Shown one piece after another: positions 1 through 49,407 of a stretch of 49,407 nucleotides of DNA. The notes beneath the pieces were generated by a model. The model was given only the letters and a program-made list of their open reading frames with translations. It was not told the origin of the DNA and searched no databases. A program made the translations under genes and the position numbers. The stretch spans positions 1 through 49,407 of IMG/VR virus record IMGVR_UViG_3300015203_000004; one strand, 5' to 3'. The DNA is from a virus. Positions within the stretch are counted from its first letter, which is position 1. Each line of letters starts with the position of its first letter.

Positions 1-99
1 ACATTACTATACATTTGCTTAACATTATCAAGATTACTTGACTGATTCTGCACGGTCGCAGCGCAATGTAAAGATTTCTTTGCTGTTCTTTGCCATATC
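1..99. repeat. Left copy of 99-bp exact direct terminal repeat (identical to 49309..49407)
   Basis: Base-by-base identity of acattactatacatttgcttaac...ctttgccatatc at both window ends. Confidence 0.95.
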
Positions 100-108
100 T
101 TAACCGAA

Positions 109-149
109 GGGGGCGGGGGGCTTTACAAAGTGGGGGAGGTTGGTGGGGG
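109..149 (+). other. G-tract cluster (possible G-quadruplex or packaging/pause signal) just inside the terminal repeat
   Basis: GGGGG C GGGGGG N11 GGGGG AGGTTGGT GGGGG, the only such G-run cluster in the window. Confidence 0.35.
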
Positions 150-174
150 ACCTCCTTGAATAGATACTTGGGAC

Positions 175-203
175 TTGCACTATTCCCCCCTATAAGGTAT
201 ACT
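175..203 (+). promoter_or_regulatory. Sigma70-like promoter TTGCAC-N17-TATACT, -10 ends 6 nt before ATG 210 (leaderless-type)
   Basis: TTGCAC 175-180, 17-nt spacer, TATACT 198-203, then TAGAGC ATG; same TAYACTTAGAG context as at 7589. Confidence 0.45.
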
Positions 204-209
204 TAGAGC

Positions 210-620
210 ATGAAAACAATACTGACTACCGACAAGAAATGTAGAGCTTGCCAAGAGAGTAAGCCTAGGACTGCTGAGTTCTTCTATCGTCTCGCATCCA
301 ACAAAGACGGGTTAGACTCCCGCTGTAAGAAGTGCGACAATACGAGAGTTGATAATAGAGATAGGGCTCGTTACCGCGGCATGAAGAGCGGACCGTGCGT
401 GGATTGCCACAACACTTACCAACCGTGTCAGATGTCCTTTGATCACAGGGACGGCACCGACAAGAAGTTTGACATCTCGCAGATGAAGTCTTACTCGGCT
501 GAGGCCTTTCGCATTGAGATTGAGAAGTGTGACCTAGTGTGTCTTAACTGTCATGCCCTCAGAACCTGGGTTCGCGCTAAGGATAGTCACAGACTAAAGT
601 CCCTGTCTAATGTACCTTAA
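210..620 (+). CDS. HNH endonuclease with N-terminal zinc-ribbon cysteines
   Basis: CRAC..CKKC, CVDC, FDHRDG...KCDLVCLNCH core HNH pattern. Confidence 0.8.
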   Translation: MKTILTTDKKCRACQESKPRTAEFFYRLASNKDGLDSRCKKCDNTRVDNRDRARYRGMKSGPCVDCHNTYQPCQMSFDHRDGTDKKFDISQMKSYSAEAFRIEIEKCDLVCLNCHALRTWVRAKDSHRLKSLSNVP

Positions 621-638
621 GGCTGTTACTATATTAAC

Positions 639-1808
639 ATGAAGATTTCTACTGCGTTACTTTCTCTTGCGTTAGCCATGACTGCTTGTATCCCGGCGAG
701 CATAGCTGATGCCTCTAACCGTTACCCGCCGCCAGATACGAACTGCACGTTCGTTAACTTCTCCAATCCCTACTGGCTGCCGGACTATTGTTACGTCCCG
801 TATGCTTCCAACTCGGTCTATAACATCCCGATCTCAGCCGGGTTCACTGTCGACCCGAACTCAGCCGCTTACATGTCATACTACGAATCGATCACGAACC
901 CGTTCTTCACGACGACGGTAGGATCAACCCAAGCGTGGGACGCGACGAATGACTTCGGCCATCCCGTCAACTTCAGTCACTCTGTTGACCCCTTAGTTTC
1001 CATTACCTGCGACGCCAACTGGTCAGGGAACTGCACAAACGTTACGCCGGGAATGAAGTTCCATATTCCCTTGAATGCACGTCCTGCTCAAGCCTCAGAC
1101 CATCACCTCACGATCATCGACACCACTACGGGCAACGAACTGGACCTGTGGGGAGCCGGTCAAGACCCAAGCCAACTACCAAATCATAACTTCCTTCCGT
1201 TGTCGAGTAACATCGTTATCAACGGTAACATCCTTACGTCATCCGCCGGATATGGACCTATCACCGGAACAGGACTAGGGTTTGGGCAGACTCATTCCCA
1301 GATGGCTCAGTGGGGCGGTGTTATCCGCCAACCGGAGCTTATGGAAGGACACATCAACCACACCATCGGGATCGTAGCCCCCTGCACCAACACCTCGGTT
1401 GTTTATCCCGCAGAGAATGCTGCAGCAGACACGGTCTGCGCTAATGGCAAGGGTGCTCCATACGGTGCACGGTTCTACCTTGCGATCTCTGATGCTCAGA
1501 TTGCTGCCCTTCCAGATCCCGTTTACGTCAAGACGATCTACACAGCACTCGCTCATTACGGAGCGTACATCAACGACACCAACAACTCAGGGTCGTTCGG
1601 CGTAGACTTCGAGAGTGACCAGATGTACGTCTCCTCCAACTACACGAACCCCGGCTGCCCAACGAACGGGGCACTATGCACACCGATCTCCGCATACATG
1701 CACTCCATCGGCGACCCAGGATGGAACGGGCATACGTACGTTATGAACATGAGTTCCTCAGTAATCAACACCTACGGGAGGTGGCTGCTACCTCCAGTTG
1801 CGCACTAA
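639..1808 (+). CDS. Secreted protein or lipoprotein of unknown function (possible glycan-active enzyme)
   Basis: N-terminus MKISTALLSLALAMTACIPASIA/DA (signal peptide, lipobox-like MTAC); long unbroken ORF followed by its own hairpin. Confidence 0.6.
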   Translation: MKISTALLSLALAMTACIPASIADASNRYPPPDTNCTFVNFSNPYWLPDYCYVPYASNSVYNIPISAGFTVDPNSAAYMSYYESITNPFFTTTVGSTQAWDATNDFGHPVNFSHSVDPLVSITCDANWSGNCTNVTPGMKFHIPLNARPAQASDHHLTIIDTTTGNELDLWGAGQDPSQLPNHNFLPLSSNIVINGNILTSSAGYGPITGTGLGFGQTHSQMAQWGGVIRQPELMEGHINHTIGIVAPCTNTSVVYPAENAAADTVCANGKGAPYGARFYLAISDAQIAALPDPVYVKTIYTALAHYGAYINDTNNSGSFGVDFESDQMYVSSNYTNPGCPTNGALCTPISAYMHSIGDPGWNGHTYVMNMSSSVINTYGRWLLPPVAH

Positions 1809-1832
1809 GTCTTAACGAAAAAGAAACTAGGG

Positions 1833-1856
1833 ACCCTCCTCACCAGGAGGGTTTTC
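1833..1856 (+). terminator. Hairpin plus T-run after the secreted-protein gene, embedded in a longer GAAACTAG/CTAGTTC inverted repeat (1823..1863)
   Basis: accctcct cacc aggagggt tttt; outer arms gaaactag / ctagttc. Confidence 0.5.
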
Positions 1857-1880
1857 TAGTTCCATGCCGAACTATAGAGC

Positions 1881-2123
1881 ATGGACAATAACATTGAGAA
1901 CTTCCTAACCGCTCTAGCTAACAAGTCAGACCTCATCAAGTTCATAACTGACCTCCCAGAAGCTGCGACAGGGATACTGTGCTTCTCTGTTCCGTCAGAT
2001 GAACTGAGTGATGACGGAGAAGAACTGGAGTTGTTGAAGTATCGCAGCTACGGCAACATGACCAAGGGGGATGCGTTCCTTATGTGCCAAGAAGCTCAAG
2101 ACATGATCCGAGGACTGTTATGA
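1881..2123 (+). CDS. Hypothetical acidic protein, translationally coupled (ATGA) to the peptidase gene
   Basis: 80-aa ORF; stop overlaps ATG 2120. Confidence 0.5.
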   Translation: MDNNIENFLTALANKSDLIKFITDLPEAATGILCFSVPSDELSDDGEELELLKYRSYGNMTKGDAFLMCQEAQDMIRGLL

Positions 2124-2536
2124 CAGTACCAAAGCAGACCAACCCCTATAACTGCGGACCCACTGCCCTCAACTACTTCCTCCAACTCCACGGTTATAGC
2201 TTCGATATGGGCGACCTGGAGATGTACTGTGCACCGGATCCTGACATCGGTACCCTCCCCCAATCCATTGAGGTGTTCCTCGTAGAGAGTGGCATCGAGT
2301 ATGTGATAAAGCAGGAACCGAAGCTCGACCGCATCAACCTCCCCATCCTTGTTAACGTTAACTACGAGAACGATGGCGACCACTACATGGTCGCCCTAGA
2401 GATCGACGAGGATGAGAATCTTGTTCTGTGGGACCCGTACTACGGAGAACTGGCCTACTGGGCAGCCGACTACTTCAAGATGATGCACTACTCCCCACTC
2501 AAGAAACTAAAGAACTGGAGCCTTTACCTGTCATGA
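2120..2536 (+). CDS. Papain-like cysteine peptidase, C39-like
   Basis: NPYNCGPTALNY (Cys), GDHYMVAL (His), LWDPYYG (Asp) in C39 order and spacing; start set at ATG 2120 (ATGA overlap). Confidence 0.6.
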   Translation: MTVPKQTNPYNCGPTALNYFLQLHGYSFDMGDLEMYCAPDPDIGTLPQSIEVFLVESGIEYVIKQEPKLDRINLPILVNVNYENDGDHYMVALEIDEDENLVLWDPYYGELAYWAADYFKMMHYSPLKKLKNWSLYLS

Positions 2537-2880
2537 CGCACGAAGAAATTCTAGCGAAGGTATCAGTCAACTACCCAGCTAAGACCACTGACCACGTGAA
2601 GTGGTGTGAGCAATGGGTCTGGGAGGCTGAAGGCGACACAATCATTCAATGGAGTGCCAGAGTGGCTCATACAAATACAGACCTCTCTGGTATTGTGATT
2701 GATGAAGAGATTCAGTCGAAAAGGCGGAGTCTAGAACTCGCAGACGGAAGCACCTTTCCATACGTTTCCTACAGCATTAAGTTTCTCCCTAGTCAAATAG
2801 ACGAAGCAGTAAACATTATTGAGTCCGGTCAGGTCGCAGAGTTTCTAGAGCCTGAAGACGGCATCCCGCGTTTCCTATGA
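2533..2880 (+). CDS. Hypothetical protein
   Basis: ORF with ATGA coupling at 2533; no motif recognised. Confidence 0.45.
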   Translation: MTHEEILAKVSVNYPAKTTDHVKWCEQWVWEAEGDTIIQWSARVAHTNTDLSGIVIDEEIQSKRRSLELADGSTFPYVSYSIKFLPSQIDEAVNIIESGQVAEFLEPEDGIPRFL

Positions 2881-3104
2881 GCAGGTGGCCTACAGTCATT
2901 ACCGACCTTGAGGCCATAGCTATCCACGAAGATCGACGATCCTACCGAGACATCGGGGTAGCTTATGGAGTCTCCGCCATGACCGTATCAAACATCAAAG
3001 CTGGCAAGACCTGGAAGCATCTAGGTCTAAAGCCTACTACCAGAGGTAGGAACCACAAGTCCATTCCTAGAACTAGAGAGGATGAACACAATGCAAACAG
3101 CTAA
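2877..3104 (+). CDS. Small helix-turn-helix DNA-binding protein
   Basis: RSYRDIGVAYGVSAMTVSNIKAGKTW resembles an HTH. Confidence 0.45.
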   Translation: MSRWPTVITDLEAIAIHEDRRSYRDIGVAYGVSAMTVSNIKAGKTWKHLGLKPTTRGRNHKSIPRTREDEHNANS

Positions 3105-3420
3105 CCTGCCCATACCGTTCGGCGACGACATTGTAATCATTGAGAAGGAGAGAACGAATGTCAGCACAGGAGGACTCTATTTACCAGAGACAAGATTCGC
3201 AGACGAAAAACTTCGAGAAGGAACTGTTCTGGCTGTCGGACCTGGAATTTTGTACCCAGACGGTACTCGTTCCCCCGTGCAAGTGCAGCCAGGAGAGCAA
3301 GTCATCTTCTCCCGCATGGCAGGCATTGAGATCAAATACGAGCAAGGATCTTACTTAGTTCTCAGTGAGCGTTCCATCCTCGCAGTTCTTGGAGAGGCTC
3401 AATACGATGACGTGGAGTAA
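3082..3420 (+). CDS. groES: GroES/Cpn10-like co-chaperonin
   Basis: Aligns by eye to GroES: DDIVIIEKE, STGGLYLP (mobile loop), GTVLAVGPG, VQPGEQVIFS, YLVLSERSILAVL. Confidence 0.75.
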   Translation: MNTMQTANLPIPFGDDIVIIEKERTNVSTGGLYLPETRFADEKLREGTVLAVGPGILYPDGTRSPVQVQPGEQVIFSRMAGIEIKYEQGSYLVLSERSILAVLGEAQYDDVE

Positions 3421-3655
3421 AGGCGCAATCAAGCCCCTCACTAAGCAAGAGGTCATCGTACTCGAGTGTGTGCTCAGTGGCGTACACAACCCGGAGATAG
3501 CGGAGATCCTTGAACTATCAACGAGTACTGTTAAGGTACACAAGCACAACGCGATGAAGAAGTTGGGACTCATAAACAAGCCCAAGGAAGAAGTTCTGCA
3601 AGGCGTCAAGGATTACTTCGAACTATATGCCTATGATAAAGGACAAGAACGATAG
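3407..3655 (+). CDS. LuxR/GerE-type HTH transcriptional regulator
   Basis: LTKQEVIVLECVLSGVHNPEIAEILELSTSTVKVHKHNAMKKLG; start set at ATG 3407. Confidence 0.65.
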   Translation: MTWSKGAIKPLTKQEVIVLECVLSGVHNPEIAEILELSTSTVKVHKHNAMKKLGLINKPKEEVLQGVKDYFELYAYDKGQER

Positions 3656-4358
3656 AGACGTCCCCCACTGGCCCGACTGCAAATGTATCCTTTGTGCTAA
3701 GTTCTCGGCGATCTGTAAATGCGAAAGGTGCGGGGAGGAGGGACGAGAGTTCAAGACCTTCCCCGCCTATCGCAGGCACCAGACGTACAAACCGAAATTG
3801 AAACGGGGATCTAAGAACCCTCCGAGATCGGCGGTGGTACCAGATGGGCTCGGCTTCCTGCACAAGGTACTAGCAAACCAGGATCAGATTCAGAAGTACA
3901 ATCTCTCAGTCATCTCTCGCTTCTGCGCCGCTCTAAATGACATGAGGCCAACACAACACAATGGAAAGTTCACAAGAGTACACAAGCGTCTCCTGGAAGA
4001 ACTACTGGCATCTGAAAGTAATACACTCAGCCCGTTCCGATTGGAACTGCCCGCCACTCAGAGCAAAGCAGTACTTAAACTCGCACAGAGCGTTAACACA
4101 TCCCCTAACTCAGTTCTGGCCCTCCTGGTATCCTATGGGTTGGAGTTACTATCCAAAGAGTTGCGGTCGAACTCTGTGGCTCCGCCCATCGGAGATCCGA
4201 AAATCAACAAGACGGTCATGGTCGAGCGACAGACAGCCGCACAAGAGTTCCTTAGAGAGGACCCCGTAAAACATGTGGTCACCGAGTACAGCACACCCGC
4301 CAATCCCCTCTCAGCCGTCAACCGATCCCGCTTCATTCCGTCTTCAAAGGAGACATGA
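3627..4358 (+). CDS. Hypothetical protein with Cys-rich N-terminus
   Basis: CKCILC..CKCERC cluster; 243-aa ORF. Confidence 0.5.
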   Translation: MPMIKDKNDRDVPHWPDCKCILCAKFSAICKCERCGEEGREFKTFPAYRRHQTYKPKLKRGSKNPPRSAVVPDGLGFLHKVLANQDQIQKYNLSVISRFCAALNDMRPTQHNGKFTRVHKRLLEELLASESNTLSPFRLELPATQSKAVLKLAQSVNTSPNSVLALLVSYGLELLSKELRSNSVAPPIGDPKINKTVMVERQTAAQEFLREDPVKHVVTEYSTPANPLSAVNRSRFIPSSKET

Positions 4359-4719
4359 TTTTGAGTACCCCCCACTTTCAACACCCACTATCAGGCACGA
4401 GTGCCTCAACTCCGTTCCTCTCCCTCGAATTCGAGAGAACTGTCTCCTCATCAAACTCTACGTCCCCGGAGGGTTCACCAAAAGCGGCCTCTTCATTGAA
4501 CCGAAAAAAGGTCCCGCCATCTGGGGACACATCCTGGCCTTCCATCCCAACATCAGGCCGTATGTCAGCGTGGAGATGACCCCCGGGGACATGGTGTTGT
4601 TTCATAGATACGCGGATGATACAATACTAGTAGAGGGAAGTTTGACCGTCTCTATGGTCCATGTCACAAGCATCCAAGCCCTCTTCACTCCCCCCCTGGT
4701 GGAATTATGCATAAGCTAG
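4273..4719 (+). CDS. Second GroES/Cpn10-fold protein; 5' end unresolved (see finding on C6 run)
   Basis: RIRENCLLIKL, TKSGLFIEP, GHILAF, MTPGDMVLFH, VHVTSIQALF follow the GroES pattern. The only in-frame ATG (4273) overlaps the upstream gene by 86 nt. Confidence 0.5.
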   Translation: MWSPSTAHPPIPSQPSTDPASFRLQRRHDFEYPPLSTPTIRHECLNSVPLPRIRENCLLIKLYVPGGFTKSGLFIEPKKGPAIWGHILAFHPNIRPYVSVEMTPGDMVLFHRYADDTILVEGSLTVSMVHVTSIQALFTPPLVELCIS

Positions 4720-4916
4720 ACGTAGCGGCAATCATATCTCAAGTAGCTGGCTTGTCCATCCTAGCATCAGATGCGACCTTTCAGACGTCTCTAACAACGC
4801 TCTTTGGATCAGATGGTCCGAAGATTGTAGCGGCGATAGGACTAATCTCCCTCATAGCCTCCACGGTTCTCCGCATTGTCGGATCCCCCTCGACTTCAAC
4901 AGGAGTACCCAAATGA
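4707..4916 (+). CDS. Putative holin (small two-TM membrane protein)
   Basis: Hydrophobic segments AAIISQVAGLSILA and IVAAIGLISLIASTVLRIV; sits upstream of the amidase. Confidence 0.45.
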   Translation: MHKLDVAAIISQVAGLSILASDATFQTSLTTLFGSDGPKIVAAIGLISLIASTVLRIVGSPSTSTGVPK

Positions 4917-5170
4917 CGCTTTCAAACTATTTCACTCTTGCCAGTCAGTTCTTCTTCAAGAAGACCCCTACGTTTGTCTTTCGTCTAGGTCCTGACAAGG
5001 TTTCTGTTGCTGTTTCAGCAGCTACGAGCGCACTGCCCCTAAGTATCGGCTTCAGTCAGGCCCTCCAACTTGTTAGCCTCATTGCCGGTAATGCGACGGC
5101 AACCCCTTTCACTGCCGGATTCTTAATCAATGGAGATATCGAAGTCACTGTTACCATCTCTAAGATCTAA
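4913..5170 (+). CDS. Hypothetical protein in lysis cassette
   Basis: ATGA-coupled 85-aa ORF between holin candidate and endolysin. Confidence 0.4.
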   Translation: MTLSNYFTLASQFFFKKTPTFVFRLGPDKVSVAVSAATSALPLSIGFSQALQLVSLIAGNATATPFTAGFLINGDIEVTVTISKI

Positions 5171-5700
5171 TGGACATCAAGAGTATTAGTTATCCTGCAC
5201 CGGGGGCGATGGCCCCCCGGTCCGTAGGGTTAATTACAGATTTCATTATTCATCATACCGCCGGTAATCCTAACCAGACCCCCCTTGAAATAGACGCAGA
5301 GCACAGAGCACGCGGCATGGCGATGATCGCCTATAACTGGGTGATAACCCCAGACGGGGCTACTTATGAGGGACGTCCTATTGCTTATGAGTCTGCTGCC
5401 ACTTATGGCCGTAACCCTGAGTCTGTATCTGTGGCTCTCACTGGAAACTTCCAATCCAACGATAAGGGATATACAGGTCCCCCAACCGTTCCACAGATCG
5501 TATCTCTAGAGAAACTCTGTCTCTATATCCACGTTACTCGCCCATCTATCGCCCGTACTATCGGTCATCGCGATGTAGCCCCCATGTTTTACCCAAGTAA
5601 TCAGGGGGACTACTCAACGGCCTGTCCGGGTGACAAACTCTATAACCTCATCCCTGAGATCAAGAAGTATGTGATGGACTCTCATCACGGGAGAATGTAA
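5170..5700 (+). CDS. Endolysin, N-acetylmuramoyl-L-alanine amidase (Amidase_2/PGRP type)
   Basis: FIIHHTAG, AYNWVITPDG, GHRDV, ACPG zinc-ligand pattern. Confidence 0.8.
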   Translation: MDIKSISYPAPGAMAPRSVGLITDFIIHHTAGNPNQTPLEIDAEHRARGMAMIAYNWVITPDGATYEGRPIAYESAATYGRNPESVSVALTGNFQSNDKGYTGPPTVPQIVSLEKLCLYIHVTRPSIARTIGHRDVAPMFYPSNQGDYSTACPGDKLYNLIPEIKKYVMDSHHGRM

Positions 5701-5961
5701 ATGGACTTTGGCGATCTTTACATGAACAAAGAGGTTTTCCTCTTGCAAGTCACAGAGGAAGCGGTCATCATCTTCAATACCTCTCGTGGGGAGACACAAG
5801 TCACGGCCTTCACTCACTCTCAATGGGGTCACCTATGTAAGGCAGTAGAGGACATGAAGGAAGAACTAAAAGCAGATATGAAGGCCCTTCCAGGTAACAC
5901 AGAGAATACTCTTAGAAGGCCCCTACTCAGTGAGATATCATTTAAGGACTTCCCAAAATAA
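5701..5961 (+). CDS. Hypothetical protein (small terminase candidate by position only)
   Basis: 86-aa ORF abutting TerL (ATAATG overlap). Confidence 0.3.
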   Translation: MDFGDLYMNKEVFLLQVTEEAVIIFNTSRGETQVTAFTHSQWGHLCKAVEDMKEELKADMKALPGNTENTLRRPLLSEISFKDFPK

Positions 5962-7565
5962 TGTCAGATGACTTCTTCGACTTCTTAGAGACAAATGAAG
6001 AAGCAATAGTCCCTGATGAACAAGCTACTTTGGTTGAACCGAAGTGGCTTTTCTCGTTGTGTAAGGATACACTTGGGATGAGGGATATGATGCCTCAGCC
6101 GCATTATGACCTTTGTAATATCTTCGAGAGTGCTGTAGGAGACTGTCAGTTCAGTGGAAAATCCCAAAAACTCATTATGGTTGGAGTACCGCGAGGATCG
6201 TTCAAAACGTCTATCGCAACTGAGGGATTACCTCTCGGCGTCCTTAAACGTAATCCAAACGCTAGAATACTCCTTGACTCCTTCAGACATGATGTATCAA
6301 AAGAACGCCTTAGCGCGACTGCTGGACACATCACAAACAATACTGCTTTCCATAGACTTTATGGTAATGACTGGAAGCCAGCCTTCCGGGAAGCCGCCTG
6401 GAGTGACAGCAGAATAACCATATCTAAACGGACTAAGATTCTTAAGGAACCGTCCATAGACACCTCGGGTGTGGACAGATCGAAGACCGGAAGCCACTAT
6501 GATCTCATCATTGCGGACGATCTTGTCACGGACACTAATATTTATACGGCTAAAAGTAGACAAAAAGTTTACGATCATATTATGGATTTGTTACCTATTC
6601 TGGAACCTGGCGGAACTCTTGTTCTTATCTTCACCCGCTGGCATACGGACGATGCATATGGGAAAATTATTAGAATTGATGAGGATAGAGTTAGGAACGG
6701 AAAACCTCCCTTCTTCGAGAAACTAATACGCTCTTGTTTCGATGGCCCCAACGGACTCTACTTTCCCAGTAAGCAAGACTTTGAGTTTCTCTGTAATAAG
6801 CGAGAGCAACTTAAAGAACGTAAGTTCTCCTGTCAGTATCTCAACAACCCGATATCTGATAGTGATAGAACTTTTAAGATGGACTGTCTCCAGGAGCCTG
6901 ACTTTCAGTTTTACTTATCAGACGGTCAAGGAATAGTAAAAACGAATGATGGACAATACCCCGTCTACACCACAATGGCCTGGGACACCGCAGGAAGTAA
7001 GTCAACTGCTAGATCGGATTACCACGGACTTACAGTGGTTGGAACGGATCTCTTCTCCAGGTGGTGGATCCCCGTGGCTGAAGGTGTTAAGGGAACTCCG
7101 ACGGAAGTCGTCAATAGAGTCGTTGCCCATATCCTTACCTACAGACCACAGGTTCTCCTGATTGAGGCAGTCGGATCCTATGCCCATTGGGCAGATCATG
7201 TCTATGCTAGACTTGAACCTCTCGGCATCTCTCTCCAGATTGAAGAGATTAGTCCGCATGGGCAACCGAAAGAAGCGCGTATCGAGCAACTAGAGCCCCT
7301 ATGGACAGCAAGACGCATATTTATTCAGAAGGGACTGCATGAACTCATTAATCAACTTGATTCTTTCACTCCTACTTCTTTACCCGATCATGATGATGTC
7401 ATTGATTCTCTTGCAATGCATTTGGGTTTTACTCGCCCTGGTGACGATAACGTCAGAAACTCAGGTCCGGTTAACGTCGTGGATCAAGAATGGGTTAAAA
7501 GACGATTAAGAGTACAGGGACAAATCGGAGGAGTCTGGTCCAGAGGTACCAGATGGGCAACTTGA
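5961..7565 (+). CDS. terL: Terminase large subunit
   Basis: VGVPRGSFKTS (Walker A-like), YDLIIADDLV (Walker B), AWDTAGS and DDVIDSLA nuclease-domain acidic motifs. Confidence 0.85.
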   Translation: MSDDFFDFLETNEEAIVPDEQATLVEPKWLFSLCKDTLGMRDMMPQPHYDLCNIFESAVGDCQFSGKSQKLIMVGVPRGSFKTSIATEGLPLGVLKRNPNARILLDSFRHDVSKERLSATAGHITNNTAFHRLYGNDWKPAFREAAWSDSRITISKRTKILKEPSIDTSGVDRSKTGSHYDLIIADDLVTDTNIYTAKSRQKVYDHIMDLLPILEPGGTLVLIFTRWHTDDAYGKIIRIDEDRVRNGKPPFFEKLIRSCFDGPNGLYFPSKQDFEFLCNKREQLKERKFSCQYLNNPISDSDRTFKMDCLQEPDFQFYLSDGQGIVKTNDGQYPVYTTMAWDTAGSKSTARSDYHGLTVVGTDLFSRWWIPVAEGVKGTPTEVVNRVVAHILTYRPQVLLIEAVGSYAHWADHVYARLEPLGISLQIEEISPHGQPKEARIEQLEPLWTARRIFIQKGLHELINQLDSFTPTSLPDHDDVIDSLAMHLGFTRPGDDNVRNSGPVNVVDQEWVKRRLRVQGQIGGVWSRGTRWAT

Positions 7566-7594
7566 TTGCATTGTTAACACATTCTTGATACACT
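7566..7594 (+). promoter_or_regulatory. Sigma70-like promoter TTGCAT-N17-TACACT directly after the terL stop
   Basis: TTGCAT 7566-7571, 17 nt, TACACT 7589-7594, followed by TAGAGG as at 204; AAAGGAG RBS at 7609. Confidence 0.45.
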
Positions 7595-7620
7595 TAGAGG
7601 GAATTCTTAAAGGAGTCCCT

Positions 7621-7914
7621 ATGAATAATGATCAGAAGCGTCCGGGCGGGATCAAGACGCCTGTAAAGAGCCTTTTTCAGATGCTAGGTCATGAGGGCGG
7701 ATCTCTTTCGTCTCTCCCAGTGAAGCGTCTTGATGCGGCACAGCAATCAGTCGGCGGAAAAAAGTCTGGGGGCAAGCAAGGCATTAGTATTTCCGGTAAA
7801 GTTGGAGATATTAGCACGAGTGTCGTTATTCCATCTGTCGGAACGCAAAAAAGTAATCTCAAACGGCAGATGTCAGGTCCTGCTAACCCCCCGCAAAATA
7901 AGAAAAAGGGTTAA
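7621..7914 (+). CDS. Basic, Gly/Lys/Ser-rich small protein
   Basis: ATG 7621 preceded by AAAGGAG; disordered basic composition. Confidence 0.5.
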   Translation: MNNDQKRPGGIKTPVKSLFQMLGHEGGSLSSLPVKRLDAAQQSVGGKKSGGKQGISISGKVGDISTSVVIPSVGTQKSNLKRQMSGPANPPQNKKKG

Positions 7915-7916
7915 AA

Positions 7917-8168
7917 ATGGCTTTTAAGAAGAAACTTGATGCTTCTAAGAAGGTTGCTCTCAAAGAAAGCGGCCACAAGGCCAATAAAGAGGGTAAACAT
8001 ATCCCCAAAGTGGGTGCGGGACCTGATGAGAAGGTTGCGAAGATGCATAAAAAGCAAATGCATGCGCCTGCCAAGGAAGGCAGCAAGAAAATGGACATCC
8101 CCTACGGAAAACACCCGGTCAACGAGAAGGCCGGACCGATGAAGAAGAAGCATAAGAAGGCAAAATGA
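7917..8168 (+). CDS. Lysine-rich (histone-like composition) small protein
   Basis: About 30 percent Lys; KKKHKKAK C-terminus; ATGA coupling to next gene. Confidence 0.5.
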   Translation: MAFKKKLDASKKVALKESGHKANKEGKHIPKVGAGPDEKVAKMHKKQMHAPAKEGSKKMDIPYGKHPVNEKAGPMKKKHKKAK

Positions 8169-10771
8169 AGGGGCTCAAATCTTTTATAACGAGTTTGGTT
8201 ATATCGTTCTCTTTGATAGCTCCGACTTTAGCTCTAGCGGATTACCAGACGCTCTCAGTAGTGGGTAACCCTCTAACTTCTGCTACTGCTCCATACCTTC
8301 TCCTAAACAACATGACGGGACAATCTGCCTGTAGTGTGACCGTTGCTTCCTTCGGGGGATCAATTTCGGTCGAGGGCCTATACAGAAATACGACTAACTC
8401 TCAATGGACTGCCCCCTTAACAGTATATTCCCCCGATGGGACAACTACTGTCGGCACTACAATCACGGCACCAGGGAGTTACATATTCAACTGCGGCACG
8501 ATGACCTCGGTTCGAGCTGATGGTACCTCTACTACGGGAACACCGACAGTTGTACTTAATGCTACTGGAGGTGTTAACGTAATAGCTAAGATCCCCGGCG
8601 CTAACGGGGGAACAGTAACGAGTGTCTCTGGAACGGGCAACATTTCAAGTACGGGGGGAACAGCCCCCGTTATTTCTATTACCTCTGCTCCTACCTTCTC
8701 AGGCAATGTAACCGTAGGTAATCTGACGGATACGCCCCTTACTCCAGGTAATTGCGTCCAAGCCGGAACAGGTGGCCTGCTTACTACTATAGCGGGAGCA
8801 TGTGGGACCGGAAATGGAACTGTTACTTCTGTTACTGCTACAGGTCCTGTTACCTCCTCTGGAGGCACAGCACCGAATATAGCCTGTGCTACATGTGTAA
8901 CCGGAGTTTCAGGCACGGGAAACATCTCTTCAACCGGAGGTACGACTCCGGTAGTGTCTATCACTTCCGCCCCTACCTTCTTAAATGTTACTGATTCGGC
9001 TTTAACATCTGGTAGATGTGTACAGGCAGGAACAGCCGGTATTCTCTCCACCATCGGAGTCGCATGCGGAACCGGCAACGGCACAGTAACGTCTGTGACG
9101 GCCTCCGGTAACTTAGCCTCCTCCGGTGGCACTACCCCTAATATCACCGTAACCAATGCTCCAACCTTTACGGGGGCTCTCTCTGCTCTGTCCCTTACCG
9201 GGACAGGACTAACTTCAGGAAATTGTCTACAAGCCGGAGTTGGGGGACTCATAGGTAATACAGCCTTCGCCTGCGGTTCTGGGAACGGTACGGTTACTTC
9301 TGTTACTGCATCTGGAAATCTAGCTTCTAGTGGCGGGAACACACCGAATGTAACAGTGACAGACTCGCCTACCTTCGCTGGTACGGTTACTGCTACTACT
9401 AACATTGTAGATTCTGCTTTAACCATAGGTCGTTGTGTACAGACAGGAACTGCGGGAGTATTTACCAATACTGCTTTCGCCTGTGGGTCGGGAAATGGTA
9501 CAGTTGCCTCAGTTTCTGGGGGAACTAACATAACCACGTCCGGGACGGCGGTGAACCCCATTATTAATACAGTTGCCTCTCCCACATTCTCTGGAACGGT
9601 AACGGCTACCACTAATATTATTGATTCTGCCTTAACCTCGGGGAATTGTCTACAAGCGGGGGCTAGCGGCCTCATACAAAATATAGCGGTAGCTTGCGGC
9701 ACGGTCACATCAGTTACAGCCGGGTCAAATATCGTTATCGGAGGTACGTCAGCAGCCCCGACAGTTGCTATTACTGCATCGCCCACCCTCACTAACATGA
9801 CTCTCACTGCTTTAGCGACAGCCGGTGTTAATTGCGCTCAAGTTGGATCAACGGGACTATTCCAGCTTCCCGGAGGAACCAACATCGGCGGCTGCCCCAT
9901 CAATGCTACTAATGCAACTTTTGTTATTCCTGCTCAGGGGGGGAGCGTTTCGGTTTCCACCCTAAACTTCAGCGCGTTCCCGAAGAACGGTCTCCCAGTT
10001 ACTATAGATGATGGTACGCATGCTATGTACGGTCTTATTACTGCGGGTGCAAATACCGCGACATGGACTGTTACTAACCTTGGGTTAACACTCGGTTCTG
10101 TCGGTAATACAATGGCATCCGGTGCTCTAATCTATCCAGGAGCCTCATCAATTCCCACGAACCCAACTCAGACTTCTTTTCTCTCCGGTTCCGGAACGTA
10201 CACGACTCCAGCAGGCGTGAAATGGGTTCGTATTTTCGCAGTCGGCGGCGGCGGCGGCGGCGGAGGTAGCAATGCTACAGGCGGAACCGGAGGAACTGGC
10301 GGTAACACTACCTTCGGAACCTCGCTCATCGTGGCTAACGGAGGCACCGGGGGCATTGAAGGTAGTGCGGCAGCCGGCGGAACCGGCGGAACCGCGAGCC
10401 TAGGTACTGCAGTCGGCCTCGCTGTCACTGGTGGCGGAGGATCTCCTTACTACCTCGGAGGAGGCGGAACCGGAGGATCTTCTTGCCTAGGCGGCGCGGG
10501 GTCAGCAAGTGGATCAAATAGCAGCAGTGTAGCCGGTAGTCCCGGAGCTACAAACACTGGTGGTGGCGGCGGCGGGGCTAACGGTTCCACTGCAGGATCT
10601 ACCGGCGGCGGATCCGGGGGCTGTGTTCAGGCTGTAATAACTGCTCCATTAGCCACCTATGCTTATGCAGTCGGTGCCGCAGGAACTGCGGGTACGGCAG
10701 GAACTAGTGGATTCGCAGGGGGCGCAGGCGGATCTGGTATACTGACTATCGAAGAGCACTATAACTACTAA
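8165..10771 (+). CDS. Signal-peptide-bearing repeat protein (fibre-like) with C-terminal glycine-rich domain
   Basis: MKGLKSFITSLVISFSLIAPTLALA/DY; about 7 repeats with paired Cys; C-terminus VKWVRIFAVGGGGGGGGSNATGGTGGTGG... Confidence 0.7.
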   Translation: MKGLKSFITSLVISFSLIAPTLALADYQTLSVVGNPLTSATAPYLLLNNMTGQSACSVTVASFGGSISVEGLYRNTTNSQWTAPLTVYSPDGTTTVGTTITAPGSYIFNCGTMTSVRADGTSTTGTPTVVLNATGGVNVIAKIPGANGGTVTSVSGTGNISSTGGTAPVISITSAPTFSGNVTVGNLTDTPLTPGNCVQAGTGGLLTTIAGACGTGNGTVTSVTATGPVTSSGGTAPNIACATCVTGVSGTGNISSTGGTTPVVSITSAPTFLNVTDSALTSGRCVQAGTAGILSTIGVACGTGNGTVTSVTASGNLASSGGTTPNITVTNAPTFTGALSALSLTGTGLTSGNCLQAGVGGLIGNTAFACGSGNGTVTSVTASGNLASSGGNTPNVTVTDSPTFAGTVTATTNIVDSALTIGRCVQTGTAGVFTNTAFACGSGNGTVASVSGGTNITTSGTAVNPIINTVASPTFSGTVTATTNIIDSALTSGNCLQAGASGLIQNIAVACGTVTSVTAGSNIVIGGTSAAPTVAITASPTLTNMTLTALATAGVNCAQVGSTGLFQLPGGTNIGGCPINATNATFVIPAQGGSVSVSTLNFSAFPKNGLPVTIDDGTHAMYGLITAGANTATWTVTNLGLTLGSVGNTMASGALIYPGASSIPTNPTQTSFLSGSGTYTTPAGVKWVRIFAVGGGGGGGGSNATGGTGGTGGNTTFGTSLIVANGGTGGIEGSAAAGGTGGTASLGTAVGLAVTGGGGSPYYLGGGGTGGSSCLGGAGSASGSNSSSVAGSPGATNTGGGGGGANGSTAGSTGGGSGGCVQAVITAPLATYAYAVGAAGTAGTAGTSGFAGGAGGSGILTIEEHYNY
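8597..9898 (+). repeat. About 7 tandem coding repeats (about 70 aa / 210 nt period)
   Basis: Recurrent ..LTSGNC(V/L)QAG.GG......ACG(S/T)GNGTVTSVTA.G...SSGG..PN...T.APTF.G.. Confidence 0.8.
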
Positions 10772-10776
10772 GGATT

Positions 10777-12078
10777 ATGATGAGAACACTAATACTTGGT
10801 TTAGCGTTGGCAGTAATACCGACTTCGGTCCTAGCGGATCAAGCCTTTAGTATTCCTTTCAATCAGAACTTCCTCTCTCCAATCTATCTTCAGTCTGTGC
10901 CACCAGGTCAATGTCTTACGACTACGACTTTTAGTAAGGTTGTCGGAACAGGTTCAGCATGCGGCTCTGGAGGAGGTGGAGGCGGGGTTACATCAGTAAC
11001 AGCCGGCTCATCGGGTAATATGTCGTTCTCTCCTACTACGGGGGCAGTCATCGGTGATATTACTGAGAATCCTATATTCACTGGACAGATCAACTCAACC
11101 CTTGGTAACGCGGGAGCAGCTCTTCAAACCTCTGGCAACTATCCCATAGCGTGGAAGACGAGTTTCGGTGACTCTGTTAATCAGAATTCATCTAATGCTT
11201 TTTCTATAGCAAACATTCGTAATGACACCTGGGGTATCTATGATCTTACTTCAAGTTCCCTATTAATTGCTATGGATAGTACGGGAGCTCTCGGGGTCAA
11301 CAACCTGAACGATGCTAACCTAACCCCCGGGAACTGCGTCCAGGCGGCTGCTAATGGGCGACTCACCACTACGGGTTCTGCCTGTGGTGGAGGCGGTGGG
11401 GGAGCAGTTACATCAGTAACAGCCGGCTCATCGGGTAATTTAACAGTATCCCCCACCACGGGGGCAGTGGTTGCAGATGTAGTTGCAGCTCCCACCTTTA
11501 CCGGGTCTGTGACTTCGACCAGTTTATTTAACCCAGCTTTCATAGCTACTAATACCCAGTTTGCTCAATGGTTGGGCTCTACCGGAGACACCTCTAAACT
11601 TACCGCAGATGGTACACTCTTAGTAGGAGGTGTAGTAACCAACAGTGCCTTCGGTATCAAAGACGTAACTAACTCCAACCAACTAATAGCAGTTGATACA
11701 GGCGGAGAACTCGGAGTTAGGCAGGGAGTATTTGCTCAATCGCTCAATGCTTCGAATCTTTCTCCCGGCATGTGCTTGAAGGCAGTTGGATCCGGTCCTC
11801 AGTATTCAGTTGCATCGACGAATGAGCATTGCGGTGGACAACATGGTAATGTTACTATTACAGCATCTGCGGGGTCTTGCGTTGCTGGGTCACCCATCAC
11901 ATTTACCACAGCCGCCCCTGGTACCCCTGACATCGTAATGTCTACTTCTCCCGTAGTCGGAGATACAGCCGCCCCAACCTCCATCTCGCCCACGGGTTTT
12001 ACACCCGAACTTTGCAGCACAACGAGTAATGCAGCCGCCACAGTCTACTGGATCGCTACGTCAGGATCGAATTTTTAA
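10777..12078 (+). CDS. Signal-peptide-bearing fibre-like protein, paralogous modules to 8165 and 12688 genes
   Basis: MMRTLILGLALAVIPTSVLA/DQ; IPFNQNF..PPGQCL..SACGSGGGGGGVTSVTAGSSGN module twice. Confidence 0.65.
   Translation: MMRTLILGLALAVIPTSVLADQAFSIPFNQNFLSPIYLQSVPPGQCLTTTTFSKVVGTGSACGSGGGGGGVTSVTAGSSGNMSFSPTTGAVIGDITENPIFTGQINSTLGNAGAALQTSGNYPIAWKTSFGDSVNQNSSNAFSIANIRNDTWGIYDLTSSSLLIAMDSTGALGVNNLNDANLTPGNCVQAAANGRLTTTGSACGGGGGGAVTSVTAGSSGNLTVSPTTGAVVADVVAAPTFTGSVTSTSLFNPAFIATNTQFAQWLGSTGDTSKLTADGTLLVGGVVTNSAFGIKDVTNSNQLIAVDTGGELGVRQGVFAQSLNASNLSPGMCLKAVGSGPQYSVASTNEHCGGQHGNVTITASAGSCVAGSPITFTTAAPGTPDIVMSTSPVVGDTAAPTSISPTGFTPELCSTTSNAAATVYWIATSGSNF
10987..11439 (+). repeat. 33-nt exact direct repeat pair (10987..11019 and 11407..11439), internal duplication 420 bp apart
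   Basis: gttacatcagtaacagccggctcatcgggtaat present twice. Confidence 0.9.
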
Positions 12079-12079
12079 C

Positions 12080-12679
12080 ATGAAGAAGTACTCAGTTCTC
12101 GCTCTTTCAACCATCCTAGTTCTTGCCCCCATCTGTTCATTAGCCGACAATGATGGTCAGAAGGTCACGAATCCGACTAGCACCGCCTACACTGGGTTCG
12201 TTACCGCAATAAATCTGAATCCCGCCTTCACCGGCTACACTCCTTCTATCAACTTCGTCGCGGGTGGCAGTGGAGCTTATACACTAACTCTGCAGACTAA
12301 CCAAAGTCTGATAGCGGCACCTATCACAACTGGAACTAACTCCTTCATTTCCATTAAGGGCTTCTCTATCGAGTGTCTCCCATACAATCCAGCATTAGTC
12401 GGCTCTACGGGTTACCTGTATTCTGCTGAATCCAATGGAGTCGCGGGCGGAACGGTAACGATTCATGAGTATAAACCATCAGGTGCTGCGGTTACGGTCG
12501 GGACGGTAGTTCTTCCTACTAGTCCTCATAACGGTCCCTACGTTAATACTGCGGTATCTACCCTGATTAGCCCATATGTCCCCACTACGGGATCGGTATT
12601 CGATGCCTATGTGACGTCATTCAATGCAACTCCTACGGTACAATACAATAATTGCGTTGTTACTGCAACACTTCAGTAA
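12080..12679 (+). CDS. Signal-peptide-bearing protein, unknown function
   Basis: MKKYSVLALSTILVLAPICSLA/DN; start set at ATG 12080 just after the previous stop. Confidence 0.6.
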   Translation: MKKYSVLALSTILVLAPICSLADNDGQKVTNPTSTAYTGFVTAINLNPAFTGYTPSINFVAGGSGAYTLTLQTNQSLIAAPITTGTNSFISIKGFSIECLPYNPALVGSTGYLYSAESNGVAGGTVTIHEYKPSGAAVTVGTVVLPTSPHNGPYVNTAVSTLISPYVPTTGSVFDAYVTSFNATPTVQYNNCVVTATLQ

Positions 12680-12687
12680 GGTGATTC

Positions 12688-13263
12688 ATGAGTAACTACA
12701 CGAGAAAAGTAGTCCAGAGCATTGTAGCAACAGTGGCTTTATTACTGTCTTGCGCACCTAGCTCCGCTCAGGCTATTCAAGCCTACACTATCCCGTTCAA
12801 TACTAACTTCGCTAACTCGGTGTTGCTGGGGGCTATCCCATCGGGTCAGTGCTTATCAACTTCAACTAGCGGCCTTATTGTAGGAGCAACCTGCAGTACG
12901 GGGCTTGTCCAGTCAGTAACTGCTGGAACGAATGTAACCGTAACTGGAACTGCTACCAACCCCATCATCAATGCCTCTGGAGGCGGTGGAGGTTCGGTAG
13001 TAAACTATCAGAATGGGATTCTTTTAGGGGGCCTTAAGGTTCAATCAGGACTAGTTAGTACATCTGCTACTACTCCCTTCCATGGAACCATGACTTTCGG
13101 TACTGCGTATGTCTCACCTCCTATCTGCACAGCAACGTACATTGATCCCACAGATGGGGGATTATCGTCGGCTTACATCCATTCTCAGAGCACCACCAAC
13201 GTGATTATAACGGATGGTAGCAGTGCGGGTTTGTCTTATAATGTCATGTGTGTGGGATTTTAA
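12688..13263 (+). CDS. Signal-peptide-bearing protein, N-terminal paralog of the 10777 gene
   Basis: VATVALLLSCAPSSAQA/IQ, then AYTIPFNTNF...IPSGQCLSTS matching AFSIPFNQNF...PPGQCLTTT; AAGGTGA RBS. Confidence 0.6.
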   Translation: MSNYTRKVVQSIVATVALLLSCAPSSAQAIQAYTIPFNTNFANSVLLGAIPSGQCLSTSTSGLIVGATCSTGLVQSVTAGTNVTVTGTATNPIINASGGGGGSVVNYQNGILLGGLKVQSGLVSTSATTPFHGTMTFGTAYVSPPICTATYIDPTDGGLSSAYIHSQSTTNVIITDGSSAGLSYNVMCVGF

Positions 13264-13279
13264 GAGGAATGTAACGAGA

Positions 13280-13308
13280 TTGCTGGAAGTATAGTAAATT
13301 GCTATACT
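13280..13308 (+). promoter_or_regulatory. Candidate promoter TTGCTG-N17-TATACT ahead of portal gene
   Basis: TTGCTG 13280-85, 17 nt, TATACT 13303-08, AGGAG, ATG 13318 (only 9 nt after the -10). Confidence 0.35.
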
Positions 13309-13317
13309 AGGAGCATC

Positions 13318-15219
13318 ATGAAGAAAAATTTCCATAGTGAGACTGATTATCAACCTGAAGCTCCTGTAAATCTTCCTATCCCTAAAATAAGCGATGCTAC
13401 ATGGCAGTCTCTTGGTGAGACTGCCATGATTCTTATAAACATCAATTTAGGGAATAGATCGGAACTAGACGAATCATTGAATATATGGAACTCCATGTAT
13501 GAGATGAGAGTCACGCCTAGAGATTCACCGTGGCCGAATGCTTCTAATTTATCAATACCCTTGATACCCGCTCAGGTGGAAGAATTTGTCGCTAGGGTTG
13601 GTGGTTCAGTGTTATTGCCTCGTCCTTTCAGTGTACGTGGCAATGATAGTAACTCTTCTGTTTATAGTCATTCTGTGGAACAGTTTTACAACGGCAAGTA
13701 CACCTCGAACAGGTGGGATGATGCCTTCTTCACCGGGATTCATCTCTCCGCCCGCGATGGGGTCACCATCATGGAAATCATGTGGGAACTTTCTACTTAT
13801 GAGAGAATCTTCATTGCCGACTCAATGGACGACCAGGGTCAGCCTACAAAGATAAAACAGAAGGTCAAGTTCACTCAGTACAATGATCCAAAGCTTAGGC
13901 CGGTAGAACTCAGAGACTTTCTTCTAGTACCGGCACATGCGACTTCGATTGAAGAAGCGGATGCTTGCTGTCGAAAAGAATACATGAGCGAAGCAGCCCT
14001 ACGAAAGCTAGTCAATTCGGGTGTTCTTGATGAAGATCGAGTCGAGTTCGCCCTTTCTTATGTCTCTACCGGGCAGGGAGACTTGTCTTATGATAGGCAA
14101 GGTGATTCCACATATACTATCTCAGGTAAAATCAATGTAACTGATGTGGCAGTCGCGCCTCCCGACGGAGTCAAGATGGAGAGAGGTCCTATCACGGTCT
14201 GGCGCATCCACACCAATCAGTACGACCTTGATAACGACGGAGTCCCCGAAGAGAACATACTGTGGGTGCACGACCGCAGTAGAACTCTCCTCGGATACAC
14301 ACCTTTCGAGTACTTACAGGGAAGACCATTCAAATCTCTAGCGCCCTTTCCTCGTCCTAATAGATTCTATGGATTCAGTATTCCAGAGCGCCTCAAGGAC
14401 CTTCAAGATGAACTGAACGCGCAACACAATGGCCGCCTCGACCTCATGGATTGGGCTCTCAATCCTACCACGATCAAAGAACCTAACGTCCGTCTTCGAG
14501 AAGAAGATATGGGTATGGGTCCCGGCATCATGATTGACGCCAAACCAGGATCCATTAGCTTCCTGACGGCTCCCGAAGTTCCTCAGTCCTCCTGGACTGA
14601 AGAGCAGTCAATTATGATGTATGCGCAGGCCATTATGGGTGCTCCTCAAGCAATGGGTCCCCAACAACAACAGTCATCGGGAGGTAATAGAAGTGCGAGA
14701 TCGGCCCAGCAGAATGCGGCTGTCGCGGGTTTACCTACGAATATTGTCCTCAAGAGAGTCCGTTCATGGATGCAGGAGTGTTTCGAGTATATTCATGGTC
14801 TTTACATCCAGTATGGCAAAGACCAAATGGAGGCAGTTGACCATAGCCCCGGCGGTGCTCAAAAAATTGAACTACCGAAGGAAATCCTCTCACTGGATTA
14901 CACTCTGTCCATCGCAGGTCAGGGGGGTCCTCTCGATAAGGAAAATAGACGAAATGACCTTCTCATGTTTGCCTCTTTCCTCCAGAGCAACCCTCTCGTT
15001 CAAGGTAATCTCCCCCGGATCTGGGCTCTCACGGCTCTTATAGCTGAAACTTATGATCTACCTGAAGTGACGAAGTTCATTGGTACTATGGAAGAAGCTC
15101 AACAACAGGGACAACAGCAGGCCCAGCAGCAAGAGATGCAACAGAAGATGCAGTTCGCTCTCGCTGCTATGAATCACGGAAAGGTGGAATCAAGTGGCAA
15201 GCCACCTGGCGGAGCATAA
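13318..15219 (+). CDS. Portal protein (by size and position)
   Basis: 633 aa, first gene of the scaffold-capsid block, Q-rich acidic C-terminus; no motif verified. Confidence 0.55.
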   Translation: MKKNFHSETDYQPEAPVNLPIPKISDATWQSLGETAMILININLGNRSELDESLNIWNSMYEMRVTPRDSPWPNASNLSIPLIPAQVEEFVARVGGSVLLPRPFSVRGNDSNSSVYSHSVEQFYNGKYTSNRWDDAFFTGIHLSARDGVTIMEIMWELSTYERIFIADSMDDQGQPTKIKQKVKFTQYNDPKLRPVELRDFLLVPAHATSIEEADACCRKEYMSEAALRKLVNSGVLDEDRVEFALSYVSTGQGDLSYDRQGDSTYTISGKINVTDVAVAPPDGVKMERGPITVWRIHTNQYDLDNDGVPEENILWVHDRSRTLLGYTPFEYLQGRPFKSLAPFPRPNRFYGFSIPERLKDLQDELNAQHNGRLDLMDWALNPTTIKEPNVRLREEDMGMGPGIMIDAKPGSISFLTAPEVPQSSWTEEQSIMMYAQAIMGAPQAMGPQQQQSSGGNRSARSAQQNAAVAGLPTNIVLKRVRSWMQECFEYIHGLYIQYGKDQMEAVDHSPGGAQKIELPKEILSLDYTLSIAGQGGPLDKENRRNDLLMFASFLQSNPLVQGNLPRIWALTALIAETYDLPEVTKFIGTMEEAQQQGQQQAQQQEMQQKMQFALAAMNHGKVESSGKPPGGA

Positions 15220-15442
15220 TAGGGGATATCATGCCGAAGTATTCAGAAGTGTCTACGATATCTCTATAAAACCCGTACTTCAAGGATGGGTGAAGGAGAT
15301 TATGGGGGATCCCTCTATGGATGAGGGGGAGAGACGTGGAAAGATTATCGCATATAATGAAATCTTTAGAGGATTCCTTGCAATGTACGCGAATTCTAAG
15401 TTAGAAGTACCAGAATGGCTACAAGAGGAATTTAATCTATGA
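15194..15442 (+). CDS. Hypothetical protein
   Basis: 82-aa ORF, ATGA coupling to next gene. Confidence 0.4.
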   Translation: MASHLAEHNRGYHAEVFRSVYDISIKPVLQGWVKEIMGDPSMDEGERRGKIIAYNEIFRGFLAMYANSKLEVPEWLQEEFNL

Positions 15443-16203
15443 GCGACCTCGATGACTTACTTAATGATGAGGAGATAGTTTCTTTCGTCCCCTCGTCTTC
15501 GCCTTCACAGGATGTCTCGCACAGTAATCAACATTCATCAGTTCCCAATACGGACCTAGAGGAACTAAAAGCACAGTTAGCTCAACAAGCTGCTGAGATC
15601 AAACGTCTCAGCATTCCAACGTCACAGCCGACTTGGGCTCCCCCGGTTCAGCAGCAGGCTCATAACACTAGTATTCCTAGTTCTACACGTGCCCAACTCA
15701 AGGAACAACTTCAGAATGCTTATCTCACTGATCCTGCAGAAGCTATGCTCTCCTTATACGAAATGGCGAAAAAGGAAGCTGTTGCGGAAGCTCGTTTATC
15801 TATGGTCCCAGTTGCAGGTCAGACAACCCGCTTCGCCATAGATCAGTTCCGTAAGAGTCAGAGCTTCTTATCCGATGAGAATGAGGAGTTTGACTCCCTT
15901 ATCAGTCAGATCAGTGAAGCTGATATGGCAAACGTTAACCCTGCTATGCTTTCGAAGCAACTAGAGATTCTCAAGCATGCAGCCCGAGGCGCAGCATTAG
16001 AGAAAAGACAGAAAGCTCCCCAAGTCCGCATCCCTATGTATAGCGCAGGGGATACTTCTGCTCGTTCGACGGGTCAGAAGGTCAATGTCAAACTCACTAA
16101 AGGTCAAAAAGCATTCTGGGACATGGGTATGGAGAATGGCTTAAAACCTGAACAGATTATGGAAGTCATCAATGGAGATGATGGACAAGGTGGAATAGCA
16201 TGA
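15439..16203 (+). CDS. Putative scaffolding protein
   Basis: Acidic N-terminus, Q/A/E-rich helical composition, located between portal and capsid. Confidence 0.45.
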   Translation: MSDLDDLLNDEEIVSFVPSSSPSQDVSHSNQHSSVPNTDLEELKAQLAQQAAEIKRLSIPTSQPTWAPPVQQQAHNTSIPSSTRAQLKEQLQNAYLTDPAEAMLSLYEMAKKEAVAEARLSMVPVAGQTTRFAIDQFRKSQSFLSDENEEFDSLISQISEADMANVNPAMLSKQLEILKHAARGAALEKRQKAPQVRIPMYSAGDTSARSTGQKVNVKLTKGQKAFWDMGMENGLKPEQIMEVINGDDGQGGIA

Positions 16204-16751
16204 GTCTCCCAATCCCAAACAAGACAGTCTCAGAGTTGATGAGTCAGAAGTTTAATGCTGCGAATCAAACTAACCAGGGTAAGCGAGTTGCACTTCCCAA
16301 TGGACGATTTGCGGACTATAACTCTCTAGTCGATCAGACCTATATCCCGACAGACCATACCTCAATTTTCGCGGACCCAAAGAAGTTCATGAAGAATCCT
16401 CGCCCTGACTGCATGTACTCCTGGGTGGACTTCAAAAAAGAAGCGGCAATCATGGGAAAGATTCGTTCGGGAGCATATCGTCCGGTTGAAGAAGAAGAGA
16501 TGCTAGACGATAAAGACATCCCGATGATGTCACATAAAATGTGCGGCTTGGCCCTCGTTACTGTGTATGACGTAGCCCTGATGGAAGTTCAGCCTCGCGC
16601 AGTAGCTGAGATGTACAAGTGGAGAGAGAAGTTAGCTATCGACCGAACCGTCAATAATGTCTCATTTGCTCAGTTTCAACAGAATGTCCAACGTGCTGCC
16701 GGTGAAGGAGTTATCGCTACTTGTGAAGTAAACGACCTGCGAAACAAGTAA
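16200..16751 (+). CDS. Hypothetical head-module protein
   Basis: 183-aa ORF, ATGA coupled. Confidence 0.45.
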   Translation: MSLPIPNKTVSELMSQKFNAANQTNQGKRVALPNGRFADYNSLVDQTYIPTDHTSIFADPKKFMKNPRPDCMYSWVDFKKEAAIMGKIRSGAYRPVEEEEMLDDKDIPMMSHKMCGLALVTVYDVALMEVQPRAVAEMYKWREKLAIDRTVNNVSFAQFQQNVQRAAGEGVIATCEVNDLRNK

Positions 16752-16756
16752 TCTCA

Positions 16757-16786
16757 TTGACAATTCTCACACAAAGACTGTATGAT
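16757..16786 (+). promoter_or_regulatory. Strong sigma70-like promoter TTGACA-N18-TATGAT overlapping the terminator hairpin
   Basis: Consensus -35 at 16757-62; TATGAT 16781-86 lies in the left arm and loop of the hairpin. Confidence 0.45.
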
Positions 16787-16805
16787 AAGCATACAGTCTT
16801 TTTTT
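16775..16805 (+). terminator. Rho-independent terminator
   Basis: agactgtatg ataag catacagtct followed by tttttt. Confidence 0.7.
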
Positions 16806-16823
16806 CTTGTGAAAGAGCAATAG

Positions 16824-17771
16824 ATGCCTGCACTTATTTATCCAGCGCAAGCCCCCTTGGCGCTTACTCCCGCCGGTTTTACCGGGGCTTTGCCTGTCGA
16901 TAACTACACGGCAGCCGCTCATTGTTCAGATAATGCAATAGTTGTCCTCTCCGCCGGTACGGCTGCAGAGGGTTTATTCATTCTCGGCGGTACCTTTGTC
17001 TCGGGCGACACGATCACGTATAATGTGAACGGTTCAGGCGCGACCGTTATTCCGGTGACTAGTTCAGCCCAAGCGCTCGCCGCAGTGGTCGCAAGCATCA
17101 ATGCTCGTACGGCTCTCACCTTAGTGACGGCACAAGTTGTCCCCCTCCCATCTGGTCAAGTGATCCTGATGACGGCGAATGTCGCCGGCGTGGGCGGTAA
17201 TGCAATCACGATTGTGATTTCAACGACCTCAGTCACTGGCTCAGTCGCAGCTTCTAATGCTACTCTTGCTGGCGGCTCGGTTCTCGTTACTCCGGGTATC
17301 ATTCCTGCTCCGGTAAACGTGGCAGTCGGAATCGTTGGTATTGCACAGCATGACTCAAATAATAACTACGGCGGTACGATAAATCCTCCGGCTCCGACCC
17401 AAAACGTCTTCGGTGTCTCGCAGGTCGGCGGACTTCTCCCGATTTCCCCTTCGCAAACGATTGTTGCTACTCTTGGGTACGGCGTTGAAGTTGCGATCAA
17501 TCTGACTCAATCAACGGGTTGGATAGCGGGCGGGACTCAACAAGCGACCCTTGGAACCCCTGTCGGTCTGAACATTGACCCGGTCACCGGCTTCTATGTT
17601 GCAGATCCTACCCTCTCTAACCTGGTGGCCTTCGTAGTCGGTAAGATCAATGGGCCATTTGCTTCCAGCAATGCCCTTCGCCCCGGAGCGGGCAGCGATG
17701 TCGGTAACCTTGGAACTCGCGTCCGTATTGCCTTTAATGCTGCGGCTCTCGCCGTGTTAGCTGGAGAATAG
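16824..17771 (+). CDS. Abundant-looking A/G/V/T-rich structural protein (decoration or capsid-associated)
   Basis: Follows terminator/promoter, precedes capsid gene; aa 45-151 share a module with aa 308-427 of the 18794 gene. Confidence 0.5.
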   Translation: MPALIYPAQAPLALTPAGFTGALPVDNYTAAAHCSDNAIVVLSAGTAAEGLFILGGTFVSGDTITYNVNGSGATVIPVTSSAQALAAVVASINARTALTLVTAQVVPLPSGQVILMTANVAGVGGNAITIVISTTSVTGSVAASNATLAGGSVLVTPGIIPAPVNVAVGIVGIAQHDSNNNYGGTINPPAPTQNVFGVSQVGGLLPISPSQTIVATLGYGVEVAINLTQSTGWIAGGTQQATLGTPVGLNIDPVTGFYVADPTLSNLVAFVVGKINGPFASSNALRPGAGSDVGNLGTRVRIAFNAAALAVLAGE

Positions 17772-17775
17772 TTTA

Positions 17776-18723
17776 GTGTCTAACTTGATCAATAGCAGAA
17801 CTTATTTCCAAGCTCAGACGAAGCAGCTTAACAAGATATATACGAACTCGACCCCGACTGAGCCGTTGCGTTACCCGTCAGTTTTTAACTCGTACGAAGG
17901 CGATCCGGCGCATGGCTTCCTTCAAATGATGTCCCTCGTTGGCTTTGGTACCTTGAATGAGTTGACAGAAGGCCAGGCGGCTTCCGTTGATGCTACTAAA
18001 GAGGGCCTTATTAGTTTCTTCCCATATGTCTCTTATGCCTTGAAGTATCAAGTTACGAAGATCATGATGAGAGAAGATGCGAAACGTATTATCCCGAAAC
18101 TTCCGGGTTTGCTCCGCTACTCCAGTGACCAGACGAAAGAGTTTTTGTTCTGGAACGTCTTCAACTTAGCGTTTAACCCGTCTATCCCGTTGGCTGATGG
18201 TCAACCTCTCTGTAGCAACGCGCATCCTCTTCAAGGTTCGTCTTCACAACCACTGGTGTCGAGCTATAGCAACTTCCTCGGCGCAGTCTCACTGACGGTT
18301 GAAACGCTTCAACAAGCATACATCCTTATGGCGAACATCCCGGACGACCGTGGCCTTATCACTCACCGCACTCCTTCACAGTTGATCTTCCCATTAGGTC
18401 TTCAGCAGACGGCGACGGAACTTCTTTCCTCGAGCTACTACCCAACGAGCAACGAGAATCGCGTTAACGCGGTTGCTGGTTCGATCACCCCAATGCCGGT
18501 GGTTTACCTCACGGCTGCCGCCGGTGGCCCGTTTCCGTGGTTCGTACTTGCTGGTAAGGGTGAGCCCGGCCAGGACTCGCACTCAGTCTTCGCTTCAGTT
18601 AAGTGGGATGAGCAGCGTTCATGGATGGATGAGCAATGTGAGAACATGTTCCAACAGACTGAGTTCCGTGCAGTATGGGGCACGGTCGACGCGAGAGGCG
18701 TCGTTGGTTCCGCCGGAGCGTAA
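17776..18723 (+). CDS. Putative major capsid protein
   Basis: GTG start with GGAGA RBS, 315 aa, position after scaffold, followed by a hairpin; general resemblance to HK97-type coat N-terminal region, not verified. Confidence 0.5.
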   Translation: MSNLINSRTYFQAQTKQLNKIYTNSTPTEPLRYPSVFNSYEGDPAHGFLQMMSLVGFGTLNELTEGQAASVDATKEGLISFFPYVSYALKYQVTKIMMREDAKRIIPKLPGLLRYSSDQTKEFLFWNVFNLAFNPSIPLADGQPLCSNAHPLQGSSSQPLVSSYSNFLGAVSLTVETLQQAYILMANIPDDRGLITHRTPSQLIFPLGLQQTATELLSSSYYPTSNENRVNAVAGSITPMPVVYLTAAAGGPFPWFVLAGKGEPGQDSHSVFASVKWDEQRSWMDEQCENMFQQTEFRAVWGTVDARGVVGSAGA

Positions 18724-18732
18724 GAACTAACA

Positions 18733-18757
18733 AAGGCTCCTTAACCGGAGCCTTCTT
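18733..18757 (+). terminator. Hairpin with T-rich tail after the capsid gene
   Basis: aaggctcc ttaacc ggagcctt cttt. Confidence 0.5.
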
Positions 18758-18793
18758 TAACTTTTAAAACAAGCACTCACAGGAAGCGGAATA

Positions 18794-20407
18794 ATGCCGA
18801 TCAAGCAGATTCAATCCAAATCACGGTTGCCCGAGTCTCTTCAGTATAATGCATGGGCTCCTCTTCGTGTTACCCCCGTTGTTGTGCCGGCTTTCGCTCA
18901 GAATTCAACTGCGATTCAATCGATAAACCCTCTCGGTCTTAACTATAAGATCACGCATCTCTCATACACATTGAGCAACTTTGCGATAGTTCCCGCCGGG
19001 TCTAACCCCTCTGCGGCTCCTGCAGTTCCTCTCGCTTCTGCAGTAACCTATGGAATCCTCGCCGGCACTACGGTTACCAATACCGGGTCTACCACCATCA
19101 ACGGCGACCTCGGCTTAACTCCCGGCTCTGCTATAACTGGTTCCCCGACCGTAACTGGTGCAACGAATGTCACCAACCCGGCTGCTGTTGCGGCGCAGAA
19201 TGATCTTACTGCTGCGTACAATAATGCGGCGGGCAGAACTCCTTCGATCTCTGTGCCTTCTGACATCGGCGGTTTAACTCTCACCCCAGGTGTCTACTCG
19301 GCTGCATCTTCGCTAGGGATAACTGGCACAGTCACGTTAAATGGTCAAGGTAATGCCAATGCGGTTTGGATATTTCAAATCCCTACCTCACTGACGACAT
19401 CAGTCAGTGGCGCAGTCGTATTAACGAATGGTGCAAGCGCAAAGAATGTCTTCTGGCAAGTTGGTAGTTCTGCGACTTTGGGGGCTACCTCCACCTTCAA
19501 CGGTACCATTCTTGCACTGACGACGATTACGGCTAATACCGGCGCAATCATCAATGGTAGACTGCTCGCTCGTAACGGCGCAGTCAATCTTGCGGGTAAC
19601 ACCATCACTGTCCCGGCTGCCCCTTCCCTTCCAGTTCCTTTCGGTGTTCCCTCCGGCAACAATTTCGCCGCCGGTAAACTTGCTTTGAACATTGTAAATG
19701 GCGTTGGTGCATACGAAGGAGCCGGAGCAGCTTCCTCATACGCATATCTTACTCTCGGAGGTACATTCGTAACTGGTGACAAGATCACTGTGTCGATCCT
19801 AGGTATTCCATACGTTTATACAGTTTCCGCTCGCGGCGTTAGTTTACAGTATATCGGTCAGGCACTTACTACATCATTTAATCGCCAAACGTTGAACTCA
19901 ACAGCAGCGGGCATTTTCCCCGGTTTCAACACCTTGTATCGTGCAAACTCACTCGGAGCCGAAGTCGTCATTCAGACCCTAGCCTACAGTACGGCTACTC
20001 CTTCCTTCACGGTTTCTACGAACAGCGTCGCCGGTACAGTTACCGCTAGCGGAGCAACAATGGTAGCCGGAGTTGCTGGCGCTCTCCCAGGTGTGCCTGC
20101 GTCCGATACGACGAGCATTGGCATCGTGCCTTCGCAAGTTGGAGCAGTCGGTACTGCACTATTCCCAGTTGACATCGTTCTTCCGCTCTTCAATGCGAGT
20201 CAAGCAGATCTTGGAGGCACTATTTATGCCATTGAGAACTTTGATGTTAATTGGCCTACGTTAGCTGAAATGACCCTTCGCATTACCGCTGACGGAGTGG
20301 TCGCAGGCGGGTTGAATGTCATTCTTTGGGGCGTCCCGAATGATATTAGTCCAATGATGCCGGAGGAAGCTAACACAGCCTTCCATCTTTCCCAAATCAT
20401 TCTCTAA
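18794..20407 (+). CDS. Structural-module protein with DUF3494 ice-binding-like beta-helix domain
   Basis: YGILAGTTVTNTGSTTINGDLGLTPGSAITG..., AAQNDLTAAYNNAA, GLTLTPGVY, NAVWIFQI, LTNGASAKNVFWQVGSSATLG, FNGTILA, INGRLLARNGAVNL match IBP-1/DUF3494 hallmarks in order. Confidence 0.8.
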   Translation: MPIKQIQSKSRLPESLQYNAWAPLRVTPVVVPAFAQNSTAIQSINPLGLNYKITHLSYTLSNFAIVPAGSNPSAAPAVPLASAVTYGILAGTTVTNTGSTTINGDLGLTPGSAITGSPTVTGATNVTNPAAVAAQNDLTAAYNNAAGRTPSISVPSDIGGLTLTPGVYSAASSLGITGTVTLNGQGNANAVWIFQIPTSLTTSVSGAVVLTNGASAKNVFWQVGSSATLGATSTFNGTILALTTITANTGAIINGRLLARNGAVNLAGNTITVPAAPSLPVPFGVPSGNNFAAGKLALNIVNGVGAYEGAGAASSYAYLTLGGTFVTGDKITVSILGIPYVYTVSARGVSLQYIGQALTTSFNRQTLNSTAAGIFPGFNTLYRANSLGAEVVIQTLAYSTATPSFTVSTNSVAGTVTASGATMVAGVAGALPGVPASDTTSIGIVPSQVGAVGTALFPVDIVLPLFNASQADLGGTIYAIENFDVNWPTLAEMTLRITADGVVAGGLNVILWGVPNDISPMMPEEANTAFHLSQIIL

Positions 20408-20416
20408 AGGTGTAAT

Positions 20417-20851
20417 ATGGCTAGTGGCAATTCCACGATGGGCAATGCTGCTGGGCAGCAAATAGCCTCCTTCACTGCAGCAGGGGACTCCGGTCCTCTG
20501 CTTTACTATGTATCGCCTGCAGGCAACTGGCCTATCAACTATTCTCTGATCCGTACCCGCAAAGAGTTCACGATTGGTCTAGGCGGATCTGGTGCAGGTC
20601 TTCAAGTCACAATGTACTTCACGACTGACCGTGATACAGCGGCGGGAGTCTCTGCTAACCCAGTCTGGTATCTCTGTCCTGCTCCATCCACTGAGTCTTC
20701 AGCCCAGTGGTCAAATCCAATGCAGAATACTGTCGGACTTAATGTACTCAACTTCAAGGCTAATGCTATCGCACTGCGTGCAGTAGCAACGGCTATTGTC
20801 GGTGGTCCCGCGATTACAGGAACTACGAACGTCATCCTCATGGCGAATTAA
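20417..20851 (+). CDS. Hypothetical structural protein
   Basis: 144-aa beta-rich ORF in head/tail module. Confidence 0.45.
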   Translation: MASGNSTMGNAAGQQIASFTAAGDSGPLLYYVSPAGNWPINYSLIRTRKEFTIGLGGSGAGLQVTMYFTTDRDTAAGVSANPVWYLCPAPSTESSAQWSNPMQNTVGLNVLNFKANAIALRAVATAIVGGPAITGTTNVILMAN

Positions 20852-20873
20852 TGTGGCGCAATCAGAGCAGCAA

Positions 20874-21512
20874 ATGGCCGTTCAAAAAATCAAGGATCCC
20901 GGCAAGCGTAAAGCAGCTTACTATAAGTTACAACGTGAGCACGCCGAAGAGTCCGGTGACCAGGCTACTACCGACAAGATATACTCCAAACTTGGTAAGA
21001 AGTCACATAATGTCGATTCCACTCGCGGTGACAAGGCTATCCTTGGTGCTGCTCCTTTCATTCCTGAGGCCCTCGCTGGTCTAGGCGAAATGGCCGCTGC
21101 AAGAGGTGCGTTGGGGGTAGGTAAAATGATACCTCGCCTCGGTCGTGCAGCAGAAGGCGGGGAAGCGGGAACAGCGTCTAAATCATTGGTTCCTCGCAGA
21201 TCCTCTACACCCCCAGAGAAGTCATATCAACACTTAGGACGTGCTACCCCTGTAAAAAAAGCATTGCCCTCTAATAAGAGGGCTCTCGGCGACTCCGGTA
21301 AAGCTCCCAGTGTTGGGAGAAAGTCGTCCTCCAAAACTCTATCAGGTAAACAGGGATCTAAGGCTCTAACAAGTGGCTCACAGAAAGCATTGCCATCTGG
21401 GGATCATAAGGCATTCGACAACGAACTAGCCGCGCAAACAAAAAGATCAAAAATACCGGGTGGCAAAAAGGGCGCAATCAAGGGTTCTAGGAAAAAGGTA
21501 GTCGCCTCATAA
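20874..21512 (+). CDS. Lys/Ser/Gly-rich basic protein (alternative GTG start 20853)
   Basis: Disordered basic composition, KKGAIKGSRKKVVAS tail. Confidence 0.45.
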   Translation: MAVQKIKDPGKRKAAYYKLQREHAEESGDQATTDKIYSKLGKKSHNVDSTRGDKAILGAAPFIPEALAGLGEMAAARGALGVGKMIPRLGRAAEGGEAGTASKSLVPRRSSTPPEKSYQHLGRATPVKKALPSNKRALGDSGKAPSVGRKSSSKTLSGKQGSKALTSGSQKALPSGDHKAFDNELAAQTKRSKIPGGKKGAIKGSRKKVVAS

Positions 21513-21527
21513 AACGAGAATACTCAG

Positions 21528-21713
21528 TTGCAGATAGATCACGTACATTCTGATGGCTTTTTACACAGAAAGTACGGTTCAGGTGGTACAATAAAATACA
21601 TGCGCGAAGTACTTAACGATGAATTGGGACGATTTCAGTTATTGTGTGCTAACTGTAATTGGATTAAGAGGTCTGAAGATCTCATAAATCGGGAGATGAT
21701 AAAGTTAATTTAG
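21528..21713 (+). pseudogene. Truncated HNH endonuclease, C-terminal half only, paralog of 210..620
   Basis: QIDHVHSDG...FQLLCANCNWIKR parallels FDHRDG...DLVCLNCHALR. No ATG (TTG only), and the N-terminal Cys ribbon is missing. Confidence 0.45.
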
Positions 21714-21739
21714 GTTTAATCGCGAACACCTTTCGCTTC

Positions 21740-22531
21740 ATGATGGACGAAGCCTCTACCAAGAGGTTTACTGCCGCAGATGTCGCACAACTCGCAACTC
21801 GTGCTCAAAATCAGGTTGCCTTTGAAGTTGACCATCCCGAGAGCACACAGAACATACTTCTTGTCTCCGGGCAACAGGAATATCAACTTATTGACCTTAT
21901 GAAGTTACTGAGAGTTTACACTGCGGTGTTCAACTCTGATAATCCTAACTTCCCTTTTACCTTCAAACAAGAACTCATAGCTACGAACATCGGCACACTA
22001 GAAGGTGACGTCATTCAAAGATATGACAATTCCTCTGGCATAGTGCCGCAGACCTCGAAATATATAGCTCAACAGCCGGAGTTGTACCCGTATGCCGGAG
22101 GTCCTAATAACGCTCGGGGTTTCGGGAATAATAGCTGTGAGCCCTATCCTACAAATATGCCGTGGAGTAGCTGTAATAGTCGTCCCTCATACTACTTGAG
22201 AGGGGGCTATATCGGTGTTGTACCCATTCCGTTGCAGTCAAACCCACCAACTTATCTGATGATCGACTGTACCCCGGCCCCGCCTGCGCTAGTTAATACC
22301 ACGGATAATTCTATTTACCCTGATATCTTCCTAGAAGCTATCGTTTGGAAGATGATTGAGTATGCGTCTTACTCGGATCATAATTCCGCACAAATGCAAG
22401 CTGCTCAGATGTACCAAAACGAAGTGACGATGAAGATTAACCCGTGGATACAACGTTTACAGGCTACTAGGCCGAAAACTATGGTTCCGATCACTAAGCG
22501 TACTTATTTCAGACGCGGAGGCATCCGATGA
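21740..22531 (+). CDS. Hypothetical tail/adaptor-module protein
   Basis: 263-aa ORF by position; no motif. Confidence 0.4.
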   Translation: MMDEASTKRFTAADVAQLATRAQNQVAFEVDHPESTQNILLVSGQQEYQLIDLMKLLRVYTAVFNSDNPNFPFTFKQELIATNIGTLEGDVIQRYDNSSGIVPQTSKYIAQQPELYPYAGGPNNARGFGNNSCEPYPTNMPWSSCNSRPSYYLRGGYIGVVPIPLQSNPPTYLMIDCTPAPPALVNTTDNSIYPDIFLEAIVWKMIEYASYSDHNSAQMQAAQMYQNEVTMKINPWIQRLQATRPKTMVPITKRTYFRRGGIR

Positions 22532-23937
22532 CCGTTCCTACTGGGCCAGTCTACTACCCCTTTGCGGTAGTTCCTCCGACATCTAGCAGCAATGTCATCC
22601 CGAATGATCTCATCATTGAGACAGTCTATCCGGGTATTATCCTTGACGGCGCTGAGATTGGGTCAGTTTACTTTGTTATGCGTGAAGTCTCTGGCTGCAC
22701 CTGGTTCGTAGTGAATGCAGACTTCAATGAGACTACCCTACAATGGACACAAGAGGACCCCACTAATCCTAATTTACCGTCATATGCTATGGAAATTTGC
22801 GGGTCTGGCACCTGGAACTACTATTCTGCTGTCCCAACACTTGTTCCCGGCACTACGGTCGCCTGGGTTCTCATGAACCAAATAACTGCAAATGGTCTAT
22901 CTATCATTGAGCCTTTGCCAATCACAAACTCCTCAAATGCTATGCAGCAAATCCTCGCTACATGGAACGCTGGCTCTGCAGTACAACTAACCGCTCGTTA
23001 TGTGGATGTAACTGATCTCTCTTCAGCCTCATCCTCTCTACTGGATAACTTGGCTGTCAATAGTGTCTCTAAGTGGGCCGTTGATAAGACGGGAACCCTG
23101 ACAGTCGGCATTATCCCGTCCGCACGTATCTCTGGCCTAACTCCCTTCCCCGGGTTCAATAACGTGACCTTAACTGGTACGACGACTATGACCGGGCCTG
23201 TTAACATGACGAGTACGCTAGATGTTACTGGAGCCGTAACCGCTCATTCATCCCTCACAGCAGATAGCACATTCTATGCAACCGGATTGACTACTCTTCA
23301 TGGTGCAGTCGTAGCTGATAGCACTGTTACTGTCACAGGGCTCACTGATCTCAATGGCGGCCTTAATGTAACGGGTGGAGAGACTCAAACTGGTGGGCCG
23401 GTCACTATAGGCGGTATCCTCACTACGAACAGCAACTTCGTTGCAAACGGTCTTGCTCAGTTATCAAACGCTACTGTGAGTGGGAATCTCACTGAGGTAG
23501 GCGGTGGCCCCGTCTTTCCATTGACTTCACCAGATGCGAGTGTAACTGTTGCTACTGTTGGACACGGCTATACAGTCGAAGTTACGAGTCCCTATTTACC
23601 GACTGTACGAGCACAAATCAGAGTTCCTTTGAGCACAACCGTGCCTTTTAGTCAGTCTCTGTCCCTGCCGACTCTGCCCGGACCCGGTTCACGAGCATAC
23701 AATCTCTATGCTTTTGCCGGATGGCCGTGTAATACTGGAGGAACGATGACTCTATCTGGTTCCGGCGCAACCTGGGAATCTACGACTGTGTATAGCAACT
23801 TCAGTGGTATGGATACCATTGATCTGATTGGTACTGCTGTGGGAGGACAGACTCCGTCTGTAACCTGGTCTGTACCAAATACAAATGGGTCTGCGACCTC
23901 GAACATTGCTCTTTCTATTACAGCATACCCGGTGTAA
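22528..23937 (+). CDS. Fibre/spike-like protein with short beta-helix-type repeats
   Basis: LTGTTTMTGPVNMTSTLDVTGAVTAHSSLTADSTFYATGLTTLHGAVVADSTVTVTGLTDLNGGLNVTGG. Confidence 0.5.
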   Translation: MTVPTGPVYYPFAVVPPTSSSNVIPNDLIIETVYPGIILDGAEIGSVYFVMREVSGCTWFVVNADFNETTLQWTQEDPTNPNLPSYAMEICGSGTWNYYSAVPTLVPGTTVAWVLMNQITANGLSIIEPLPITNSSNAMQQILATWNAGSAVQLTARYVDVTDLSSASSSLLDNLAVNSVSKWAVDKTGTLTVGIIPSARISGLTPFPGFNNVTLTGTTTMTGPVNMTSTLDVTGAVTAHSSLTADSTFYATGLTTLHGAVVADSTVTVTGLTDLNGGLNVTGGETQTGGPVTIGGILTTNSNFVANGLAQLSNATVSGNLTEVGGGPVFPLTSPDASVTVATVGHGYTVEVTSPYLPTVRAQIRVPLSTTVPFSQSLSLPTLPGPGSRAYNLYAFAGWPCNTGGTMTLSGSGATWESTTVYSNFSGMDTIDLIGTAVGGQTPSVTWSVPNTNGSATSNIALSITAYPV

Positions 23938-23938
23938 T

Positions 23939-25735
23939 GTGCCTGCTGTTTCTAACCCTACCAACGACTACTGGCAAGAATTCATAGCAGTCGGTCCTTT
24001 CGGGGGACTAGACACGACTACTGAACCATACTTTGTTGGGCCGAATAACTTTGTTGACGGTCTTAACTTTGTGCCAAACTCTGGTTTCGGCGGTTTCGTA
24101 ACCACCGAGGGCCGTAGCAGCTTCCTAGGGGCCTCTTTGCCCGGTCCCTGCTACGGAATACACGGAGTTAACCGAGTGGGCCTTCCTACCCTATATCTGT
24201 TCTCTGTGACGGTAGCGGGAGTGGGGTATATCTATGGTGCGGTCCAAGGGGGTATTCCCTTCCTGATTCCTACTCCAGTGCCTCTCGCCCCAGATTCTCC
24301 GGTGTCCTTTGCTGATTCAATCCACTGGGTCTTCATGACGGACGGGGTCGGAGCAACTCTGAAGTATGATGTTAACACCGGGATAATCACACAATGGGGA
24401 ATCGTAGCTCCCGTTACTGCTCCTACTTTAGCTACCGACGGTCCTGCTGCTATGAGTGGTAATTATGTTTACAATGTGACGTTTGAGGGGGGCGGGCTCG
24501 AGTCTAGCGCCGGCCTGTTCTCTCTCCCAATCACGGTTGCGGGTACGGGAGTAACCCTTACAGGTATTCCTGTGAGTACTGATCCTCAAGTCACTACGGT
24601 GAACATCTATCGGGAGGGGGGCAGTCTCGGTCAATTCCTCTTTGTGGCTTCGGTGCCGAACGGTACTACGACCTATACTGATACTACTTCTGACTCGAGT
24701 CTATCGGCTGACCTCCCAGAGACTCTTCGCAGAGATCCTCCACCAATCTTCACAGCTATCGCTTCTTATAAGGAGCGTATCTGGGGGTTCGGTACTACAA
24801 CCGATCCTTCCCTAGTTTACTTCTCAAATTACAATGAACCCTGGGCCTTCGATTTAGTTCAGGGGTTCTACCCAGTAGAGGAAAATAACTTCAATGACGT
24901 GGCTATCGGACTATGCTCCATCGGATCTCAGCTCGTCCTATTCAAGTCACGTTCTACTTACCAAGTTACCGGATCAACGAACGCTGATTTCCAGGTTAAC
25001 AAATTGTTCGACATCGGTTGTAGATCCAGGCGGTCTATATGCACGTCTTATGGCGTCTGCTGGTGGATTTCGAAGCAAGGAATCTATCAATTCGATGGTT
25101 CATCCCCAACTAATCTCAGTGATGGAGGTTTCCAGCAGTCAAACATAAAGTCGATTATTGATTCATTCTCAGACACGGACTTCTCTGACGTCACGAGTTT
25201 CGTATACGACCGTATGGTCCACTTCTCTTTTCCGACGTTCAACAAGACCTACTTATGGGACCTCAGAAGCCAGGGATGGTACCCTATGGGATTCGCATTA
25301 GATCAGGTTTACTTTGATCTTGAGTCGGATACTCCCGTTATCGGTTCAGATTTACAATCTGCGGGACAGATTGACCTTTGGTTCTCGGGGCCGGGGGATT
25401 TCGGTAATCCGATCCTAGCTTACATCCTTTCGAGAGTGACTGATAGTGGGACCATAGAATCGACTAAGGATTACCGATACATAGAGTTACAGGCTCCTGT
25501 CCAGACGGGGACGGTAACTATTTCAACCATTGTTGATCCGGGATCACTTCAATTCTCAGATACATCGTCTTTTGATTTATCATCGGGTTATGTCCGTCAA
25601 CAGGGCTCTCTTCCGAGGGGTATGGTAGGTGCAGAAGTTCAAATCAAGGTTTTAGTTAGTTCTTCTAGTGTCATACATATACAAAAAGTAGCTATACACG
25701 GGTACATCAAGTCGAAGTACAGGAATCGCGACTAA
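23939..25735 (+). CDS. Large tail protein (nozzle/tubular-B candidate); start GTG 23939 or ATG 23885
   Basis: About 600 aa, position after the fibre-like gene; no motif verified. Confidence 0.4.
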   Translation: MPAVSNPTNDYWQEFIAVGPFGGLDTTTEPYFVGPNNFVDGLNFVPNSGFGGFVTTEGRSSFLGASLPGPCYGIHGVNRVGLPTLYLFSVTVAGVGYIYGAVQGGIPFLIPTPVPLAPDSPVSFADSIHWVFMTDGVGATLKYDVNTGIITQWGIVAPVTAPTLATDGPAAMSGNYVYNVTFEGGGLESSAGLFSLPITVAGTGVTLTGIPVSTDPQVTTVNIYREGGSLGQFLFVASVPNGTTTYTDTTSDSSLSADLPETLRRDPPPIFTAIASYKERIWGFGTTTDPSLVYFSNYNEPWAFDLVQGFYPVEENNFNDVAIGLCSIGSQLVLFKSRSTYQVTGSTNADFQVNKLFDIGCRSRRSICTSYGVCWWISKQGIYQFDGSSPTNLSDGGFQQSNIKSIIDSFSDTDFSDVTSFVYDRMVHFSFPTFNKTYLWDLRSQGWYPMGFALDQVYFDLESDTPVIGSDLQSAGQIDLWFSGPGDFGNPILAYILSRVTDSGTIESTKDYRYIELQAPVQTGTVTISTIVDPGSLQFSDTSSFDLSSGYVRQQGSLPRGMVGAEVQIKVLVSSSSVIHIQKVAIHGYIKSKYRNRD

Positions 25736-26241
25736 TGACAATCCCTCCTTCGCCTAAGCAACTTAGCGTTCGTACTGTAAACGAGTACAATGCCGTAAAG
25801 GGTGTATTCGTTCCGCAGACTACAACCACGCAGGCAACAGCCTCACTACCTGTCGCGAATCCTCCGATGTTACTTGGTGTAGATGCTCTTAATTTCGTGC
25901 TGCCGGCGACGGGCACTTTTTCGTTCACATTTCCGAATCTTCCGGTGAGAACGAATACTGCAAACCCTGTGTCCTCAGTTCCATTCGGATCTCAGTCTCC
26001 CTTAGTTATTCCTCAGGGGAGTTTGATGCTGTTTAACCTCTCTCTCATGAATGCCCCCACTTGGGTACGGTTTTCGGGGTATGCAGTCATGCCGGGTAAC
26101 CCCCCAGGTCCTAGTGCTAGTATCTTTGTACCGGCCCCTTTTCACGGTCCGGGCTCTTACTCTGTATTCGGTGTCAATATCACTGGGACAGCAGGACAAT
26201 CTGGAACAATCTTCGCGGAGGTTTTCATACAACGTGGTTGA
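25735..26241 (+). CDS. Hypothetical structural protein
   Basis: 168-aa ORF, ATGA coupled. Confidence 0.45.
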   Translation: MTIPPSPKQLSVRTVNEYNAVKGVFVPQTTTTQATASLPVANPPMLLGVDALNFVLPATGTFSFTFPNLPVRTNTANPVSSVPFGSQSPLVIPQGSLMLFNLSLMNAPTWVRFSGYAVMPGNPPGPSASIFVPAPFHGPGSYSVFGVNITGTAGQSGTIFAEVFIQRG

Positions 26242-26452
26242 GTTACCCGACTGGCAACAAGTTCTCCCCAAACTCCCCGACCTTAAACGATTCGAGCGTA
26301 CTTTTCAAGGTCCGAGAGGCACAGGACAGGGGATGTGGGGATCATTCGCGAAATATAATAGCAACATGTGGGATCCTTTGAAAGGGAAAAACAATGGCAA
26401 CCCCGGCAAAAAAACCAAAAATAGCGGCAAAGACCCCCGCAAAGCCTTCTAA
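26234..26452 (+). CDS. Possible small basic protein (GTG 26234 or ATG 26333); uncertain
   Basis: Fills an otherwise 152-nt gap; overlaps the next ORF by 59 nt in an A-run-rich stretch. Confidence 0.25.
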   Translation: MVELPDWQQVLPKLPDLKRFERTFQGPRGTGQGMWGSFAKYNSNMWDPLKGKNNGNPGKKTKNSGKDPRKAF

Positions 26453-26615
26453 AACATCGGCCAAAAAAGCCCCCGTAACACAAAAAAACATCCTCCAGAA
26501 AGCAGAAGATGTAGTCGGGGGAGCGGCCAAAGGTATCGGCGATGCCTGGGAAAAGGGTCAGACGGCCCGTAAGGGTATCTGGAAGGACGTTAAGCGTCCG
26601 GGGAGCGGGAACTAA
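26394..26615 (+). CDS. Lysine/alanine/proline-rich H1-like small protein
   Basis: MATPAKKPKIAAKTPAKPSKTSAKKAP. Confidence 0.45.
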   Translation: MATPAKKPKIAAKTPAKPSKTSAKKAPVTQKNILQKAEDVVGGAAKGIGDAWEKGQTARKGIWKDVKRPGSGN

Positions 26616-26980
26616 TGGCAGGTCAGCCGCCTTCCCCTCAACAACCGCAACAAGGAGGGGCTCAACAGCCTCCTCCTAACATACCACCTGAGCTCCTTAT
26701 GGTGTTACTTTCTCACCTAATGTCTGCAGGCGGTCAAGCTCAAGGGCAAACAGGTGCCTCGCCTCCACCAAAAGACGGTTCGCAGACTGCATCTTTAGGA
26801 TCTTTAATGCCTCAACTTCTTCAGGCGTTAATGGGATCTCAAGGTCCTCAACCCGGTCAACAGGGTCAAGCACAACAAGCACCGCAAGGGCAAGAGAAGC
26901 CACAACAACAGCAAGCAGCAGTACAACAACAGAATCCATTGCAACAAATCCTTCAATCTTTGGGGATCAAACTCCAGTGA
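26615..26980 (+). CDS. Q/P/G-rich low-complexity protein
   Basis: QQPQQGGAQQPPP...QGQAQQAPQGQEKPQQQQAAVQQQ. Confidence 0.5.
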   Translation: MAGQPPSPQQPQQGGAQQPPPNIPPELLMVLLSHLMSAGGQAQGQTGASPPPKDGSQTASLGSLMPQLLQALMGSQGPQPGQQGQAQQAPQGQEKPQQQQAAVQQQNPLQQILQSLGIKLQ

Positions 26981-27417
26981 ATAAACCTTTTCTCTCTCAG
27001 ATAGACGATCACCTTGCTAGACCGTTCATCGCAGACTACTGTAATCGTTGGGGTATACCCCTTGATAAGGACGAAGACTATGCCTACGGCAGTGCAGTCC
27101 TATGGATGGGATCTTTCTATAGGGGAGCCCTACGCGCAGTATGTGGCTTATATGCTAATGATAGTTTACCCGACGAACTTTTTATCTATGGCTTCTATGG
27201 GGACGGTACCAAGTACCAAGCCCTCCCAATTCGGGCCTTGATTGCTCTAATTGAGGATATGCCGTATAATTACAAATACGGGTACATTGTATCCGATAAC
27301 CTCCCAATGTTGAAGACTATGCGTAAATTTGGTTGGGATGTGTTAGAAAATGGGCTCTTACCAGACGGTAGAGAAGTAGTAAAGGCGGGCATCAATGGGC
27401 GGCGCGGTACTAGATAG
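26977..27417 (+). CDS. Hypothetical protein (weak GNAT-fold resemblance)
   Basis: GTGA-coupled start; C-terminal ..IVSDNLPMLKTMRKFGWDVLE.. resembles an acetyltransferase C-terminus, weakly. Confidence 0.35.
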   Translation: MNKPFLSQIDDHLARPFIADYCNRWGIPLDKDEDYAYGSAVLWMGSFYRGALRAVCGLYANDSLPDELFIYGFYGDGTKYQALPIRALIALIEDMPYNYKYGYIVSDNLPMLKTMRKFGWDVLENGLLPDGREVVKAGINGRRGTR

Positions 27418-27847
27418 GTTTGAAGCCAAGTATGAGGCGATCATGGATGATCGCGGTTGTTTGGAGTGGACTGCCGCTCTTACTGACGGGTACGGGTCCT
27501 TCTGGACCGGCGAGAGACTCGTCCGGGCACATAGATTTTCATACGAAAGTTATGTTGGCGACATTCCTGTAGGTCTGTTTGCTTGTCACAGATGTGATAA
27601 CCGTTCCTGTGTAAACCCGAAACATCTATTTCTGGATACAAACGCCGGTAACATGCGAGATTGCAGTAACAAGGGACGTATAGTCAATCAGTTTCAAGGA
27701 AAGACAAACTGCTCTAAGGGACACGAATACACAGAAGAGAATACTAAGCGATACGTTCAGAAGGGAAAGGGCATACAACGCGTCTGCGTTACTTGTCGAG
27801 ACCTCACAGGACGTAAGCACTCCGAACAGAAGAGGGTAGCATCATAG
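27395..27847 (+). CDS. HNH homing endonuclease (HNH_3 type)
   Basis: GYGSFW..RAHRFSYESYVGDIPVGLFACHRCDNRSCVNPKHLFLDTNAGNMRD. Confidence 0.8.
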   Translation: MGGAVLDRFEAKYEAIMDDRGCLEWTAALTDGYGSFWTGERLVRAHRFSYESYVGDIPVGLFACHRCDNRSCVNPKHLFLDTNAGNMRDCSNKGRIVNQFQGKTNCSKGHEYTEENTKRYVQKGKGIQRVCVTCRDLTGRKHSEQKRVAS

Positions 27848-27900
27848 GGGGCGGCGGTAAAAATAGTGCGGGTAACGCTCAACAGACTGCCCTCAACAAC

Positions 27901-28746
27901 ATGGGTCAGCTTAATACCCAAATGCAGGGATATGCTAACGGACTAGCTCAGAACAATTCTCGATACTATCAACCTCTCCTCAGCGGCCTGTCCTCCTCTT
28001 ATGGAGCACAGGCTAATGCTGTTTCTCCCGGTCTTACTAAAGGACTTGGTGCTGCTGTTAACTCAGGTGGTAACCTTCAAGGGCAGACGGGCGTTAACCC
28101 GAACGCGGGTCTTCAGCAGTTAACTCAGTATGCTTCACAGCCTCAGAACACTGCTCTCCAGGGAGTTACTCCGGGGCTACAGCAGTTCTATCAGAACGAG
28201 CAGACTCAGGGTCTAAATCCGCAGTATGCCCAGAACGCGCAGAATCAACTCTCTCAGGCCAATCAGCAGGGCCTAAAAACTGAGATGGCTCATGCTGCTC
28301 CCGGCACCAACATGAATGCCCTGATGCAGAACAACCAGGCGCAATTCTTGCAAGACTCGACAAACCTCCAAGGTAATCTGGCAGGTCAGTCGCAGAACTT
28401 CGCCAACTCTGGAGCACAGGGTGTAGCGAACACTGCCGGAGCGGCAGACACACAGAAGTTAGGTCTTCTCCAAGCTGGGAACACTGCCGGCCAACAGGGG
28501 AATACTCAAGCACTTCAAAACTTACTCTCCTCTCTAGGAGTAGGAACTCAAGCACAAAGTAATACAAACTCCTTCATGCAACAAGGCGGAACAGATCTAC
28601 AGCAAGCTATGAATGCCCTTTCCGGCCTATCCTCTCAGAACGCTTCGATGGCTAATAGTTTCGGTCAGCAAGCACAGCAACAGCAGTCTGGTAAGAATGC
28701 AGCGTTGGGATCTGGTATATCCGCCGGCATGAGTCTTTTTGGATGA
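27901..28746 (+). CDS. Q/N-rich internal virion (ejection) protein candidate
   Basis: About 30 percent Gln+Asn, no Cys, position upstream of the transglycosylase protein. Confidence 0.5.
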   Translation: MGQLNTQMQGYANGLAQNNSRYYQPLLSGLSSSYGAQANAVSPGLTKGLGAAVNSGGNLQGQTGVNPNAGLQQLTQYASQPQNTALQGVTPGLQQFYQNEQTQGLNPQYAQNAQNQLSQANQQGLKTEMAHAAPGTNMNALMQNNQAQFLQDSTNLQGNLAGQSQNFANSGAQGVANTAGAADTQKLGLLQAGNTAGQQGNTQALQNLLSSLGVGTQAQSNTNSFMQQGGTDLQQAMNALSGLSSQNASMANSFGQQAQQQQSGKNAALGSGISAGMSLFG

Positions 28747-30077
28747 GAATAGCCTTTCACTCGCTTGAGATGCTCTCCCTCTCCTGGCAACGACGTCTTC
28801 TTGATGAAGGAGTCGATGTTCTTGTGTACGCTAAGGAATCTTATGCTCGCAGGGTGGGTCGAGGCATTGTTCCGTTGTGTGATTCCTTTGATGTATGGAT
28901 GAAGTGGGGTCTATCAGATCCTAACACCTTGTTCCTTTTTGATTTCACAGAGGGCGGAGATATAGCAGATCGCCTTCGTAAAGCAGGAAGATTAGTTCTA
29001 TGCGGGGGGTCCTTCCTAGATAAACTAGAGAAGAAACGGGAGTGGGGACAAGCTATTGCCGAACAAGCTGGTATTCTTTGCCCTCCTACTTTCCAGTTTA
29101 GCTCCGTGTCAGAATCCCTTGCCTTTCTTTCCTCAAACCCCGAACAGCAAAGTGGCGATGGCGGTTGGGCATGGAAGCCGTCGAAGGATCTCTCTAAAGA
29201 CTGTACTCTAGTTACCTCTAATTCTGAAGATATGATCCGGGGAGTTCAGAATATACAACGTCGCTTTGGGGATGCCATTCCATGTATAGTCCAGGAGCGT
29301 ATACCGGGTGTAGCTGTTAGTACATCCCGTTGGTTCAACGGTAAGACGTGGGTCGGACCCTACACCGGCACCATCGAAGAGAAGAAGTTCATGGATGGGG
29401 ACATAGGACCTGCTACGGGGTGTTCGTTCAACACCTGCTGGTTCTACGAAGAGGGTGAGCCGAAGATAGCTCAGGATCTTAAGTTCAAGGAATTAGAGGG
29501 TATATTCCGCTCCAAGAATGCACCACCAGGGTTGTATGACATCAATGCCATACTTAACAATGAGGGCGCTTGGTTCTTGGAGTGGACACCTCGCTTAGGA
29601 TACGACTCTGAGATGACTGCTCAACGAGGGTATTCTTCCATGAGTCAACTTCTCTGGAATGTGGCTACTGGGCAGAGTATTGATGACCTATATGACACTA
29701 GTGACATCTATCACGGAGTCAATATCTCTGTGCCACCTTACCCGAATGTCATTGAGAAGTTAGATAATGATAGCCCCGCCCTAGGTACTACTGTCTATGG
29801 TATAGATGGCACCTGGGATAAGTATTTTGTCGCTACCGGGGTAGCGCATAACATCGAGGAAGGTTTTACTGTCGCGAATCCTCTCGGGTATGTTGGCGTT
29901 GTAGTTTGCGAGAACGATTCCGTCGAGGATGGCTTCGATGATATACTTGATTACATTAAGGAGGAACTGAAAGTACAGAACCTCCAATACCGCACCGATT
30001 GTGCGGACAACATCAATGCCGACTTAAAAGAACTAAAAAAGATGGGTTGGAAGACCCACTCTAAGCTGAGGAAGTAA
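28743..30077 (+). CDS. PurD-like ATP-grasp ligase
   Basis: By-eye alignment to glycinamide ribonucleotide synthetase: LEKKREWGQAIAEQAGI, CIVQERIPG, EEKKFMDGDIGPATGC (cf. DHKRVGDKDTGPNTGG), FLEWTPRLGYDSE (cf. IEFNCRFGDPE). Confidence 0.65.
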   Translation: MRIAFHSLEMLSLSWQRRLLDEGVDVLVYAKESYARRVGRGIVPLCDSFDVWMKWGLSDPNTLFLFDFTEGGDIADRLRKAGRLVLCGGSFLDKLEKKREWGQAIAEQAGILCPPTFQFSSVSESLAFLSSNPEQQSGDGGWAWKPSKDLSKDCTLVTSNSEDMIRGVQNIQRRFGDAIPCIVQERIPGVAVSTSRWFNGKTWVGPYTGTIEEKKFMDGDIGPATGCSFNTCWFYEEGEPKIAQDLKFKELEGIFRSKNAPPGLYDINAILNNEGAWFLEWTPRLGYDSEMTAQRGYSSMSQLLWNVATGQSIDDLYDTSDIYHGVNISVPPYPNVIEKLDNDSPALGTTVYGIDGTWDKYFVATGVAHNIEEGFTVANPLGYVGVVVCENDSVEDGFDDILDYIKEELKVQNLQYRTDCADNINADLKELKKMGWKTHSKLRK

Positions 30078-30082
30078 ATGCT

Positions 30083-31273
30083 ATGTCTCTAGGATCGTTT
30101 CAAGCCCCTAATATGGGAGGAGGACTCTTAGGAATCCTATCTAGTGTTCTTGGTGGCATGCAACAAGGGAAAGAACAGAAGTTCGAACACGGCGAAAAAG
30201 TTCAGCAAGACAAGCAGAAGGCCGATGAAGCTGCTCAGAATCTGCAGATGAATCAACTTGCTATGAGGCAGACGGACCAGCAGCTTCAGCAGAACGCCAT
30301 TACGATGCAGCATAACGCCAAGGTGGGTGCTCAAGGGGATCTTCAGCAGCTTACTCAGCAGATGATTACTGATCCTTCACGGGCCAAAGATCCTGCATTT
30401 ATTGCTAGGTACAATCAGCTCTCCACTGCCGCCGGTCAACTTCCCGAGATGACTAAGGATGGGTCAGTTGATGTTAACCGACTAAAGCCTGGAATCAACA
30501 CCCTGGATCCAAAGCAACTTACAGCAATCATGGCTTTGCCCTCTGCTCAAAGGAAGACGGTACTCGACCAGTACTCCGGTGTTAATAAAAGCTTTTATAC
30601 TAATTCAGCAGTTGTATCTGTGAAAGATCAAATTGCCCTAAAGAAGATTGATTCACTCGATAGTCATTATATTAGAAAGGACCAAATTGAGGATCGTTTA
30701 GCTACTGTAAGATCGACATACTATGATGCGGAGACAAACGAACTGATACCGGCTAAGACAGGAGCTTATTATGCGGCAGCCAGTCTGGATGCTGCCAGAG
30801 GATTAGCCGTTGTAACGACGGCGAATGCAGCTATGTCTAGGGCTAATTCATATGCTACTTCTGTTAAAAACACTATGGAGCGTTTTCATTCATCCCCAAA
30901 TGGAGCACTAGGCGCAGTTCGCTCATTACTGACTACTTCTAGTTCGCAATTATCGAGTCTTCGCGCTGCGGTCGTTAGTGCGGAAAAGAGTCTATCAACA
31001 GATTATGGCAGTGTTACGGACCCGGATCAGCTTAGCGCCGCTACTCAGGCTGTAGCAGACGCTAAAGAAGCCTTAAAGTCTGCTGTAGAAGTAGATCAAC
31101 AACTACGTGCTAGTGTGAGAGGTAACCCACAGGTTTCCTCCTTCCTCGGCGCTGGATCCGGGAAACCCGCTGAGAACGTAGGATCTGGCAGTAATGCAAA
31201 AACTGTATACAGCACATCTGGAGGTAAGCCGATCATATCAACCGATGGCGGCAAAATCTGGAAGTATCAATAA
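30083..31273 (+). CDS. Q-rich coiled-coil internal virion protein candidate
   Basis: Composition and position (T7 gp15-like slot). Confidence 0.45.
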   Translation: MSLGSFQAPNMGGGLLGILSSVLGGMQQGKEQKFEHGEKVQQDKQKADEAAQNLQMNQLAMRQTDQQLQQNAITMQHNAKVGAQGDLQQLTQQMITDPSRAKDPAFIARYNQLSTAAGQLPEMTKDGSVDVNRLKPGINTLDPKQLTAIMALPSAQRKTVLDQYSGVNKSFYTNSAVVSVKDQIALKKIDSLDSHYIRKDQIEDRLATVRSTYYDAETNELIPAKTGAYYAAASLDAARGLAVVTTANAAMSRANSYATSVKNTMERFHSSPNGALGAVRSLLTTSSSQLSSLRAAVVSAEKSLSTDYGSVTDPDQLSAATQAVADAKEALKSAVEVDQQLRASVRGNPQVSSFLGAGSGKPAENVGSGSNAKTVYSTSGGKPIISTDGGKIWKYQ

Positions 31274-33741
31274 TGCCTATCGTCCCAGATGGGCCGATCT
31301 CTGATTCTCCGATCCAACCTGACGGCCCGATATCTAGCACTCCTATCAAACCTGACGCTCCAGTAGCATCTTCCCCTGTTTCTCCTCCCGCCGAGATAAA
31401 GCCAGACGGGGCTATCTCCGATAAACCAATTATTCCTGACGGACCTATCTCTCATCAGGCTCCTAACCCCATTCACACCCCCCATACCTTTGATGCCGTG
31501 ATAAACTCCGTATCAAGCAAGGTTGGGGTTAGTGCTCGCATGATGCAGGCTATTGGTATGCAAGAGTCTGGTCTTGGGTCAGGCGGTAACTACAATTCCG
31601 CGACAGGTCGAGACAAAGACGGTAATCAAGGCGTTAGTCCTTGGCAGTTAGACCCCGCTTCCGGCATCTCTAAGGACAAGCTAGCTCGTGCTGCAAAGGA
31701 CCCAGCCTATGCCGCCGAGTTATCTGCTAACATGATGTCTGCTAACCTCAAAGCTACGGGTGGTAACATGCGGGAGGCTCTCTCCATGTACAACTCGGGA
31801 AGTCCTACTTCAAAAGTTGGACTAGAGTACGCGGACAGCGTCATGAGGTTCATGAATAATGACGAGTCTCTCTCGGGCAGTGCCTCACTAATAAGTAAAA
31901 TTCAACATGATGCTAAAGCAGTAGTTCACGCTGCCACACACGGCGGTGTAACCCCAAAAACGTTAGCCGGTCTACAGACGACAAGACCCCTACATAATTT
32001 AGAAGTTCAAGGGCTCGAAGCCTGGGACACTCTAAGACACCATCCAGTTGATGGTGTCCTCAATGCTATGGGAGCCTTGCAACGCGGGATCGGCGGAACA
32101 CTACATGAATCGACTACACTGAAGCCAGGTGATTTGACCCCCGAGAAGTTGCAGGCCCATCTTCACAACATCTGGGATATGGTCATTAATCCTACTCCCA
32201 AGAATCAAGCCAAGTCCACTGCTGGACTTGGGGAAGCTGTTAATCTGATAGCTGGTAGAACACTCGTTCCATCTCATGCACAGATTGACTCATGGGTGAG
32301 AAACGGACTGCATGCGCCAGCGGTAATACAGCCGTACGTTGATGGCCTTCTTGAGACAGGTGAGGACATCACGGAGCAAGTCCTGACTGGCGGGCCAAGT
32401 GCTGTGGGCAGAGGTCTTGTTCATATCGGCCTAAAAGCCCCTGGATTAGTTGCAAGGGCTGCTCATGCTACTGCTGAGGGCATGGGAATAGCTAAACACT
32501 TCCCGCATCTTGACCTTTCTGCAAAGGCACACGATGCGCTCGCAGACGCATTCGTAGCACGTCGCGATCTCGATAGAGCCGGACTCACTCCTCAAGGTAA
32601 GAAGATTCGCCTCTCCATCGAAGAGAAGCATCTTAGTCTCAATCCCGATGATGTACACGCAGCCGCTCGTGGGGCTAATGCCGAATTTGGTAGACTTGTA
32701 AGAGAACAGCCGGGGAAATTTCATACAGGAGATCCTAGAGTAATAAGAGGTCTGGGACTGCAGGATAACTCGGGACTAATGAGAGCCTTCCGATCAGTTG
32801 AAGAACATAACCCTCTCGTTAAGGTTGCTAAGTTGGGTAAGCAGGCTATTCTCTGGAATCCCGTACCCCACGGTCTTGTGAACGTAGGCACTCTGTCATA
32901 TATGGCAGGCGGCATCCCCGCTGTTATGCGGGGTTTTGCTCATATGATTAAACCTGTGGCAGGTGTTGAAGACCGTCTAAAGACAATGGGGGGGATGCAG
33001 GATTACATCGTTCCCGCTAACAACAAAATAAGTCAAGCGGGAAATGATCTTCTTCACCACATGGAGGTCGGCTGGAGATCTGGACTGCTCGAGCAGCTAG
33101 ATAAGAAACTAGGCGCTTCGGCTCCTGGATCTGCAGAAGAATATCTAAAGGGCCATTTAATTTCAAATCGAGTAGGAGACTATCGGAATCAATCGGCATT
33201 CGTAAAGATGTTTCAGGCATTGGGGGGCCCTTTCGTAGCTTTCGGTCTAGGCATAGTTCCAGAGCAGTTCCTAAAAACCTTGAAGGAGGATCCCCATAGG
33301 ATCTATCAGATGCTTCAGGCTCAACAAGACATACAGAGTAACCGTCAGGGTAAACGTAAGAATACCATAGAGTTTAACAATCCCATGACTCAGGCGGCCA
33401 AACTCTTCTCGGACCCTGTTCACTATCTTACTAGCCCCTCTAGAGGGGGGGCCTTAGCGGAACTAGGTCAACTCAGAGAAGATGAAGATAACACTAGGTT
33501 CAAAGGTGTAGGTCAGTATGGTATAGACCTAGCCTCCTCCTTCATACCCGGTGCAGAAGACCTCGGTAAAGTAGCAAGTTCTCTGTCAGGTAACGCAATG
33601 CCCGGTCAGAAGATGTCGATAGTAGACCGCCTGGCTGTAGCTATTGAAGGTACTTTCCTTAATACCTTCTATCAGAAGGCAGAGAAGCCTAAGAATGTTA
33701 GAGCAGCCAAGAAGAAGATAAGCAAAGGAGTGGGGATATGA
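31273..33741 (+). CDS. Internal virion protein with lytic transglycosylase (SLT) domain
   Basis: MMQAIGMQESGLG (catalytic Glu-Ser), ..ALSMYNSGSP; 822 aa; T7 gp16-like role. Confidence 0.75.
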   Translation: MPIVPDGPISDSPIQPDGPISSTPIKPDAPVASSPVSPPAEIKPDGAISDKPIIPDGPISHQAPNPIHTPHTFDAVINSVSSKVGVSARMMQAIGMQESGLGSGGNYNSATGRDKDGNQGVSPWQLDPASGISKDKLARAAKDPAYAAELSANMMSANLKATGGNMREALSMYNSGSPTSKVGLEYADSVMRFMNNDESLSGSASLISKIQHDAKAVVHAATHGGVTPKTLAGLQTTRPLHNLEVQGLEAWDTLRHHPVDGVLNAMGALQRGIGGTLHESTTLKPGDLTPEKLQAHLHNIWDMVINPTPKNQAKSTAGLGEAVNLIAGRTLVPSHAQIDSWVRNGLHAPAVIQPYVDGLLETGEDITEQVLTGGPSAVGRGLVHIGLKAPGLVARAAHATAEGMGIAKHFPHLDLSAKAHDALADAFVARRDLDRAGLTPQGKKIRLSIEEKHLSLNPDDVHAAARGANAEFGRLVREQPGKFHTGDPRVIRGLGLQDNSGLMRAFRSVEEHNPLVKVAKLGKQAILWNPVPHGLVNVGTLSYMAGGIPAVMRGFAHMIKPVAGVEDRLKTMGGMQDYIVPANNKISQAGNDLLHHMEVGWRSGLLEQLDKKLGASAPGSAEEYLKGHLISNRVGDYRNQSAFVKMFQALGGPFVAFGLGIVPEQFLKTLKEDPHRIYQMLQAQQDIQSNRQGKRKNTIEFNNPMTQAAKLFSDPVHYLTSPSRGGALAELGQLREDEDNTRFKGVGQYGIDLASSFIPGAEDLGKVASSLSGNAMPGQKMSIVDRLAVAIEGTFLNTFYQKAEKPKNVRAAKKKISKGVGI
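31282..31458 (+). repeat. Tandem PDGPIS-type decapeptide repeats (about 30-nt period, 5-6 copies)
   Basis: VPDGPISDSPIQ PDGPISSTPIK PDAPVASSPVS..IKPDGAISDKPII PDGPISHQ. Confidence 0.8.
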
Positions 33742-33965
33742 ATTTTTCGCAGTCTTTACAGTATCTCAAGGATCGTATCATCGCAGTAGAGAAGGAGTTA
33801 AAGGATTCTCACACCCAACTTAAGGAAGAGGTTCAAAAGAATTTTAAGATCCTCGCAGGGTTACTACTCCTCGAGGCTATCCCTACTTTACAGGCTTTAG
33901 GTATACCTACCAAAGACATCATACCTAACGCCGTAAAACTATTACTCGGTTTTCTGCACATCTAA
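33738..33965 (+). CDS. Small coiled-coil plus hydrophobic-segment protein
   Basis: 75 aa; ILAGLLLLEAIPTLQALGI segment. Confidence 0.4.
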   Translation: MNFSQSLQYLKDRIIAVEKELKDSHTQLKEEVQKNFKILAGLLLLEAIPTLQALGIPTKDIIPNAVKLLLGFLHI

Positions 33966-33972
33966 GGATGAC

Positions 33973-35250
33973 ATGAACACGACCCTTCTATCGAAAATGT
34001 CCCATGACAGTCTCTGCGAGGCTGTTTCTCGTTTGGGTGGTCCTTCTCAGGCGGCCAAGTGGCTGCTTGAGCATTTTCACATAATTTCAGACTCCACTCG
34101 TTTGCCTATGACCTCTGAAGGTCTTCGCAAACACATTTCTCGTATATATAATCAAAGAATCATCAGGAGGGAGGAACCGACCCGACAGTCTAGGATTGAG
34201 AAGCTTCTAGAAGTCGCCAACATTCCTACTGAGGCTATTGGTCGTATTGATAGCGTAAAGTTGGGTATATGGGGAGTCCATGCTAAGGACGCGGATGGCA
34301 ACATCCAGACTAGCTATCTCGACAAAACGCAGATTTGTCTAAGTCCAGATGCTCCTGTTTTCCCGGTCGTCAACTGCGCGGAACCTAAGAAGATAGAGTT
34401 CACTCCTAGAGAGATCCATACCTTAAGGAAGACATGGCAAGCAGTCGTTGTGTCTGATACACAGATTGGTTTTCTACAGGATCCCGAGACGAAGGAGACG
34501 GAGACTATACATGATCCTCGAGCAATGGACATTGCCAAGAGGATTACCCTTGATGTATCCCCAAAGGAACTCTACTTCATTGGGGACTGGATGGACTGGC
34601 CCTTCCTATCCCGTTGGCAGCAGCATGATGAGTTTGACGCTGTCAACGAGTCCATACAAGAAGGCTATGACCAACTTTGTCAATTCATCTCAGCAGCCGG
34701 ATCCCAAGTAACTAAGAAGGTAATGATAGGTGGTAACCACGATGTCAGACCCGAGAAGTTCCTTCTGGAACACAACCGAAAGGCTATGCGAGTCAAACGA
34801 GCCGGAGATAGTTGGCCCGTCTTCTCACAACAGTTCCTTCTTCGATATGACGAATTGGGGATTGAAATGCCTGGATACTATCCCGGAGGAGAGTTTTATA
34901 TACTGCCCGATCTGCTTATCACCCACGCTCCTCCAAAAGCTGCTGAGTTCCAAGCCTCTGTCATCCATGGTCACACTCACCACCTCACTCGTTCCATGCG
35001 TGTGCAGCATGCATCAGCAGGACGACAGACCTACTTCACCTACGATGTTGGGTGCCTCTGTCAGACCGGGTCTACAAGCAACCCCTATCGTTTGATCCGT
35101 ACTCGCGTCCCAAGTGATCGTCCTCGCACCGACTGGGCACAGGGCATCGCAGTCATCAATGTGGTGGAGGGTAAGATTCCTTTCCATTCAGTGGACCAAA
35201 TTGCTATCACGGATCATAAAGCAGTCTACGGCGGTAAGGTGTATGAGTGA
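33973..35250 (+). CDS. Calcineurin-like metallophosphoesterase
   Basis: VVSDTQIG, FIGDWMDW, IGGNHD, VIHGHTHH motifs in canonical order. Confidence 0.7.
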   Translation: MNTTLLSKMSHDSLCEAVSRLGGPSQAAKWLLEHFHIISDSTRLPMTSEGLRKHISRIYNQRIIRREEPTRQSRIEKLLEVANIPTEAIGRIDSVKLGIWGVHAKDADGNIQTSYLDKTQICLSPDAPVFPVVNCAEPKKIEFTPREIHTLRKTWQAVVVSDTQIGFLQDPETKETETIHDPRAMDIAKRITLDVSPKELYFIGDWMDWPFLSRWQQHDEFDAVNESIQEGYDQLCQFISAAGSQVTKKVMIGGNHDVRPEKFLLEHNRKAMRVKRAGDSWPVFSQQFLLRYDELGIEMPGYYPGGEFYILPDLLITHAPPKAAEFQASVIHGHTHHLTRSMRVQHASAGRQTYFTYDVGCLCQTGSTSNPYRLIRTRVPSDRPRTDWAQGIAVINVVEGKIPFHSVDQIAITDHKAVYGGKVYE

Positions 35251-35545
35251 GTTTAAGAAGTTCGACGCAGTCATCGTGTTATGGGAGGACGCGATGACTC
35301 AGCACGGTCCCTGCAACTCAAAACACTATGTCAGAGAGTATGAGCCCGTCATGCGGAAGTCTATAGGCTTCTTAATAGCAAAAAATGACCGTCATGTTCA
35401 CATAACGGCCACTGATGATAGGATGTCTCATATGCTCGATGACTCAGATGATGTGACGACTATTCCGATAGGGATGGTTCACTCAGTGACTCTTTTAGTT
35501 CCTGCACAAAGTCCCCCACCTGTTGAGCAGAACAAACCGTTATAA
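35243..35545 (+). CDS. Hypothetical protein (last + strand gene)
   Basis: ATG 35243 overlapping previous stop; 3' end overlaps the convergent gene by 86 nt. Confidence 0.4.
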   Translation: MSEFKKFDAVIVLWEDAMTQHGPCNSKHYVREYEPVMRKSIGFLIAKNDRHVHITATDDRMSHMLDDSDDVTTIPIGMVHSVTLLVPAQSPPPVEQNKPL

Positions 35546-35786
35546 CGAGAGCCCCGTTATCCTCTAGACGATTCATGAACAAGACCTGGTTGGCGGTACG
35601 CCCCAGGTCTTTCTTCTTGTATGCCTCAGGGGTCTTCACTTCAATAGCGATGAGGAAGCCTCGATACACCCCTAGAATGTCCGGTACACCGCTTCTCTGG
35701 TATGGGCTGGAGCCGACCCTCCATGCGAAAATGCCCTCCCCTTTCAGGAAGAGCATGATCGCATCCTTTATCGAGGATTCTGTCAT
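35460..35786 (-). CDS. VRR-NUC / PD-(D/E)xK nuclease
   Basis: GVPDILGVYRGFLIAIEVKT. Confidence 0.6.
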   Translation of the reverse strand: MTESSIKDAIMLFLKGEGIFAWRVGSSPYQRSGVPDILGVYRGFLIAIEVKTPEAYKKKDLGRTANQVLFMNRLEDNGALVITVCSAQQVGDFVQELKESLSEPSLSE

Positions 35787-35902
35787 TACACTAGGTCCAG
35801 TTCTTTCACTAGATATGCTTCACAGAGTTTCTTCATATCCTCTGAGATCCCTACCGTTGCTAAAATGGTCAGTACCATCATGAGTTTTTGTTGAGTAGTC
35901 AT
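35786..35902 (-). CDS. Small hypothetical protein (38 aa)
   Basis: ATGA coupling on both sides; MTTQQKLMMVLTILATVG. Confidence 0.3.
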   Translation of the reverse strand: MTTQQKLMMVLTILATVGISEDMKKLCEAYLVKELDLV

Positions 35903-36405
35903 CAGAACCCCATATCTGCAAGGGGATCTGCCCCCGCCGCTGTGTATGATTGTCCCGCAAGACCTGTGATGTTGTATCGCGGCCACATTTTATCTGACCC
36001 GTCCTCATTAACGGCTCCTTTGCCGTCCTTCTCCTCAGTTCGCGTGATCTTCAGTTTCTTCTTACCGAAGATAGTGGCATAGAGTTTACGCAATTCCTCT
36101 GACGTAAACTTTTGTTTGAGTTGTGAATCTGCACCAATCTTTGAGACTTCGCGGCGGAAGTCTGAGAGCCCCATACAACCTTGAACACCCTTCTTAGTGG
36201 TGAAGACATTCAGGTAATACCGTTTGCTAAAATCCTCTCCTGCGTACTCTCCCTCCTGGATCTCGAAGAAAGCCGCCATGAAGGGCACTGAATTCGTTGT
36301 CTTTCCGAGTTCGACATCAACCAGGCGTGCGACATATTCACCGTTCGGGATGGAAGACTTAAAATCAATGATTGCCTCGAGGTCATAGGTTTGTTCTTCA
36401 CTCAT
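35902..36405 (-). CDS. DUF669 / gp2.5-like ssDNA-binding protein
   Basis: IPNGEYVARLVDVELGKT...FFEIQEGEYAGEDF pattern, C-terminal tail ending ..DPLADMGF. Confidence 0.6.
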   Translation of the reverse strand: MSEEQTYDLEAIIDFKSSIPNGEYVARLVDVELGKTTNSVPFMAAFFEIQEGEYAGEDFSKRYYLNVFTTKKGVQGCMGLSDFRREVSKIGADSQLKQKFTSEELRKLYATIFGKKKLKITRTEEKDGKGAVNEDGSDKMWPRYNITGLAGQSYTAAGADPLADMGF

Positions 36406-36406
36406 A

Positions 36407-36724
36407 TTAGACTTCTTTCTTCAGAAAATCGTGGATAACGTCAAAGGCCGCGTAGGTAACTTGGTTGTTATGTGCAGTCTTAATCACTTCTAGAGCTACC
36501 TGCACCCTAATGGGCATAACTTCTACGAAGTTAGTACAATCATGCTCATATTCATCAAACATGTATTTGTATTCATCCTCAATCGGTTCATGTATACAGG
36601 GATTACAGCAGTTCGAGCAACAATCAAACTCTGCGTGATCGCAGTGGTTCGTTACGGTGTCCTGAGCATCGAAGTTGCAAACGAACTCTTTCCAACTCCG
36701 CTCGGGCTGTAAATTGTTAACCAT
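36407..36724 (-). CDS. Cys/His-rich small protein
   Basis: HCDHAEFDCCSNCCNPCIHE; start set at ATG 36724 (GGAAAGG RBS). Confidence 0.4.
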   Translation of the reverse strand: MVNNLQPERSWKEFVCNFDAQDTVTNHCDHAEFDCCSNCCNPCIHEPIEDEYKYMFDEYEHDCTNFVEVMPIRVQVALEVIKTAHNNQVTYAAFDVIHDFLKKEV

Positions 36725-37404
36725 GTCGGTACCTTTCCTAGATGTTCGCAAAGCATGGGATAGGTTGGGTTTGCTAGTTGCTTTTTGATAGACGGTACCT
36801 TACTTAGGGGTACCTGAAACTTCGCCATATATTCTTCTGTTGCCTGCAGTTGAAGCAGTCTCGTACCCGCTTTTAACACTACTTCTTGCTTATCATTCAA
36901 AATATCTCTGTCAAGAATAGCGAGGCGGAAAACATCAGAACTGCTACCAATAAGGCTCCCCAGTAACTCAGCATTGAGATCAGGAGCACGCTTACGAGTA
37001 GGAGGAACAGTAGTTTCATCCACCCGTTCAGCTTCATGACAAGTAACAATAATCTTGGCTCCTTCTCCGCCTCTGCATAGGTTCTTGAGTTGCCGTATAA
37101 GCATTGCAGTAGGTGCTGTGTAGAGCCCGAATCCTGCTTTATCCTTAAAGTATTTTTCACGTTTCTCCCATAAGGTAGCTGTTGGATCTGTACCGAGGTT
37201 AATATCAGCACGGATCGTTACTGCAAGCATGTTAAGCGTATCAACGATCACAGTATCCTTCGGCGTAACTTTGCTTACAATACTAGTTACATGCTTGTCA
37301 AAGTCTTCGTAACGAGTAACGGGTATTCGGACAAAGTCCTTATGTCCGAGGACATCTGCTATAGAATCTGTTCCGTTACCGTCGCAGCCATAGTAGTAGA
37401 TCAT
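36652..37404 (-). CDS. AAA_24/Sak4-like RecA-fold protein with degenerate N-terminal P-loop
   Basis: MIYYYGCDGNGTDS in place of GxxGxGKT, VIVDTLN (Walker B-like), IIVTCHE; neighbour of the DUF669 SSB. Confidence 0.45.
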   Translation of the reverse strand: MIYYYGCDGNGTDSIADVLGHKDFVRIPVTRYEDFDKHVTSIVSKVTPKDTVIVDTLNMLAVTIRADINLGTDPTATLWEKREKYFKDKAGFGLYTAPTAMLIRQLKNLCRGGEGAKIIVTCHEAERVDETTVPPTRKRAPDLNAELLGSLIGSSSDVFRLAILDRDILNDKQEVVLKAGTRLLQLQATEEYMAKFQVPLSKVPSIKKQLANPTYPMLCEHLGKVPTWLTIYSPSGVGKSSFATSMLRTP

Positions 37405-38213
37405 TTTAATCCTTCAGGAATTTCGATAGGTTCTCGCTTCCGTGAGATCCCATATAGTAATGAGTCATTGAGTGTTCCGTTGGTGAGTTCAGCTTTGCAA
37501 ATCTCCTTCACCGAGCATCGAGTACAGTCGTCATATCCTCCGCCTTTCTGAGGACTCCTGGTGTAGCGACCGTTCTTTTTCGTATAGATCAAATTCTCTA
37601 GTTCCCAAGTCACCTCCTGTACTAGCGTCATAACTTCGTGTAAAGACATTAGTATCGGTGGAGGGGTTATGTAGCACTCCTCAGGAGTCCAGCAGTTCCC
37701 TGCTTTATCTTTCGGGATGTTTGGAGGAGTCTTTCTTATGTAGACGTGCTCAAACCGGACTTTGCTAGTTTTGTAGTGTCGCATGACGAGAGCAATGTAC
37801 AAACGAGCTTGAAAATCAAGATCCGAATCAAGTGAAGGGAGTCTGGTAAACGTCTTCCAATCACGTATAACCAGTGTGCCATCTTCACTTCCGTATATAA
37901 GGTCACACGTCCCTCGTACATATACTCCCGGTAAGAGCTCTCCATAGATGGGTTCCTCGACCATGCGTATATCGGATGGGAACTCCCTGTGTGTAAGGTA
38001 TACACGCGCAACATCTCCCATAGGGTGGGATTCTTCTCCGAGAGTCCTTGTTTTTGCATATCCAGCCATGATTGAGTGGAAAGCGGTTCCTTCGGCCATT
38101 GCTTCATTTTCTTTTATCCCATCCAGTAGGTGCTCATACATGTACTCGTACTTTTTCTTGCATCTCATGAAGGTACTAACTGCCGACATGCTTAGAACTA
38201 GGGGTTTAACCAT
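37401..38213 (-). CDS. Cas4/RecB-like PD-(D/E)xK exonuclease with four-Cys cluster
   Basis: FMRCKKKYEY, GTCDLIYGSEDGTLVIRDWKT, QARLY, CTRCSVKEIC. Confidence 0.75.
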   Translation of the reverse strand: MVKPLVLSMSAVSTFMRCKKKYEYMYEHLLDGIKENEAMAEGTAFHSIMAGYAKTRTLGEESHPMGDVARVYLTHREFPSDIRMVEEPIYGELLPGVYVRGTCDLIYGSEDGTLVIRDWKTFTRLPSLDSDLDFQARLYIALVMRHYKTSKVRFEHVYIRKTPPNIPKDKAGNCWTPEECYITPPPILMSLHEVMTLVQEVTWELENLIYTKKNGRYTRSPQKGGGYDDCTRCSVKEICKAELTNGTLNDSLLYGISRKREPIEIPEGLK

Positions 38214-38412
38214 AATACTCGGCTAAAGCACGAATGGCCCTTGCCAGTTCTAATACTGCCTCTGTAGTTTTCCTGGCCTTATAGAAGTCGTTAACTGAGC
38301 GATCATCAGCTATAGCAGATAGTTCTCGTTCTACTCTAAGGGCTAGGTCTGCTAGACGTTGGAGAGGAATTGAGTGACTTCCTTCTGAGGGTTGCTTTGG
38401 GGGATTATCCAT
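38206..38412 (-). CDS. Hypothetical protein
   Basis: 68-aa ORF coupled to neighbours. Confidence 0.4.
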   Translation of the reverse strand: MDNPPKQPSEGSHSIPLQRLADLALRVERELSAIADDRSVNDFYKARKTTEAVLELARAIRALAEYYG

Positions 38413-40072
38413 GATGTATCTTACTCTCGATCTGTAGCGGAATGTTAAGGTTAATACCGAAATTATACTTCAAAAACTTCCTTGGGTGATCTACCATAGC
38501 TGAGGTTATCTTCGGCATCGCTTCTTCTAGTTCCTTCTCGTTCCCGAACTCGAACAAAACCGCATCGTGAACAAAACCTGTGGTGGGCATATTCAGGCGG
38601 TCTAACTCCGCCATAGCGACGTAGGTTATGTGTGCAGAGAGGTTCTGTACTTTGAAGTTCACTGCTTGCCTTAGACATTCTAGCCTCTTGTGTTTTGGTA
38701 CTAGGGAAAAGTCTCCGAAGTGGCGGATCTGGCCTGTCGGACCTTGAACTTGGCCGGTCGTCTTCAGTTCTTCCTTCGTTTCATGATAGAACTTCTTAAA
38801 CCCTGGAAAGGTATCGTGCCAGAAGCGATATATTTCCTCTGCAGTCTGCATATCCATCTTCACTCCCTGCTTGTTTGCATACTCATAGAGAGTGAAACCG
38901 TTGCCGAGGTAGAGAAGCCCAAAATTTGCAGACTTAGCTATCTGCCGTTCTAACTTAGTAACCTCTTCTTGCGGCTTACCGTAGAACATAGCTGCGACGA
39001 ATTTGTGAGCATCCCAAGACGGATCCCCCTGATACGACTCACAGATGACTCTTTCCTGAGCGAACCAGGCGGCTATACGGAACTCAATAGCGCTGTAATC
39101 ACACTCTACGAACAGTCTCCCTGGAGGGGCTCCAAAGAAGTCTTTGTAGGCTCTCGGTAGGTTCTGGACGTTTAGGTTTCGCGCGGATGATCTTCCGGTG
39201 AGGGTCCTAACAAGTCCGTAATCAGGGTGGACTCTTCCGCCTCCAGCAATAACTTTTTCATAGGGCTCCACATAGGTAGAGAGGGTCTTGACTGCTCCTC
39301 GATATTCCAAGAGGGTGCGGCAGAACTCAGAATCCAGGGATTGGAGGGTTTCCACTGAGGTCGAGGGTTTCCCAGTCTCAGTGAGAGGTAGTCTAGCTCC
39401 TCCTCTGAGGAGGAACTCTCCGACTTGCTTGGAGGAGTTGGGATTGAACTTAGTTCCTGCAACCCGTGATATCTGTTCGAGAGTGCTCTCTCTAATGGAC
39501 TCGGCGTTGATTCGTTCCCTTTCGACTGCTGCTGCATTGATATAAATTCCTCGAGAAGTTTGCGCATCGAGGGCTCTTCTAGCGGGAGTGATGATATGCG
39601 TAACCGCATCCATTCGCGGTCCAAGGCGTTGGCATAGTACCTCATAAAGTTGGAGAGTGTATCGAGCATCCCTAGCCGCATATCGAGCAGCTTCCTCTGA
39701 ATTCGGATCGAAAGTTTTCCAGTCACCGTGTTTCCATCCTTTCACGCCTAGATACTTCACCGCACAGGATTCTAGACCTAGTGCTTGTGTCTCGTCATCC
39801 ATGTATGCCATGACCATGCCGTCTACGCTCATTGGCATGTCTATGCCCCAACTCTTCATTACAGGCTCATCGAACGCCCATCCGTTCCAGGTGACGAGGG
39901 TTGCTCCCGACTTCGATAGTTTGCAAACCAAGTCTCGTATTGCATCCTCTCCTCGTGCGACGAAAACGGAATCCGTTGAAGCCGCACTAACCATTGTTGG
40001 GTAGTCAACAATTTCCCCGTTGATGGCTGTCTCAATATCCCATGCCCATGCATTAGCTTTTGGTAGTTCCAT
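38405..40072 (-). CDS. Family A DNA polymerase with 3'-5' exonuclease domain
   Basis: WAWDIET, NGWAFDEPV, YAARDARY (Exo I-III); DYSAIEFRIAAW, RQIAKSANFGLLYLG, FVHDAVLFE (motifs A, B, C). Confidence 0.9.
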   Translation of the reverse strand: MELPKANAWAWDIETAINGEIVDYPTMVSAASTDSVFVARGEDAIRDLVCKLSKSGATLVTWNGWAFDEPVMKSWGIDMPMSVDGMVMAYMDDETQALGLESCAVKYLGVKGWKHGDWKTFDPNSEEAARYAARDARYTLQLYEVLCQRLGPRMDAVTHIITPARRALDAQTSRGIYINAAAVERERINAESIRESTLEQISRVAGTKFNPNSSKQVGEFLLRGGARLPLTETGKPSTSVETLQSLDSEFCRTLLEYRGAVKTLSTYVEPYEKVIAGGGRVHPDYGLVRTLTGRSSARNLNVQNLPRAYKDFFGAPPGRLFVECDYSAIEFRIAAWFAQERVICESYQGDPSWDAHKFVAAMFYGKPQEEVTKLERQIAKSANFGLLYLGNGFTLYEYANKQGVKMDMQTAEEIYRFWHDTFPGFKKFYHETKEELKTTGQVQGPTGQIRHFGDFSLVPKHKRLECLRQAVNFKVQNLSAHITYVAMAELDRLNMPTTGFVHDAVLFEFGNEKELEEAMPKITSAMVDHPRKFLKYNFGINLNIPLQIESKIHHG

Positions 40073-40418
40073 AGGGGTGCCCCCATACCACGTTTTGGAT
40101 TCGGTGTTTCTTAATAGTTATTCGACAGAGAGCGCAAGGCTCATGCGTGGAGTAGAGTACTAAGAAGTCGCTAAGTACTTTGAGTTGATGAAGAGCATTG
40201 ACTTCCGCATGCAGGACACGCATACAATGGTTGTCAATGAGGTTACAACCTACGTCAACGCAATGAGGCTCCCCCGGAGGGGCACCATTATACCCCGTAG
40301 TTACAACCTTATTCTTATAGGTAATGACGCATCCTACACTAAGTCTGGGACAGGTAGAACGCCTCGATACTGCGGTTGCTATCCCCAAAAAGTAAGAGTC
40401 CCAATCCGGTCTAGACAC
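40053..40418 (-). CDS. dCMP deaminase
   Basis: HAEVNAL and PCALC zinc motifs. Confidence 0.8.
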   Translation of the reverse strand: MSRPDWDSYFLGIATAVSRRSTCPRLSVGCVITYKNKVVTTGYNGAPPGEPHCVDVGCNLIDNHCMRVLHAEVNALHQLKVLSDFLVLYSTHEPCALCRITIKKHRIQNVVWGHPYGTTKS

Positions 40419-40659
40419 TTAATCTCCTTATTATTTCCTGCCGAATATACCATTCCGCTTTGTAAAGGTCTTCAAGACTCTTACCTTTCTCGTCACATCT
40501 CCAAATATATTTGAGCACGTTACCGAGATTGAAGTTAAACCATTGAGCTACGTCGATACACTCAATCCCCGGCACCTTCTGATAATGCTGGGGGTGATCC
40601 ACTGAGTCCGAAGGCTGTGAGGGAGTGTTTAAAGGCACCATTTGTCTCCTCTCGGACAC
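40411..40659 (-). CDS. DUF3310-like protein
   Basis: HPQHYQ..IECIDV..FNLGNVLKYIWRCDEKG..EDLYKAEWYI. Confidence 0.55.
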   Translation of the reverse strand: MSERRQMVPLNTPSQPSDSVDHPQHYQKVPGIECIDVAQWFNFNLGNVLKYIWRCDEKGKSLEDLYKAEWYIRQEIIRRLSV

Positions 40660-41218
40660 TCAGGAGCATAGCCTGAGCGATTTCTCTGATCTCTAACTGG
40701 GCGTGTTCCGAGTTTCGAAGTTTCTGAAAGTGAACGAAGGCTCTGAAGTTGCAACTAAAGTCCAAGTTAACTTGGATAGCATAGGGGAGGAAGTAACGAG
40801 CGGACTCCTTAGCTCTCTTTCTTGTTACCCCCCACTCTTCTAACCTAGCCAATTCTGCGTGGTATTCTCGACACAAATTTTTGCACGTACCTCCTAAATA
40901 ATCATAGTCAATGTCAGGCCAATCTACTGGGACGTAATACTTATCGTCTGTGAATTCTCGATATCTTGCGGATTCACCGTTGACTGAGAAGTGTCGATGT
41001 TTGATGATGTGGATATGAGTAGCAGTATCGACAGTAGCAGAAAAGTGCAACAGACTACGTTCGAAAGGAGTTCCATGCTCATTTTCCGCGAGCATCTTGA
41101 GTAACGCGGGGATTCTCTCTCTCTTGGCTTCAGTCTGCCCCCCAGTTGATGTCCAGGCTGCCTGAGCATGAGTTAGGTCCCCCCCATAAAAACCTTGTAA
41201 TGAAACCTTGTTCTTCAT
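40562..41218 (-). CDS. thyX: Flavin-dependent thymidylate synthase
   Basis: IIKHRHFSVNGESARY = ThyX RHRxxSxxxxSxR signature. Confidence 0.85.
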   Translation of the reverse strand: MKNKVSLQGFYGGDLTHAQAAWTSTGGQTEAKRERIPALLKMLAENEHGTPFERSLLHFSATVDTATHIHIIKHRHFSVNGESARYREFTDDKYYVPVDWPDIDYDYLGGTCKNLCREYHAELARLEEWGVTRKRAKESARYFLPYAIQVNLDFSCNFRAFVHFQKLRNSEHAQLEIREIAQAMLLSVREETNGAFKHSLTAFGLSGSPPALSEGAGD

Positions 41219-41385
41219 CCTTTTCCTCCGATATGTAGCTTCCCGGGAAAATAATTCCAGGGTTTTAATCCATTCTTCATTACAATCTGTTCTAATTTTT
41301 TCTCGAGTTCCGCGATCTTTATTTCCATTTCCTTGATCTTACTTACAATATCTTCTTCCATACTTCCTCCGATGTCATTCATCAT
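41215..41385 (-). CDS. Small coiled-coil protein (56 aa, below ORF-track cutoff)
   Basis: Hand translation MMNDIGGSMEEDIVSKIKEMEIKIAELEKKLEQIV...; TGA overlaps thyX ATG; internal ATG 41361 has a GGAGGAAGT RBS. Confidence 0.4.
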   Translation of the reverse strand: MMNDIGGSMEEDIVSKIKEMEIKIAELEKKLEQIVMKNGLKPWNYFPGKLHIGGKG

Positions 41386-41409
41386 AAGGATACTTTGTTA
41401 TTTACCCTT

Positions 41410-41613
41410 TTAATCCCTCTGTCTGAACAACTCATAACCTATTTTATAGGTCCAAGTAGCTCTTTTATACCGGGCTGCTAAACTTGTATCATAGTGCTCA
41501 AACTCGTCTGCCTCCATTGCCCCTAGTAAAAATGTAATAATCCCGAGTAGCGTTGCTATCATTACTAATACTAGTACTAGGGCTAACATAACCTGTCCGA
41601 TGTCATTCATCAT
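41410..41613 (-). CDS. Small membrane protein
   Basis: MMNDIGQVMLALVLVLVMIATLLGIITFLLGA; AAGAGGA RBS before ATGATG. Confidence 0.45.
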   Translation of the reverse strand: MMNDIGQVMLALVLVLVMIATLLGIITFLLGAMEADEFEHYDTSLAARYKRATWTYKIGYELFRQRD

Positions 41614-41839
41614 AGTCCTCTTCACATAGCTCTCTGCCCGGACCTCTTGAGCTAGTAGCCCCTGGCTTCAACGGGCTGATGTTCGTTACTAGAACAGTAC
41701 CTGAATTTGGTGGCACATACTGCCCACAGTCGCAATTCTTGCAGTTCGTTAGTCCGACAGTTCTCCTAAAAAAGTGAGTTTCTCTAGTATGGCCGCAACC
41801 ACATCTTATATGTGTTATTTTTACTTTAGTGCCCAGCAT
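41603..41839 (-). CDS. Small zinc-ribbon-like protein
   Basis: CGCGH...CKNCDCG. Confidence 0.4.
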   Translation of the reverse strand: MLGTKVKITHIRCGCGHTRETHFFRRTVGLTNCKNCDCGQYVPPNSGTVLVTNISPLKPGATSSRGPGRELCEEDYDE

Positions 41840-41841
41840 GA

Positions 41842-42066
41842 TTATTTCCCTTCACTAAATAAGTCTCTCCACCTACGATGGAACCTAGCCTTTTCTTCCT
41901 CCGTCATAACGTATGACCCCTTGTCATCGTCCTCTATACTTTCCTCTAGTTCTTTCTTTCTCCTTTCCTCTCTTCGCATTTTATCGTAAAGCTTTATCTT
42001 CTCCGCGTTCCTCTGATAATAAACAGCATGGTAATTTCCTCTACTCTTCTTCTCAGAAGTCTTCAT
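41842..42066 (-). CDS. Hypothetical charged protein
   Basis: 74-aa K/E/R-rich ORF. Confidence 0.4.
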   Translation of the reverse strand: MKTSEKKSRGNYHAVYYQRNAEKIKLYDKMRREERRKKELEESIEDDDKGSYVMTEEEKARFHRRWRDLFSEGK

Positions 42067-43018
42067 CGAATCGTACCTCTCCCGTAACTCCTATACTGTA
42101 TGATGACACTTTTCGTTCAAAGAAGTTAGTCAACTCCTGGACATCCTGCAATAACATGAAGTCGAGGGGGTTTCGTACTCCATAGGTGGGAGCATAACCC
42201 ATCTGCTCTAATCTCTGATCTGCCACATACAGTAAGTATTGATGTATGTTCTCTACTGAGAGACCGGATACTCCGCCGCTCAGTAAATCTTCAGCGAAAG
42301 CTTTCTCGACATCGACAGCATCACTAATCATTGATCTTACCTTCTCCTCTAACTCCTTCGTGAAAAGTTGCGGGCTTTCGTCTCTAATGACATTGACGAC
42401 TTCAAATGCAAACCGCATATGAGAGCTTTCATCTCTAAATACCCAGCTTGTGCCGGAGGCGAGGCCGTTGCAGAGTCCGCGCGAACGAAGGAAGTAGACA
42501 TATGCAAATGCCCCAAAGAAGAAGAGTCCCTCGACTGCGGCAGCGAAGGTGATTAGGTTCATAAGGAAGTCTTCAGACTCCATCCATTTGTAGCAGAATT
42601 CAGCCTTGGCTTTTATGGAAGGTATGTTCTCAACAGCCGCAAACGCTGCTTCTCTCTCTTCATAATCGGAGATGTATGTATCCAGGAGAGTTAGATAAAA
42701 CTCAATGTGTTGTGCCTCCTCAAAGAGTTGCCTGGAAAGGTACATCCGCGCTTCGGGGGAGTTGATGTGCTTATAGAGATTTAGCACGAGGTTGTTGGCG
42801 ACAATGGTATCGCCGGTTGCGAAGAATGCGACAAGTCGGCTAATCATGTGCTTCTCGCTATTACTGACACGAGTGTTCAAGTCAGTAATGTCTTCGGAGA
42901 AGTCGACTTCCTCTACTGTCCAAGTATTTGCGATTGCTTCCTTGTACATCTCAAAGAATTGAGGATACTGCATTGGCCTCAATGATAGTGAATAACCTGG
43001 ATCTAGAATTGATGACAT
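42053..43018 (-). CDS. nrdB: Ribonucleotide reductase class I beta (R2) subunit
   Basis: FFATGD, EEAQHIEFY, AAVEGLFFFGAFA, FRDESSHMRF di-iron ligand motifs. Confidence 0.85.
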   Translation of the reverse strand: MSSILDPGYSLSLRPMQYPQFFEMYKEAIANTWTVEEVDFSEDITDLNTRVSNSEKHMISRLVAFFATGDTIVANNLVLNLYKHINSPEARMYLSRQLFEEAQHIEFYLTLLDTYISDYEEREAAFAAVENIPSIKAKAEFCYKWMESEDFLMNLITFAAAVEGLFFFGAFAYVYFLRSRGLCNGLASGTSWVFRDESSHMRFAFEVVNVIRDESPQLFTKELEEKVRSMISDAVDVEKAFAEDLLSGGVSGLSVENIHQYLLYVADQRLEQMGYAPTYGVRNPLDFMLLQDVQELTNFFERKVSSYSIGVTGEVRFDEDF

Positions 43019-43467
43019 TAGGACTCCCAGAACTCAAATGCTACTGCTTCTGATTCACCTTGTTGTGTGTTGCGAAGATCCGCGATGATTGTCTTCTTAA
43101 AAGTGGGTACGTTCTTTAGATCTTGTATGGAGTATGTCGGATACACCGAACAGGGGGACCCTAGAGCTTCGTGAAGTTGGAGAGTTTGTCCTCTATATTT
43201 CTTGATTCCTGACTTCTTAGTAAGTCCTTTGAGAGCCTCATTACCCATAGCAATGATGATTGAAGGAGTATATGAGGCCCCAGGGTAACAGTCCCATAGG
43301 GTATAGGAGCACTCCTCTGGGGCTATTCCTGCGTCACTAAGAAGAGATTTAAGCAGAACTCCATCTTTGCCTGATAGGAGCTTTTCCTCAATGAGGTCCC
43401 CCATCCCGGGTTGGGATAGAACTATCAAGATCGGTCCATTAATGATGGGCGACAGACAATTACTCAT
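43018..43467 (-). CDS. Uracil-DNA glycosylase superfamily-like protein
   Basis: LIVLSQPGMGDLIEEKLLSGKDGVLLKSLL resembles the family 4/5 GExPG..ED...G.PF.G..G.LL motif; Fe-S cysteines absent. Confidence 0.4.
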   Translation of the reverse strand: MSNCLSPIINGPILIVLSQPGMGDLIEEKLLSGKDGVLLKSLLSDAGIAPEECSYTLWDCYPGASYTPSIIIAMGNEALKGLTKKSGIKKYRGQTLQLHEALGSPCSVYPTYSIQDLKNVPTFKKTIIADLRNTQQGESEAVAFEFWES

Positions 43468-44864
43468 AAAACTCCTTTTTCCGGCCTAACGTCATCGAAT
43501 GCTATTTCGTGAATGGTTGATGTTGTTACTGCTGTTTGTACGTTCTGTTTCTGCTCTAAGACAGACCCCACGTATGAATCAATGCTTCTTTTAACCCGGT
43601 AGTAACTAACACACTTTCCACGCCCTGGAGCGTAGATTCGATCCCTTGCTTGTTCTTCAATGTCATAACTAAAGCTCTGAGAAATGAAGAATACGTGTAG
43701 GGCACTGGCAAGCGAAATCCCGATACCTCCGGCTTGCGTTTGGCTAATGAATACGCTTGCCTCGTTATTGCCATTGAAACTATTGATTGCAGCTTCACGG
43801 GATGAGCCTGAGACGTCCCCTGCAATTTTAAATACTTTGTCACGTCCGAATTGTCGAATGCATCGTTCATAGAGTTCCGTTCCTTCTGCTGTGAATTTGT
43901 GAAAGACTACTACTTTCTCGCCTGACTCGATGATCTCTTCTAGATCGTTCATGACGAGATCGGTCTTAGCTGAATGGACCTGGTGCTGATTCCCCTCTTC
44001 GTCCACGATGAACCCGGAGGTTAGTTGCTGGAGTCTAGTCATGCGCTTCAGGGTATGAGTGACGTCTATAGTCTCTTGTTTCTCTAAGGCATTCTCGACC
44101 ACCCACTGCTTTACTAGTTCTTGATAGAGTTTCTGAGCCTTTGGGGGAAGGGTAACGTCACGGACCACAGTTTGCCATTGATCCGGGCCAAAGACGTCGG
44201 CACGATTGACAATGGAACTACAGGCTTCGACCTTGTCGCGGAGTTCTTCGGCATGCATGACTCCTAAAATCTTAGAGGGAAACATCGAGTCCCGAATGAG
44301 GTAACGGCTAGCAAACTTGGAGAAGGACTTGCCCCATAGTTCCTTGTCTATAGCTACGAACTGCCCCCACAGATTGCCGATGTTGTTCGGGGTGGGTGTG
44401 CCGGTTAGGAGCCTTACGTACTTGGCCTGCCAAGCTATCTTCCGCATGGCCTTCCCGCGCGCTGTAGATACACCTCGAAATCTATGGGACTCATCTCCGA
44501 CATAGACTAAGGGACGCCACCTCAAAAGTGATTCCTCTAATGCTTTTAGCTTGTCATCATTCAAAACGATCACGCGGCACGTTTCTAATTTGAGCAAAGC
44601 TGCTACTTTTGTCGCAGTCATCCCATATCCTGCTATTGCCTCTACTCCGGCTTTTGAAAGCATGTCTACCCATTGAGGACAGACGACCAGAGGGGCGGTG
44701 ATGAGAACCTTAGCCCCAGAATGCGTTTTAAGGCACTTTAGAAGCCATTCTATGGCCGCCCGACTCTTCCCCAGTCTTGGGCTCCACAAAAGCATCAGCT
44801 TGTCTCTATGGTCGTTTAAACGCTCTTTAGCTTGGTGAGGCCACAGTTGAGGTAAGGGACTCAT
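43464..44864 (-). CDS. SNF2-family helicase
   Basis: LWPHQ, SPRLGKS, GDESH, LLTGTPTPNN, SQTQAGGIGISL, ARDRIYAPG. Confidence 0.85.
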   Translation of the reverse strand: MSPLPQLWPHQAKERLNDHRDKLMLLWSPRLGKSRAAIEWLLKCLKTHSGAKVLITAPLVVCPQWVDMLSKAGVEAIAGYGMTATKVAALLKLETCRVIVLNDDKLKALEESLLRWRPLVYVGDESHRFRGVSTARGKAMRKIAWQAKYVRLLTGTPTPNNIGNLWGQFVAIDKELWGKSFSKFASRYLIRDSMFPSKILGVMHAEELRDKVEACSSIVNRADVFGPDQWQTVVRDVTLPPKAQKLYQELVKQWVVENALEKQETIDVTHTLKRMTRLQQLTSGFIVDEEGNQHQVHSAKTDLVMNDLEEIIESGEKVVVFHKFTAEGTELYERCIRQFGRDKVFKIAGDVSGSSREAAINSFNGNNEASVFISQTQAGGIGISLASALHVFFISQSFSYDIEEQARDRIYAPGRGKCVSYYRVKRSIDSYVGSVLEQKQNVQTAVTTSTIHEIAFDDVRPEKGVL

Positions 44865-45064
44865 ATCCAGTCCTCCCGGTATCGCTCAATGCACTTGCAT
44901 AGCTCCCTCATGGCGTCGTTCTGCATAGTAACGTACTCGTCTTCGATCCAAAGGATATCTCTTATACGATTTACCGCGCCGCTTAGGTCTATTTTTAGCC
45001 TGGTGTATTTGGGTCTAAGGTACTCAACTTGTTGCTCTCTTGTCATCCCACGGTATGTCTTCAT
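44861..45064 (-). CDS. Hypothetical protein
   Basis: 67-aa ORF, ATGA coupled. Confidence 0.4.
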   Translation of the reverse strand: MKTYRGMTREQQVEYLRPKYTRLKIDLSGAVNRIRDILWIEDEYVTMQNDAMRELCKCIERYREDWI

Positions 45065-45084
45065 TTCTAATTCCTTTTACGAGT

Positions 45085-45150
45085 AACTAGTTCTGATCGA
45101 TCGGTCGAAAAACCCCTATATAGTTAAAATTACCGATCACCGATCAGTAC
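45085..45150. promoter_or_regulatory. Intergenic control region: AACTAGTT palindrome plus GATC-rich imperfect inverted repeat around an AT-rich core
   Basis: ctgatcgatcggt (45093-105) vs accgatcaccgatcag (45132-147); four GATC in 51 bp; core aaaaacccctatatagttaaaatt. Confidence 0.4.
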
Positions 45151-45158
45151 TAGATATG

Positions 45159-46361
45159 TTAGTTCTTATTCCTAATCCTAGAAATAGTGTCTAAGGATAT
45201 ATCTAGTTCTTTTGCTATCTCTCTAGAAGTACAACCTTGGTCTATCATTTCTAGTACTCTTCTATCTCTGATATCCTTCGCAGATTCAGCCGGAAGCTCA
45301 AACTCTGTATCATCCTCTCCACAACTTTTCTCACATCCCGTGACTACATATAATTGAGTTTGAGACTCGACTCCGTCTTCTGTCTCTTCCAGCCATTGAT
45401 TCCCCTCAGGAGATACAGCCCCTAACTTAGCACCTATCATGTTCAAAGCATATTCAGGTTGAGTATAGTTCGTTTTCTTTACGCGAATCTTTAGTGGCTT
45501 GGTTCCGCTCCTAGTAGCGTGAAGAAAAACTCTACATACATTTTCAATCTCAGTCGATCCTAAATAGTCTTTGTTTTTGCCTTCATGTAGTGTGCCGATA
45601 ATCGTCACATTCAGGTCTTGAGCTATAGTTGATAACGGAGATAGGCAAGCCCTAGCTTTTTCAGCAGCATTAGAATAGCCATCCCCGCTCTCAAAATGAG
45701 CGTATATAGCGTCGAAGTAGATTATATCTAGGGGATATCTTATAAGTTTCTCTCGAAACTCCTCAGAATCCCTAGGAAACTTCCAGGTGTTCCCTATGTT
45801 AACAATTCTGTGTACACCTAACCCTAATCCGGGATCGGACAGAAAGGATCTAACTTTAAATCTTTTTACAGATTCCTCGATTGAGGCTACTCCAAAAGTT
45901 AGACCTCTCTTAGCGGCCTGGGAAGCTAGCCACGATATCCAAGTACTTTTCCCAATTCCTCCCGCGCCATACTGTAGGACTAGATTCCCTTTCGGGATGA
46001 AGTCTTGAAGTACCCAGGTTACCTTCGGCATGTTTAGATCAGTCTCAGGGTTCCAACCTTCCTCGATAAGCTCCAATGGCTTGTATGAGCCTTTAGATGC
46101 CCCAGAACGCGCGAGGCGAGCAATGTCAGCCTCAGTATAAGGGTTTGAGGTATCTATGCCCTGTAGGACCGCTAAGGGCCCTTCTCGCAGAAGTACCTTA
46201 TTTGCCTCTTCCGTGAATCCCCACTTTTGGCTATGCCAGAAGGTTAGGGCATTGCAATAGTTATCATGCTCACCTCTGGGAATGCCTTCGAATTGTACTG
46301 GAATTGTATCTGATACCGTTTCGGCAATTTGCTTATCTACTAGGGTTAGAGGATCTAGCAT
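45159..46361 (-). CDS. RecA-fold (RepA/DnaB-like, AAA_25-type) replicative helicase with C-terminal HTH
   Basis: LVLQYGAGGIGKSTW (Walker A), DIIYFDAIY (Walker B), C-terminus TSREIAKELDISLDTISRIRNKN; start ATG 46361. Confidence 0.65.
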   Translation of the reverse strand: MLDPLTLVDKQIAETVSDTIPVQFEGIPRGEHDNYCNALTFWHSQKWGFTEEANKVLLREGPLAVLQGIDTSNPYTEADIARLARSGASKGSYKPLELIEEGWNPETDLNMPKVTWVLQDFIPKGNLVLQYGAGGIGKSTWISWLASQAAKRGLTFGVASIEESVKRFKVRSFLSDPGLGLGVHRIVNIGNTWKFPRDSEEFREKLIRYPLDIIYFDAIYAHFESGDGYSNAAEKARACLSPLSTIAQDLNVTIIGTLHEGKNKDYLGSTEIENVCRVFLHATRSGTKPLKIRVKKTNYTQPEYALNMIGAKLGAVSPEGNQWLEETEDGVESQTQLYVVTGCEKSCGEDDTEFELPAESAKDIRDRRVLEMIDQGCTSREIAKELDISLDTISRIRNKN

Positions 46362-46780
46362 AACTGAATTGGCTCCATTTCGTTTAGCATGTAGTAAGTA
46401 TTCCCTTTGATGATCGACCCTGGCCCGACAATGAACCCGTTGCATTTTACATCAGCTATTCTAGTACCATCACTAGCTTTGTAGACGGTGTTCTTACCCT
46501 TGAACCCTTCCGGTACTCTGTAGAGGTAGTGGACCCCGATACAATCGGTTCTCCCAGTCCTCTGTGTCCATGTAGGGGGCAGAGAGGCCTCAAATTCTGC
46601 CCTCTCGGGATGGTCTACATCAATGTCGATAACAAGGAACATGTTATCCAGCAGAATGCCATAGTTGCCCTTAGGTCGGCCTGCAGCGGGGGCAACTATA
46701 GCAGTCTCCTGCCATCCTGCATACTTAGGTAATTTTCCTTCAGGCTTTAGGGGAAATATTCTAGATCCCTTGGGTATCAT
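46355..46780 (-). CDS. Primase-polymerase (prim-pol) domain protein
   Basis: PLKPEGKLPKYAGWQE, FLVIDIDVDHPE, GVHYLYRVPEG, CNGFIVGPGSII.GNTYY. Confidence 0.7.
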   Translation of the reverse strand: MIPKGSRIFPLKPEGKLPKYAGWQETAIVAPAAGRPKGNYGILLDNMFLVIDIDVDHPERAEFEASLPPTWTQRTGRTDCIGVHYLYRVPEGFKGKNTVYKASDGTRIADVKCNGFIVGPGSIIKGNTYYMLNEMEPIQLC

Positions 46781-46791
46781 TAGTCCCCCTA

Positions 46792-47097
46792 TCAGACTAC
46801 AGTACTCTCAACGGATTGAACCGTCACAAGTACCGCCTCTTGATCGAATTGTTGCTTGTAGGCATTAGCAATCTGTTTCGGTCGAAAGTCTACATGATGG
46901 GACACAGGCTGGGTAATGACCTCTATAACGAATGTCTCCTCCTGTTGTCCGTTCCAGTATCTTGTGGCATGAGTAATAGTGAAGGATTCATACTGAGTCG
47001 CAACTTCAGCCCGAAGGAAGTTGTAAATGTCATTAATTCGGACTAATGTGCCGTTTTTGCGATTGCGTCCGCAGTAAATTCTAGTTAACTTTTGCAT
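46792..47097 (-). CDS. Hypothetical protein
   Basis: 101-aa ORF. Confidence 0.45.
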   Translation of the reverse strand: MQKLTRIYCGRNRKNGTLVRINDIYNFLRAEVATQYESFTITHATRYWNGQQEETFVIEVITQPVSHHVDFRPKQIANAYKQQFDQEAVLVTVQSVESTVV

Positions 47098-47099
47098 GC

Positions 47100-47351
47100 T
47101 TATTTCTCCTTGTGCTTTAGTGTTATCTCATGTTCGTGCTCATGACAGTATGCCGATACTTCAGGCATCTCCGGGTACACGCCGTCAGCGTCCTCTTCGT
47201 ACCAATCGTTAAAGAGGTCTAGCATATATCGTTGAATGTGTCCCTCAGTCCCCGTAACATCAAATCGAGTTACCCATTCTCCATAATCGTTATAGGTAAC
47301 AACCCAGTCGCATTCCTTCGGTGATGCATGAGTCTCGTCTCTATCGCTCAT
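47100..47351 (-). CDS. Hypothetical acidic protein
   Basis: 83-aa ORF. Confidence 0.45.
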   Translation of the reverse strand: MSDRDETHASPKECDWVVTYNDYGEWVTRFDVTGTEGHIQRYMLDLFNDWYEEDADGVYPEMPEVSAYCHEHEHEITLKHKEK

Positions 47352-47524
47352 TATCTTCCTCCTGCTAGCTTCAGTATGCGTTCCTTAGCTGCGTCCCATA
47401 TTTCTAGTTCAGCCTCGGGGTTGCCGCCATGCTCTTTGTAATAATCTACTCTACCGGAAGAAGTAGCACATACATGGAATAGCTTACTAAGGTTCCTGCT
47501 ACGTCTAACTTCCTCTATTCTCAT
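47351..47524 (-). CDS. Small hypothetical protein (57 aa, below ORF-track cutoff)
   Basis: Hand translation MRIEEVRRSRNLSKLFHVCATSSGRVDYYKEHGGNPEAELEIWDAAKERILKLAGGR; AAGGAG RBS; TAATG coupling. Confidence 0.45.
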   Translation of the reverse strand: MRIEEVRRSRNLSKLFHVCATSSGRVDYYKEHGGNPEAELEIWDAAKERILKLAGGR

Positions 47525-47560
47525 TGCCTTCTCCTTATCGAATCTAGTTCTTATGTACTC

Positions 47561-47589
47561 AGTATAAGTCTTAGGGCGCTGCTTGTCTA
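47561..47589 (-). promoter_or_regulatory. Promoter GAACTAGACA-N17-TATACT (minus strand)
   Basis: Reverse complement: TAGACA (47589-84), 17 nt, TATACT (47566-61); second AAGAACTAGA copy at 47552-43. Confidence 0.5.
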
Positions 47590-47756
47590 GTTCCTTTTAG
47601 TGAAGAGCGTGTAAAACGAGACTCGTATGACTTGAGAATGCATCTGTTGCATCGAGAGGATAGCCCTGCCTCCTTATAGAATAGTACAGAGTAGCCGCAT
47701 GATGAGCAGTAAGTTGTCTCGGATAGAGTGTGCCTTTTCTCATATAAACTGTTCAT
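47571..47756 (-). CDS. Small zinc-ribbon-like protein
   Basis: CSSCGY...CNRC. Confidence 0.35.
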   Translation of the reverse strand: MNSLYEKRHTLSETTYCSSCGYSVLFYKEAGLSSRCNRCILKSYESRFTRSSLKGTRQAAP

Positions 47757-47956
47757 CGGTTTTCTCCTGTGTCTTCATACTGTGTGTCTAGCACATCGTA
47801 AGCTGCTGCTCTAAGGTTATAGAAGGCTGAAGCTATTTCCCTCTTCTGTGCCTTCTTCATCTTTGTATGACCAAGAAGGTCGTATGCATATTCAGCCTGA
47901 AGAACAGTTTTGCTCAATAGCTCCGCCAATTTCATCAATGCTTCAGCCTTAGTCAT
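47753..47956 (-). CDS. Hypothetical protein
   Basis: 67-aa helical ORF. Confidence 0.4.
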   Translation of the reverse strand: MTKAEALMKLAELLSKTVLQAEYAYDLLGHTKMKKAQKREIASAFYNLRAAAYDVLDTQYEDTGENR

Positions 47957-47957
47957 T

Positions 47958-48122
47958 CTATACTCCTAACTTATTCAGGTGTGCTGCTACTGCGTTCGCT
48001 ATAGCGAATTGCTGATGTTCTCCGTGAGTTGATCCAGTCTTACGATTGATGACCGCCCATGTTGTGTGTTGACCCGAAAGCATTGAGCCCCAGTCTCTCT
48101 TCTCAACAACAAACGTGTTCAT
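47958..48122 (-). CDS. Small hypothetical protein (54 aa)
   Basis: Hand translation MNTFVVEKRDWGSMLSGQHTTWAVINRKTGSTHGEHQQFAIANAVAAHLNKLGV. Confidence 0.35.
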   Translation of the reverse strand: MNTFVVEKRDWGSMLSGQHTTWAVINRKTGSTHGEHQQFAIANAVAAHLNKLGV

Positions 48123-48238
48123 AGTGCTACCTCTAGTGCCTTACGGAGCCAGTATGCTACCTTCAAGTTATCATGAGCAGCTTCAGCCATGAGAGCGAAG
48201 CGTAAGTAGAACAGATAGTCCTTGTGTGCATGCTTCAT
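48119..48238 (-). CDS. Small hypothetical protein (39 aa)
   Basis: Hand translation MKHAHKDYLFYLRFALMAEAAHDNLKVAYWLRKALEVAL; ATGA coupling. Confidence 0.3.
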   Translation of the reverse strand: MKHAHKDYLFYLRFALMAEAAHDNLKVAYWLRKALEVAL

Positions 48239-48239
48239 G

Positions 48240-48353
48240 TTATCCACCTAATGCGTGCGTGATCGGAGCAAACGTTTGTTCTAATGCTTGTGTGATCGAC
48301 ACTACTAGGATCATCGAGACTACCGCCATGGCTATGATCGTGTAGATGTTCAT
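48240..48353 (-). CDS. Small membrane protein (37 aa)
   Basis: Hand translation MNIYTIIAMAVVSMILVVSITQALEQTFAPITHALGG; GGGAG RBS. Confidence 0.3.
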   Translation of the reverse strand: MNIYTIIAMAVVSMILVVSITQALEQTFAPITHALGG

Positions 48354-48399
48354 TCTATTCTCCCATTTCGTTAGTGTTTGAGTGACTTACTACTCCCTT

Positions 48400-48428
48400 A
48401 GTATACCGCAATCTAGTTCTTCTGTCTA
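48400..48428 (-). promoter_or_regulatory. Promoter GAACTAGACA-N17-TATACT with tandem AAGAACTAGA repeats (minus strand)
   Basis: Reverse complement: AAGAACTAGACAGAAGAACTAGATTGCGGTATACT; plus-strand tctagttctt at 48412-21 and 48425-34. Confidence 0.55.
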
Positions 48429-48495
48429 GTTCTTTTATGTTAAGCTACTGTGTGCTTCCCCGCAGCTACCGCCCTGTTTTGTGCTTTTTGATAGA

Positions 48496-48519
48496 AAAAG
48501 GAGCCGAAAGGCTCCTTTT
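48496..48519 (-). terminator. Rho-independent terminator (symmetric, T/A runs on both sides)
   Basis: aaaaggagcc gaaa ggctcctttt. Confidence 0.7.
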
Positions 48520-48530
48520 CTTTGTGTGTT

Positions 48531-48719
48531 CTAAGGAGTGGGCTCACTTCTCCCCTTGAGTACATCTTCTGCTAAGATAGTGAAGTCTTCTTTTCTAAGG
48601 CTCTTGTCATCGTACATGCGAGCGTCAAACCTATCTATCCATGCTTGTGCCCTCTCTATGCCGTAGAAACCACACGCTGCTAGCCAACCGTTCTTGTGGA
48701 TGATCTTATAGACCTTCAT
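48531..48719 (-). CDS. Hypothetical early protein
   Basis: MKVYKIIHKNGW...; ATG 48719 preceded by GAAGGAG (the track start at 48734 is a GTG inside the RBS). Confidence 0.45.
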   Translation of the reverse strand: MKVYKIIHKNGWLAACGFYGIERAQAWIDRFDARMYDDKSLRKEDFTILAEDVLKGRSEPTP

Positions 48720-48730
48720 GATGTGCTCCT

Positions 48731-48895
48731 TCACTCGCAGTTGTAGCGTCGTATTAGTTGCTTAGACTTAGCATGGATCACCTCGACCGCATACCCTCGG
48801 CTTGATAGGTATCCAGCATCAAGGAATGCTAAGACCCTACTTTTGTACTTAGTAGTAAGTGTCTCGTTGGTATCGACTAGGTGCAACTCAAACAT
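48731..48895 (-). CDS. First early ORF (54 aa, below cutoff)
   Basis: Hand translation MFELHLVDTNETLTTKYKSRVLAFLDAGYLSSRGYAVEVIHAKSKQLIRRYNCE; AAGGAG RBS. Confidence 0.4.
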   Translation of the reverse strand: MFELHLVDTNETLTTKYKSRVLAFLDAGYLSSRGYAVEVIHAKSKQLIRRYNCE

Positions 48896-48926
48896 GCCTT
48901 TCTCCTTACTCGTTACTGATGAGTCT

Positions 48927-48955
48927 ATTGTCTCATGAAAGAACTAGTGAGTCTA
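48927..48955 (-). promoter_or_regulatory. Candidate early promoter GTACTAGACT-N17-GACAAT (minus strand)
   Basis: Same ACTAGAC -35 context as the 47589 and 48428 promoters; about 25-nt leader to ATG 48895. Confidence 0.4.
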
Positions 48956-49076
48956 GTACCAATTGTAATGCTAGTGCAAAGATACCGTCCTGATCATAAG
49001 CAACGCAAAGTGTGTGAGCATTGCATTGTCAACGCCCCATCTATAACGTCTGGTATCATTTCCCATACTTAATACT

Positions 49077-49104
49077 ATCATACAGTACTAGATTGCGATG
49101 TTAA
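49077..49104 (-). promoter_or_regulatory. Candidate early promoter TTAACA-N16-TATGAT (minus strand)
   Basis: Reverse complement gtcTTAACAtcgcaatctagtactgTATGATag. Confidence 0.35.
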
Positions 49105-49308
49105 GACATTGTAAGACTCAATTGGTTTCACACCAACTCTTTACAATCGACCCAACTCATTCAGCCCTCCTATTAAGTCAACCCCGTTGAGTAAAGCTAT
49201 TGTAAAGCGTTAGTACTAGCATCGTTAAGATGATCGAAGCATAACAAACTAGAGAAGTCAATAGGTCTTTAGTCCCTATTTTCTTATCATTTGCTTAACA
49301 TTCACCTT

Positions 49309-49407
49309 ACATTACTATACATTTGCTTAACATTATCAAGATTACTTGACTGATTCTGCACGGTCGCAGCGCAATGTAAAGATTTCTTTGCTGTTCTTTG
49401 CCATATC
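49309..49407. repeat. Right copy of 99-bp exact direct terminal repeat
   Basis: Identical to 1..99. Confidence 0.95.

Follow-up and report, generated by a model that had tools for sequence, protein, structure and literature searches.

An uncultured podophage carries, between its terminase large-subunit gene (terL) and its SU10-type portal gene, a cassette encoding four fiber-like proteins (p868, p433, p199, and p191) with predicted cleavable Sec signal peptides (leaders). Judged from the sequences, export of these proteins from the cytoplasm is well supported. The best explanation that we can offer, held tentatively, is that the cassette encodes a conserved, quickly reshuffled set of receptor-binding, tail-fiber-type Sec pre-proteins that join virions at lysis. 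The window analyzed (49,407 nucleotides) is the complete 49-kb phage genome and has a terminal repeat of 99 bp; the features discussed are listed in Table 1.

Table 1. Coordinates of the cassette, its boundaries, the adaptor, and the gene after it (a slash marks a predicted cleavage site)
Feature	Position	Strand	Basis or remark
terL, terminase large subunit (cassette left boundary)	5961..7565	+	phrog_38 8e-68; PF17289
Proposed promoter TTGCAT-N17-TACACT	7566..7594	+	Unsupported; 7/12 sigma-70 consensus positions
Small Gly/Lys/Ser-rich basic protein, 97 aa, no leader	7621..7914	+	ATG 7621 with AAAGGAG RBS
Lys-rich (30% K) protein, 83 aa, no leader	7917..8168	+	Stop overlaps p868 start (ATGA)
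p868, long leader-bearing fiber protein, 868 aa	8165..10771	+	
p868 predicted signal peptide, residues 1-25, MKGLKSFITSLVISFSLIAPTLALA/D	8165..8239	+	Heuristic scan; A25 and D26 invariant in family alignment
p868 N-domain, conserved beta-sandwich, residues 26-135, containing Cys56 and Cys110	8240..8569	+	pLDDT 70-87
p868 repeat shaft, residues ~150-577	8612..9895	+	VTSVTA half-units, APTFTG motifs, Cys loops
p868 small beta-domain, residues ~580-660, FVIPAxGxxVxV...GNTMAxxA	9902..10144	+	pLDDT about 85
p868 glycine-rich C-terminal domain, residues ~683-868, SGTYTTPAGVKWVRIFAVGGGGGGGG ... EEHYNY	10211..10771	+	Foldseek BFVD
p433, leader-bearing fiber, 433 aa, leader residues 1-20, C-terminal lectin tip	10777..12078	+	
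p433 C-terminal H-type-lectin-fold tip, residues ~345-433	11809..12078	+	pLDDT about 90
p199, leader-bearing stand-alone tip domain, 199 aa, leader residues 1-22	12080..12679	+	NLNPAFTG motif
p191, short leader-bearing fiber, 191 aa, leader residues 1-29, C-terminal beta-domain	12688..13263	+	
SU10-type portal (cassette right boundary)	13318..15219	+	PF23899 SU10_portal 1e-25
SU10-type adaptor, likely fiber docking platform	21740..22531	+	PF24175 5e-14
Leaderless fiber- or spike-like tail protein, 469 aa	22528..23937	+	Beta-helix-like repeats visible in sequence

The region from 7566 to 13263 encodes two small basic proteins and the four leader-bearing proteins, with intergenic spacing of -4 to +8 nt, and reads as part of a late structural operon. 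A first-pass annotation had given this cluster its own promoter, TTGCAT-N17-TACACT. That proposal was not sustained: the site was absent from the promoter scan output, its motif has no second copy in the genome, promoter-like sites across the region showed no excess (10 versus 12.9 in shuffles), no terminator was found 3' of terL, and the genes are tightly packed. The spacer after terL is partially conserved in the relatives L003 and L001 and not in L009. Both small lysine-rich proteins described earlier are present and basic, with the start of the first revised to what is most likely ATG 7621 (AAAGGAG upstream) rather than TTG 7585. Relatives have homologous small ORFs at the same place as the 97-aa protein, which had no Pfam or PHROG match, and the 83-aa protein is 48 to 61% identical to small ORFs of L001 and L003. 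No integrase was found among the annotated ORFs. The endolysin (a single Amidase_2 domain) and the SLT-type ejection protein are compatible with a Gram-negative host, which is probable; no relative or host match to the phage was found in the 185,579 GTDB genomes scanned.

Leaders were called by our own heuristic scan of N-termini together with conservation among homologs. In all four cassette N-termini, a basic n-region leads into a hydrophobic core of 10 to 14 residues without charges and then an AxA-type site, with cleavage predicted at TLALA/DY (p868), SVLA/DQ (p433), CSLA/DN (p199), and SAQA/IQ (p191), in agreement with the textbook signal peptides and sites first proposed. When all 215 ORFs of 50 aa or longer were scanned, just one further real gene had a strong leader: ORF 639-1808, which encodes a Cys-rich predicted exported protein whose counterpart in L001 lies at 2339-3739. 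In the p868 family (n = 24), every sequence has Ala at -1 and Asp at +1, leaders are 24 to 36 aa long with an n-region net charge of +2 to +5, and Pro or Gly occurs at -8 to -4 in 23 of the 24. Every full-length member of the p433 and p199 families has an AxA leader despite diverged leader sequences, and ~60 homologs found in independent assemblies keep a leader. SD-like sequences lie 5' of the starts, homologs begin at the equivalent position, and no internal alternative start able to yield a leaderless isoform was found. A conserved lipobox is absent from all four proteins, and neither an autotransporter nor a recognized C-terminal sorting signal is visible in their sequences.

Directly after the p868 cleavage site lies the conserved beta-sandwich N-domain, which one cassette protein per genome carries. 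A search of 1.84 billion representatives recovered it in just 16 clusters, every time directly preceded by a leader; the family is confined to phage contigs, and its fold matches the YomS/XepA beta-sandwich weakly. AF2, run on the p868 monomer, placed residues 2-17 in a helix detached from the N-domain and left the shaft unmodeled. The first-pass annotation had counted about seven units with paired Cys in p868. There are indeed seven VTSVTA-type half-units (and six APTFTG-type motifs), but the Cys loops number five canonical Cys-x15-Cys loops (197/213, 285/301, 354/370, 424/440, and 495/511) and one divergent loop (557/577), in a protein with 18 Cys in total. The small beta-domain that follows occurs in one to three copies in homologs and is repeated in P0001, P0008, P0011, and P0012. 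The glycine-rich C-terminal domain noted earlier is real: Foldseek BFVD matches to phage proteins reached 28 to 42% identity (E down to 7e-13), the weaker ones being named "Glycine-rich domain-containing protein." This domain had no Pfam match and is common to leaderless and leader-bearing fibers of other phages. The protein is of low complexity (Gly, Thr, and Ser make up 47%), and long spurious antisense ORFs run across its gene (e.g., 8479-9807).

As first described, three of the four proteins share Cys-paired repeats (p868, p433, and p191); p199 showed no similarity to the others in a comparison within the window. p433 has two canonical Cys loops and one divergent loop, and p191 has a single C-x13-C loop and an N-terminal IQAYTIPFN motif that also occurs in p433. 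Relatives of p191 include P0078, P0080, and a 257-aa L001 ortholog with a leader. Cys99 and Cys192 are invariant in the p199 family, whose domain forms the C terminus of the 1,254-aa fiber P0002 and occurs in two leader-bearing copies in L003. The C-terminal ~90 aa of p433 are modeled in the H-type-lectin fold, with Foldseek matches (probability 1.0, target-side TM as high as 0.63) to phi297 gp61, LKA1 gp49, Helix pomatia agglutinin, SLL-2, the R1 pyocin fiber, and the Pam1 tailspike. p433 has no Pfam H_lectin match, and outside the tip it is unrelated to these proteins.

The terL-portal junction of the nearest relatives, which the first-pass annotation had singled out for comparison, holds one to four leader-bearing proteins in nine of nine distinct related genomes. 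Cassette content is reshuffled even where phage terL identity is 82%, and family comparison indicates that the p868 N-domain is inherited vertically and the tips are swapped. The modules are typical of tail fibers (H-type-lectin tip, glycine-rich domain, and APTFTG/VTSVTA repeats), and one relative, P0048, has a Peptidase_S74. Distant homologs with the same modules are mostly leaderless and Cys-poor, with the N-termini of ordinary fibers. The median Cys content of leader-bearing homologs is 1.98 per 100 aa, with an even count in 79% of them, versus 0.20 per 100 aa in leaderless homologs (P = 5e-12, for sequences that are phylogenetically non-independent). The clade-wide conservation and the leader-Cys association support the earlier proposal of fiber-like proteins with cleavable Sec peptides and probably disulfide-stapled repeats. 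Leader-bearing fiber genes are also found in the baseplate modules of unrelated myophages, where the predicted mature N terminus, IK[IV]SALP, is the start of the leaderless fiber P0049. These myophage fibers are Cys-poor, so disulfide formation cannot be the general reason for the leader. Their baseplate location and the mature N terminus shared with leaderless fibers tilt toward a virion role, as far as sequence comparison can indicate.

A competing receptor-binding candidate lies outside the cassette. The gene for the 469-aa protein directly follows the SU10-type adaptor gene, the slot of the long-tail-fiber gene of SU10; the protein is 43% identical to its L009 ortholog over the N-terminal two-thirds, with an unalignable C-terminal ~110 aa, and comparison with the p868 N-domain showed no relation. 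The earlier statement that no conventional fiber gene is present is thus doubtful, the case for the cassette as best receptor-binding candidate by elimination fails, and the cassette may be dispensable for adsorption. SU10 fibers are not known to carry a leader, and they dock in the cytoplasm. In SU10 (PMC9509320), fiber genes gp12, gp13, and gp16 follow the adaptor gene, the adaptor carries fiber docks, and fiber N-termini dock on adaptor or nozzle. The phage shares with SU10 its type of portal and adaptor, and its cassette proteins are, like conventional podophage fibers (SU10, T7 gp17), modular, conserved toward the N terminus and variable in their lectin-type tips; their repeat and tip modules also occur in leaderless fibers of other phages. 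Unlike in SU10, the fiber genes here are located between terL and portal, each encodes a cleavable Sec leader, and the proteins contain ~10 times more cysteine than conventional podophage fibers.

Under our preferred explanation, cassette proteins would cross into the periplasm late in infection, the host being probably Gram-negative; their leaders would be removed (at Ala/Asp in p868), and the host Dsb system would oxidize the Cys pairs to give one disulfide per repeat. Trimeric lectin-tipped fibers would form and would meet the cytoplasm-assembled podovirus particle only once holin and endolysin breach the envelope. The p868 N-domain would dock on the SU10-type adaptor or nozzle, and p433, p191, and p199 would branch off p868 or dock separately. 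Fibers are normally the last virion part added and in model phages attach in vitro (P22 tailspike, T4 long fibers); the lysis route is therefore compatible with the usual assembly order. Placement within a late structural operon, presence in all nine related genomes, and swapped tips are observations on the side of a virion role. On the other side, a Sec leader puts the proteins across the inner membrane from assembling virions, and attachment after lysis would compete with dilution. Full-text literature searches yielded no precedent for fiber assembly via Sec export in a tailed phage, and we are aware of none in which fibers are assembled through cleavable Sec leaders.

The first-pass annotation had left two readings, exported adhesins or envelope-side fiber maturation, and both are kept, the latter as our tentative preference and the former as a distinct possibility that falls short of probable. 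As adhesins, the proteins would be exported and never join virions, acting in the periplasm, on the infected-cell surface, or as free lectin-tipped fibers after lysis. They could mask receptors on the dying cell or debris, exclude other phages, clump neighboring hosts, or bind matrix so that progeny find new hosts, and the leaderless 469-aa protein, a conventional fiber candidate, would be the real virion fiber. Cleavable canonical leaders most simply indicate a destination outside the cytoplasm, and the Cys-rich leader protein and its L001 counterpart point to an existing exported-protein program. T5 Llp, o-spanins, and lambda Bor and Lom are phage proteins routed via Sec into the envelope. 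PblA and PblB of Streptococcus phage SM1 are reportedly tail-fiber proteins that also serve as adhesins on the bacterial surface and thus act outside the virion; they are said to lack a signal peptide, to reach the surface via phage lysis, and to belong to the virion of a temperate Gram-positive phage. Exclusion and masking proteins known so far are small and usually early, which speaks against such roles here, as does the share of this 49-kb virulent genome that the cassette takes up (~10%, in closely spaced genes from terL to the portal). In favor of non-virion adhesins, known exported phage proteins (T4 RI, T5 Llp, spanins) work in the envelope; the T4 antiholin RI is described as periplasmic with a cleavable signal peptide (PMC8385771). 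The cassette proteins share signal peptides with this group, whose members are small, mostly lipoproteins or regulators, and have neither a fiber architecture nor a hypervariable multi-gene cassette.

The layout is that of the chromosomally encoded MAT (mosaic adhesive trimer) fibers of Bdellovibrio bacteriovorus, for which surface display was shown (Caulton et al. 2024; PMC10769870): a signal peptide, a conserved beta-rich N-domain (~130 aa in MATs, ~110 aa here), a phage-tail-fiber-like shaft, independently swappable C-terminal tips, and a Peptidase_S74 chaperone in some members but not in others (P0048 has one here). By analogy, this layout tilts toward a non-virion adhesin. However, no sequence similarity between MATs and cassette proteins was detected in N-domains or tips, the Cys-x15-Cys repeat is not described for MATs ("disulfide" occurs 0 times in the MAT paper), and the cassette belongs to a structural operon in virulent podophages rather than to the chromosome of a predatory bacterium. 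Further points against non-virion adhesins are that the sequences show no evident signal for crossing the outer membrane or anchoring in it, that receptor-binding free fibers would also block uninfected hosts, that the myophage leader-fibers retain the N-terminal motif of leaderless fibers within baseplate modules, and that the p868 N-domain family occurs on phage contigs only. No precedent for such proteins as non-virion phage adhesins was found in the literature searched.

It is unlikely that the hydrophobic N terminus goes unused for export, with cytoplasmic or inner-face-tethered proteins assembled as usual and the helix as an assembly or anchoring element. Virion assembly would then stay in one compartment, as it does, to our knowledge, in every tailed phage studied, and AF2 leaves p868 residues 2-17 as a free helix. 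However, the h-regions have signal-peptide length and are too short for transmembrane anchors, the positively charged n-region directs the mature part to the outside, Cys-pair enrichment is sensible only in an oxidizing compartment, and leaderless homologs do not need a helix of this kind. Small residues at -3 and -1 and the Pro/Gly helix breaker persist despite sequence divergence, a pattern that is difficult to account for unless signal peptidase cuts on the periplasmic side. An artifact (mis-called starts, chance hydrophobic N-termini, or an unrelated bacterial insertion), for which the low complexity and antisense ORFs of p868 might speak, is highly improbable and effectively refuted by leader conservation in the ~60 homologs and synteny in the nine related genomes, alongside the SD-like sequences, coinciding homolog starts, lack of a relative in GTDB bacterial genomes, and completeness of the phage genome.

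For the biology of these phages, the leaders imply export of the cassette proteins away from the compartment of virion assembly.

All four ORFs of the terL-portal junction were located where the first-pass annotation had put them, and the Sec leaders (predicted N-terminal signal peptides) that it had described were found on all four products, each leader combining a basic n-region with a charge-free hydrophobic core (10 to 14 residues) and an AxA-type site. K or R occurred within the first 2 to 7 residues in all four window proteins, and the best 10-residue Kyte-Doolittle windows of the leaders were 2.3 to 3.2, with an h-region shorter than a transmembrane anchor. When a simple rule set was applied to all 215 window ORFs of at least 50 aa, strong leaders among real genes were confined to these four adjacent genes (here, the cassette) and ORF 639-1808. 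In the family of the 868-aa cassette protein, p868 (n = 24), leaders were 24 to 36 aa long, with a net n-region charge of +2 to +5 (24/24), Ala at −1 (24/24), A, V, G, S, C, or L at −3, Pro or Gly at −8 to −4 (23/24), and Asp at +1 in all 24; A25 and D26, which flank the predicted cleavage point of p868, did not vary in the alignment of this family. The same signal-peptide pattern recurred in the p433 and p199 families, whose leader sequences are quite different. This common pattern despite divergent sequences points to selection for signal-peptide function and not for sequence. From the heuristic scan and this conservation, the cassette proteins are very likely exported.

No twin-arginine motif was found in the cassette-family leaders, and no conserved lipobox ([LVI][ASTVI][GAS]C) was found in the cassette leaders. 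Lipoprotein signals were considered for p191 and p199 and rejected: the LLSC of p191 was absent from its relatives (P0078, P0080, and the ortholog in contig L001), and Cys19 of p199 was not kept in relatives. Leaderless isoforms from internal starts were also rejected, since no conserved ATG, GTG, or TTG with a Shine-Dalgarno sequence (SD) lay near the cleavage sites. The semi-tryptic N-terminal peptide predicted for a cleaved cassette protein begins DYQTLSVVGNPL. Outside the cassette, ORF 639-1808 encodes a 389-aa protein with 9 Cys and the leader MKISTALLSLALAMTAC/IPASIA/DAS; it had no Pfam match, and its ortholog at 2339-3739 of L001 is leader bearing and 40% identical. It is a predicted fifth exported protein of the window, possibly a lipoprotein.

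The window spans a whole phage genome, as shown by an exact 99-bp direct terminal repeat (bases 1 to 99 are identical to 49309 to 49407) that reflects either circular assembly or a short terminal redundancy. On the + strand, ~0.2 to 35 kb held the accessory, lysis, and structural genes, and replication genes (Pol A, SNF2 helicase, AAA_25 helicase-primase, RNR, and PD-(D/E)XK nuclease) occupied the − strand between 36 and 47 kb. No integrase was found among the annotated ORFs, and the window has no tRNAs. No cultured relative was found: neither megablast nor tblastn with p868 gave a match among 50,697 phage records, in which the closest portal match was 28% identical. To look for a host, 185,579 GTDB genomes were scanned once with terL and once with the p199 family; neither scan gave a relative.

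Coordinates of the cassette and of landmark genes in the window
Feature	Coordinates	Strand
Amidase_2 endolysin	5170-5700	+
terL	5961-7565	+
p868 (cassette)	8165-10771	+
p433 (cassette)	10777-12078	+
p199 (cassette)	12080-12679	+
p191 (cassette)	12688-13263	+
SU10-type portal	13318-15219	+
HK97-like capsid protein	17776-18723	+
SU10-type adaptor	21740-22531	+
SLT-containing ejection protein	31273-33741	+

The first-pass annotation had given the cassette its own promoter, and this did not hold up. The proposed TTGCAT-N17-TACACT matches the consensus at only 7 of 12 positions and went unreported by a promoter scan, promoter-like sites in the region were not above those in shuffled sequence, the spacer was partly kept in L003 and L001, the closest relatives, but nowhere else, the related contig L009 included, and the motif did not recur in the genome. 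No terminator was found after terL. With intergenic gaps of −4 to +8 nt, the cassette reads as part of a late operon.

Several other genes in the window were recorded. Between terL and the cassette lie two small, very basic ORFs (7621-7914 and 7917-8168; up to 30% Lys), which are leaderless and gave no family match; two or three similar ORFs occupy the equivalent place in L001, L002, L003, L007, and L009. Their products are probably disordered and could be candidate DNA-binding internal proteins. The minus-strand ORF 8479-9807 (442 aa), antisense within p868, is almost certainly spurious, because the Gly/Thr/Ser/Ala-rich repeats of p868 leave the opposite strand free of stops. Directly after the major capsid gene, ORF 18794-20407 encodes a leaderless 537-aa protein with an Ice_binding/DUF3494 beta-solenoid domain (PF11999, 6.5e-60, residues 88 to 272); since the protein in this slot in relatives has only 293 to 297 aa, the domain seems to have been inserted into a virion protein that is otherwise conserved and may be a decoration protein. 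ORF 2084-2536 (150 aa), present also in L001 and L009, carries a Peptidase_C39 domain (1.3e-06), a family of bacteriocin-leader-processing cysteine proteases; double-glycine leaders were not seen on the cassette proteins. A putative GroES/Cpn10-like co-chaperonin gene lies at 3082-3420 (PF00166 was recorded for its equivalents in L001, L002, L007, and L009), and an HNH endonuclease gene (27395-27847; phrog_826, 1e-36) is inserted within the structural/ejection-protein module.

The Cys-paired repeats claimed for three of the cassette proteins are real. Seven VTSVTA-type half-units, six APTFTG-type motifs, and five canonical Cys-x15-Cys loops plus one divergent loop were counted in p868, which has 18 Cys; p433 carries three loops, two of them canonical and one divergent, and p191 carries a single loop. 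Inside the window, p199 is without similarity to the other three. Among ~80 homologs compared, the median Cys density of leader-bearing proteins was 1.98 per 100 aa, with an even count in 79%, versus 0.20 per 100 aa in leaderless ones (Mann-Whitney p = 5e-12, the leader-bearing group being mostly one clade); leader-bearing myophage fibers were Cys poor. The enrichment fits folding in an oxidizing compartment.

In AF2 monomer models, the confident parts of p868 were a beta-sandwich that follows the leader (the N-domain, 30 to 135), a small beta-domain (580 to 660), and a Gly-rich domain (670 to 868); that of p433 was the C-terminal domain (345 to 430, pLDDT of ~90). The repeat shafts had pLDDT values of <50 and yielded no structure, as is usual for obligate trimers modeled as monomers. 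The modeled p433 tip resembles an H-type lectin fold (Foldseek probability 1.0, E of 1.5e-3 to 5e-3), also seen at the tips of the phi297 and LKA1 tailspikes, of the R1-pyocin fiber, and of the Pam1 tailspike; p433 had no Pfam H_lectin match. The glycine-rich C-terminal domain attributed to p868 was borne out by fold and sequence matches to Gly-rich domain proteins from phages and from giant viruses. Searches of BFVD with the p868 C terminus returned uncultured-phage proteins at 28 to 42% identity (E down to 7e-13) and weaker matches named "glycine-rich domain" proteins, and its SGTYTTP...GGGGGG...E.Y signature aligned with homologs P0028, P0042, P0047, P0049, and P0055. No Pfam family was matched at E ≤ 1 by the Gly-rich domain (residues 696 to 868), nor was one matched by whole p868, and PDB sequence searches with p868 and p433 gave no matches. 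Fold matches of p868 to XepA/YomS and the HFTV1 turret were set aside as weak (E of 4e-3 or worse), generic beta-sandwich hits that are functionally uninformative. A p868-family member, P0048, carries a Peptidase_S74 chaperone domain. Most of the distant homologs with these repeats or this Gly-rich domain have ordinary fiber-like starts that lack a hydrophobic leader; the shared modules are therefore tail-fiber modules, and the leader is lineage specific.

Homology searches and gene-context look-ups defined a small clade of ~42- to 50-kb contigs with a common synteny: amidase, terL, two or three small basic ORFs, leader-bearing fiber gene(s), and SU10-type portal. The leader-bearing cluster described in the window recurred when the terL-portal junction was compared in relatives, with one to four such proteins in each of nine distinct genomes, namely the window plus eight relatives whose terL is at least 42% identical. 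Distant terL relatives (<30% identity) had no leader-bearing proteins at this junction; a leader-bearing 766-aa gene product after one distant terL (L019) is a bacterial M1 aminopeptidase and irrelevant. The cassette is reshuffled even between close relatives. In L003, with terL 82% identical, it comprises a 608-aa protein, two p199-like proteins, and one p868-like protein in an order that differs from that of the window, and L002, L005, and L007 have a single fiber gene. In the product of the sole terL-portal gene of L014 (4805-6283), a leader and what is left of the N-domain signature are followed by a Pro/Thr-rich linker, a collagen-like repeat, and a lectin domain of ConA-like (Laminin_G_3) type; the leader and N terminus are thus kept, whereas shaft and tip are of another kind. 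Tips are mobile: the p199 domain forms the C terminus of the 1,254-aa homolog P0002, a p433-type tip ends P0005, and the family as a whole bears Gly-rich, H-lectin, p199-type, ConA-like, and S74 tips. The N-domain, 26 to 75% identical across the family in a domain alignment, is kept directly after the leader in one protein per genome and starts at residue 21 to 34 in every full-length member. When 1.84 billion representatives were searched exhaustively with phmmer, only 16 clusters contained it.

Three distant leader-bearing homologs were encoded in virion modules of unrelated phages. P0055 and P0042 lie in baseplate clusters of E217-like myophages, adjoining sheath-initiator and wedge genes, and P0034 lies directly after Baseplate_J and Mu_Gp48; P0049, from the structural module of a P22-like podophage, is a leaderless fiber. 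When aligned, P0055 and P0042 have leaders that are clean additions of 17 to 18 residues before the motif IK[IV]SALP, which is the very N terminus of P0049. Because of this arrangement, leader cleavage would regenerate an ordinary fiber N terminus, and this is our main argument that leader-bearing proteins remain virion fibers. The fiber-like proteins with a Gly-rich C-terminal domain and a clear leader in E217-like and Mu-like myophage baseplate modules are encoded on three contigs (L090, 10001-12013; L092, 4674-6998; L091, 10001-13174). Two of these three contigs, as well as L001 and L002, come from SRA runs SRR290781xx to SRR290782xx, and leader-bearing fibers may be common in the environment of those runs.

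The cassette proteins had been regarded as the best receptor-binding candidates. However, a leaderless 469-aa ORF (22528-23937) sits directly after the adaptor gene, the slot occupied by the SU10 long-tail-fiber gene gp12 in the published SU10 description (PMC9509320). Its product has beta-helix-like repeats, and the N-terminal two-thirds is 43% identical to the L009 ortholog while the C-terminal ~110 aa cannot be aligned, a classic receptor-binding-protein pattern. It is probably a conventional tail fiber or spike, and the phage may thus adsorb without the cassette proteins. Kinship with the p868 N-domain (BLAST, 31% over 134 aa) was rejected, since an hhalign probability of 0.1% indicates that the match is compositional. 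The 616-aa ORF that follows (23885-25735), with a weak beta-propeller hint, is probably the nozzle.

We tentatively favor, at slightly less than an even chance, the reading that the cassette proteins are virion fibers, maturing in the periplasm and joining the particle at lysis. Such fibers would be Sec exported from the cytoplasm, trimmed by host signal peptidase, and oxidatively folded in the periplasm, and they would join finished particles only once the envelope is breached at lysis. This fate after export we infer from the late structural-operon location, the ~10% of the genome that the cassette takes up, the receptor-binding-protein type of evolution, the vertically inherited N-domain, and the myophage examples. 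Several characters of tail fibers are present: homologs at canonical fiber loci (P0034, P0042, and P0055 in baseplate clusters; P0049 in a structural module), the tailspike/pyocin tip fold, conservation at the N terminus combined with tips that vary at the C terminus, and reshuffling of the cassette among relatives. A broader proposal, that some tailed phages build receptor-binding fibers outside the cytoplasm in at least three unrelated lineages (the SU10-like podophage clade, E217-like myophages, and a Mu-like myophage), is a real possibility but falls further short of even.

The main rival, a substantial possibility though a minority one, is that the cassette proteins have a non-virion adhesin or masking role and that the 469-aa protein is the true fiber. 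The closest known system is the MAT fibers of Bdellovibrio, which are displayed on the predator's surface, include S74 and non-S74 subfamilies, and consist of a signal peptide, a conserved beta-rich N-domain of ~130 aa, a phage-like trimeric shaft, and swappable tips (PMC10769870). Compared with this published description, the cassette proteins likewise have a leader directly followed by a conserved beta-rich N-domain; however, MAT fibers are encoded in the bacterial chromosome, whereas the cassette genes lie in complete virulent phage genomes. No sequence homology to MAT fibers was detected: phmmer with the N-domain recovered 16 clusters, the family contigs examined were all from phages, and PDB sequence searches with p868 and p433 returned no MAT fragments. 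The GTDB scans with terL and the p199 family gave no cassette relatives. Literature searches on tailed-phage fibers with signal peptides, exported receptor-binding proteins, and Dsb-dependent fibers gave no precedent for either of these readings. A non-export role for the leader is improbable, given leaders that appear to be selected for signal-peptide function. An artifact is effectively excluded; the leaders recur across the nine genomes.

In the accepted view, the cytoplasm is the site of the whole of tailed-phage virion assembly, and the fibers are host-range determinants and targets of engineering. On either reading, annotation pipelines should not hold "signal peptide" and "tail fiber" to be mutually exclusive. 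If the cassette proteins are virion parts, they would represent an undescribed two-compartment assembly route that needs host Sec, signal peptidase, and Dsb, and so new host dependencies for infection; this would explain the making of disulfide-stapled fibers suited to harsh environments, and cytoplasmic expression of fiber genes for engineering would not always be functional. If instead they stay outside the virion, some 10% of a virulent phage's genome would be devoted to exported lectin-tipped adhesins, an unknown kind of host manipulation (e.g., masking of receptors, clumping of cells, or binding to matrix), and the cassette would be a phage counterpart, perhaps a source, of the Bdellovibrio MAT fibers.

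Follow-up and report, generated by a model that had tools for sequence, protein, structure and literature searches.

DUF3494 is the most widespread microbial ice-binding or adhesion domain; its horizontal transfer is known, and the donors and mechanisms are little known (PMC7783341). A role in adhesion has been described (PMC7783341, PMC12337378), and the domain occurs worldwide, including in hot springs and warmer climates (PMC7783341, PMC11645318). In its IBP-1 fold, a single long alpha helix braces a discontinuous, triangular beta-solenoid whose first and last coils lie next to each other, and the cellular DUF3494 proteins share signal peptides (PMC11645318). In EfcIBP and AnpIBP, the flat b face carries rows of Thr/Ser at the spacing of the ice lattice, about 4.5-4.8 A (PMC7783341). 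Cell-surface "ice adhesins" that join DUF3494 to a beta-sandwich have been proposed, as referred to in PMC7783341 (its reference 8; PDB 6bg8). On the phage side, phage SU10 encodes gp10 between its capsid and adaptor genes; this protein, predicted to be minor-capsid or head-fibre-like, was not seen on SU10 capsids, and the tail fibre gene follows the adaptor gene (PMC9509320).

The window analysed here (49,407 nt, IMG/VR record IMGVR_UViG_3300015203_000004) comes from an uncultured soil-type podophage of ~49 kb with an SU10-type portal and adaptor. It encodes a DUF3494 domain inside a protein of the head gene block, designated X. As judged from sequence comparison, a DUF3494 cassette that relocates inside this head-module protein is recurrent in uncultured soil-type phages. 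No DUF3494 was detected by tblastn in 50,697 GenBank phage records, nor was a match obtained in GenBank phages when a second viral DUF3494 protein was the tblastn query. A literature search found no report tying DUF3494 to phages or viruses; the first-pass annotation was aware of no virion-displayed DUF3494 protein.

The head block and gene X

The relatives of gene X belonged to a group of ~50-kb SU10-like podophage genomes. The order of the genes for the portal, the pre-capsid protein, the capsid protein, X, a protein of ~145 aa and the adaptor (Table 1) was the same in all loci reaching that far, one of them divergent. The capsid ORF had weak matches to Mu gpT and to PHROG major-head families and a weak precomputed match to PF25209 (Phage_capsid_4), and it was 24-30% identical to annotated major capsid proteins in tblastn. 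The PF25209 matches of its orthologues in L002, L003, L012, L105 and L107 were not marked weak. The position of X directly after the capsid gene was thereby borne out, the preceding ORF being that of the major capsid protein. In the window, X adjoined the capsid gene on its 3' side, and so it did in 13 further loci (L001-L009, L012, L105, L107 and L110), in which capsid identity was taken from a Pfam match or from conserved size and position; in L013, the ORF upstream of X encoded 312 aa without Pfam annotation. Core-only versions of X, with 177 and 183 aa, likewise lay directly 3' of Phage_capsid_4 genes. The neighbourhood of X was an otherwise purely structural gene block, and X showed the adjacency to the major capsid gene within the head module by which capsid decoration and minor capsid proteins are recognised.

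A terminator had been annotated behind the capsid gene. The interval does hold a hairpin, but terminator-like sites in the region were not above the level in shuffles (6 observed, 5.4 expected), and the boundary between the capsid gene and X had no intergenic gap in L002 and L005. The 13-kb head block had no match among GenBank phages with megablast. Alcaligenes phage QDWS535 and vir526 were the nearest GenBank phages, and their annotated context consisted of hypothetical proteins only.

Table 1. Coordinates of the head-block genes and of the parts of gene X in the window
Feature	Position	Strand	Evidence and remarks
SU10-type portal gene	13318..15219	+	PF23899 E 1.1e-25; phrog_1216; bounds the head block upstream
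Pre-capsid protein gene, 315 aa	16824..17771	+	carries the ~100-aa surface module as an insert
Major capsid protein gene	17776..18723	+	directly upstream of gene X
Hairpin, 8-9 bp, between capsid gene and gene X	18733..18754	+	possible leaky terminator; not conserved in relatives
Gene X, 537 aa, DUF3494 cassette in a capsid-module protein	18794..20407	+	intact ORF; family alignment shows the insertion
N-terminal core part, residues 1-63	18794..18982	+	invariant L16, Y18, W21, L47, L49, N50, K52, I53, Y58
Pro/Ala-rich linker 1, residues 64-79, AIVPAGSNPSAAPAVP	18983..19030	+	pLDDT < 50 at residues 64-73; least conserved among carriers (38% identity)
DUF3494/IBP-1 beta-solenoid, residues 80-275	19031..19618	+	PF11999, PDB matches, pLDDT, Foldseek
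Pro-rich linker 2, residues 276-293, AAPSLPVPFGVPSGNNFA	19619..19672	+	pLDDT < 50 at residues 280-291; boundary of the insertion in the alignment
Second insert, alpha/beta "surface module", residues 294-430	19673..20083	+	hhalign to pre-capsid family; missing in core-only relatives of ~180 aa
C-terminal core part, residues 431-537 and stop	20084..20407	+	family alignment
Conserved 144-aa gene, 3' of gene X	20417..20851	+	same slot in all loci reaching past X; 130-149 aa
SU10-type head-tail adaptor gene	21740..22531	+	PF24175 E 5.4e-14; bounds the head block downstream

Gene X starts with ATG, with AGGAAG 8 nt upstream. An identical protein was called on an independent Logan assembly (ERR4837134, 15,995-bp contig), showing that X is not an assembly chimera. 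The host protein, that is X without the cassette, was ~315 aa long in most relatives, and its smallest form had ~180 aa. Fifteen homologues of 296-322 aa (51-75% identity) covered residues 1-63 and 286-537 in the alignment and left the DUF3494 block as a clean gap, and core-only relatives of 176-190 aa matched the profile only in its N- and C-terminal parts. Going by this family alignment, DUF3494 is a cassette that entered a conserved, pre-existing protein in a loop (between residues 63 and 286), and not a fusion to a C-terminal module as the first-pass annotation had it. The adjacency of the first and last coils of DUF3494 would allow such an entry into a loop without disturbing the host protein.

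In the AlphaFold2 model, beta strands occupied residues 22-61 and 472-515. The invariant residues of the C-terminal core were P446, S447, F457, P458, E481, D484, P488, T494, G513, V514, P515, D517 and F530. The termini (residues 1-19 and 518-537) were strongly conserved in sequence yet disordered in the monomer model, a pattern consistent with segments that fold on a partner. The pTM was 0.79 for a short homologue and 0.49 with the cassette, which fits a flexibly tethered domain.

X, its short homologues and its core-only homologues had no PHROG match, including PHROG tail families, and X, its DUF3494 domain and a core-only homologue had no tblastn match in GenBank phages. PDB profile searches with the X and pre-capsid families returned insignificant matches only (MpAFP RII, E 0.014-0.019; a metalloprotease, E 0.35). 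When the core fold was compared with the PDB by Foldseek, only jelly-roll/concanavalin folds were returned, at a probability below 0.15 and an rmsd of about 20 A. Of the characterised decoration proteins (Hoc, Soc, gpD, gp10 of epsilon15, gp8.5 of phi29), none matched X in Foldseek (PDB and BFVD), in the PDB profile search or in PHROGs. A relationship to the knob-like decoration proteins gp55/gp58 of Syn5, considered in view of the BFVD match to a cyanophage protein described below, was rejected (hhalign probability < 1%; BLASTP not significant).

The DUF3494 domain and the second module

A DUF3494 domain had been annotated at residues 83-273 from its motifs, and both profile and structure comparisons confirmed it far above chance. 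X matched Pfam PF11999 (Ice_binding) with an E-value of 6.5e-60 and 202.8 bits (cut-off 28.7), residues 88-272 covering the full profile (1-208 of 208). The PDB sequence search returned 25 chains of DUF3494 ice-binding or antifreeze proteins, the best being EfcIBP (6eio, E 7e-47, residues 76-275). The AlphaFold2 model had a pLDDT of about 97 across residues 80-275 and formed the triangular beta-solenoid with one long bracing helix that defines the IBP-1 fold, the helix lying at residues 129-146 with strands flanking it. Foldseek aligned the model to AnpIBP (7bwy) with E 3e-20, a TM(target) of 0.96 and an rmsd of 1.0 A, and to EfcIBP with a TM of 0.90; 31 ice-binding protein chains were matched at E < 1e-12.

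Like the capless proteins EfcIBP (6EIO) and AnpIBP (7BWY/7BWX), to which it was 41-45% identical (TM 0.90-0.96), the phage domain combined the solenoid and bracing helix with no capping head. Those proteins are cellular, secreted or surface-anchored and carry signal peptides, whereas the phage domain, of putative ice activity, is internal to a head-module protein and begins at about residue 80. Upon inspection, the N-terminus of X, MPIKQIQSKSRLPESLQYNAW, had no hydrophobic stretch, and the annotated lack of a signal peptide was therefore upheld. Among the closest database matches, the commonest architecture was Big_5 with DUF3494 (PF13205 and PF11999).

The first-pass annotation also described a C-terminal module in common with the neighbouring structural protein. 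A sub-module of about 100 aa was indeed shared between X (residues 317-431) and the pre-capsid protein (residues 50-156), with a BLASTP E-value of 2e-5 and an hhalign probability of 95.5% (E 1.4e-8), but the likeness was confined to that sub-module. In the pre-capsid protein, the module spanned residues ~45-150 (nt ~16956-17273). The 193-aa pre-capsid orthologue of L009 lacked exactly this block, and the pre-capsid protein of L012 carried it at another position; from these alignments, the shared ~100-aa module is itself a mobile insert.

The module matched tail-sheath proteins of phages A-1(L), Milano, 7-7-1 and PhiTE in Foldseek over 106-145 aligned columns, with a probability of 1.0 except for 7-7-1 (0.93-0.96). 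The matched columns probably correspond to the outer, surface-exposed domain of the sheath. The module was also found in tail tubular protein B, in the central variable region of a flagellin and in repeats of giant proteins. The best BFVD match was an uncharacterised protein of Cyanophage KBS-P-1A, which shared the ~100-aa module only and not the core. This protein, assigned to CYZG_00012 by its matching length (207 aa), was encoded downstream of tail-fibre genes.

Carriers and history of the cassette

Five distinct phages carried the cassette (the window, P0003, L005, P0160 and P0054), with three insertion positions in the host protein between them. The window, P0003 and L005 had the order N-core, IBP (the DUF3494 domain), module, C-core. 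In P0160, the IBP lay between core strands 1 and 2, and in P0054 it followed the module. The five phage IBP domains formed one clade with a moderate bootstrap of 65/100 in neighbour-joining trees built on a query-biased match list. When the cassette was removed, the carriers' host proteins formed one clade in 0 of 200 bootstraps, and the nearest relatives of each carrier's host protein had no cassette. The host protein of the window grouped with the non-carriers P0208 and P0004 (77-78% identity, bootstrap 86), and that of L005 with the non-carrier P0025 (86% identity, bootstrap 100).

The three sites, and the identity of only 51% between the IBP domains of the window and P0160, had suggested that DUF3494 was acquired independently, but this was not upheld, as the five domains grouped in one clade. 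A single entry of DUF3494 followed by shuffling or exchange fits these trees better. The IBP block was the best-conserved segment of the carriers, which were 58-63% identical overall: its identity was 69-71%, whereas the linkers reached 38-50% and the remainder 50-64%. The GC3 of the cassette (0.49) equalled the genome value, revealing no compositional sign of recent transfer.

DUF3494 was also present in other viral proteins. At least eight further IMG/VR contigs encoded it outside the X family, including in a protein of >1300 aa, in FN3-like fusions and next to a tail-fibre gene.

Proposed role on the particle

Display of X on the virion is plausible from synteny and from the second, surface-type module. 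We infer the presence of X in the virion, its location on the capsid, the adhesin role and the identity of the ligand. The best explanation overall, which we consider on balance probable, is that gene X encodes a virion accessory protein and that its DUF3494 cassette acts as a particle-surface adhesin; the adhesin role is suggested by the occurrence of the cassette at other positions in X of related phages. The core would be a small beta sandwich (residues ~20-63 and ~455-515) with conserved unstructured termini. It would be the part that attaches to the particle, with the capsid lattice as the most probable site, because the X gene is always joined to the capsid gene. Its loops would serve as a display platform, and in the window one loop would hold two outward-facing modules in series. 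The first would be the complete DUF3494 beta-solenoid on flexible Pro/Ala linkers, and the second the alpha/beta module of ~110 aa, a kind that also decorates flagellin and tail sheaths. With its flat and regularly spaced face, the solenoid may bind a repetitive surface, candidate ligands being polysaccharide of the cell envelope or matrix, mineral or organic particles, and ice in freezing soil. On this explanation, the cassette has changed place, been acquired and been lost within the phage family, and purifying selection keeps it; it is therefore functional.

Hoc-type capsid decorations have been proposed to hold particles near hosts, and the putative adhesin may keep the particle near hosts in a similar manner. 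T4 Hoc, gp10 of SU10 and epsilon15, gp8.5 of phi29 and gp55/gp58 of Syn5 are likewise products of non-essential-looking accessory genes beside the capsid gene and bear exposed binding-type domains; gp10 of SU10 even occupies the same genomic slot as X. However, X had no sequence or fold homology to these proteins, and it would display a beta-solenoid instead of an Ig-like domain, with putative capsid binding. SfIBP_1 of Shewanella frigidimarina (6BG8) and the Big_5 and DUF3494 proteins also present DUF3494 at a surface through beta-sandwich or other modules. Adhesins of the SfIBP_1 type form a cell-envelope stalk of tandem domains, whereas X is a phage protein with a proposed particle role in which DUF3494 is looped in. 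If displayed on particles, X would represent a new class of virion adhesin, built on a beta-solenoid and not on Ig-like domains, with bearing on the way soil phages remain close to their hosts. The host protein takes large inserts at three loops and could thus be a natural display platform.

X could instead be a tail fibre or receptor-binding accessory, docked for example on the adaptor or the portal rim, with the solenoid as a host-glycan head that determines host range; we regard this as possible but unlikely. Beta-helical domains are the classic heads of phage tailspikes, and in tailspikes and tail fibres, too, related phages exchange a beta-helical domain as a cassette; that cassettes are gained, lost and shuffled is typical of receptor-binding proteins. 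However, the IBP-1 fold differs from the trimeric pectate-lyase fold of tailspikes. Tailspikes and tail fibres are recognised by a gene in the tail block and by a pectate-lyase-type helix or fibre repeats, and X had neither the position nor the fold. The resemblance of the companion module to tail sheath, tail tubular protein B and the KBS-P-1A protein, together with the other viral DUF3494 proteins near tail-fibre genes, makes a tail location possible. Yet X was upstream of the adaptor gene and directly 3' of the capsid gene in every locus examined, insert-free loci included, and a separate fibre-like gene of 469 aa, comparable to gp12 in SU10, already follows the adaptor gene. Most family members had no DUF3494 and some had no insert at all, indicating that host recognition cannot be the function of the X core.

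We see a smaller chance that the domain is a true ice-binding module that marks cold adaptation, anchoring virions to ice or brine-vein walls, or inhibiting ice recrystallisation around particles, in seasonally frozen or permafrost soil. All solved relatives are ice-active, including the closest, the capless EfcIBP and AnpIBP, whose b-face Thr/Ser rows match the ice lattice (PMC7783341). The domain in the window is Thr/Ser-rich as well, but ice-binding sites are too poorly conserved to be read from sequence. The proposal of DUF3494 "ice adhesins" on cell surfaces, cited in PMC7783341, also accords with ice binding, whereas the worldwide occurrence of the domain, hot springs and warmer climates included, does not favour it. 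Homologues at equal or greater identity (47-60%) were found in mesophiles, namely Streptomyces lydicus, Dehalobacter, an MAG of Akkermansia muciniphila and MAGs from temperate soil; many Acidobacteriota MAGs from soil also had domains this close, and the cold habitat hinted at in the first-pass annotation was not supported. Carriers and non-carriers of the cassette also occurred together in one metagenome, JGI 3300041809, which argues against a cold-adaptation marker. Were the cassette a genuine ice-binding module, which we rate as rather improbable, these would be the first virus particles to attach to ice or control the ice around them. Since the cassette moves between phage lineages, such phages could then also act as vectors of the horizontal spread of DUF3494, which was noted long ago but is unexplained.

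It is very improbable that X stays outside the virion, for example as an assembly factor or a protein set free at lysis, or that the cassette is a selectively neutral passenger in a tolerant loop: although X has no homologue with known function and the hairpin could uncouple its expression from that of the capsid gene, X lies inside the otherwise purely structural block, and the cassette is the most conserved part across the carriers, is intact in five phages at three sites and matches the genome in composition.

The DUF3494 domain of protein X and its genomic setting

The DUF3494 assignment made in the first-pass annotation was borne out: PF11999 (Ice_binding) matched residues 88-272 of protein X (E 6.5e-60) over the entire profile (1-208/208). 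A sequence search of the PDB returned 25 DUF3494 ice-binding/antifreeze chains, with EfcIBP (6eio, E 7e-47) at the top. In the AlphaFold2 model of X, built on a 52-sequence alignment, pLDDT was ~97 over residues 80-275, with a helix (129-146) between strands. The expected IBP-1 fold was recovered by Foldseek, which superposed the model on AnpIBP (7bwy; E 3e-20, TM 0.96, rmsd 1.0 A), gave a TM of 0.90 with EfcIBP and listed 31 ice-binding protein chains with E below 1e-12. AnpIBP and EfcIBP are 'capless' members of the DUF3494 family (PMC7783341). The N-terminus of X had no hydrophobic signal-like stretch, in agreement with the earlier reading of no signal peptide. An identical X protein with the same neighbours was present on an independent Logan assembly (ERR4837134, 15,995-bp contig). 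The domain is an ordinary PF11999 member, and the novelty lies in its context.

The ends of the window overlapped exactly over 99 bp (1-99 and 49309-49407), showing that it is a complete phage genome (~49,308 bp), either a closed circle or one with redundant termini. A large terminase, family A DNA polymerase, SNF2 helicase, RNR small subunit, PD-(D/E)XK nuclease and nozzle-like protein (phrog_511) were encoded in addition to the structural genes in the table. The ORF immediately 5' of gene X matched annotated major capsid proteins in tblastn at 24-30% identity, so the described position of X directly after the capsid gene was correct. The terminator proposed for this junction fared less well: a hairpin is there, but such sites were no commoner than in shuffled sequence and relatives lacked the gap. 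Two related loci (L008:3381-3989 and L007:2133-2741) carried, between the capsid gene and X, an additional gene for a 202-aa homing endonuclease of the HNH / endonuclease VII type (phrog_2914, E 1e-28). Megablast against GenBank phages gave no match, and no close GenBank phage was found; the portal and capsid protein reached at most ~30% identity, except for one 74-residue portal segment at 38%.

Locations of the features discussed (window positions unless a contig is named)
Feature	Location	Strand	Remarks
SU10-type portal	13318-15219
Pre-capsid protein	16824-17771		Module at residues ~45-150
Major capsid protein	17776-18723		Weak Mu gpT and PHROG head matches; weak precomputed PF25209 match
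Hairpin	18733-18754		Between capsid gene and X
Gene X	18794-20407	+	ATG-started ORF, 537 aa; AGGAAG 8 nt upstream
SU10-type adaptor	21740-22531
FN3-like/DUF3494 proteins	L097 (4524-5921), L099, L100		FN3-like N-terminus, DUF3494, Pro-rich tail
DUF3494 protein	L098:1-3996		>1332 aa, DUF3494 at start
DUF3494 protein	L102:4533-5627		364 aa, directly upstream of tail-fibre gene; terminase gene on same contig, ~2.5 kb upstream

Domain insertions in a conserved host protein

The protein search with X found one full-length homologue containing DUF3494 (P0003, 541 aa, 58% identity) and 15 proteins of 296-322 aa, 51-75% identical to X, that lacked Pfam domains. These shorter proteins aligned with residues 1-63 and 286-537, leaving a clean gap over the DUF3494 block. 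The domain had been described as fused to a C-terminal module shared with the neighbouring structural protein; the sharing was confirmed for a stretch of only ~100 aa, and the domain itself is an insertion, since the short homologues gap cleanly across it. Pro/Ala-rich linkers (AIVPAGSNPSAAPAVP and AAPSLPVPFGVPSG), disordered in the model, flank the block on either side. The first and last coils of the DUF3494 fold adjoin (PMC11645318), which explains how a host protein can accommodate the domain within a loop.

When 1.84 billion representative proteins were searched exhaustively with a profile, 88 relatives of X came up, 40 of them with E below 1e-10. Many were 176-190 aa long (e.g., P0141 and P0158), matched the profile only at its N- and C-terminal ends and represent the minimal core of the family. 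Most close relatives consisted of this core plus one module of ~110 aa; P0131 had two modules and a few had DUF3494. No family for X was found in PHROGs, and its core had no confident structural match in the PDB or BFVD. In the model of a short homologue (pLDDT 76, pTM 0.79), the N- and C-terminal strands formed a beta sandwich, the module lying in between. The terminal segments (~19 residues at the N-terminus, ~20 at the C-terminus) were strongly conserved, yet disordered in both monomer models; we read them as stretches that become ordered on an assembly partner.

Gene order was identical in every locus extending far enough: portal, proteins of ~80, ~255 and ~183 aa, pre-capsid protein, capsid protein, X, proteins of ~145 and ~220 aa, adaptor, fibre-like protein and nozzle-like protein. 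Core-only X genes also lay directly 3' of Phage_capsid_4 genes. The Lys/Ser/Gly-rich, probably disordered protein at 20796-21512 (212-238 aa), encoded after the 144-aa gene and before that of the adaptor, kept its position in all relatives and had no family match; the choice of start codon is ambiguous (TTG at 20796 versus the 212-aa call in the related locus L001). A 61-aa ORF (21528-21713) before the adaptor gene showed an HNH-like DHVH...CANCN pattern by eye and had no Pfam match.

The module of X (residues 317-431) recurs in homologous form in the pre-capsid protein (residues 50-156; hhalign 95.5%, E 1.4e-8). It is an insert there too: the 193-aa orthologue at L009:2357-2938 lacked exactly that block, and in the L012 protein (L012:6104-7030) the module occupied another position (~145-235). 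Both genes flanking the capsid gene are domain-insertion hotspots. In Foldseek, the module matched tail-sheath proteins from phages A-1(L), Milano, 7-7-1 and PhiTE (106-145 columns aligned), as well as tail tubular protein B; we take the sheath segment that matched to be the outer domain, although the hit tables do not show domain position. The module also occurred in a flagellin (P0194), within its central variable region, repeated up to 10 times in proteins of 1,040-5,014 aa (P0154, P0197 and P0201), and in CYZG_00012 of the T7-like Cyanophage KBS-P-1A (L108:17132-17755), whose gene follows the tail-fibre genes. Matches to the MpAFP RII extender repeats were weak (E 0.005-0.02). Most of these contexts are surface-exposed, and the module, which has no Pfam family, looks like an undescribed surface-decoration domain family.

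Recurrence and history of the DUF3494 cassette

DUF3494 occurred in protein X of five distinct phages at three insertion sites, and the finding is real and recurrent. The window, P0003 (three datasets) and L005 (IMG/VR, 50.3 kb) shared the order N-core, ice-binding block, module, C-core. In P0160 (46.6-kb contig with the same synteny), the domain lay between the first and second core strands, with residues 242-526 aligning with profile positions 28-309. In P0054 it followed the module, and residues 1-178 and 411-517 aligned to a short homologue.

When 183 DUF3494 domains were placed in a neighbour-joining tree, those of the five phages formed one clade (bootstrap 65/100); its sister group comprised two proteins of cellular appearance whose hydrophobic N-terminus resembles a signal or a membrane anchor. 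The carrier host proteins, stripped of the cassette, were monophyletic in 0/200 replicates. X of the window grouped with the non-carriers P0208 and P0004 (77-78% identity, bootstrap 86), and that of L005 with the non-carrier P0025 (86% identity, bootstrap 100). The cassette has therefore been swapped between lineages, relocated or lost repeatedly. Among carriers with the window architecture, the ice-binding block was best conserved (69-71% identity, compared with 50-64% for the rest of X and 38-50% for the linkers), and the GC3 of the cassette equalled that of the genome; on these sequence measures, long residence and purifying selection are indicated.

Searches of 50,697 GenBank phage records by tblastn with two different DUF3494 queries returned nothing, even at E 1 and 0.01. 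Within the paper library searched, the single text naming both DUF3494 and phages was unrelated, and two recent DUF3494 surveys (PMC12337378, PMC11645318) do not mention viruses. On this reading X would be a putative DUF3494 adhesin in a viral setting and a structural accessory protein of a phage, modular in build, that presents a binding domain. Nine further viral contigs (IMG/VR, L096-L104) encoded DUF3494 in proteins unrelated to X, and its occurrence in uncultured phages is broader than the X family.

Proposed role on the particle and the question of ice

We infer both the virion location and the ligand of X. The protein would dock through its core and conserved termini, and its fixed place after the capsid gene, together with the analogous gp10 slot of phage SU10, points to the capsid surface. 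That gp10 is predicted to be a minor-capsid or head-fibre-like protein, and the SU10 tail fibre gene follows the adaptor (PMC9509320). The loops of X would present modules that can be exchanged, in this case a flexibly tethered DUF3494 solenoid; pTM fell from 0.79 in the short homologue to 0.49 with the cassette present. The main rival is that X is a tail-associated receptor-binding protein, as the FN3-like fusions, the >1300-aa protein and the gene beside a tail-fibre gene on other IMG/VR contigs would suggest. The roles described for DUF3494 proteins are ice binding and substrate binding or adhesion, with a repetitive surface as the probable target (PMC7783341, PMC12337378), and by this analogy we favour X as a particle adhesin, with polysaccharide or matrix, mineral and ice as candidate ligands.

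Every solved relative is ice-active, a pattern that reflects which proteins have been studied. Scanning prokaryotes at one genome per species gave 426 relatives; the best 80 (44-60% identity) included Streptomyces lydicus, Actinoallomurus, Dehalobacter, an Akkermansia muciniphila MAG and Methanoregula, along with many soil or wetland MAGs of Acidobacteriota and Bacteroidota. DUF3494 proteins are also recorded from tropical sites, hot springs and warmer climates (PMC7783341, PMC11645318), and the carrier P0003 and the non-carrier P0004 came from a single metagenome (JGI 3300041809). The cold habitat hinted at by the first-pass annotation is therefore unsupported.

The 822-aa protein at 31273-33741 contained a lysozyme-like / 'internal virion protein with endolysin domain' region (residues ~58-195; phrog_2013, E 1.6e-9; phrog_342, E 3.8e-7) and is probably an ejected cell-wall-degrading protein.
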